From Octopus bimaculoides (Eukaryota), in assembly GCF_001194135.2 (NCBI RefSeq), contig NC_068985.1:4882254-4946253 (forward strand): a DNA stretch of 64,000 nucleotides, in the 5' to 3' direction. The position numbers were made by a program, and so were the translations under genes. Below the pieces are notes generated by a model that saw only the letters and a list, made by a program, of their open reading frames with translations, ran no database searches and was not told the origin of the DNA. Positions 1 to 64,000 of this stretch are shown here, piece after piece; position 1 is the first letter of the stretch; each line of letters opens with the position of its first letter.

Positions 1-624
1 AAAAGAATAAGAGAAAAAAATTTTGTCATAATGTTCATAACAATAATAGTGATGATGATGATGAGAATGATTATGGTGCTGGTGACTTTGACGAGATAGA
101 TGGTATGGAAGATGTTGTTTAGTATCAAGCCACCCCTGATGGATCTGATGTTAAATGGCAGAATTGTTTCTCATGAAAATGGTTAAGAGTAGTCAACATC
201 ATCAAATTAATGGCAATGTAAAAAGCAGTTATCAGTCAAAAATTCAAAAGGACATCAAGTTGTGCATGTGTGGCTATGTCTCTTCTTCTGTCTATCATGA
301 CAAGAATTGACCATTAAAGATAATGAAATTTTTTTCTCCACAGCTGTAATTCTAACTGATTAAAAAAAAAAAAGAAACACAATTAAGGGCTCACTACAAT
401 AAGTTTGTTAACCTACACTAACATCCATGAGCTTGGTTAGTCAATTGGAGATGGTTGCTTTTTACAGGACCTGAAGGAAGATGTGCTTGAGGATTCTGCC
501 CACACAACCCTCTCAGGAATAAGTGGGTGAAGATGTGATGAGAAGAGATGAACCTACACTTAACTATCTAACAGCCTCGCTCAAATGTTTTGTTATATAT
601 ATATATATATATATCTTTCTTTTT

Positions 625-974
625 TCTTTTATTTGTTTCAGTCATTTAACTGCATCCATGCTAGAGCACCACCTTTAGTCAAACAAATCGACCCCAGCAC
701 TTATTCTTTGTAAGCCCAGTACTTATTCTATTGGTCTCTTCTGCTGAACCGCTAAGTTATGGGGATGTGAACACACCAACATCAGTTGTCAAGTGATAGT
801 GGGGGGACAAACACAGACACACACATACGATGGGCTTCTTTCAGTTTCCATCTACCAAATCCACTCACAAGGCTTTGGTCAGCCCGAGGCTACAGTAGAA
901 GACACTTGCCCAAGGACTGAACCCAGAACCATGTGGTTGGTAAGCAAGCTACTTACCACACAGCCACTCCTGCA

Positions 975-975
<1 letters not shown>
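625..975 (-). mobile_element. tRNA-derived SINE family A (copy)
   Basis: Head ggagtggctgtgtggtaagtagcttgcttaccaaccacatggtt.. on the minus strand. Other copies at about 2545-2950, 6133-6495, 9185-9332, 16100-16470, 26185-26655, 47110-47270, 55425-55575 and 62965-63125. Confidence 0.8.
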
Positions 976-1011
<36 letters not shown>

Positions 1012-1338
1012 ATATAATTATTTGCGGGATCCGAAAGAATCAAAGTATTTTAATAATAAGGACAAGATAGAGTCAAGAACAGCATACTGATGTATCAACA
1101 GTGTGTTTGGACACTCGTACTTCCTAGAGTGTATACAGATTTGTCCTTTCAGTTACACATAACATCCACATGTACAAACCAAAGACACTCAACAAATGCT
1201 TAAAATCACACAAAGGTATACTCGGCATGCAGTCTGTGGTCCACTGTAGGCTCAAGATCCAATGCAGGGAATGTTCCCTGTGTGGTGTAGTATGAATAAT
1301 AACACAAATGGGCTGAGGTTCACTACAGCTGTTTCACA

Positions 1339-1344
1339 TTTATT
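1339..1344 (-). promoter_or_regulatory. Candidate polyadenylation signal (AATAAA) of the tandem-UBA gene
   Basis: The + strand reads TTTATT about 110 nt past the predicted stop. Confidence 0.35.
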
Positions 1345-1455
1345 ACTACATATATTCAACATCAAACTAGCCTCTCTCAATTTACTCTCCCAACTGGCAC
1401 CAGGATGAGAGAGTGACTATACATTCTATACTTTTGGGATGAAAAATCCTACATT

Positions 1456-1488
1456 TTAAATTTTGGATTTTAATTTGAATTCATTTAC
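1456..1488 (-). CDS. Tandem-UBA gene terminal coding exon (VNEFKLKSKI-stop)
   Basis: ttttccttag acceptor, phase 0, TAA at 1458-1456. AATAAA on the minus strand at 1344-1339. Confidence 0.65.
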   Translation of the reverse strand, partial: VNEFKLKSKI

Positions 1489-4400
1489 CTAAGGAAAACA
1501 TTTTTTTTTTAAATGATGTAATTGATTTGATCTTCAAAAAAAAAAACACGTCTGAAACAGTTGTAGCGAACCTCAGTCCATTTATGCTACTATTCATGTA
1601 TACACAGCCGTAGCCTACACTAGTGTCACATAACCAGCCCACTTAAAAAAGTACCTTTGGATCGTCGAGCAACATGCTGTGCCTGAGGAGACCTATTGAG
1701 CCAAGTACATCAAAATCAAAATCAAACCACAATCAAATGGAAATTATAGTTGTGGGTGATGCCAGTGCCACCTGACTGGCTCCCATGCTGGTGGCACACA
1801 ATAAGCATCATTCATGCGTAGGTCATTGCCAGTTACGCTTAATTGGCTCCCTGTAACGGTGGCATGTAAAAAGCACCATCTGAATGTGGTTGATGCCAGC
1901 CCCTTCACCCTGACTGGCTCCTGTGCCAGTGGCATGTAAAATGCACCATCTGAACGTGGGCGATGCCAGCACTGCCTGACTGACTCCCGTGCTGGTGGCA
2001 CGTAAAAAGCACTCTCTACACTCACAGAGTGGTTGGTGTTAGGAAGAGAATCCAGCTGTGGAAACATCGTCAGATCAGATTGAAGCCTGGTGCGGCCTCC
2101 TGGCATGCCAGACTTCAGTCAAACTGTCCAACCTATGCCAACATGGAAAATGGAAGTTAAACAATGATGATGATGATACATACATATATATCAATATGTG
2201 TGTTGTTTAAACATCAGAAGCTGAGGTTTATCATTTGGGTAAAAAACCCTTTCAAGGTATAAAGTGTTAAGAAACACAACATCCTTTAGAGCTATGTAAA
2301 ACAAAATCCCCCTAGAGGTGAACATGAGAGCAACAGATACATGTTTAGCCATAGTTGAAGAATGTCAGTGTAGTGCACTCGTATCCTTTCTCATGCAGAA
2401 TCAAATCTCCTAGCCTAAAGTATACACAGATTCATCTGGATTTTTACCACATGAAAAACTACAGCTTCTGGCATTTAAACAACACACATACATTAAGTAT
2501 GTTGCATTGATAATTTTTTTTTATCATATAACTGCTTCTATTTTTATCTTTTATTTGTGTCAGTCATTAGACTGCAGCCATGCTGGGGCACTGCCTTGAA
2601 GAATTTTTAGTTGAATGAAGCAACTTCAGTACCTTCTTGTAAGTCTGGTACTTATTCTATCAGTATCTTTTGCCAAACTGCTAACTTATGGGGATGAGAA
2701 CACGCCAACACCAATTGTGAAGTGGTGGTGGAGGACAAACAGACACAAACACACACACACATTAACACACATACACACACACACTAACACACACATGATG
2801 ACCTTCTCTCAGTTTCCGTCTACTAAATCCATTTGCAAGGCTTTAGTTGGCCTGAGGCTATGGTAGAAGACAATTGTCCATGATGCTAAACAGTGAGACT
2901 GAACCAGGAACTATGTGGTTGGGAAGCAAACTTCTTAATCACACCACACAGCCAAACCTAGAGTATAATTTGAATTTACATCTACTACCTCGAATTTATC
3001 TTTGTTTTTGTGTTAGAAAACAACAAACCAAAGACATCAAACAAAAAAAACTCAGTCAAGATATGCGTCAAAAGTGCTCACAGGAGAAGGAAAAGGAGAT
3101 TAACCATAAAAAATCTTAACATTACCTCTTCCATTCTTTGCACTGAATCTCTAAGTTGTTCACTTTCTTGATATAGCTTATAAACATTGTCCATAAACTC
3201 ATCCATCTTTTCCCTGAAAGTAAACATCATCACAATAATGATCATCAACAAAACATAATGGTGAAGATGATGATTTCATTTATTTGCCACAAGGGTGAAG
3301 GATGAGGGGGACAATACAAAGACAGACATAAAGTGTGGGCAGTTTATATATAATGAAATGATAAAAAAGAAAGAAAGTATACACTGAAAAAGAAGAGACA
3401 TGCATAGCATACAAAAGTTTAAAAGAGAAAAAAAAGGGGCAGGGAGGATGAGAGAGATGTGGCCCTCCTGATACAAGAAGGCCTCTAGAGATAATCGAGG
3501 AACCCCATTCTCCAAGATTTCCCTGAAATCTCAGGTGCAAGTGCCCTCACCAATTCCTTCTCTGCAACTCACAGGTCTACACTTANNNNNNNNNNGATTT
3601 CCCTGAAATCTCAGGTGCAAGTGCCCTCACCAATTCCTTCTCTGCAACTCACAGGTCTACACTTAGAGAGGTACCATCCACTCTTGCCATTTTCACAACT
3701 TTCATCCAGCTTTCAATAAATTCACTCGAGGACAGCACTTCTCTTTCCACTCTCAATTTCCTTTTCAAGTGAAACTTGAAGTAGTCAATGAGAGATCTAC
3801 CAAAGAGGAATGTATCTGTCCTCAAGCCTTTCAGCCTTGTCTACCAAACAACTCTTCTGCCACATCCTCCAGGCAAAGGAAAACTGCTTTGCCTACCCAA
3901 TTAAAGGAGGTCAGCAGTGCGATGGATCCATGTCACACGTGACAGCAGCTATTCGACATCACTCCATAAGTCAGAAATGCCCAGACACTGAACGAGGACA
4001 TGCAGAACAGTTTGGTCACTATACATGCACCTTGGACAAGCCTGTCTGACATCACATCCATGCCTGTAGAGTTTATCATGAACTGGTAGCACTCCCCAGT
4101 TGCAATGCTAGGCCAAGGAAATTATCCATGTTAGTTCCCAACCAGAAAGTCCTCTGGAAGAGACTAGCCAGTTTGTTCTCGTCAGCACCCAGAGTCTCCT
4201 CAAAAATGTCATCACGCTTCGCCTCTACTAATCCTCTATAAATTTTTAAAGTGGATCATTCACTGATCCCATTGCTTGACAGGTAGAGGACTGTGAGAGC
4301 TTGATAACATTCTAGGTGCCACAACAACAATGTATTCATATAGGAAACATCTTAACTTTCAGCACTGGCTACAAATGGTACAGAAAATCTGTAGCGATAC

Positions 4401-7400
4401 ACTTAAAAAGTGAAAATTAGTTGATGTCTTTCTATTGTGAGAACATATGAGAAGAGCAGCACAACATCTTAGAAGGAAAGAAAAAAGAAGTACAAAAGGT
4501 GATATTTATACTCAACAGCAAGTCAACAGTTCTGTATTGAAGAGATGAGGAATTATGTACATTATTTACATTTGACAGATATTTCTCTTCATCTTGTTTC
4601 TTAACACATTTCGGCTGATATACCCTCAAGCCTTCATCAGGTGTCTTGGGGAAATTTCGAACCTGCGTTCTCATTCCTAAGGCATTTTTAGATGTTATTA
4701 TTATTAGTATTCAGGTCACTGCTTGGAATCGAACTCGGAATCTTGGGGTTAGTAGCTCTTACGGGCATATGAGGTAGTGGTTTTGAGCGCAGGTTACTAA
4801 CCCCAAGATTCCGAGTTCGATTCCAGGAAGTGATCTGAGCAGCGGCGGCGACGGCGACGACGACGACAACAACAACTCGGAATCTTGGGGTTAGTAGCTC
4901 TTATGGCTTATGGGGTAGTGGTTAAGAGCACAGGCTACTAACCCCAAGATTCTGAGTTCGATTTCAGGCAGTGATCTGAGCAGCAGCAGCAACAATGACA
5001 ACAACAACGAAAACATAGAATGCAGAATCTGTGGATAAAATCAGAAAGTGATAAGTGCAGAATCTGTGGACAAAACGGTGAAACCGTATGGCATATTACC
5101 AGCCAATGTATGTCCCTAGCCCAGAAGGAATATAAGATATGCCACCACAATATGGCCAGGCTTGTCCATTGGACATTTTGCAACAAGTATGGACTTGACA
5201 GAGCAAAAACTTGGTACGACCACAAACCTGAAGGCATCGTCCAAAATAGAAATGCAAATATCCTGTGGAATTTTATGATTCAGTACGACCATGAGATTGA
5301 GAATAGGAAGCCGGACATAGTCTGAATTCAGAAAGAAAACAAACTATGCTGGATTATCGATACAGCATGCCCAACTGACAACAAGGTATGCGATAAGGAA
5401 GAAAGAAAAGTCGAGAGATATGACAAGTTAGCTTGGAAAGTTAAGCAGTTGTGGTCGATGAAAAAGTTAGCAGTAGTACCAATAATTGTCAGAGCCCTGA
5501 GAACAGTGAGCAAAAATCTCGAGAAGTACGTNNNNNNNNNNCAGAGCCCTGAGAACAGTGAGCAAAAATCTCGAGAAGTACGTGGAACAAATAGGGGCTG
5601 CAATAAGGGTGGAGCACTTGCAGAAAACAGCACTGCTTGGAACCACTCGAATACTCTGGAAGGTGCTCAAAAAATAAGGGGTGTTACCTTAGTTCACTGG
5701 TAGTGAACAGGTGACATTGTAGTACATCTCCAGCGTTAGAAACTGTGCAAAGGTAACAATAATAATAATAATAATCCTTCCTTCTAAAAGCAGGAGGTCT
5801 GAAATTTTGAAGGGAGGGATTACACTGACCCCAGAGTTCAACTGGTACTTATTTTATCAACTCTGAAAGGATGAAAGGCAAAGTCAATCTCAGCAGAATT
5901 TGAACCCAGAATATGGACAGACAAAATGAAATTCCACTAAGCATTTTGTCTAGCATGATATTGATTATGCTATCTCACTGTCTTAAGAAGAACTGCAGTT
6001 GCAGAACAAAAGACAATCAAGACACACAACTCTTAGACATAGTCTAAAAATTAGTCCAGCTTGACACATGTTGCATTTTATGCAAAACATGGTCAATTTA
6101 CTCTACACACAATACTTACATCTAACATATTCTTTTACTTGTTTCAGTCATTTGACTACAGCCATGCTAGAGCACCACCTTTAGTTGAACAAATTGATCC
6201 TAGGACTTATTCGTTGTAAACCTAGTACTTATTCTATCCGTCCCTTTTATCAAACTGCTAAGTTACAGGGATCTAAACACACCAACATTGGTTGTCAATC
6301 GATTGTGGAGAGACAAACACAGATACACAAATACATACATATACGATGGGCTTCTTTCAGTTTCCATCTACCAAATCCACTTACAAGGCTTTGGTTGGAC
6401 CGAAGCTATAGTAGAAGACACATGCCCAAGGTGCCATGCAGTGGAACTGAACCTGGAACCACATGGTTGGGAAGCAAGTTTCTTACCACACAGCAGCAGC
6501 AATGCGACAAGTAAAAATAATCTTGATTTATAACATGGACATAAGCAAGCCAATATATTTTGGGGAAAGGTGTAGTCAACTAAATTGGCTCTGGTATTTG
6601 ATTGGTGCTAATCTTATTGATCATGGAAGAATGAAAAGCAAAGCTGACCTTAGCAAGATTTGAAATAAGAACACAAAGGTCTGTAACTAAAAAGTACAAT
6701 GCTCTACTGATGCTGTCCATTTAATGCTCTAAAAGCCCTACAACAAATAAAATTTATACACACCTAATGAACACAAAGACACACTTGGTAGGGTAATAGA
6801 AACTCACATGAAATTGTTGAAATCATAAAATCATCATCGTTTAACATTTGTTTTCCATGCTGGCATGGGTTGGACAGTTTGACTGTGGACTGGCAAGCCA
6901 AGAAGCCACATCAGGCTCCAATCTGATCTGGCAATGTTTCTACAGCTGGATACCCTTTCCTAACGCCTACCACTCTGAGAGTGTAGTGGGTGCTTTTTAT
7001 GTGCCACTGGCTTGGGGACTAGTCAGGCGGCACTGGCACTGGCCACGTTTGGATGGTACTTTTTATGTGCTACCGGCACAGGAGCCAGTCGGGGTGGGGG
7101 CATTGGCATCGACCATGTTCGGATGGTGCTTTTCACATGTCACTGGCACAGGGAGCCAGTCAGATAGCACTAGCAACAACAATAATGGTTTCAAACTTTG
7201 GCACAAGACCAGCAATTTTGGGGAGCCAGTCAGGTGGCACTGGCAACAATAACAATAATGGTTTCAGACTTTGGCACAAGATCGGCAATTCTGGGGAGGG
7301 GATTAGTCAATTACATCAATCCCCACTGCACAACTGGTACTTATTTTATCAACTCCAATGGAATTTGAAATCAGAACATAAAGACAGGCGATATATCATT

Positions 7401-10400
7401 AAGCTTGCTAATGATTCTACCAGCACATTGCCTTTTAAATACTGATCCCAATTTTGGCACAAAGCCAGCAATTTTGGAAGCGGGAATAAGTCAATTACAT
7501 TAACCCCAGTGTTCAACTAGTACTTATTTTATTGACCCTGAATGGATGAAAGGCAAAGTTGACCCTGGTGTTGTTTGAACTCAAAACTTGGCCGGAATTG
7601 TACTTTATTGAATTCTGCTGTTTTGAACTGTCTTCCTTCTTTCTTGTCTTCTTTGTTTTGTTTTTTTTCTTCAAACTCTTTTTGAACTTGTGTTTGACTT
7701 TTTTTGGACTTAAAAACATGGCAAAGAAAAGTGATAAGGTGTTGGAGTGGGAAATTGACCCACCCAAACAGGATAAAAAGTCTTGAGAAGAGGACAGTGG
7801 TACTGCGGAAGTACTTCAAGTTGCTCGATACCATCGCCCTCTTCAAAAAGATTGATATAGAGAGAGAGTTGGCGGAATACATGCCAACTATAAAACTTAT
7901 TTCCAGAGGTGTCAAATATGTGACGGTGTGGTTGCTATTTGACACCCCTGAAGAGACTCGCAATTTTGTGAGTCAGCCCTTAGTGGGCAAAGAGATATTG
8001 TTTCTTCCCAAGTATTGTGGGAAGAAGTTGACAATGGCTTGGGTCTATGGGTTGTCACCCGGGATAGAACCGAGTGGATAGAAAACACTATTCACCGGGG
8101 TCTGGGTGGCAGCGGAGCCGAGCTTCTCAGTGTAAAAATTTTGTCTGCGTTTGATTGGGTGAGGTCAAAAGCGGTTTTGACCCTGTGGACCCAATCAGCC
8201 AAGAATCTGGTGTTTCTAGATTTTCTGAGAATGGCCGGTTGTAGGTATCTGGTGATTCTTGAGGGACGCCCCCCCCCACCACTAGTGTCACCTGTGCCTG
8301 GAACCAGGCCACATTAAAAAGAACTGTCCCCAGGGAGAGATGGAGGCAGTGGAGACCTCCCCAGAAAAAAAGGAAGAAGGGGGACAACAATGGTTGCCCA
8401 CCGAAGGACCCCAAGGCTGCGGGAAGGAGGGAAGATCCTCCAGTTAAAGCAGAGGAACTACACCCTCCCATAACAAAGGGGAGAAAAAAGAAGAAAAACA
8501 GGGCAGTGCCGGCATGTTCCGAAGCCCTGTCGGTGGGAATTGTGCCACTGATGGTGGAAGTTGTGACCTTGACCCATGTGGAGGAGGAATTTTTGATCTT
8601 CTTCCACAGGGGAGAGGCAGTGGGAAAGTTTACTAAAAAGTTTGCCAGGGGAGGAGATATAACCTGCATTAAAGATCCTGGATGGCCTCCGCAGGTAGCT
8701 GTCATCTCAGACACGGATTTTTTCAAGGTAATAAACTCCTTCCCAGAAGATGTATTCCGCTTCCGATTAAAGCGCCCTGAACTGGCACTATCGGAGTGCT
8801 TAAGTGACACTTTGAGCTTGGATGGGTGCTGGCGGGGCGGAAAATAGTAAAAATTAAGAGGCTGAGTGCCTCATACTGAAAGGGCATGTGGCCCATAAGA
8901 GAAAATGTAAGAGGCCTGGTGTCTCATTTGTAAGGACATTGTGTTATTTTTGGTAAGAAGCTTAGTGCCTCATTGTATGGACCTTGTGTCCAATGAAACA
9001 TTAGTAAGAGGTTTATTACCTCAAATTGTGTGTTTTGTAAAAGAACAATGTTTTAGAGAAGCAGCGATCGGCGGGTGTCATCTGCCTTCCCTCATTAATA
9101 CCATTTTGTTCATTCATCTCTTTAATGTTATTGTCCAGCCCGCAGCTACTACTTCTACGTAATGCCTTGATAGCAAATTGAATGAAATAAAGAAGCTTAC
9201 TTCCCAACCACATGGTTCCAAGTTCAGTCCCACTACACATCACCTTAGGCAAGTGTCTTCTACTTTAGCCTTGAGCCAACCAAAGCCTTGTGAGTGGATT
9301 TGGTAGACTGAAACTGAAAAGAAGCTTGTCGTNNNNNNNNNNNNNNNNNNNNNNNNNNNNNNNNNNNNNNNNNNNNNNNNNNNNNNNNNNNNNNNNNNNN
9401 NNNNNNNNNNNNNNNNNNNNNNNNNNNNNNNNNNNNNNNNNNNNNNNNNNNNNNNNNNNNNNNNNNNNNNNNNNNNNNNNNNNNNNNNNNNNNNNNNNNN
9501 NNNNNNNNNNNNNNNNNNNNNNNNNNNNNNNNNNNNNNNNNNNNNNNNNNNNNNNNNNNNNNNNNNNNNNNNNNNNNNNNNNNTACCAAAATAAATAATC
9601 TTCTCTACTCTAGGTACAAGGCCTGAAATTTTTGGGGAGAGGGGAGCAGTCGATTAGATCGACTTCAGTATGCAACTGGTACTTAATTATCAACCCCAAA
9701 AGGATGAAAGGCAAAGTCAACCTCGGCGGAATTTGAACTCAGAATGTAAAGACAGATGAAATACTGCTAAGCATTTCGCCCAGCGTGCTAAAGATTCTGC
9801 CAGCCTGCCACCTTACCAAAATAAATAATAAATACATACCTGAACTCAAAATGATACACTCCATATTTTCTGTAGGCAACATAGAGATCACTTAAATAAA
9901 GAGCAACCTGGAAAGATAACAATATCAAATAATCTTTTGATACGTGTTTGTAAAGATTGATCAGTCTATAAACTTCATCTTTTATGATGTTTTTTACACT
10001 ACACTTAAACTTGTAATCATTTACAGATGCTCAATTTTTACATATATATGATATGATGGCAACCGTGCATACAGTTTAGCTCCAAGTTGGCTCTGATAGA
10101 TCAAACCGTTGATAAAAGATGTTCCAGCCTTGAGCAGCCCAAATTTTGTTTCAGTTCAAGATACACTTTGTTGGAGAATTGTAAAAAAAAACCCACAAAA
10201 ACAAACAAGTTAATCATGGGTAGAATGTCATTTTACAAGAGTTTTACTTAGTGACTGACACCAGTGCCGTCTCACTGGCATCTGTGCCAGTAGCACATAA
10301 AAAGTACCATTCAAGCATTGGGCCTCATGGAGGCAGTGACAGGTGACCAAACGTCTTGGTAATATACTGTGCTTGTGTTGACTTGTCAAGCCAAGTGAGA

Positions 10401-13390
10401 CCATAGTCATGTCTGATGCCAGTGTCAGGTCAATGGCACCCATGCCGGTGACACGTAAAAAGCACCCACTACACTCTCAGAGTGGTTGATGTTAGGAAGG
10501 GCATCCAGTCATAGAAACCTTGCCAAATTAGATTGGAACTTGGTGCAGACCCCTGGCTTACCAGTTTTCATTTAAACCAACCAACCCATGCCAGCATGGA
10601 AAGCGGACATTAAACAATGATGATGATGATGATGAAGGCTAACTTGGAGCTAAATAGTTATACTTCTTGCCAACTAAATGCCAGAGTCCTAGTTACTTTG
10701 GCTGGTATCAATCAAGCTAGTTGTCACTCAGTTCTATTATCACCTAGCTGGCTGTCAACTGATTGCCACTGCCATGTGTACATATATTTTGGTTAGGCTT
10801 GAAATAGGGATATTTAATTCTAACACGAAGTTAATTTCAGGATTGGTTTATCTTCTTTCACTTGGTTCTTTCTTGCATATATCCCTATATTTCAATGAAG
10901 CAAAGTATTATTTATCCCAGGCAAAAACAATGGGCCAGGTACTTGTGATATTAATGTTTTTCTCAGTTAACTAAACATGAATTACCTAAGATTAGAAGTA
11001 CCCTTCTACAGGTCAATACCAAAGTGTATGAAACAGTATTGATTGTGTTGATGGCTGATTCAGTCTACATCTTCTGTCTGAGAAGACCTGTCAAACCAAG
11101 TGAGATCATAGTTGAGGCTGACGCCGGTGTTTTGTAACTGGTACCCATGCCAGTGGCATGAAAAAGGCACTCACTACACTCTTGGAGTAGTTGACATTAG
11201 TAACGATATCCAGCCATAGAAAACATGTCAAATCAGACTGGAACTTGGTGCAGCTCCCCAGCTTACCAGTTTTCAGTCATTTAATACCAACTCATACCAA
11301 CATGGAAAACGGACATTAAATGATGATGATCATCATCATGATCATCCAAAAATAAAATAAGAAAATGATCACTTTATAATTTTCATAGCATTAATAATAT
11401 GTTTAATCAAACATACGATGAAATTCCATTCTGCTTTCTTCAGAACATATACTGTTTCACCATTTGTATAAGGATATCTTTCTCGTAACACATAAAACAG
11501 ATCAAGTTGTGATTCTGGTTCACTAGAAGAAAAACATATACATATATATATATATATATATAAATGTGTATAACATAATATCTATATAAATATACTAAGT
11601 TGCTTTATCCTTGTCGGTTAAAAGGATTCTTTAACAAAAATCACTTTAACCTATTTAGTACCAACAAATGTGAGACTGTCCCTGACCCTACAACCAAAAT
11701 TTAATGCTATTTCATGTCCCAAAGACCAGCTTAACAAGAATAAAGATATTTTCCTGAATTTTTCAATAATTTCAAAATTAATTGTAGCAAAGGATGAATA
11801 TCTCAACAGAAATATGGTAACAAAAGCATGAAACTTACTACTCTACTGACCCATGGGACTACATTTTGAATCTTGTTACATGCACTGTACTATGCATTGC
11901 TGCTAAAAGTATGTACAGGATTTTCGAAATAAGTTGTCTCCTATCAGATAAATGACCTCATTTGACATTTCATTCAATGTGAATTTTCACAACATACATA
12001 CATTGAAGGTTCGTGGCTTAGTGGTTAGGGCACTCAGCTAACAATCGTAAAGTTGTGAGTTCAATTTCTGGCAGCACATTGTGTCCTTGAGCAAAACACT
12101 ATATTTTGTGGCACTCTCTTCCATTCAGCTAGCAAATATGATTTGTACTTGTAATTCAAAGGGCTAGCCTTGTTACATTCTATGTCAAGCTGAATCTCCC
12201 ACAGAACTAAGCTAAGTGTATATGTGTCTGTGGAGTACTCAGCTACTTGCGTGTTAATTTCACGAGCAAGCTGTTTCATTGATTGAATCAACTGGAAGAC
12301 TTATTGTTATAACAGACGGAGAGCCAGACAGATATGAATCACTTTAGTATAATACTTATAATACAGTATAATAACTTATAATGCATTGAAAGGAAATAAG
12401 TGAAGCAGAAATGTGTATTTTACTTACGGTCCAGTATCCTCATAGTATCTGCATACAATTTGGTCATCAACAATATCAATATACTGAGATGGATATTTTT
12501 TCATCTTCCCAGCTGCATTAGAAATCTCAACATTATCTGATTCAGCAATGTTTTGAGCAACCTTCAATACACAGAAAGGGAAATAGATAAGATATCAAAT
12601 TTATGTAACTATAATAGTATAATATATAACTATAATCTAGTACAGGTGCATAAACACACCTGTGCCAGTGGCAGGTAAAAAGCATCCAACACACTCTAAG
12701 TGGTTGGCATTAGGAAGGGTATCGAGCCGTAAAAACCAAGCCACAACAAACAATTGGAGTTTGGACAGTTCCCAGCTGGCCAGATTCATGTCAAACCATC
12801 CAATCCATGCCAGCATAGAAAATGGAAATGATGATGATGACGATGATATAGACAAGGTCTAAATAATGGTCATTACATATTTTTCCTTTATTGGGGTAAA
12901 TGTGGCTTACAACTGTTTCCTGTAGTCATAGGTTCGTTACTGATAGGTTTATTCAAATGATCAATGATCAGTTGAGAAAAGTTGAATGACCTTAAAAATT
13001 AATGCTATTTTCTGTCAGAGCCATTTCTGATAGAATGGTACATGCATGAGGGGTGGAGAGAAGAGAGGGAGCAAGTGGAAGAGAGATAAGAGGAAAGGGG
13101 AAGGCAAGTGATGATTTGGAAGGGAAGGACTAAGGTGAAGAGAAGGAAAGAAGAGAGGAAGGGATAGAAAGAGTAGGGGAGAGGAGGCATTCAATAGAAG
13201 AAGGGGGATAAGATAGCTGAAATTGAGGAAAGGACAGTCACAAAACATAAAGTGTCTGTAGTTGGGTCATCATACAAGAACATGCTTGCATTGTTTTTAG
13301 GTTAGATATTCTCCAAATATTGTTGCATTTCAGGAAAGTCATTTTATTTATTATTATTATTTTATTTTTGCCAAATAAACACACGAACTA

Positions 13391-13435
<45 letters not shown>

Positions 13436-16400
13436 CTTCACTTGTTTATTATTGTTATTTTATTATTTTTATTATTTTGATGCCTGTATGTTGTCCAGAA
13501 ATCTTTCATTACACATCTATGGCTGCTTTAACGAATGAAAATAGATAAGGCATAAAATTTATGTAACTATAATAGTAAAAAAAAAATCATAATAAATAAA
13601 ATGACCATCCCAAAGTACAGCAATATCTGTTTCAACACATGATTTCACATCAGTTATCTTGCAAAATGAATTGATATTCTCCAAATGTTGAGATGAAATC
13701 TGATATGAGCTATTTACACACATGGTCAACTTAAATCTTTAATATTTAGTCATTTGTACTATCATGCATAATGAGGGAATTGTATTAGTAAATGAATTAA
13801 ATATCCGCAGTAACCATATTGTGAGGGGGAGGTTGAGAAAGCTTTGGTGAGCTTGGATATACATTAAAGATAAAGGGAGAAATGTGAGGTGAAAATAAAG
13901 ATAAAATAAAGTTAAGCTATTTAAAATCGAATAGAATTGGAGGTCAGATATAATTTCAAATTAACCTGAATTAAAGAAATTTTAAAATTTAAACAATTAA
14001 AGCTATTATGGATAAAAAAATTAAATTAAAATTTATAAAATTAACATTAAAACAAAGAACTAAAAGAATTTTACAAAATAAAAGGTAATACTAAAACAAT
14101 AACAATAATAATAATTGTTTCTACTGTAGGCACAAGGCCTGAAATTTGTGGGGAGGGGACTAATCGATTACATCGATCCCAGTACTCAACTGGTACTTGA
14201 TTTATCAACCCCAAAAGGATGAAAGGTAAAGTCGACCTAAGCAGAATTTGAACTCAGAACGAACAACAACAAAGTAACTCAATAAAATAAAATAAAAATT
14301 AAGAAATTTAAAAAGTTGTAAAATTTAAAGAAATAAAAAACATCTACCCATACACATATAAAAAATTAGATAACTTACATTTAACCTTTAGACATTATAC
14401 CCATCCCAACCAGTGTCTCTTGCTTTAGTATTAAAGTTATCTAGGGAACCTACTGAAGGATTTATTATAGGAAAGCTTACAGCATACCACTACTTCTTGC
14501 CTATGATTAATACGGTTACTCTCAGAGACATGTAATAATTATTCAAGGAGGGATACTCAGCTAGCTACTCATCAAACCAAGGATACTTTAATATGAAGGC
14601 TACATAAATCTATCTGGGTTCATTCATAGCCTAAAACCTAACTCGGTTGTATACAGTATAAATGCCAAACTGTATAGCAGTTATAACAACAAATGCAATC
14701 TTTGCAATGCAGAAGTCTTATCTATTATATAATGCAGCAATTGCATTAATAAAACAAAATGACCTTATTCTTAATTGTAAACATTAGGTTATGCCACACA
14801 TTTTTAAGGTACAAATGATAGTGTCCTCCACAATAATTCCCTGTGAATTTATAACACATTTTTTAACTATCTTTTAACATATTTCCATGACTTTGTGGTC
14901 TCTTTATATTTTCCTCTTAGCATACTGGGGTGTGCATGCATATACAAATGCACCCTCTGTGCACACATATATATTTATGTTGATACAACGGGTGCGAAGT
15001 GAGTGTACATATGTATGTATGTGTGCATGACTGTATAAATCTACTGTGAAATTAGAAAACAACCAACTTTACCAGTGCCTACCCTACATCATTATCTTTA
15101 CCCATCCTTACCTTATATTCCTAACAACCATTATTTCCCCTTAAAGATTACTCTCTACGCTTATCTCCTCCTCTTCTCGTCTTTTTTCCTAACTCCACCT
15201 GATTCCCACCACTCTTAAATATTCAACCTCTTACTTTTTCCTTGACAATTACATTTCTTCCAACATTTAAAAATTTTTTATTCTGTGTACATGTGTGTGC
15301 ATGGGTACACCAATGTATTTGTTTGCTGCTGACATAATAAAGTGGCCCCAGTTTAATATAAATAACAACTTTCTCTCTCCTTAAAGTCAGCAGCCATCTA
15401 ATCTATATGAGGAAAAATCTCATATATACTTTTACTCAGTTAGGCCTCAAAATTACTGTAACCACTAATCTATCTGAAGTTGATTTTTTAGATAATTCCC
15501 TAGAGTGAAACTTGTTCTCTTATAAGCTCTATCATAAAGTAATTGAGAAACTCATGTATATCCATAAACAGTCATGTCACCCCACTTAGCATTTAAAAAC
15601 ATTACAGCCAACATCAGTAACAGGATGTCTATTTTCTCCTTTTCTAAAGAAATATTTGTAAAGCAACCCCATAATATAATATCCTGGCTAACAATGGCTT
15701 CAAAGATAAGATGCCTTACAACCATTCAATTAAAAATATGAAACATAAAATACACCCAGGAATATAATATGGTTCTCCCCACACACCCACAAACTTTCTC
15801 TTTGAATGTTATGACTAATGTAGGTAAAAAAAATTCCTTACTTTAATAGACAGGCATTTCCTAGTAAACAATAAATACAAGAAAATTAAATTTTTAATAG
15901 ACATTCAGAGAAAAATTCCTTTACATGCTTTCCCAGTATGAAAAACATATCACTTGCAGGTCACACCAAGAATTCAAGAGACTCTGAAGCTTGCCCACTC
16001 AATCACACATGCTTGACCAACTCAGTGGTTTATGAAGCCAAAGTCACTGTAGTGCTCCAAAGTAAGGAATTCCAAAAGAAAAATTACTTTTTTTTTTAAC
16101 TTGCTTCAGCCAGCTGACTTTGGCCATGCTGGAGCACTGCCTTGAAGAATTTTAGTCAAATGAATTGACTCCAGGAATTATTTTTTCAAACCTGGTACTT
16201 ATTCTATTGGTCCTTTTTTTTTGCCAATCTGCTAATTGACATGAACATAAACACACCAACATTGGTTGTCAAGTGGTGGTGGACAAGCACAAACACAAAC
16301 ACACATATATATGATGGGCTTCTTTCAGTTTCCATCTATCAAATCTACTCATAAGGCTTTTGTTGGCCCGAGGCTATAGTAGAAGACACTTGCCCTAGGT

Positions 16401-19400
16401 GCAATGCAGTGTGAGTGAACCTGGAACCAAGTGATTGGGAAGCAAACTTTTTACCACACAACCATGCTGGTTTATGAAAAACAAATTTCAAAAAAAGATA
16501 CACAAGCAACTGGTTTCCTTTTCAGCACATATGTAAGAATAAAGCTACAAAGTTAACTAGTCATATATGGGAACTGAAGGTCAACCACACACCAAACACC
16601 ACACACAATCAAGTGGAGCATGATGGTGTGATCAATTTTTTTTGTAAATGGATCAAAGAGATGCAGGCTTTGTGTAGCTGAAAATCTCATATTCTTTTTA
16701 GATCCAACAACTCCATGAACCTAGTAAATTCCAGCTCCAACATAATTAGTAACTGTAAACACATGGCCAAATTTCTCATTGAACTGGAAGATTCTATCCT
16801 CTTTGGATAAAACATGCAGTCTCACAGACATCAGCTTCCTCCTTATTGACATAGTTTACATATGCTGTATTAATTCTGATTCAAACACCATCCACATTAA
16901 TTCTGATTTCAACAGACAAAGGGGATCCATTAGTCTTGCCAGAGATGTGTGAAACCTCTCTGATGCTGGTGACATTATAAAATATACCTAGCACACTCTA
17001 TAAAGAGGTTGTCATAAGGAAGGACATCCAAACCAAAAATTGAAATTTCAAGTGTGACATAGGCCCCTGGATCCACTAGGAGTGGTGAACCATCCAATCC
17101 ATGCCAGTATAAAACAATGAAAATAAAGACCTTGATCCTTGTACTTAATCTGGTACCTATTTTATCAATCTCTATTTATCTGAAGGCTAAGTCCCACAAC
17201 AAATTGAGTTACAATCATTTAGGAACAAAAATGCTGCAAAGTATTGGTACTGATTTACACCGGATCACTCGTGCACACACATGCATGCACACACATGCAT
17301 GCACATACACACACACAACAGACTTCCACATAGGTTCCATTTCTTAAATTTCACTCACAAATCATTGTTCAACTGAAGACCCACGGTGCAAGCTACTGGC
17401 CCAAAGTGTGACTGGGTGGAATTGAACCCAGAATACATCTGTGAAAAGGACTTTTTAACCACACAGCCATACTTTCCATCATTATTTTTCATTATACAAT
17501 TCACTTCGATTCAGAATATATAATCAGCATGGTAAATATCAACAGTACCTGTAAATTCCAATTGCATTTATCCAAAAAGAACTTAGCTTTGCCCACATCC
17601 AGTCTTGGAACCTTTCTAATTAACTGGTCCATTTTTGTTTCCTTGTCATCCCTGTAATTAATTTTTAAAAAAATCAAATAACATTATTTGTAGTTTAATT
17701 TTTTTAACACAGGAAAATTATACAAACGTTTTCTGAAAAATTAACTTTGACACATGAACATTCTATTTCAAGAGAGATTTCTTTTTATATCAAACATAGT
17801 ATGAAAACCAATAAAAGAAAATTTGTCAGTATTCCAAAATATATCTATGTTTAACCCTTTAATATTTAAACCAGCCATATTTGGCCCAAATATTCTGTTT
17901 TATGTTCAAACCAGCCAGATCTGGCCTCTCACACCTACCCAACAACGTCAGTCTAAGGTTAAACAATTACATCATTGAAATCTTGAAGCTTTTGAGATAA
18001 TGCATGATTCATTCAAAACAACAGAGATAAATAAGGATTACATTTAACAGTAATCTGAATGGTAAAGGGTTAAACCATAGTTTTTTACTTATTTAGCAAG
18101 ACTATATCATTGCTATTATGCAAAAGTGTTGTAAGTCCAAAACATTGCTTTTTCAGAAAATGAAAAAATGGTTTCACCATTCCATAGCAATCTGAAGCAG
18201 CTGGAGATATGATACTTTGACCAAAAGAACTAGCTATTGCAAGCAAAAATAAATATTGAAAAAAATGCATTTGGTCAAACTTGGACATATGACAGTTTAA
18301 CATAATAGCAACAATATGTTCTTCAGAATAATAAATTTTAAGCAAATGTGGTGCAAATGGATGAGGACAGCTGTGTGAAAAAGTACCACACCCTAGCAGT
18401 TGAAGGAATCTGTGGAAGAGGTAGACCCTTTTTCTGTCTTTCTGTCTCTGTCACACTTAAACCTTTTAGCACCTGATACAAGATCACCTCCTCTAATTAC
18501 TCCTTCCCTCCCCAAAATTTTTTGTCTTGCAAGTTACTTGGTGATCCTGCTAGTGATGGTGTCCTGTAAAAAGCATCCAGTCCACACTGTAAAGTGGTTG
18601 GCATTTGGAAAAGTATCCAGCTGTAAAAACAATGCCATAAAGCTGAACTCACCTGTGCTGATGCCACATAAAAAGCACACAGTCCACTATGTGGGGTGGT
18701 TGATGTTAGAAAGGGCATCCAGCCTTAAAAACCAGCCAAAACACACACAGAAGTTTAGTGTAGTCTTCTGCCAGGCCAGCTCCTATTAAACCATCCAATC
18801 CATTCAAGGTAGACATTAAACAATGATGATGCTGGTGATGTTAGTATTTATAAAAGACCAACACAGTTAAAACACTATGTGCAATAAAATCTGCTAAATG
18901 TTTGCAGATGTTCAGTTATTTCTTCATGCAACCCAAAGAATATATTTTCATTCAGCAATTTAACCAGTCATTTACTTCATACCAGCCAACAACAACAACA
19001 ACAGCCCACAAGTCCATTTAATACTGCCATAATATAATTCCTAGCTTCTTCACAATACTGCTTTGTATCACTGCCTTCATTTCCCCTTCTCCACATAGCT
19101 AACCACTGAAATATTTAATCACACTATATTCTTTTTCATTTCCCACCCCCCACTATGAAGTTCAGTTTGTTTACTTGCTCCATTGTGTGTTTTGATATAT
19201 CACAATCCATTGAAGCTGTGACGGTCGGAGGTGAATACTGTATCTTATTTTTAATGTTTTTGATTGTAAGGTATAACAAATATTACTATTTCTTAAGTAA
19301 GAAGCTATGATGGTAAACTTGTCACTTATAACTTAATTATAAATATTTATCACCATGCATAACTCTTAATTCAGGCTGCGTAAATGTTATGATGAATTAT

Positions 19401-20632
19401 ACATACCAAGACACAGAACGTGTGTTTAATGTGTGCATGTATGTTGAAGATGTGGATTCATATTCTTTTTACCGTTACATAAAAAAATACACAGTTTCAT
19501 AAATACAGAAATAAATTTAACAAGTTGAAAGAACATGAAGTAAAGGAAAATAATTTCTACATTAGTTTATTTATGTACATTTGGCATAGTACAATTGGAA
19601 AGTAAGGTCATTTTGTCGTAGAGAATTACAACTTAAAATTCACACTAACTAATCTTTCATACTAACTACTAGAGTTCACAACAATTCAATCTTGTTGGAT
19701 TTGAGTATTGAACATGGCATAAAGATTAGCCGATACTCAAAAGGGTGAGTGTCGTGGATTTGAGTGACAATCAACGATCACTGGAGAATTTCCCAAAAAT
19801 CAGGGTTTTTATAACTGCTCATACAGGAATTCTAAGAACTGTACTTTGTGAAAGATTTCTTTAATGAAAGTTCAGAATTCGTATACGGGCAGTAATTTTT
19901 AACCAATGAGAAATCAACAATTTCTCCTGTTCGGGCAAACGAACCTATGTTCTCTCTCCGCCTCTAATGAGTTTGCTACAAAGCTATGGGGACCTCCAGT
20001 TTTTCTTTTCATGAGTGATTACTAGCCCATTCTAATATCTCATTGAAACATTCAGAAAATAATACTCACCCTTCATCTCCTTCTTTTAAAAGGATTATTT
20101 CATTATCACCTTCAACAGACACACACTCACCAGGCATAAGAATGTGTTTCTCAGACTCTGCAGATGTATGCTTGACTATTCTCAAATGTCTGGACAAAGT
20201 CTACAAAACAATATGCATTACACAAGTTAAACAGGATAATCCAAGAAAATTGATGATTGCCTGCTTCTGCATATAGCAAATATAAAATGTTCAATAAAAA
20301 TAATCATTAGGCTAATAATGTCGTGTATAAAGCACTTATGCTGGTTTCATGAATAAAGCATCCATACTGATGCCATGTTAAAAGCATCCATGTTAGTGTC
20401 ATGTAAAAAGCACTGGTGATGGTGCCACATAAAAAGCACTGGTGCTGGTGCCACATAAAAAGCACCAGGTCCACTGTAAAGTGGTTGGCATTAGGAAGAG
20501 CATCCAGCCACAGAAACCATGCCAAAACAGATAATTGGAGCCTGGTACAGCATTCTGGCTGGTCAGCTCCTCTCAGACTATCCAACCCATGCCAGCATGG
20601 AAAACAGATGCTAAATGATGATGACAACAACA

Positions 20633-20664
<32 letters not shown>

Positions 20665-22148
20665 AATGAAGCTAATGATTTTGTTCTCTTCACTATGGGT
20701 TTAACTTCCATTTATTACAATTTCTTGACTCACTGGCCCTCGTGCCTGTGGCACGTAAAATCACCCACTACACTCTCAGAGTGGTTGGCATTAGGAAGGG
20801 CATCCAGCTGTAGAAACTCTGCCAGATCAGATTGGAGCCTGGTGCACCCACCTGGCTCGCCAGTCCTCAGTCAAATCATCCAACCCATGCCAGTATGAAA
20901 AGCAGATGTTAAATGATGATGATGAGGAGGATGAATTAAAACTATATTATGTTAGTATCCACTTTACTATTTGCTTTCCATTTAGCAGGAGTCCCTAGCC
21001 ATTTTCTCCTCAATCATTATTTCAAGTTGTCATTCCAACCAGTATCTATTCATTATAACTCTATATTCAGTCATTTTAGCTCTAGAAATACTAAGAATAC
21101 TTTGCTAAAGAGGTCTGATAATGCTGAAACCTGTCCATAGTTTCAATAGTGTTTACCTCTCACTCCATTCTAATCTTAATTCATTAAATTCTGGAGTTAC
21201 TTATCCTACTTTTCTTAACCAAATTTAATCATCAAGCACATGATTTTTTTTTTTTTGTTTGTTCTCATTAAGTTTGTAATTTCAGTCAATTAAAATCTCT
21301 TCTCTTACTGCTTGAAGCATGTTAGCAGCAACCTTACTATTCATATAACTTAGTTTGCCATGAAGAAGAGAAAATATAAAGCATTTCTAAGGTTTTTCAG
21401 TAGATGCCTCATATATCAGATATCTCCTCTTCATGACAACTTAATTTATATCACGTTGCGCATGGCTTAGTGGTTAGGATGTTGGATTCATGATCATAAG
21501 ATTGCGATTTCAATTCCTGGACCAGGCGACATGTTGCATTCTTGAGAATAACATTTCATTTCACGTTGCTCCAGTCCATTCAGTTGGCAAGAATGAGTAA
21601 TCCTACAACAGACCAGCACTGTGCCCACTGAATCGCCAATTTCAATTTCATCATTCTGAGAAGAATAAAACAAATACAACTAATACATGTTATATATATA
21701 TATATGCGTGGCCGTTGCCAGTACTGCCTGACTGGCCTTCATGCGGGTGACATGTAAAAGCACCCACTACACTCTCTGAGTGGTTGGCGTTAGGAAGGGC
21801 ATCCAGCTGTAGAAACTCTGCCAAATCAGATTGGAGCCTGGTGTTGCCATCCGGTTTCAGTCCTCAGTTAAATCATCCAACCCATGCTAGCATGGAAAGC
21901 AGACGTTAAACGATGATGATGATGATGATGCAATCAGTGTCATTGACTCAGTTCATCCAAGCCTGCTCAATAAATAATCTTTATTACAATGTTAGCTATT
22001 GCTTATTGTCTATTAAGAATTTCATGCCTTAATTCTTTTGTAAGTTTATTACTGTTTTTCTATAATAACATAAAAATGTAACACATATAACTAACATAAG
22101 AAATATAACTAAATAAAAAGCTACCTACCAAGTCTTTTGCATTTTCAT
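1456..22148 (-). CDS. Uncharacterised 183-aa protein with two tandem p47-type UBA-like domains and a C-terminal helical/coiled-coil region (7 coding exons)
   Basis: Hand-built model complement(join(1456..1488,3126..3213,9840..9907,11417..11522,12428..12561,17549..17651,22129..22148)). All introns are GT-AG and the phases 2,0,2,0,2,0 chain without stops. Translation: MKMQKTWDDKETKMDQLIRKVPRLDVGKAKFFLDKCNWNLQVAQNIAESDNVEISNAAGKMKKYPSQYIDIVDDQIVCRYYEDTGPEPESQLDLFYVLRERYPYTNGETVYVLKKAEWNFIVALYLSDLYVAYRKYGVYHFEFREKMDEFMDNVYKLYQESEQLRDSVQRMEEVNEFKLKSKI*. The start and final exons are the least certain. Confidence 0.8.
3126..3213 (-). CDS. Tandem-UBA gene exon (EKMDEFMDNVYKLYQESEQLRDSVQRMEE), amphipathic helix/coiled coil
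   Basis: 88 nt, tttactttcag acceptor, gtaatg donor, phase 2 to 0. Confidence 0.8.
3660..4330 (-). mobile_element. Decayed Tx1/L1-clade LINE, ORF2 C-terminus
   Basis: The minus strand reads ACPRCMYSDQTVLHVLVQCLGISDLW (CCHC motif typical of the ORF2 C-terminus), with stops. Confidence 0.6.
4560..4760 (-). mobile_element. SINE-like element with tRNA-like head and hammerhead-containing tail (copy 1, rearranged)
   Basis: Same sequence family as 35960-36200 and 58885-59150. Confidence 0.7.
5008..5775 (+). mobile_element. 5'-truncated R4/Dong-clade non-LTR retrotransposon (CCHC plus restriction-like endonuclease), ending in (TAA)n
   Basis: CRICGQNGETVWHITSQC zinc knuckle, HHN motif, RKPDIV...IIDTACP RLE core, in-frame stop, and a 3' end running into a TAA microsatellite. 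Confidence 0.85.
7590..9170 (+). mobile_element. Decayed gag/ORF1-like element (Tx1/L1-type ORF1) with no ORF2 following
   Basis: Three to four overlapping frames cover 7704-8847. CX2CX4HX4C knuckle CHLCLEPGHIKKNCP at 8286-8330 preceded by EGRP. GC-richer than the flanks. Confidence 0.65.
9840..9907 (-). CDS. Tandem-UBA gene exon (VALYLSDLYVAYRKYGVYHFEF-R)
   Basis: 68 nt, tatctttccag acceptor, gtatgt donor, phase 0 to 2. Begins VA like the exon after repeat 1. Confidence 0.8.
11417..11522 (-). CDS. Tandem-UBA gene exon: UBA-like repeat 2 (EPESQLDLFYVLRERYPYTNGETVYVLKKAEWNFI)
   Basis: 106 nt, tttttcttctag acceptor, gtatgt donor, phase 2 to 0. Ends W-N-F-I, like W-N-L-Q in repeat 1. Confidence 0.82.
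12005..12320 (+). mobile_element. tRNA-derived SINE family D (copy)
   Basis: A box gtggcttagtggttagg, B box gagttcaattt, then gtgtccttgagcaa. Related copies at about 21455-21620, 23300-23560, 47280-47590 and 54570-54870. Confidence 0.7.
12428..12561 (-). CDS. Tandem-UBA gene exon (VAQNIAESDN...RYYEDTG-P)
   Basis: 134 nt, open frame, pyrimidine tract plus gaag acceptor, gtaagt donor, phase 0 to 2. Confidence 0.85.
15480..16720 (+). mobile_element. Decayed Penelope-like element (Neptune-type RT C-terminus and GIY-YIG), split by a SINE at about 16100-16470
   Basis: Fragments translate as MYIHKQSCHP, NIIWFSP..FSLNVMTNVGKK, CPLNHTCLTNSVVYEAKV and KATKLTSHIWELK. Confidence 0.7.
17549..17651 (-). 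CDS. Tandem-UBA gene exon: UBA-like repeat 1 (DDKETKMDQLIRKVPRLDVGKAKFFLDKCNWNLQ)
   Basis: 103 nt, ttacag acceptor, gtactg donor, phase 2 to 0. KAKFFLDKCNWNLQ parallels p47 RAKFFLESSSWDLE. Confidence 0.88.
17865..18068. mobile_element. piggyBac-type MITE
   Basis: ttaa-ccctt...aaggg-ttaa. Related copies lie near 53645-53880, 55090-55300, 57740-58030 and 58545-58730. Confidence 0.6.
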
Positions 22149-22185
22149 CTTGAACAAGTTCACTATTGAACTGCTTAGTAGCAGC
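22129..22185 (-). CDS. Tandem-UBA gene, first coding exon (57 nt, ATG at 22148: MKMQKT-W)
   Basis: Acceptor ttttctttttccacag and donor gtaggt. Ends in phase 2 (TG|G = Trp), matching the next exon. Confidence 0.6.
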
Positions 22186-24879
22186 CTGTGGAAAAAGAAA
22201 AGAAAATTATTATACTAAGGCTCAATAAACATTTATTTTTCTTGTGTTAGTTACACAGGTATCAGACCTCTTATCTAGAATCCAGAAATTCAGTTATTTT
22301 TTAAACTGGCTGGCTTTGAATTTTACGGGCTGTAGTAGTTTGCCACACGGTCACTTTGTTTTGGTTTCCATAGCTTTTAAATGGCTTAATAGAGATCAAA
22401 CAGACCCTGCTCTAGAAATGTATTAATTTGTATATATTATACAATTTTGTTCTTACTTTTTGTTGTTTATTTTATATTTTCAGTATATAGTTAGCCTGCG
22501 TCCAGAAATTCGGAAAATCCATAAATCTGGATCATCTCCGGTCCCACGGTTGCCAGATAAGAGGCACCTGTATATGTTCATAGTATCACTTACATTCATG
22601 TATCAGGTTATATCATCTATCTTTTACTTGTTTCGTTCATCAGACTGTGGCCATGCTGGGGCACTGCCTTGAAGAATTTTAGTCAACCCCAGGACTTTTC
22701 TTTTAAACTTGGTGCTTATCTTATTGGTCTCTTTTGCCGGACCATTAAGTTATGGAGACATAAACATGCTGACATTGGTTTACAAGTGGTAGTGGGGGAA
22801 CAAACAGAGACACAAAGACACACACACACACACATGCGTGTGCACCCCCACCACACACACAGAGTATGCAAGAAAGGATCTGAAAACCCAGAAGATGACT
22901 TTCAGTCAGGGATTGTGCATAACAAATAAAGGATAGAATTGGTATTTCATTGATTCTACCATTTACAATTGTTTCAATAAAAATGGTTGATAAATCATAT
23001 ACTTTTTAAAACATAGAAGATAATGATATTCTTTTCTACTCTAGGCACAAGACCCAAAGTTTTTGGGAAGGGGGCCAGTCGATTAGATTGACCTCAGTAC
23101 ACAACTGGTACTTAATTTATCGACCCCGAAAGGATGAAAGGCAAAGTTGACCTTGGTGGAACTTGAACTCAGAACGTAAAGACAGACGAAATATCACTAA
23201 GCATTTTGCCCGGCATGCTAACGTTTCTGCCAGCTCACCACCTTATAGGAGATAATGATATTGTCATATTGATTATATAAAATGTATTATTTAATGGTGA
23301 AGACACGTGGCTCAGTGGTTAGAGTATCTGGCTCACAATCAAAATATATAAGTTCAATTCCCAGCAGCATGATGTGTCATTCAGCAAGACACTTTATGTT
23401 GTTCCACTTCATTCACCTGGCAGAAATAAGTAGTACCTGTATTTCAAAGGGCCAGATTTGAGTACTCAACCAGCTGCACATTAATTTTATGAGCAGACTG
23501 TCGTGCTGATCAGATCAACTGGAACACTCATCATCACAACAGACAGAGTGCCAGTATTATACAATAACTGACTGATATTAAGCACCCTTCAATCCTTGGG
23601 TGATATGCAAAGCACCCTTCAACCATTGGGTGATATGCTGTGCCTGTGAAGACCTGTCAAACCAAGTGAAATCATAGGCATGGCTGATGCCATTGCTGTC
23701 TGACTGGCACCCATGCTGGTGGCATGTAAAAAGCACTGTTTGAACATTGGGCCTCATGAAGGCAGTGACGGGTAATGCTTGTGTAGACCTGTTAAGCCAG
23801 GTGAGAGCATAGTTATGGCCAATGTCAGTGTCAGGCCAGTGGCATGTAAAATACACTCACTACACTCTTGGAGTGGTTGGCATTAGGAAGGGCATCCAGC
23901 TGTAGAAACCTTGCCAAATCAGATTGGAACCTGGTGCAGTCCACCAGCTTACCAGTCTTCAATCAAACCATCCAACCCATGCCAGCATGAAAGCAGACAT
24001 TAAATGATGATGATGATAATAGTCATAACTTTTGTGAGCAATTAGACATGGTTACAAAATGGATGAGTTTACTTATATATGGACGACCTGGTTGAGAAAT
24101 GTTTAATTAATTAAGGCAGCAGGGCTTATTGTTAGAAATGTAAATGAAGAAAAAGTGGATTGCTATGTAATCGTATTTCTTAACAAGAACATTTTACAAG
24201 TTCCATTCATTAATCAATCCATAAATTCAGACATCTGTCTCGTTGAGACAGTGAAACATTTCAAAATGTGTAATAAATTCATCCACTTTGATCTCTGTTT
24301 GACAAACTGTTAGACTACATGACATAAAAGTGATTCAGCGTAAACACACATACATACATAAATCAAAAGCAAGCCTGTTAGCCTCACAAGTAAGACTGCA
24401 GTAGTTGACAAATAAAATGAAAAATGACTTACATCAATTTTCCAATTGTTTTTCTCCAAATAATATTTAGCTCGACCATAATCAATCCAATTGTCTATTG
24501 AGAACCGTTTAACAAGCAGAGCTTTGTTAAACCCCATCTTGTTCCAGTGTTTGCTGTGGACAATTAATAAAGAAACATAATACAGCTATTTAATTCTGAG
24601 AAATAAAGAAATTAGTGTTAAATTTTTATTTTTTTAAATGGCAGATTAATGTTGATGTACAATATAGTTTGATGAAAAATGCTTTAAATCAAAACCTAAA
24701 TTAAAAATTGAAGTCTTTGGCAAAAAAACTACATAAAGGAACACATATAATTATATATGCACAATAAAACCCAGATTCATCCACTTACCTTTCAACAAAT
24801 TTTTTTAAACATTTGAACCAATTCCTACTAGCTTCAGCTCCCTATAGGGGCTGGTACGAGCAGTATCTCTCTCAAACTT

Positions 24880-25400
24880 GGCTTTTTCAGAATAAATGCA
24901 TCAACGTAATCATAAAGCAGGCTCTGGCTCAGGTTAATATCCCCTCAGTTCTGGAGTCATCAGGATTATCCAGAAGTGATGGGAAGAGATCAGATGGTCT
25001 TCCACTTTGTCCCTATGTAAGAGGTAGGTGTCTCATCTGGGATGTCACAGTCTGTGGCTCTTTTGCTCCTTCTCACATCCTGGATGATGTAGTAAATGGG
25101 AGGGTCACTGTTTCTGTAGGTGAACAGAACAAAATCTTTAAGTATCAGAACTTGTCAGTGAACCATTTCTTCCAGCCTGTGGAGTTTGAGATGTTTGGAA
25201 GGGCTAGGCTGATAACAAAAAAGCTATTGTCATCATTGGTGGCTCACCTTACTGAAGTGCCGAGTAATGCCCATGAGGGTGTTTGGCTATTCTGTATGTT
25301 GCTATTCTGTATGTTGCAATGCTGTATGTTGACTTACTTCAGGAAGTTCCACTGAACCTTGTGATATGCAACCAACTGAAGCACTCAGTGTTGAATTCAT
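24880..25400 (+). mobile_element. CRE-like non-LTR retrotransposon 3' fragment (RLE domain), copy 1
   Basis: SGLSRSDGKRSDGLPLCPYVRGRCLIWDVTVCGSFAPSHI matches the DGKRPDG...G..L.WD.T RLE signature. Confidence 0.75.
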
Positions 25401-26184
25401 GTTTTTTTTTTCTTTCTTTCTCTTTTTCTCCTTTTTCTTTCTTTCTTCACTCATGCTCCTGTTTTCTTAGGTTTGGGATTTGTATTTTAATGTAATTTTC
25501 TATTATATATGTATCATACACATATGTGTTATACATGTACTTAAATTATATTTTTAATAAATAAAACATGTATTGTTTGCATGAACTGAACTACAGTTTC
25601 TTTTTTTTTTTTTTTTTTTTGTAACTTAATGTTCAGCTTATTTTTTTATAATTTAATAAAATATTTCATTGAGGGTTTTTCCTTTTTCTATTGTTTGCAT
25701 GCCTTGGGGGTAAAATCATTAAAACTTATTAAAATATTACTACACTCATTTAATCATCAGCTAATTATTTTTCTTTGATCAGCGTTCATAAAATATTTTC
25801 CATCTCATTAGTACACTGGTATGAGTATTTTTTAAGCCTGCAGATACCTTTAACTACTGATGTACTTTGGGTTGTCTTTTTTTTTTCTTTTTCTTTCCCT
25901 CCCCATTCTCTTCTAAAAGGTAGATATTGTAGATTTGGCTAATCTATAAAATTTGAATTAATTTCAAATTTTCATAAGGCCAGTATTTCAGGGGAGGGAG
26001 TAAGTCAATCACATCAACTCCCACCCTCCATGCTCAACTGGTACTTAATTTATTGACCCCAAAAGGATGAAAAGCAAAAGTCAGCCTCAGTGGAATTTGA
26101 ACTCAGAATGTAAAAAATGCTTAGCAGCATTTTGTTCAACATGCTAATGATTCTGCTAGTTCACTGCCTTACATATTTTATTCT

Positions 26185-26387
26185 TTTATTTGTTTCAGTC
26201 ATTTGACTGCGGCCATGCTGGAGCACCACCTTCAGTCGAGCAAATCAACCTCAGGATATTTTCTTTGTAAGCCTAGTACTTATTCTATCAGTCTCTTTTG
26301 CCGAACCGCTAAGTTAAGGGGATGTAAAGGCACCACCATCGGTTGTCAAGCGATGTTAAGGGGACAAACACAGACACACAAACATAT

Positions 26388-26442
<55 letters not shown>

Positions 26443-26655
26443 NNNNNNNNNNNNNNNNNNNNNNNNNNNTATATACATATATATATATATATACGATGGG
26501 CTTCTTTCAGTTTCTGTCTACCAAATCCACTCACAAAGCTTTGGTCAGCCCGAGGCTATAGTAGAAGACACTTGCCCAAGGTGCCATGTAGTGGGAATGA
26601 ACCTGGAATCATGTGGTTGGTAAGCAAGTGCTTACCACACAGCCACTCCTGCGCT
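26185..26655 (-). mobile_element. tRNA-derived SINE family A, near-complete copy with internal (CA)/(TA) tract
   Basis: Matches the other family A copies along its length. Confidence 0.8.
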
Positions 26656-27244
26656 TATTGTATACAGTGCTTCAGGTGCACTACAATTCATCAGATAACT
26701 TACACTGATGCCACTTTCTCTTTTAGAAATAATCTTTTTGCTTTTACAGCAATGTTCTTTCATGCAGACATTGGAAAATATTTTCTGAAAAACAAATGAT
26801 AATCACAATAACATTGATTTTCATATGGAGCCTAATTTATCTTCAGAAACACTGGTTCTGTTTCCAATAAGATAACACACCTCAGTGTTAACAAAAATTA
26901 GATGGAACATGTAAGGGAAAATCAGTTTGATTTTACGTGCAGATTAATTTTGGCATTTCTACAGATGTGTGTTCTGCCATACCGATTTTGTTGCCTTGTA
27001 ACTTCCGGAAAAATGAATATTTTTTTATGAAACTTTCTACAAATACCTTCCAGAATGTGTAGATTACGATTATATTGGAATTTAATGAAAAACAAAAAAA
27101 GTTTGGTGGATTCGTATACATACAGACTGACACAGGTCACATACATCTACAAAATGAGACTCGAAATTTCAAAAAAACTGTAATGTGTGTCAGTATGTGT
27201 GTGTGTTCACACAATTTTACTTTTCACATCAAATTCTGATATAA

Positions 27245-27640
27245 TTGTGGTCGCAAGGCAGATGCTTTGTCTGGGATGTCACAGTTAGCTACTCCTTTGC
27301 TTCTTCTCACATCTTGGATGCTGCGGTCAGGGCAAGATCCACAACTTCTGTGGCTGAGCAGAACAAAATCATGAAATACCACGATCTGTCGGCTAACGAC
27401 ATTTTCCATCCTGTGGCATTCAAGATGTTTGGTGGGGTCGGACCACTAACTGCAAGATTCCTCTCTTCACCGGCAACTCACCTGCAGAGGTAACTGGTGA
27501 GGCTCATGAAAGTGCTTGACTGTTCCAGTGCATCAACTTTGCCATCACCTACAGCAACACTGCAAGCATGCTGCCGTGCCTCAATAGCCATTAGTGAGGT
27601 TTCCAAGCACCCCCAACTTTTCAACCCAAGGTGGAGAGTT
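27245..27640 (+). mobile_element. CRE-like RLE fragment, copy 2
   Basis: GRCFVWDVTVSYSFASSHILD...FHPVAFKMFGGVGP is homologous to copy 1. Confidence 0.72.
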
Positions 27641-28210
27641 GTTTTTTTCTAATTTAATTTTGTAAAACTCTAATATAATAGATAATAAAATCAGGATTTG
27701 AACTCAGAATGTTAAGATAATCATTGTAATTTACACAATCTGAAAAGTATTTGTAGAAAATTTCATGAAAAAAACACACACTTTTCTGAAAGTTATGAGG
27801 AACAATACCAACTCATGTAAATTTTCCGAAACTCCACAGAAAAAACTTTTTCACAAATTCCAATATAATTGGAATCTACACCATCTGAAGCGTATTTCTT
27901 TGATGAATATCAATTTTTTTGGAGGGTATGAGGAAACAAAGTCGTAGAGAGAGCACACATTAGTAGGAATGCCTTAATTTTCTGTAGATGTAACAAATTC
28001 TCCTCTTGGATATTTGGAATGGTGCGATATATCATTTTGTGCCCTTTTGGTTCGACAACTCTGTAATACAATACATACTATGCAAGGGAGATAATTCAGG
28101 ATGACTTTAAGTTCTTCATGTGCCAACACATAAACAGCGCGCGCGCATACGAACGCACACTATTTTTTGAAAATCAGTCAATGAAATGATTGTATTAATG
28201 TCCAAATTAA

Positions 28211-29325
28211 CCCATTCGTGCCGAAATTTTTCTAGTAAATGAAATTGCCTGGGAGTTCACAGATACTACTATTTTGGGTCAATGGAAATACCTTCACCTG
28301 GGAACAGAAAAAGAAACAAACCAGCATCGGAGATGCTAACAAGTGTGTGGAAAACAAATATGAAAAAGAATGTGCGCTGACGACCCGGGGGGGAGGGGAA
28401 AATTCACAAGATTTGATTTTTCCGTCATCGGGTAAAATGTATCTATATTGATTTTTTTTTTTTTTTTTATGGAACCCACGTTTTTGGTTATGGAGGATCC
28501 GATTATGAAAAAAGGTTTTTCAAAATTCTTTTTTCACTTTTCCCGAAATTTTATTATTTTTTTTGTAGAAAAATACGAAGATTATGATTCTGAAAAAAAT
28601 TTTGTTTGTAAAATTTCNNNNNNNNNNNNNNNNNNNNNNNNNNNNNNNNNNNNNNNNNNNNNNNNNNNNNNNNNNNNNNNNNNNNNNNNNNNNNNNNNNN
28701 NNNNNNNNNNNNNNNNNNNNNNNNNNNNNNNNNNNNNNNNNNNNNNNNNNNNNNNNNNNNNNNNNNNNNNNNNNNNNNNNNNNNNNNNNNNNNNNNNNNN
28801 NNNNNNNNNNNNNNNNNNNNNNNNNNNNNNNNNNNNNNNNNNNNNNNNNNNNNNNNNNNNNNNNNNNNNNNNNNNNNNNNNNNNNNNNNNNNNNNNNNNN
28901 NNNNNNNNNNNNNNNNNNNNNNNNNNNNNNNNNNNNNNNNNNNNNNNNNNNNNNNNNNNNNNNNNNNNNNNNNNNNNNNNNNNNNNNNNNNNNNNNNNNN
29001 NNNNNNNNNNNNNNNNNNNNNNNNNNNNNNNNNNNNNNNNNNNNNNNNNNNNNNNNNNNNNNNNNNNNNNNNNNNNNNNNNNNNNNNNNNNNNNNNNNNN
29101 NNNNNNNNNNNNNNNNNNNNNNNNNNNNNNNNNNNNNNNNNNNNGCCCTAAATAACAACAGACAAAATATTTCATTGAAATCCGTTTGATGCAGACTGCA
29201 TACGCGTTAAGAACAGGTTTCATTCTTTGATACAGATCATACACAAATCACAACTTGTATCAAGTATTTGTTTTATACCCTTATAAATTAAGTGTCAGTT
29301 TAAACGGACGATCGGCTTGAATGGG
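28211..29325. mobile_element. Non-autonomous piggyBac-type element
   Basis: TTAA on both sides (28207-10, 29326-29). TIR CCCATTCGTGCCGA versus CCCATTCAAGCCGA (12/14). Interior partly N. Confidence 0.75.
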
Positions 29326-29665
29326 TTAATGGAAACATTCGTTACCGTGATTTCCGTACACTTTCTCATTATAAAGAGTTGTGTGTGTGTGTATAATTAT
29401 ATACATACATACATACATACATATATATATAGGCCAGCCATAAGGCGATAGCGTGGAGGCGCAATGGCCCAGTGGTTAGGGCAGGGGACTCGCGGTTTCG
29501 ACTCCCAGACAGGGCGTTGTGAGTGTTTATTGAGCGAATACACCTAAAGCTCCACAAGGTTCCGGCAGGGGGGGGTGGCGAACCCTGCTATACACTTTCA
29601 CCGCAACTTTCTCTCACTCTTTCTTCTCGTTTCTGTTATACATGTACTTCAAAGGGCCAGCTTTG

Positions 29666-29707
<42 letters not shown>

Positions 29708-30731
29708 GCGTAGGAGTGGTTGTGTGGTAAGTAGCTTGCTTATCAACCACTTTGTATGTATGTAACATGTTCCATCGCAACTCATGTTTGCTTGGTATTC
29801 ATGCATTGTATTATTAGGAATAAAACAATGAAAATAGTTCCAATCATTGCAAATGTATCGTAACGGACTCTTCCCGAAGAGTTCGGCAATTTCTGTTGTT
29901 TGAGTAAGAACGACACAGCCCTGAACATAGAGTTACCATCACCCATGACTTTATTAAAGGGTTGATTGAAATTAATAAATTAATTCTACGTTTATGGATT
30001 TGTGTTGCAAGATTCCTGATGTGAAATCTCCAGTAGTCATTAATTTTTCTTTTCTTTTTTTGCCAAACACACGCACCATATATTCCTTCTTCGCTCGTTT
30101 ATTCCTGTTCTTATACTAACTCATGTCCTATTTCTTTACTGCCCACAAAGGGCTACACAGAGAGGGCAGACAAACGGATTAAGTCGATTATATTGACCCC
30201 AGTGCGTAACTGGTACTTAATTCATCGACCCCGAAAGGATGAAAAGCAAAGTCGACCTCGGCGGAATTTGAACTCAGAACTCATGTCCATTGTCCGGACA
30301 ATGGACATGAGTTAAAATAAGAACAGGAATAATTAAGTGAAGAAGGAATATATGGTGCGTGTGTTTATTTAGCCAAAAAAATAATAATAATAATAATAAT
30401 GACCATCCCGAAATGCAACAATAATAAATTAATATAACTGTTGAATATTTTTTCAGTAAATTTAGTAAGGGACTTCACCTTCAGTTTAAACTTTACGTGG
30501 TTTTGTGAACAGAACGCGACGGAAAACTACAACCCCCAAACGGGATAAGATTCTAAGTGATAGGAATTTCTCCTCAAGAAATTTGTCTTTCTAACTTTGC
30601 GATGGATGAATGAGTGATTATAATTTTGTAAATAATAAAAACGAAGTTAATAAGGTACTTCACCTTCAATGTTGTTGACTTCAGACGTCGTCTTCTTCGT
30701 GAAGAGAAAAATGATTTGACTCGAAGTATTT

Positions 30732-30763
30732 AGCAGACGATAATTTTAAAATTATCGTCTGCT
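30732..30763. repeat. Perfect 32-bp palindrome AGCAGACGATAATTTT-AAAATTATCGTCTGCT
   Basis: Read directly; zero-spacer inverted repeat. Confidence 0.95.
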
Positions 30764-30845
30764 CACAAATGGGGAGGAAATGAATACTTCGGTTATTTCC
30801 GGATAATTTCGGTTTAAACCGAGTCGTGTCTATGAATGTATGTTG

Positions 30846-30980
30846 GGGAGAGAGGAGAGAGAGAGAGAGAGAAAGAAAGAGAGAGAGAGAGACAAGCAGA
30901 GAATGAGAGAGTGAGAGACAGAAGGAAAGAGAGCAAGAGACAGAAGGAAAGAGAGCGAGAGAGAGAGAGAGAGAGGGGGA
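30846..30980. repeat. (GA)n-rich microsatellite next to a CpG-containing stretch
   Basis: Read directly. One of many simple repeats ((TA)n, (CA)n, (GAT)n, (TAA)n) in the window. Confidence 0.9.
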
Positions 30981-31285
30981 ACGCGCGAGAATGTTACTCT
31001 GAAAGATAGCTGTATTAACGATACCATTCCACTCCCACTCTACACTTATCACTTACAAGTTACACAACTCTGTTCTTCTTTTGATATCAGTTACACTCAT
31101 TATGCCAGCACCGCCATTGCCCTTACTTAGATAACTTAAATAGGTTTCGTCTAGTAGAGGGGCAGGCCATGTCTAACTTAATAGCACTACTAACATTCTT
31201 GCCCAACCAATCCTTCAATTTTAAAAGTTATAAGATATATATATATATATATATCTTATCACAGTCTGTTAAAGTCTGTCATACC

Positions 31286-31325
31286 GGCCATGACGAAGGG
31301 AAATAGCCCTGAAACTCGAGTCGCC
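31286..31325 (+). ncRNA. Degenerate minimal type I hammerhead motif between (TA)n tracts
   Basis: ggc-c(a)TGACGA-AGGG aaatag CCCT-GAAA-CTCGAG-TC-gcc. Helix II and the palindromic helix III are intact, but the core has an extra or substituted base. Confidence 0.5.
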
Positions 31326-32058
31326 TTTATATATATATATTTATATTTATATATTTATATATTTGATCCTTTATATTGAACACTCAATATTTCATCTACA
31401 TTCAATACTTTCTTTCATGGTGCCATCCATTTTTATGTTATTTTATTTTATATTGTATATTGTATATCATATTATATATTCCATATTCTATACCCCACAT
31501 TAGTTCTGCAGGAATATAAATAAAACATAAAAAACAGACAGTGTTGGAACTCTTTTAAGCAAAATAATATATTCCTCTATACACAATCATACAAAAAACC
31601 CCACCTTTTTTGTATTTATTTTTACTCGCATATATNNNNNNNNNNNNNNNNNNNNNNNNNNNNNNNNNNNNNNNNNNNNNNNNNNNNNNNNNNNNNNNNN
31701 NNNNNNNNNNNNNNNNNNNNNNNNNNNNNNNNNNNNNNNNNNNNNNNNNNNNNNNNNNNNNNNNNNNNNNNNNNNNNNNNNNNNNNNNNNNNNNNNNNNN
31801 NNNNNNNNNNNNNNNNNNNNNNNNNNNNNNNNNNNNNNNNNNNNNNNNNNNNNNNNNNNNNNNNNNNNNNNNNNNNNNNNNNNNNNNNNNNNNNNNNNNN
31901 NNNNNNNNNNNNNNNNNNNNNNNNNNNNNNNNNNNNNNNNNNNNNNNNNNNNNNNNNNNNNNNNNNNNNNNNNNNTATATAACTTTTATAAGGAATATTC
32001 TAAAAGAATATGTAACTGAACTTATATTGAGTGCTCTATTATTTTGAGCAAATATATA

Positions 32059-32090
<32 letters not shown>

Positions 32091-32900
32091 AATATGACAA
32101 CAAAAGAATGAATGAGACCTATTATGTAAATAGAGGAGCGTTTTTGTCTTAATAATTGATGAGATGTCAAGTAGCCTTTAGCTCCAGCATCTGGAACACC
32201 ACTATTATGACAAGAAACTGATTGTCCTATATTATATATACAGACATACACACACACACAGCAATAAGAAAATGGAGGGGATCAAGATGTGGTATTCATC
32301 AACTTTTAGACATTATGTCTATTCATTTATTTTTTATAAAAGCAATTATAACAATATACATACATGTATAACATATTATGCTTTACATATACAATATATA
32401 AAAATACCAGTAATTATTAAAATATATAATTTGGAGCATAGAAAGTAGAAAGCATCCTACTTTCTACACTCAAGTTACATATTTTAATAATTACTGGTAT
32501 ATTTATATATTGTATATGTAAAGCATATTATGCTATACATGTATGTATATTGTTATAATGGCTTTTTTTTTTAAATAAATAAACAGGCATAATATAATGT
32601 CTAAAAGTTGATGAATACCGCCTCTTGATCCTCTCCATTTTCTTATTGCTGTATAAATTAAGGGTAAAAAAAACCTTATTTACCCTCACCCATTTATTAC
32701 ATTCGGTAGTGTAATTGTCATGCAATGAAAAAACACTTGTGTATTAGTAATTGGGTATTCTACCAGCAGCATATTGGATAGATATTATCCCTTAGTTGGA
32801 TTCACAACCTCTAACTCTCTTGGAATTATATATATTCGCCATGATAGATCAGTAGCCACTACACATTCTTTATTTTCTCTCCTTGATTCTTTCTGTGTTC

Positions 32901-32936
32901 GTTTCTGTGGAAGAGCGTAGGCTTGAAATGTTAAAA
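32901..32936 (+). ncRNA. Degenerate hammerhead-like motif (same family as 34950-34985)
   Basis: tttCTGTGGA-A-GAGC gtag GCTT-GAAA-tgttaaaa. Confidence 0.4.
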
Positions 32937-33028
32937 ATTTTTTTCACTTCCTGAGCATTATACTAATACATCTGTTTGTTGTCTACACCACCTGTCTTCG
33001 TCTGTTGTCTTTTTCATGAATTTTCCCT

Positions 33029-33059
<31 letters not shown>

Positions 33060-34949
33060 AACAAATAGTAAATGAGTATATGCATATATACATACAGGTA
33101 TGTGCATACCGACATCCACTTGTATGTATAGGTGCATATCTGGGTACAGGACATTGCAAACAAAACGTAGACGAGAAAACACACAAGCCACATAGAGAAC
33201 ATTCTTCTTCATCATATATATATATATATATATATATATGCACGCACACATACATATNNNNNNNNNNNNNNNNNNNNNNNNNNNNNNNNNNNNNNNNNNN
33301 NNNNNNNNNNNNNNNNNNNNNNNNNNNNNNNNNNNNNNNNNNNNNNNNNNNNNNNNNNNNNNNNNNNNNNNNNNNNNNNNNNNNNNNNNNNNNNNNNNNN
33401 NNNNNNNNNNNNNNNNNNNNNNNNNNNNNNNNNNNNNNNNNNNNNNNNNNNNNNNNNNNNNNNNNNNNNNNNNNNNNNNNNNNNNNNNNNNNNNNNNNNN
33501 NNNNNNNNNNNNNNNNNNNNNNNNNNNNNNNNNNNNNNNNNNNNNNNNNNNNNNNNNNNNNNNNNNNNNNNNNNNNNNNNNNNNNNNNNNNNNNNNNNNN
33601 NNNNNNNNNNNNNNNNNNNNNNNNNNNNNNNNNNNNNNNNNNNNNNNNNNNNNNNNNNNNNNNNNNNNNNNNNNNNNNNNNNNNNNNNNNNNNNNNNNNN
33701 NNNNNNNNNNNNNNNNNNNNNNNNNNNNNNNNNNNNNNNNNNNNNNNNNNNNNNNNNNNNNNNNNNNNNNNNNNNNNNNNNNNNNNNNNNNNNNNNNNNN
33801 NNNNNNNNNNNNNNNNNNNNNNNNNNNNNNNNNNNNNNNNNNNNNNNNNNNNNNNNNNNNNNNNNNNNNNNNNNNNNNNNNNNNNNNNNNNNNNNNNNNN
33901 NNNNNNNNNNNNNNNNNNNNNNNNNNNNNNNNNNNNNNNNNNNNNNNNNNNNNNNNNNNNNNNNNNNNNNNNNNNNNNNNNNNNNNNNNNNNNNNNNNNN
34001 NNNNNNNNNNNNNNNNNNNNNNNNNNNNNNNNNNNNNNNNNNNNNNNNNNNNNNNNNNNNNNNNNNNNNNNNNNNNNNNNNNNNNNNNNNNNNNNNNNNN
34101 NNNNNNNNNNNNNNNNNNNNNNNNNNNNNNNNNNNNNNNNNNNNNNNNNNNNNNNNNNNNNNNNNNNNTATATATACACACACTCATACACACGTGTGTG
34201 TGTGTGTGTGTGAGTGTATAACAAATAGTGAGGGCTGATCAATCCAGGTAAAATACTCCATAAGCTCTCTGTTGGTACACCACGCTAACACTATTACTTA
34301 GATTAGTGAAGAATTCCAAGCAATCTTTTGGTAGGGTCCCAAGTTATGGTTCATCACAATTCTATACTGTAAATCCCTGGATGGGCTTCAGATGAATTGG
34401 TTTTTACAGAGTGAGATATAAGAAACAAGTTACAAATAATGGCCATTACACATAATTCCTTTATTACAGCAAAACTTGGTTTACAGTTGTTTCCAGTAGT
34501 CATTATAGGTACATTACTGATAGGTTTCCTTAATTGATGAATAGACCAGTTGAGTAAACCTATCAATAATGTACTTAGAATGACTACTGGAAACAGTTGT
34601 AAGCCAAATTTTGCTCTAATAAAGGAATTATATGTAATGGCCATCATTTATAGTTTGTTTCTTATATCTCACTCTGAAATTATTGTGTATAGTGCTCACT
34701 ATATGTGTGTGTGTGTGTGTGTTTGTGCGTGTGACCGTCTTTGTCACTGTTCTACTACAAATAAACATTAAAGAAATAAAAATTTTATATGGAACTTGCC
34801 AAACGTATAGTTTCACTTTCTCGAGACTAATACCAATCAGTAAATATGTCTTTCTTCTTAGTTGAAATTTACAGAAAAACAAAAGGCAAAGACAGGTGTA
34901 TAAACAACAAGCAGGTGTATTAGTGTGATGCTCGGGAAGGTGAGAATGT

Positions 34950-34985
34950 CTTTTATGTTTCGAGCCTACGCTCTTCAACAGAAAG
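34950..34985 (-). ncRNA. Minimal hammerhead-like motif with CUGUUGA core variant
   Basis: The minus strand reads cttt-CTGTTGA-A-GAGC gtag GCTC-GAAA-CATA-AAAG. Helix I is cttt/aaag; CATA is probably CpG-decayed CGTA. Confidence 0.5.
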
Positions 34986-35959
34986 GAATATGAGGAAATA
35001 AACAGAGAGAATAAAAAAAAAACTGGTGGATTTAGCAGTCAATCAGGGTAAATGGTTGGAGAAAAGTAGTTGGACAGGAGAGCTGCACAAGCACAGCTTC
35101 ACTCGAGGGAAGGGAATTGGAGGGCAGGGAATTTAAATTACAATTTTTTTTTTTTTGCTTATATCCCAGCAATGAACCACACATGATACTTTCCTATCAT
35201 CAAACCATAAAATGTGTTTATCACGAGAAAAAATTGAAAAACTTCAATGCATGTGAGAGTGATAAAGAAACAAGGAAGGTGTTCATGGGATATAATAGAA
35301 ACAACAGTCAAATCTCCCTTGAATGACATACCTTTTCATCTATATATATATATATATATATATATGTGNNNNNNNNNNNNNNNGTTTTCGTGCGGGTGAC
35401 ACGTAAAAGCACCCACTACACTCTCTGAGTGGTTGGCGTTAGGAAGGGCATCCAGCTGTAGAAACTCTGCCAAATTAGATTGGAGCCTGGTGTAGCCATC
35501 CGGTTGCACCAGTCCTCAGTCAAATCGTCCAACCCATGCTAGCATGGAAGCGGACGTTAAACGATGATGATGATGATGATGATATTGCACCAAAAAGGCT
35601 TCTCCCATGGTTTTTTAGCATGCAGTGCCCAAAACATTAGCTGGAGGGTGGTACTGAGGGGTGGTGATGAAAATCATAAATTTTCAAATAGGTGTTTTTT
35701 CATAAAAAAGATACCCTCCCTCCCACTATATCATTTCGAAGGCTGTGGTGGAAAATAAATTGGAAAAATCCCCATCAAGACTAAAAAAATCTAATTGATG
35801 TGAATGTCCTGATCAGAAACTCCGATAAAAAAAAAAAAATTGATAAATCTCCATTTTTCTGGAACTTATGAAAACATAAAGCCAACTTGCATAAATTTTA
35901 TAAAACTTCTCTCCCAACCCTCGAAAAAAAATTTCATAACAAATTCTGATATACATTAT

Positions 35960-36200
35960 TTACATTTGACAGATATTTGTCCTCATCTTGTTTATTGTTA
36001 ACACAACGTGTCGGCTGATATACCCTCCAGCCTTCATCAGGTGTCTTGGGGAAATTTCGAACCTAGGTTCTCATTCCTAAGGTATTTTTCGATGTTACTG
36101 TTATTATTATAATTATTCAGGTCACTGCCTGGAATCGATCTCGGAATCTTGGGGTTAGTAGCCCACACTCTTAACCACTATGCCATATGTCTGTGGGCAA
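35960..36200 (-). mobile_element. SINE-like element: tRNA-like head (A box TGGCATAGTGG, B-box-like GAGATCGATTCC), (TAA)n spacer, hammerhead-containing tail (copy 2, most complete)
   Basis: The minus strand reads ...gacac CTGATGA A GGCTG gagggtatat CAGCC GACA CGTT GTGTT (hammerhead at 36045-36000). Confidence 0.75.
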
Positions 36201-38720
36201 TTATGAGGAGAATTTTAGGGCTTATAAATCTAATATTTTCCTATCCTTCCTTAATACCGATTCCCATATGCTTTCATATCTGCACTCGGTCTGCTTAGGG
36301 ATTTATGTAATCTGAAGTGTGAACATAAAAAAAAATATTCTGGAAGTTATGAGGAAACAAATTTGGAGTGGGTGGGCACACTTGTGAAAGTATGCCTAAA
36401 AAATAGACATTTTTCTGAAAGTTATGAGGAAACAAAACTTTCCTTTCGAGGGCTAATATTTCCTTTCAAGGGCTAATACAGAATCCCAGCCCCTGGAAAA
36501 ATGCATTTAAAAAAAAATATTTTTCGGATTCTTACATTTTAGATGTCGGAGATTACAAATATGCAAAAAAAAAATTATAATTTCATTCTCCACACCCATC
36601 CAATTAAAAATCTTTGAACTTTTTTCAAAATTTTTTTCTCCTATATTTTAGATGACGGAGATTCTGAATACGCAAGAAACCACCTTTTCAAGATTTTTAA
36701 TTCAAAAAGCATATAGATATATGTATAAAGAATAGATAGATATGAATGTCTTCCTGGGGTTAAAAACAATAGTAACACCGTCTTTTATAGGACTGCCACA
36801 TTTAATTGACAAATATCTCTTATGAATAAACAGATAGGGATAAATAGATTGACAGACAAATAAATGTATGGTTGAAACAGCTCAAAATTTAAAATTGGGG
36901 GAGGGGGTAAAATTTAAGCCCCTTGTTAAATTTTATAACATTAATGCTTGTTTCTCATAAAATGGTGTATATTTAATTTGATTACTTAAGGCAAACAAGT
37001 AAAATGCAAATTATTTTCACTTAAACGCTTTTGTCTATATTTAATTTCAATTTGCATATGTTCGTCAATTTGCTACAATCTGTTTAAAGAAAACAGAATC
37101 AAAATTTTAAATTGGGTGGGGGGGGCAAGTGGTGGTGGTTTTGGGATNNNNNNNNNNNNNNNNNNNNNNNNNNNNNNNNNNNNNNNNNNNNNNNNNNNNN
37201 NNNNNNNNNNNNNNNNNNNNNNNNNNNNNNNNNNNNNNNNNNNNNNNNNNNNNNNNNNNNNNNNNNNNNNNNNNNNNNGGATATCTTTTAATGAAATTAT
37301 ATATATATTCCTTTCAAACAGCATGCATTACGGATGCCTAATGTGCCACAAATCTCTTATTTTTGTTTGGCGGGTAGAAACCGGAACTATTGGAAAAAGT
37401 TTTTATTTTTTTCAATGACTGAATTACGGTGACCTAATCTGCAATCTGGGATTAATATATCCAGTGATTTTTAAGAGATATATAAAAGATATTTCGTTTT
37501 AATATTCTTTTCTACTCTAGGCACAAGGCCCAAAATTTTTGGGGAGGGAGCCAGTCGATTAGATCGACCCTAGTACGCAACTGGTACTTAATTTATTGAC
37601 CCCAAAAGGATGAAATGCAAAGTCGACCTTGGTGGAATTTGAACGCAGAATGTAAAGACAGACGGAATACTGCTAAGCAAGTGTGGCATGTTAACGTTTC
37701 TGCCAGCTCCCTGCCTTCATTTTGTTTTATTAGCACACCGAGTGAACTGCTTGGTGGTATTTCGTCAGCCATTATACGTTCTGAGTTCGAAATCCGCCAA
37801 GGTCGACTTTGCCTTTCATCCTTTCAGGGTCGATTAAATAAGTACCAGTTACGCACTGGGGTCGATGTAATCGACTTAATCCCTTTGTCTGTTCTTGTTT
37901 GACCCCTCTATTTTTAGCCCCCTGTGGGAAATAAGAAAATAAATATTATAATTTTACTTGTTTCCCCCACACACAAACACTAACGTGGTTTTTGTAGGGA
38001 TTTTCTATCATTCTTTCTCTCTTCTGTCCAGACTGCGTAACCACTAATTTTTATAACTTCAGCATTTCCATTTATTATTCTTTTCAAACTTGCTTGAATT
38101 TTCAATCTAATGTAATCCACATTCTAGAAAACGTATTTCGGCAAAATGTTATCTTAAAATATGGATAAAGAAAAGGGGCTAATGCAGTTTCGCCCCTCAC
38201 CTTCAAAAACGCATTTTTGGGGGTCCCTCACCTTTATTTTTCCAAACAAAAATTAGGGGTTTACGGCACATTAGGCATCCATAATGCATATCGTTTAAAA
38301 GTTATTTATATACAACTTTGGCGAAGGTAAAGAATACGCACACCCGGTGGTTAGGGGTTAGGGTATTTGTTACGCCGAAAACCGGTGGTATACGTATTCT
38401 TTATTGCCCCCACAACTTCATTAAAAGATATTTATTTTCCTCAAAGTTATGGGCAAAAACCTCGGCTCTTGTGAATTTTTCAAAGTCCTCTCCCTACCCT
38501 CTCGGAAAAGATTCTACCCACAAATTTCTTTATAACCATAATGTACGCCGTTTGAAAAGTATTTATATAAAATTTCATTTAAAAAAATCCCATTTTCCTA
38601 AAATGAGGGAAAAACTCGGATCTTGTGAATTTTCCGAAGTCCTTTCCCCATCCACCACCATTGCTTTCCGCGCATTTTTGTTTTCATATTCGTTTCCTAC
38701 ACATTTTTTTTTTTTTTTTT

Positions 38721-38904
38721 GGTAAATTTTCTGATCTTCACTAGGGTGTTAGGGTTAGGGTTAGGATTAGCGTTTAGGGTTATGGTTACGGTTTTAGGGT
38801 TAGGATTAGGGTTAGGGAATTCCGTCCCTAACCATAACCATAACCATAACCGTAACCCTAACACCCTATTGAAGATCGTGCGGGTGTTAATCTGAAAATT
38901 TACC
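38721..38904. mobile_element. MITE with GGTAAATTTT TIR and internal head-to-head telomere-like arrays
   Basis: A TTAGGG-like arm, central agggaattccgtccct, then a CCCTAA/CCATAA arm. Flanks are poly-T (7/8 match as an 8-bp TSD). Confidence 0.75.
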
Positions 38905-40352
38905 CTTTTTTTTTAACACCTGTTGCAATATTTTTTTTGTTTTCTTTGATTTCGTTTCCGGGTAATAATTGTAAACATTAACCATCATGATTGTTTCAAA
39001 AGAATGCATTTTCAAGGAGAGGTGCGATTCTGCTTTAGCCCCAAATTTCAATACAATTCTAATTTATACCATCTGAAAGGTATTAGTACAAAAAAATTTC
39101 ATTAAAAAATATTAATTTTTTCTGAAAGTGATGAGAAAACAGTCGAAGGTGTACGCTTTTGTAGATAAACTATATATTGGTATATATGTACGCCTCCCGC
39201 TTTTTTTTTTACATTAAATTTCGATATAATCATAATCAATATCAACTGAAAGAATTTTGTGGAAAATTTCATTGAAATATATCCATTTTTCTGAAAGTTA
39301 AGAGGGAATAAAGTCGGAAACACGGATATACAAACTTATGTAGGACATTCGAAAATTTATGCCGAAGTCATTTCAATCGATGAAATATTTCTAATTAAAT
39401 TTCTTGTCTTCCAGACAAATCATATTTATTACCAAAATAAAAAGTTTTTCCAACCCCCAACCAATCTCTTCTCACTTTTATTAATCGTAAAAGTTTATTT
39501 TTCGTTCAAACTTTTTTCATTTCCTGGTTCCCTTCAGTATAAATACTTTCAAATAAAACTTTAGAGACAATCAAACTTAACTTTATATTACAGAAATGTA
39601 GTTATATATAAACTTGAAAATTAGTTTATCATGTAATTTCCAATATCATTATTAACATTAGTAATAATAATGATAAGATATTAATAATAACAATATAATT
39701 AAGCGAGCAAAACAATCTTACCTTCCTCCACTCAACTGAAGCCGAAGGAATTAATGACGGAACTGTGCTTCCCTGACACCGGTCAATGGCAGTTACAACG
39801 ATAATAATTCACTTTCAGTTTTAAATTTCGTTCTCCCACCTTGTTAATGTTGATATAATAATTTTGTTTACGTAAATCAGGTTCAATTTGTTAATTCTTA
39901 AGAGAAAATATTCAATTAGTATAAAAAATTTGCTTTGATTTTAATTCGAACAATAGCAGTGTTTTCTTTTTTTTTTAGCAGACGACAATATTAGCAATGA
40001 AGTTTGCTGGGGAAGTAAGTTATCGAGTTTATTTGTGGAGCAACAAATTACTTGACTTACTGATTCTCAAACTGACTAAAGCCACTAAAAGATACTAATG
40101 AAATTCTCTACTTTGCCATACCTCCTTATTAATGAGAAAACAACATATAATTCTATCTTCGCCTTAGTGTTGGACGATTAAAAAGAAAATCAAATTATCT
40201 CTAATAGATTTTGTTGAATTTCTTCCAACAACTCTAAATTTTCATCAGATTGTTTTCAAAAAATTAAGCTCTAATGTAGACAAGAAATTTGGAATTGTGG
40301 GTACTACTAAAGCAGCGCGGATCCGAACACGCAGTCGCGCGTCCGCGCTAGC

Positions 40353-40527
40353 TAGTCTTCAGTGGTCGATCCTAACCCTAACCCTATCCCTAACCCTAAC
40401 CCTAACCCTAACCCTGTCTCTAACCCTAACCCTATCCCTATCCCTAACCCTATCCCTAACCCGCGTGTGCAAATGAATACGTGTTTAGGGTTAGGGTTAG
40501 GGTTAGGATCGACCACTCACGACTAGC
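40353..40527. repeat. Fold-back repeat with (CCCTAA)n and (TTAGGG)n arms
   Basis: gctagtcttcagtggtcgatcctaaccctaaccct is inverted as agggttagggttaggatcgaccactcacgactagc, immediately before an N gap. Confidence 0.8.
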
Positions 40528-42339
40528 NNNNNNNNNNNNNNNNNNNNNNNNNNNNNNNNNNNNNNNNNNNNNNNNNNNNNNNNNNNNNNNNNNNNNNNNN
40601 NNNNNNNNNNNNNNNNNNNNNNNNNNNNNNNNNNNNNNNNNNNNNNNNNNNNNNNNNNNNNNNNNNNNNNNNNNNNNNNNNNNNNNNNNNNNNNNNNNNN
40701 NNNNNNNNNNNNNNNNNNNNNNNNNNNNNNNNNNNNNNNNNNNNNNNNNNNNNNNNNNNNNNNNNNNNNNNNNNNNNNNNNNNNNNNNNNNNNNNNNNNN
40801 NNNNNNNNNNNNNNNNNNNNNNNNNNNNNNNNNNNNNNNNNNNNNNNNNNNNNNNNNNNNNNNNNNNNNNNNNNNNNNNNNNNNNNNNNNNNNNNNNNNN
40901 NNNNNNNNNNNNNNNNNNNNNNNNNNNNNNNNNNNNNNNNNNNNNNNNNNNNNNNNNNNNNNNNNNNNNNNNNNNNNNNNNNNNNNNNNNNNNNNNNNNN
41001 NNNNNNNNNNNNNNNNNNNNNNNNNNNNNNNNNNNNNNNNNNNNNNNNNNNNNNNNNNNNNNNNNNNNNNNNNNNNNNNNNNNNNNNNNNNNNNNNNNNN
41101 NNNNNNNNNNNNNNNNNNNNNNNNNNNNNNNNNNNNNNNNNNNNNNNNNNNNNNNNNNNNNNNNNNNNNNNNNNNNNNNNNNNNNNNNNNNNNNNNNNNN
41201 NNNNNNNNNNNNNNNNNNNNNNNNNNNNNNNNNNNNNNNNNNNNNNNNNNNNNNNNNNNNNNNNNNNNNNNNNNNNNNNNNNNNNNNNNNNNNNNNNNNN
41301 NNNNNNNNNNNNNNNNNNNNNNNNNNNNNNNNNNCTGGTGTTGGGTGTATGTCTTCTTTCTTCTATTCCCTGGCCTCTTCGATGCAGCATCAACGAGTGT
41401 CAGCGTCCAACTGATCGTCATGTCAAGTTCCCCTTTTTATATCTGCTGCTAGGCTCCAGCAGGCAGCCCCAGCTAGTTGTCACGTGACACTGTCTAAATT
41501 TCCCGCTGCTAGGGTCCAGTATGAATTTTAAACATACACACACACACACACACACACACAGAAAATCTGCCTTTTATAGTATAGATTAATGAATGCGATT
41601 TTCGTAACCAGCATGCAAAACTACAACAGAGTTACATTCTTCGAAAGATAATCTTGGTTATCTTTTCTATTACTTTCACAAATCTGGAAATTTTAAAATA
41701 AAATGAACATTTTCACATTTGCTATATTGATGTCATTTTTCACACTGAATCCGAGCGAAGGTAAGGAATACACACACCACCTGTATTCGGCGTTTAGGGT
41801 TAGAGTTAGTGTTAGGTTTAGGGCTAGGGTTAGGTTTACGTTTAGGGTTAGATTGGGGTTACGCCGAAAAGGGTGCTGTGCCTATTCTTTATCTCCACCT
41901 GAATCCAAATTTTAGATTCATTTATTCACAGGAATTTGTAGAAAATGTCATAACCATCACATCCTTGTCTCGTTATTGAACATGGCAATTTGTCTGTCCC
42001 CCCTTTCAAATCAACACAGGGCCAGTTCCATTTTTGTCATGAGAAACACTGACAAATGAATTGTTTGTAGCCTTTACTGGCCTTCACTTCTTTCTACTCA
42101 CTGAATCTGTTTAGTGTAATATTTAGATAGGAACCCAGAAGAGATTTAATTACAATACATTGAAATGTTCTTAAATTAAGCGGCGTTCATTTTCGTTGTC
42201 TTATTAATAGTCAATAATTGTGTGATGCTGATTAAATGTTCGTGCTTAAACTTTCATCATATAAAATATTTAATTTAGTGAAAAGAAATGGATTTTACAA
42301 AAAAAAAAAACAAAGAAAGAGAGAAAAAAATAACGCAGC

Positions 42340-42955
42340 ATCAAGTGCTTCAGTTGGTGTCTTATTTGGTGTTTGGAGTGATTACTAGTGATGGCGATGT
42401 TATGCCTCCATTCATCTTCCCACACAGCCTCACATTCAACAAGGAGGCCTACATCAAGTACCTAGAGAAGGTAGTGCTGCCCTGGGTCAAGAGTGTGGCT
42501 GCTGGAAGACCCTATGTCTGGCAACAAGACTCTGCATCATGCCACACAAGCAGGAGAACCCAGTCATAGCTGTCAGACAATTTCTGTGACCATACCACCC
42601 CTAACATCTGGCCACCTAACTCCCCAGACTGAAATTTCCTTGATTATTATGTGTGGAGCACATTTGAGTGAGAGACCAACAAAACTCCTTGTAACACCAA
42701 AGATGAACTGAAGGCAAGGATTATAGCAACATTCATCAACTTAAGCAAGGAGACTGTCCAGAAAAGTTGCAGGAGATTTCGAAGTTATCTGCAGGCCGTG
42801 GTTGAAGCCAATGGCGATTTTATTGAATGAATTTAGTCTTTAGTATTTCAAGATATTTTAATGTAATTTTGGTAAATATATCTGTTAAAAAGAGATGTCA
42901 GTGTTATTTTCCTTTTTGTGTAATGTAGACAACAATATATTCACCGCATCCTATA
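42340..42955 (+). mobile_element. Tc1/mariner maT-type (DD37D) transposase relic, 3' half with terminal sequence
   Basis: WQQDSASCH...WPPNSPD*NFLDYYVW with exactly 37 residues between the second and third catalytic Asp. Contains in-frame stops and ends at TA repeats. Confidence 0.88.
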
Positions 42956-42979
42956 TATATATAACTTCAATCGCAAGGA

Positions 42980-43330
42980 ACGAAGCCAGTATGCTCTGAT
43001 GGATGTGTAATGTCAGTGTGCTTACTAGACAGAGTGTAAGTACCTTGAGAGAAAAGTTGAACCGAAGAAGCATCAGTTGTGGTGTGTGAGAGAGACAATT
43101 GCACTGCTATGGTCATGTGGTGAGAATGGATGAGGATAGCTGTGTGAAAAAGTGCTACATCCTAGAGGTTGAGGGAACTTGTGGAAGAGGTAGACCCAGG
43201 AAGACCTGGGATGAGGTGCTGAAGCATGACTTTCGAACATTAGGCCTCACCAAAGCAATGACTTGTGACCGAGACCTTTGGAAATATGCTGTGTGTAAGA
43301 AGACCTGGCAAGCCAAGTGAGACTATAATC
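42980..43330 (+). mobile_element. RTE-clade LINE 3' RT fragment
   Basis: YGHVVRMDEDSCVKKC...GTCGRGRPRKTWDEV...DRDLWK. Confidence 0.8.
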
Positions 43331-44864
43331 TGAGGCCTCTGCCAGGGGCGCAGCCAGCCCACTTATGCGTACCTTTCCTTCATTGGACACTAAACTGTGT
43401 TTGCTAAGACCTGTTGAGGCAAATGAAATCGAACCAAATTTCGACGACTGGCACCAATGCCGACCTCTCCTTCATTGGACACTAAACTCGGCTTGCGAAG
43501 ACTTGTTGGGGCAAGTGAAATCGAAATTGAACCAAATTTGACGACTGGCACCAATGCGAACCTCTCCTTCATTGGACACTAAACTCCGCTTGCGAAGACC
43601 TGTTGGGGTAAGTGAAATCAAAATCATGATTGAACCAAATTCGATGACTAGCACCTGTGCCAGTGGAGCGCTAACAGCACTGTCCGAGCATGATCAATGC
43701 CAGAGCAGCTGACTGGCTTCCGTGCCAGTGTCACGTAAATAGCACCATTTGAGCATGATTGTTGCCAGTGTCACCTTACTGTCACTTGTGCCGGTGGCAC
43801 ATGAAAAAGCTTTTGAGCGAGGTCATTGCCAGTGCCACTGGACTGGCTCCAGTGCAGGTGGCACGTAAAATACACCATTTTGAGCGTGGCCATTGCCAGT
43901 ACTGCCTGAGTGGCCTTCGTGCCGGTGGCACATAAAAGCACCCACTGCACTCTCGGAGTGGTTGGCATTAGGAAGGGCATCCAGCTGTAGAAACTCTGCC
44001 AAATCAGATTGGAGCCAGGTTCGCCAGTCCTCAGTCAAATCGTCCAGCCCATGCTAGCATGGAAGGTGGACGTTAAATGATGATGATGAACTAGTATGCT
44101 TTTCTGAAGCTTGATAGAAATGAAACTAGTATGCTTTACTGGATGTGAAATGTCAATGTGCATGTATGACAGAGTGTAAGCATCTTGAGAGAAAAGTTGA
44201 GCATAAGAGGCATCAGATGTGGTGTGCAAAAGAGAAGACTATGCTGGTATGGCTATGTGATGTGTATGAGGACGACTGTTAAGAAGTGTCGGTTTCTAAC
44301 TGTGGTAGACTCAAGAAGATGTGGAGTGATGTAGCGAAGCATGATCTTTGGATGTTGGGTGTGATGGAGGTGATGACAAATGATTGAGACCTTTGGAGGT
44401 TTGCTGTGTTTGAGAAGACTCGTCAGACCAAGTGAAACAGTAGTTGTGGACAGTGCTGGTGACACATAAAAGGCACCTGTGCCAGTGACATGTAAAAGGC
44501 AGTCACTACACTCTTGGAATGGTTGTTGTTAGGAAGGACATCCAGCCGTAGAAACCAACTAAAATCAGACTGGTGCCTTGTACAGCTCTCTGGTTTACCA
44601 GTTCCATTTAAACTGTTTAACCCATGCCAGCATGGAAAACAGGCACTAAATTATGACAATGATGATGATGATGATAAATATGAGTATACATATATCTACT
44701 TTTGTGTAGGAGTTCACCTCTTGTGTGTCATATTCCTCCAGGTCATATCAGAGGAATTCAAGACTGGCACCCCTGAGAGCTTCTCTATGCTGATAACTTT
44801 GTTCTTATAGCTGAATCACTACCTGAACTAGAGAAGAAATTTCAGGTGTGGAAACAAGGTCTGG

Positions 44865-44897
<33 letters not shown>

Positions 44898-45499
44898 TGT
44901 TTAACGTCCGCTTTCCATGCTAGCATGGGTTGGACGATTTGACTGAGGACTGGTGAAACCGGATGGCAACACCAGGCTCCAATCTAATTTGGCAGAGTTT
45001 CTACAGCTGGATGCCTTTCCTAACGCCAACCACTCAGAGAGTGTAGTGGATGCTTTTATCTGTCACCCGCACGAAGGCCAGTCAGGCAGTACTGGCAACG
45101 GCCACGCTCAAAATGGTGTCTTTTATGTGCCACCCGCACAAGAGCCAGTCCAGGGGCACTGGTAATGATCTCGCTCGAAAATCCTACGAAGGCCAGTCAG
45201 GCGGTACTGGCAACAGCCACGCTCAAAATGGTGCATCTTATGTGCCACCCGCACAAGAGCCAGTCCAGGAGCACTGGCAACGATCTCACTTGACAAATCA
45301 CAAGTCCTCTCTGGGAGATGACCTTGCTTGATATGTAAGAAGAGTGTTGGTAGAAACTGCATGAGTTGTACTCAGTGCAAGCGTTGGACACATAAGAGCT
45401 GTAGCTGTATCAAGGGTAGGTTAACAGAGAAAATAGTCTTTGTGGCAAACGTGTGGGTGCATATATAAATAATATATCATCATCATCATCATTATCGTT

Positions 45500-45960
45500 T
45501 AACGTCCGCTTTCCATACCAGCGCAATCGTCTCTCTTGCACACCACAACTGATGCTTCTTAGGTTCAGCTTTTCTCTCAAGATACTTACACTCTGCCGAG
45601 AATGCACACTGACATTACTCATCCATCGGAGCATATTGGCTTCATTCCTTGTGAGCTTACGCATGTCCTCAGCAGTCACGGCTCATGTTTCACTGCCATG
45701 TAGCATGGCTGTTCGTACACATGCGTCATATAGTTTTCCTTTTACTCTGAGTGAGAGGCCCTTTGTCACCAGCAGAGGCAAGAGCTCTCTGAACTTTGCC
45801 CAGGCTATTCTTATTCTAGTAGCTACACTTTCAGCGTACCCACTTCCACTACTAACTTTGTCACCCAGATAGCGGAAGCTATCAACTACCTCTAGTTTTT
45901 CTCCCTGGAATGAGACAGAAGTTGTTTTCTGCATATTTTCAGTGTTTATTGCACCTGAAC
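45500..45960 (-). mobile_element. RTE-clade LINE RT fragment
   Basis: LEVVDSFRYLGD...RIRIAWAKFRELLPLL...GKLYDACVRTAMLHGSET...RLRWYG. Confidence 0.88.
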
Positions 45961-47587
45961 ATCTGCCACATAAAAAAACTAACTTCCTAGTTAACCTGCC
46001 TTTGATATTGCTACTAACTTCCTAGTTAACCGGCGTTATATATACATATATATATATATTGATACACACACACACACATAGATATATATATATATCAATA
46101 TAAATACACGAAAGTTCACTTCATTTGACTAAAAATTCTTCAAGTTGATGTTCCAGCATGGCCGCAGCCTAATGATTGAAATTAGTAAAACATAAAAGAC
46201 AAAGATCCATGGAAGGTAATGTTGTTGAAGAGCACATGCATCACTAAATGTGACTGATGCTAAAGAATTGATATTACCTACTACATGACAATACTACATG
46301 TGATTGGTGATGCATTAAGTTGTAGATCACTGTCTCTCTGCTTCACCATAACCTTTCATCATCCAACATGATATCACCTCCTCCAATGTACCCTCCCTGA
46401 CAAAAGAGCTTTTTTTTTTGTCTTTCAAGTACTTGGTGACTCTGTCTGTGCAGGTGCCACTTGAAAACACCCAGTTCACTGCTAAGTGGTTGGCATTTGG
46501 AAGGGCATCCAACTGTAAAAACCTTGCCAAAACTGACCTCGCCTGTGCTTGTACTGTGTAAAAAGCACTAAGTCCACTCTGCTGAGTGGTTGGTGTTAGG
46601 AAGGGCCTCCAGCCGTAAAAAGTCTGGTGCAGGTTTCTACCTGGCTGGCACTTGTCAAACCGTCCTACCCATACCTGCATGGAAGGTGGATGTTAAACAA
46701 TGATGATGATGAAATTCTTTATTTATAATAGTTAACTCCACCTACAGAAGATGTATCATAATTACCTAATAGCAAATATGACCAGCACCGTTTGAGGAAG
46801 TGACATGCCATTGAGAAAAAAGACAGACTTTTTTGTTTTGAGCCAACAAGACAGTCGTGCACACATGTTTCTGCGTCAATAGTTGCCATCAGAGAAAAAA
46901 GTTGAGTTGTGTGAATTTTCTGAAACTCTGCTCCCCAACTCCTTGGAAAAATTCTTTTCTATAAATCCCTATATACTCTGAACACAACATCAAAGCGGTA
47001 TTTGTTGAAAATTTCGTTAAAAAGTATAAATTTTTCTGGAAGTTATGAGGCAACAAAGTTGGGGGTGGTTATACCATAAAAATCTAGCCTGTTGTCACAA
47101 GAATTATAGACACAAGAGTGGCTGTGTGGTAAGTAGCTTGCTTACCAACCACATGGTTCCAGGTTCAGTCCTACTGGGTGGCACCTTAGGTAAGTGTCTT
47201 CTACTATAGCCTCAGGTCAACCAAAGCATTGTGAGTGCATTTGGTAGACAGAAACTGAAAGAAGCCCGTCATGTATATGGTTAGAGCATTGATCTTATGA
47301 CTGTGAGGTTGTGAGTTCGAGCCGGGCTGCGTGTTGTGTTCTTGAGCAAGATACTTTATTTCACGTTGCTCCAGTTAACTCTGCTGTAGAAATGAGTTAC
47401 GACATCACTAGTACCAAGCTGTACTGGCTTTTGCCTTTCCCTTGGATAACATCGGTGGCGTGGAGAGGGGAGGCTGGTATGCATGGGCGACTGCTGGTCT
47501 TCCATAAACAACTTTGCCTTGACTTGTGTCTTGGCGGGGAACTTTCTAGGTGCAATCCCATGGTCAGTCATGACTGAAGGAGGTCTC

Positions 47588-47644
<57 letters not shown>

Positions 47645-48044
47645 NNNNNNNNNNACTTAGCGGTTCGGTAATAGAGACCGATAGAATAAGTACTAGGCTT
47701 ACAAAGAATAAGTCCTGGGTCGATTTGTTCGATTAAAGGTGGTACTCTAGTATGGCCGCAGTCAAATGAGTGAAACAAATAAAAGAAAAAATGTGTCTCT
47801 GTGTTTGTGTTAGCCCCCCACCCACCTTTTGACAACCGGTGTATGCTATTCGTGTAACTTAGCAGTTGCGCAAAAGAAACCGATAGAAAAAGTAACAGGC
47901 TTTAAAAAAAAAAAAAAATACTTGGGGTCGATTGGTTAACTAAAACCTTTCAAGACAGTGCCCCACCATGGCCGAAGTCCAATGACAAACAAGATAAAAG
48001 ATTAATATATAACTACGTTAGGGCGGCGAGCTGGCAGAATCGTT

Positions 48045-48128
48045 GGTAAATTACCCTAACCCTGACCCTAAAACCCTAATCCTAACACCCTAGTGAAGAT
48101 CGTGCGGGTGTTAATCTGAAAATTTACC
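48045..48128. mobile_element. 84-bp telomere-repeat MITE with 8-bp TSD GAATCGTT, inserted into a SINE head
   Basis: TSD at 48037-44 and 48129-36; termini GGTAAATT and AATTTACC. Shares gaagatcgtgcgggtgttaatctgaaaatttacc with 38721-38904. Confidence 0.85.
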
Positions 48129-48658
48129 GAATCGTTAGCATGCTGGGCAAAACGCCTAGCGACATTTCGACCACCTTTGAACCATGAGGGTTCAAATTCC
48201 TCCAAAGTCGACTTTCGATAAAATAAGCACCATTTGAACACTAGGGTCGATGTAATCGACTTACCACCTCCCCCAAAATTGCTGGCCTTGTGCCAACATT
48301 TGAAATCATTATATAACCGCATCAAGGCAGCGAACTGAGAAAAATGTTAGCACCCTGGGCAAATTGCTTAGCAGCATTTCATCCGCTTTTACGTTCGGAG
48401 TTCACATTTCCCGAGATCTACTTTGGTTTTCATCTATTCGGAGTCGATAAAATAAGCTCCAGTTGAGCTCTAAGGACGACGTAATCGAATTTCTCCCTTT
48501 CTCGAAATTATTGGCCTTACGCCAACCTTTATAACTATTATATAATTGCATTCTCCTCATAGATTTTACTTTCACTTCTTAACTGAAGGGTAGATAACTC
48601 GTACGAAATGAGTCAGCAAGATTAGAGAGCTCTTCTGCTTCTGCGACATAAATTCAAC

Positions 48659-62703
<14,045 letters not shown>

Positions 62704-63124
62704 GTAAGTACTTCTAAATAATTCTTTGACAGACCGATTTTAATGTCAGTTTTCTACAGTTGCAGTTTGTTTATTGATTTTTTTTCTGTATGAAGCCAGA
62801 TGTCATATGACAACATTCTGTTTCATAAATCTTTACAGAAATCTCTGGTGAGTCTTGTGCTGTAGTAATAAGTTCTCCAGGATTTATTTACCTACAGAAA
62901 CTCTTTTCAGTTACTTTGATGGAATGCAAATTTGTGAACCATTCCAATTTTTTTTTTTAAATAGGCAACGGTGTAGCTGTGTGGTAAGAAGTTTGCTTCC
63001 AACCACATGATTCTGGGTTCAGTCTCACTGTATACCACCTTGGGCATGTGGTTTCTACTATAGCCTCAAGCTCACAAAAGCCTTGTGAATGGATTTGGTG
63101 GAGGAAAACTGTAAGAAGCCTGTC

Positions 63125-63156
<32 letters not shown>

Positions 63157-64000
63157 GTTAGTAGAGTTAGCGGTTGGAATAACCATCTAAGGTATAAGAA
63201 TATCCGTTTTTACTACCAGTGTAAATTACCTATGTTAACCCTGGGCATACATATGCAAGCATATTATGTTCATAGGATACAGGCAATAACAAAATAAACA
63301 AGTGTTTATCAGGAATCAAATTTAAATTAAGCAGAAAATGGAGAAAATTCTTGGTCAACAAACAAATTGACTAACATTGATTATTATTTTTTAATACAAA
63401 GCTTTATCCCTACTAACAGCCGTTTCTGCTTCCAGTGTCCCTCAGCACTGCCAAAGAAAATTCTGAGAATAATATTTGTCATATTCTATAGCACATCCGA
63501 TCTGGTACATGGAGCTTCATCAGATTGAAGAAAAATACATATAATAAAAGAAGAGGAGAGAAAGGGACCTTGAGATGAGGAAAGAAGGCTTAATATATTT
63601 GACTCATACCATTTTGCAGTGTAACACTTCAAGTCATTAAGCAAATGACTAAACTAGAAAATTAATTGGTGGGTTAATCTTTCTTCAGGGGTAACAGGGT
63701 GTATAAATAATAAGAAATAAAATAAATACTTTAGTGTAACGGGATTCACCAATAGGTTTAGAAAAAGAATAGTACTTAAGATTTCATAAATAGTCTTAAT
63801 TAATATTTACCCAAATAACATGCCTGTAANNNNNNNNNNNNNNNNNNNNNNNNNNNNNNNNNNNNNNNNNNNNNNNNNNNNNNNNNNNNNNNNNNNNNNN
63901 NNNNNNNNNNNNNNNNNNNNNNNNNNNNNTACATAAACTACTTTCTGCTTTTCTAGCGGAAAATTATATATATATAATTTTCCACTTTTCTAGTGACGAC

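What the first reader, a model, noticed from the sequence alone, without database searches (positions are those of the whole stretch)
1456..22185. Unrecognised spliced gene encoding a UBA-only, p47-derived protein, head-to-head with p47 itself
Seen in sequence: seven small exons invisible to the ORF track splice in frame into a 183-aa protein. Anchored on the Trp, repeat 1 (DVGKAKFFLDKCNWNLQ|VA) and the p47 exon 1 of this same window ([17 protein letters not shown]|LA) share 9 of 19 residues plus several conservative changes, and the phase-0 intron falls at the same codon. Established: p47 binds ubiquitin via its UBA domain and p97 via SEP/SHP/UBX. Inference: an inverted partial duplication of the p47 5' end created a lineage-specific gene with two UBA-like modules and a helical tail but no p97-binding UBX. 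It could be a stand-alone ubiquitin reader or a decoy/regulator of p97-p47, for example in Golgi or nuclear-envelope reassembly.
Basis: partly seen in the sequence, partly recalled or inferred. Interest (0 to 1): 0.82.

Follow-up and report, generated by a model that had tools for sequence, protein, structure and literature searches.

The report
Start of a giant octopus UBA-repeat gene
The supposed 183-residue gene is really the first eight coding exons of a large, already annotated but unstudied octopus gene, whose start carries three copies of the ubiquitin-binding module of the neighbouring p47 gene.

Summary
The seven segments exist and splice in frame to exactly 183 aa. The similarity to p47 exon 1, the shared intron position and the head-to-head layout are real and beyond chance.

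The gene model is wrong at both ends. A search of 1.84 billion proteins found XP_036358878.1, "uncharacterized protein LOC115212235" of Octopus sinensis (1935 aa). Its first 264 residues match eight minus-strand exons of the window without a gap, at 85% identity.

- An exon at 20200-20070 was missed.
The orthologue continues for about 1670 residues, and the gene leaves the window on the left.

Five of seven exons and four of six junctions are right. All three N gaps lie in one intron. The O. sinensis protein has a fourth UBA-like module, 31 tandem 32-residue repeats and an Ala/Glu/Lys-rich tail, but no SEP, SHP or UBX. Argonauta hians has an orthologue with the same exon boundaries (dN/dS about 0.5). 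This is a real, fast-evolving gene seen only in octopods, not a stand-alone UBA-only protein. Interest is modest.

The parts
24433..24537 (-). Coding exon 1 (module A, first half): MGFNKALLVKRFSIDNWIDYGRAKYYLEKNNWKID|gtaagt. An AG acceptor sits 16 nt before the ATG.
   Evidence: It matches residues 1-35 of XP_036358878.1. It is also present in the related-species contigs L001-L003 and in Argonauta.
22129..22185 (-). Coding exon 2 (module A, third helix): AATKQFNSELVQDENAKDL.
20070..20200 (-). It is 131 nt long and restores the frame between exons 2 and 4.
   Evidence: It is 95% identical to the O. sinensis protein.
17549..17651 (-).
   Evidence: Argonauta has the same boundaries.
12428..12561 (-).
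11417..11522 (-).
   Evidence: Its likeness to a UBA is only marginal: E 0.047 for the window copy and 2e-4 for the O. sinensis copy.
9840..9907 (-).
3126..3213 (-). This is the last exon inside the window. The orthologue continues with DSTFDRDR..., which is not found at 1-3125.
1456..1488 (-). It has a good acceptor but no counterpart in the orthologue, so it is probably not part of the main transcript.
48659..48763 (+). p47 (NSFL1C) coding exon 1: [35 protein letters not shown]|gt. It is the presumed source of the modules.
57526..57668 (+). p47 coding exon 2: [14 protein letters not shown]... Exons 3 (60187-60277) and 4 (62645-62704) follow. The rest of p47 lies beyond the right edge of the window.
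24538..24702 (-). Conserved non-coding block directly upstream of the start codon. It is 94-97% identical to the related-species contigs, against 85-88% in the flanks. It may be the 3' end of a 5'-UTR intron, or a promoter with 5' UTR.

Best explanation
The finding is the 5' end (eight coding exons, 264 aa, 24537 down to 3126 on the minus strand) of this octopus's orthologue of Octopus sinensis LOC115212235. The gene continues past the left edge of the window.

The N-terminus holds three UBA-like modules, A, B and C. Each is split by a phase-0 intron three residues after the conserved Trp, exactly as the p47 UBA is split between its exons 1 and 2 some 24 kb away on the other strand.

Most likely history (inferred): an inverted duplication of the first two p47 exons, then tandem duplication of that two-exon unit, then fusion to unrelated sequence. 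This happened before Octopus and Argonauta diverged.

In O. sinensis the full protein has a fourth module, 31 tandem 32-residue helical repeats, an unassigned region and a roughly 290-residue Ala/Glu/Lys-rich tail.

Most likely mode of action (inferred, not shown): the module array binds ubiquitin or a ubiquitin-like partner with avidity, and the long helical repeat region acts as a scaffold. It lacks SEP, SHP and UBX, so it would not dock on p97 the way p47 does.
For: - A phmmer search of 1.84 billion representative proteins found P0105 at E 9e-108. P0105 is XP_036358878.1.
- The window model aligns to its residues 1-264 without a gap, 224/264 identical, exon by exon.
- All eight exons have canonical AG/GT borders.
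- The Argonauta hians orthologue GAB1598819.1 keeps the same exon ends at A1 and B1 and an acceptor 16-17 nt before the ATG.
- Window against Argonauta over 186 codons: pS 0.59, pN 0.40, Fisher p 4e-4. In the 13-codon core VGKAKFFLDKCNW all four differences are synonymous.
- UBA homology: Pfam UBA_4 33.3 bits against a cut-off of 21.8, and UBA_8 27.2 against 26; hhalign to a p47 UBA set gives 96%, E 1.8e-9; the p47-only profile hits are listed.
- The octopus's own p47 is the best-scoring family for the module profile. In the PDB profile search p47 was the only UBA-X adaptor family returned, ranking second (E 0.12) behind the yeast Ede1 UBA (E 0.004, a 15-residue match).
- With a 3-sequence alignment, AlphaFold2 gives three helices for module B (pLDDT 66-78) and for module C (63-72).
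- The orthologue has no UBX or SEP and no SHP, VIM or VBM pattern.
- That the p47 UBA binds ubiquitin, and that SEP adaptors are defined by SEP plus SHP plus UBX, is taken from PMC9941556.
Against: - No RNA evidence was available for this species.
- No DNA of the O. sinensis locus could be read. Its gene range is 310 kb, which is long enough to make a merged model possible.
- The 32-residue repeats were found neither in the window nor within 10 kb downstream of the Argonauta gene.
- Exon A1 shows 8 nonsynonymous to 2 synonymous changes against a close relative and is no better conserved than its flanks. O. sinensis has lost the Trp of module A.
- Single modules fall below Pfam's cut-off: B 20.7 bits, A 16.9 bits, C nothing.
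- The fold search gave no significant match.
- Ubiquitin binding is pure inference.
Confidence: 0.85

Rival explanations
1. One reading: a short protein of about 183 aa with only UBA-like modules, ending at the TAA at 1458-1456.
For: The chain is in frame and every border is canonical, including a good acceptor before 1488. Alternative terminal exons are common, and no RNA data were available here.
Against: If the true first two exons are joined straight to 17651, without the exon at 20200-20070, the reading frame stops after one codon. The upstream ATG in exon 24537-24433 would be used first.
Confidence: 0.06
2. The 1935-aa O. sinensis model merges two genes. The true product would be a medium-sized multi-UBA protein (at least about 380 aa, four modules), separate from a downstream repeat-protein gene.
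For: The gene range is 310 kb. Argonauta is annotated as a 277-aa partial model followed by a separate model. The 32-residue repeat shows no relation to the UBA modules (hhalign probability 0.3%) and is not seen close downstream in Argonauta.
Against: Module D (residues 332-363) is followed only about 20 residues later by the first 32-residue repeat (384-410) in one continuous model.
Confidence: 0.15
3. The exons are a decaying relic in this species, that is, a pseudogene or non-functional duplicate of p47 exons.
For: Exon A1 shows 8 nonsynonymous to 2 synonymous changes against a close relative and is no better conserved than its flanks. Identity to O. sinensis is only 85%, and 67% in exon 8.
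Against: All eight exons are open, have canonical borders and are collinear with the orthologue without a single indel. The reading frame and exon borders are kept in Argonauta, where synonymous sites are near saturation and pN is below pS (p 4e-4).
Confidence: 0.03
4. The modules come from another UBA-like family (DCN1, TDP2, FAF1/2 or UBXN7), not from p47, and lie next to p47 by coincidence.
For: Module A alone scores nearly as well against human DCUN1D1 (Smith-Waterman 59) as against octopus p47 (65). The best PDB hit of the module profile is the yeast Ede1 UBA (E 0.004), ahead of p47 (E 0.12). These domains are short.
Against: The module profile scores octopus p47 at 28 bits and human p47 at 15-16 bits, against 5-10 bits for the other families. 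The RAKFFLE/AKFFLD motif and the intron position are shared with the p47 gene 24 kb away. No other UBA-X family appears in the PDB search at E up to 10.
Confidence: 0.1

Closest known systems
Octopus sinensis LOC115212235 (XP_036358878.1, UniRef100_A0A7E6EU62), 'uncharacterized protein', 1935 aa
   Same: Residues 1-264 are collinear with the eight window exons: 85% identical, no gaps, and the same order of modules A, B and C.
   Different: It is from a different species. In it the Trp of module A is replaced by Tyr. Residues 265-1935 (module D, 31 repeats of 32 residues, Ala/Glu/Lys-rich tail) cannot be checked here because the gene leaves the window.
Argonauta hians GAB1598819.1, hypothetical protein (partial, 277 aa), locus L004
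   Same: It has modules A and B, the exon 3 homologue and the exon 6 homologue in the same order. It has the same exon ends at W+3 and the same acceptor before the ATG. The core VGKAKFFLDKCNW is identical.
   Different: It is only 36-37% identical overall. It has extra duplicated 17-residue mini-exons after module A, and module C has lost the Trp. No p47 exon lies within 10 kb upstream, but the distance in the window is 24 kb, so synteny remains untested.
p47 / NSFL1C, the SEP-domain p97 adaptor
   Same: The N-terminal UBA-like domain is homologous, with the same phase-0 intron three residues after the Trp. The p47 gene itself is the divergent neighbour.
   Different: p47 has one UBA followed by SEP, SHP boxes and UBX, which bind p97 (PMC9941556). 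The orthologue of the new gene has none of these. It has three to four UBA-like modules instead, plus an unrelated repeat array.
Proteins with several UBA domains in a row, such as UBAP1 with its SOUBA domain (PDB 4AE4)
   Same: Several UBA-type three-helix modules lie close together, which in known cases raises avidity for ubiquitin. This resemblance is a lead from general knowledge. 4AE4 appears only as a weak fold match (E 2.5).
   Different: There is no detectable sequence relation. Here the modules are separated by linkers and predicted beta hairpins rather than overlapping.

Membership tests
UBA-like domain (Pfam UBA_4 PF14555 / UBA_8 PF22566) | Profile score at or above Pfam's gathering score | tested here: met
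   The corrected 264-aa model scores UBA_4 33.3 bits (cut-off 21.8) and UBA_8 27.2 bits (cut-off 26), with two stretches each. Taken singly the modules are below the cut-off: B 20.7, A 16.9, C no hit.
UBA-like domain (Pfam UBA_4 PF14555 / UBA_8 PF22566) | Compact three-helix bundle | tested here: inconclusive
   AlphaFold2 with a 3-sequence alignment gives three helices at 101-139 (pLDDT 66-78) and at 182-227 (63-72), and a partial result for module A. The single-sequence run was useless (pLDDT 35). Foldseek against the PDB gave no match at E below 0.37, although UBA domains are frequent among the weak matches.
UBA-like domain (Pfam UBA_4 PF14555 / UBA_8 PF22566) | Binding of ubiquitin or a ubiquitin-like protein | not testable with these tools
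   This needs pull-down or NMR titration with recombinant modules.
p47 / SEP-domain p97 adaptors (NSFL1C, UBXN2A/B) | SEP domain | tested here: not met
   There is no SEP hit in the 264-aa window model or in the 1935-aa orthologue.
p47 / SEP-domain p97 adaptors (NSFL1C, UBXN2A/B) | C-terminal UBX domain and SHP box (the p97 N-domain binding module) | tested here: not met
   There is no UBX hit in the orthologue and no F.G.G..[LIVM] pattern. The downstream part of this species' own gene is off the window, so the test rests on the orthologue.
p47 / SEP-domain p97 adaptors (NSFL1C, UBXN2A/B) | N-terminal p47-type UBA with the exon 1/2 boundary three residues after the Trp | tested here: met
   Modules A, B and C all have a phase-0 intron at W+3, as does p47 in the same window. 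hhalign gives 96%.
Orthologues of O. sinensis LOC115212235 | Collinear N-terminus with the same exon content | tested here: met
   224/264 identical with no gaps, and eight exons in order.
Orthologues of O. sinensis LOC115212235 | Module D, the array of 32-residue repeats and the Ala/Glu/Lys-rich C-terminus | not testable with these tools
   The next exon (DSTFDRDR...) is not in window 1-3125, the repeat profile finds nothing in the window, and the gene runs off the window.
   The orthologue uses another frame for 22185-22129. It has an upstream ATG exon and an intervening exon, and it continues after ...RMEE. This rests on orthology only. RNA evidence was not available.

The most novel reading that the evidence does not exclude
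Octopods built a new giant ubiquitin-reading scaffold by copying the first two exons of p47 next door, multiplying them, and fusing them to a novel 32-residue repeat array. The new gene would still be co-regulated with p47 from the shared divergent intergenic region. It would compete with, or hand over, ubiquitinated p47 clients without engaging p97.
Probability: 0.1. Interest if true: 0.55.

Novelty: new variant of a known kind. Interest (0 to 1): 0.3.

Why it matters
The practical value is a correction: a gene model that was wrong at both ends, with coordinates that can be checked against RNA-seq.

In biological terms it is a tidy case of gene birth by exon duplication. The UBA-coding exon pair of a housekeeping p97 adaptor was copied in inverted orientation, multiplied, and joined to unrelated repeats. 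The result is a fast-evolving gene that this search found only in octopods.

If the modules still bind ubiquitin, the protein would be a p97-independent multivalent ubiquitin reader sitting next to its parent gene. Nothing here bears on a long-standing open question, and the gene is already present, though unnamed, in public annotation.

Tried and rejected
1. Direct in-frame joining of exon 22185-22129 to an alternative acceptor at 17641, which gave a 227-aa A-B-C model. The orthologue's exon at 20200-20070 replaces this idea. The model still served as the query that found the orthologue.
2. The 32-residue repeats of the orthologue as degenerate UBA helices. Rejected: hhalign probability 0.3% against both the p47 UBA set and the modules.
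3. A duplication unit of 'UBA plus beta hairpin'. Rejected: the post-module segments are not similar (z 0.4 or lower).
4. Exon A1 as a neutral pseudo-exon, suggested by its 8:2 substitution pattern. Rejected for the gene as a whole by the orthologue and by the Argonauta comparison. The pattern itself stays unexplained.
5. The search for homologous proteins gave no hit for exons B/C and only a genomic read-through ORF for exon A1. This silence is uninformative, because the window's own p47 N-terminus also found no cephalopod protein (best 46% identity).
6. Single-sequence AlphaFold2 gave pLDDT 35. Foldseek against the PDB gave nothing significant. phmmer of the model and of P0105 against the PDB gave nothing.
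7. P0107 and P0108 from the representative search are unrelated repeat or coiled-coil proteins.
8. Rfam found no RNA family in the window.
9. Pfam found nothing in six long ORFs that look like transposon remnants.
10. Literature searches for the SRA run, for LOC115212235, and for cephalopod plus NSFL1C found nothing relevant.
11. Nucleotide-level search between the p47 exon 1 region and the left 26 kb found only interspersed repeats. The exon cores are 48-50% identical, so the duplication is old.
Full report
WHAT IS IN THE SEQUENCE

Both quoted peptides are present. [17 protein letters not shown] is on the + strand at 48713-48763 and DVGKAKFFLDKCNWNLQ is on the minus strand at 17599-17549. The minus-strand segments are 22148-22129 (in an exon starting at 22185), 17651-17549, 12561-12428, 11522-11417, 9907-9840, 3213-3126 and 1488-1456. 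Together they give 552 nt, that is 183 aa plus a stop. The three N runs named by the scan's program all fall in the intron between 9840 and 3213.

The + strand carries the first four coding exons of p47:
- 48659-48763
- 57526-57668
- 60187-60277
- 62645-62704

Pfam scores this p47 N-terminus at 49 bits for UBA_4. The rest of p47 lies beyond the right edge of the window.

IS THE p47 LIKENESS MORE THAN CHANCE?

Yes. In-window tblastn of the exon at 17.6 kb against p47 exon 1 gives E 3e-5.

It lies on the minus strand at 24537-24433 and reads MGFNKALLVKRFSIDNWIDYGRAKYYLEKNNWKID|gtaagt. It has its own ATG and a donor at the same codon position.

I built a profile only from non-cephalopod p47 UBA domains and ran it against all 1991 open six-frame segments of the window. 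It hits p47 exon 1 (4.6e-14), the 24.5-kb exon (9.9e-7) and the 17.6-kb exon (5.2e-5), with nothing else below 0.3.

The exon at 22185-22129 is the natural continuation of the 24.5-kb exon when read as AATKQFNSELVQDENAKDL.

WHAT IT IS

For the 24.5-kb exon it found only a genomic read-through ORF from a related species. That silence means little, because the window's own p47 N-terminus found no cephalopod protein there either (best 46% identity).

The exhaustive HMMER search of 1.84 billion representative proteins, using a provisional 227-aa A-B-C model, settled the matter. The top hit, at E 9e-108, is a 1935-aa protein. It is XP_036358878.1, 'uncharacterized protein LOC115212235' of Octopus sinensis. 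The second hit is a 277-aa partial hypothetical protein of Argonauta hians.

The O. sinensis protein starts MGFNKALVVKRF... and contains, in this order, the counterparts of:
- the 24.5-kb exon
- the 22.2-kb exon in the AAT... frame
- an exon TLSRHLRIVKHTS...EGDEG, which I then located at 20200-20070

After ...RMEE it continues with DSTFDRDRIAQ... for about 1670 more residues.

The corrected window model has eight exons (24537-24433, 22185-22129, 20200-20070, 17651-17549, 12561-12428, 11522-11417, 9907-9840, 3213-3126), all with canonical borders. It gives 264 aa that align to the orthologue without a gap, 224/264 identical. The next exon is not in 1-3125, so the gene leaves the window on the left.

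The first exon is in the wrong frame, one internal exon and the true first coding exon are missing, and the stop exon 1488-1456 is unsupported. If the true first two exons are joined directly to 17651, the frame stops after one codon.

IS THE GENE REAL AND UNDER SELECTION?

Argonauta keeps the same architecture. Exon A1 has an ATG and ends three residues after the Trp. An AG acceptor lies 16-17 nt before the ATG. Exon B1 has the same borders.

Over 186 aligned codons between the window and Argonauta, pS is 0.59 and pN is 0.40 (dS about 1.15, dN about 0.57; Fisher p 4e-4). In the 13-codon core VGKAKFFLDKCNW all four differences are synonymous. The gene is therefore maintained, but it evolves fast.

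One oddity remains. Against the closely related Logan contigs, exon A1 has 8 nonsynonymous and 2 synonymous changes and is no better conserved than its flanks (95/105 against 738/842). The 165 nt upstream of the ATG are better conserved, at 94-97%. O. sinensis has also replaced the Trp of module A with Tyr.

DOMAIN CONTENT

The 264-aa model passes Pfam's cut-offs for UBA_4 (33.3 bits) and UBA_8 (27.2 bits). Single modules do not. An alignment of modules A, B and D from three species matches a p47 UBA alignment with hhalign probability 96%, E 1.8e-9.

The module profile scores the families as follows (the human sequences were recalled from memory, so this is a lead rather than a database result):
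- octopus p47: 28 bits
- human p47: 15-16 bits
- TDP2, FAF1, FAF2, DCUN1D1 and UBXN7: 5-10 bits

In the PDB profile search the only UBA-X family hit is p47 (1V92, E 0.12). It ranks behind a short match to the Ede1 UBA (E 0.004).

Module C is marginal by sequence: E 0.047 for the window copy and 2e-4 for the O. sinensis copy, and z 3.3 against module B. It does share the intron position and the 'VA' start of the following exon.

AlphaFold2 with a three-sequence alignment gives three helices for module B (pLDDT 66-78) and for module C (63-72). The rest is of low confidence. The fold search was not significant.

The full O. sinensis protein has:
- a fourth module at 332-363
- 31 tandem repeats of about 32 residues at 384-1438, with consensus roughly e-AK-LA-kyF----eY--F-kev; these are not detectably related to UBA
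- an unassigned region at about 1440-1650
- an Ala/Glu/Lys-rich tail of about 290 residues

It has no SEP or UBX domain and no SHP, VIM or VBM pattern.

HOW IT MOST LIKELY AROSE AND WORKS

Shown:
- three modules, each split by a phase-0 intron at W+3 like the p47 UBA
- the p47 gene is the divergent neighbour, with 24.1 kb between the ATGs
- no nucleotide similarity is left between the copies, and the exon cores are 48-50% identical
- modules A and B are present in both Octopus and Argonauta

Inferred: an inverted duplication of p47 exons 1-2, then tandem duplication of that unit and fusion to other sequence, all before the two octopod lineages split.

Function is inferred only. The p47 UBA binds ubiquitin, and p47 docks on p97 through its SHP box and UBX domain (PMC9941556). 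A protein with three or four such modules and none of the p97-binding parts would most plausibly be a multivalent reader of ubiquitin or a related modifier, mounted on a long helical scaffold. I put this at about 40-50% given that the gene is real. The modules may equally have drifted to another protein-protein role.

RIVALS

- A merged O. sinensis model: about 15%. The 310-kb gene range and the absence of repeats near the Argonauta gene keep this open.
- A pseudogene: about 3%.
- Origin from another UBA family: about 10%.

NOVELTY AND VERDICT

The gene is already modelled, unnamed, in two public annotations. No paper mentions it. Relatives were found only in octopods, with the caveat that fast evolution may hide older ones. 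It is a new architectural variant among UBA-like domain proteins and a clean case of exon-duplication gene birth next to the parent gene. It is not the stand-alone p47-derived decoy that was proposed. Interest is 0.3.

Noticed in passing
window 24538-24702 (minus strand): The roughly 165 nt just upstream of the start codon are 94-97% identical to the related-species contigs, against 85-88% in the surrounding DNA. An AG acceptor 16-17 nt before the ATG is kept in the window, in L001-L003 and in Argonauta. An unlocated non-coding 5' exon probably lies further towards p47.
   Followed up: partly
window 24433-24537 compared with L001:642-746: Exon A1 differs from a close relative by 8 nonsynonymous and 2 synonymous changes and is no better conserved than its flanks. 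O. sinensis has Tyr in place of the module's Trp. This points to relaxed constraint or positive selection on module A within Octopus.
   Followed up: partly
window 48129-48548, with copies at 23068-23244, 9650-9797, 7435-7562, 14103-14261 and 5818-5911: An interspersed repeat family sits directly upstream of p47 exon 1 and has several copies inside the introns of the new gene.
   Followed up: no
L004:12900-17800 (Argonauta hians): The Argonauta orthologue has several duplicated 17-residue mini-exons (KAAEALQKDIDHKKRDL and KAAEAKLEGIGDKNEDL) between module A and the exon 3 homologue. The window has none.
   Followed up: no
P0105 residues 384-1438 (O. sinensis protein, not in the window): There are 31 tandem repeats of about 32 residues with no Pfam family and no detectable relation to UBA, followed by an Ala/Glu/Lys-rich tail of about 290 residues.
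   Followed up: partly
window model residues 79-93 (20134-20090) and 158-171 (12486-12445): AlphaFold2 predicts a beta hairpin after module A and another after module B. Confidence is low, and the two segments are not significantly similar to each other.
   Followed up: partly
window 24813-25355 (+), 42288-42569 (+), 7704-8081 (+), 8127-8810 (-): These are long ORFs that look like transposon remnants. Pfam finds no family in any of them at E up to 0.01.
   Followed up: partly
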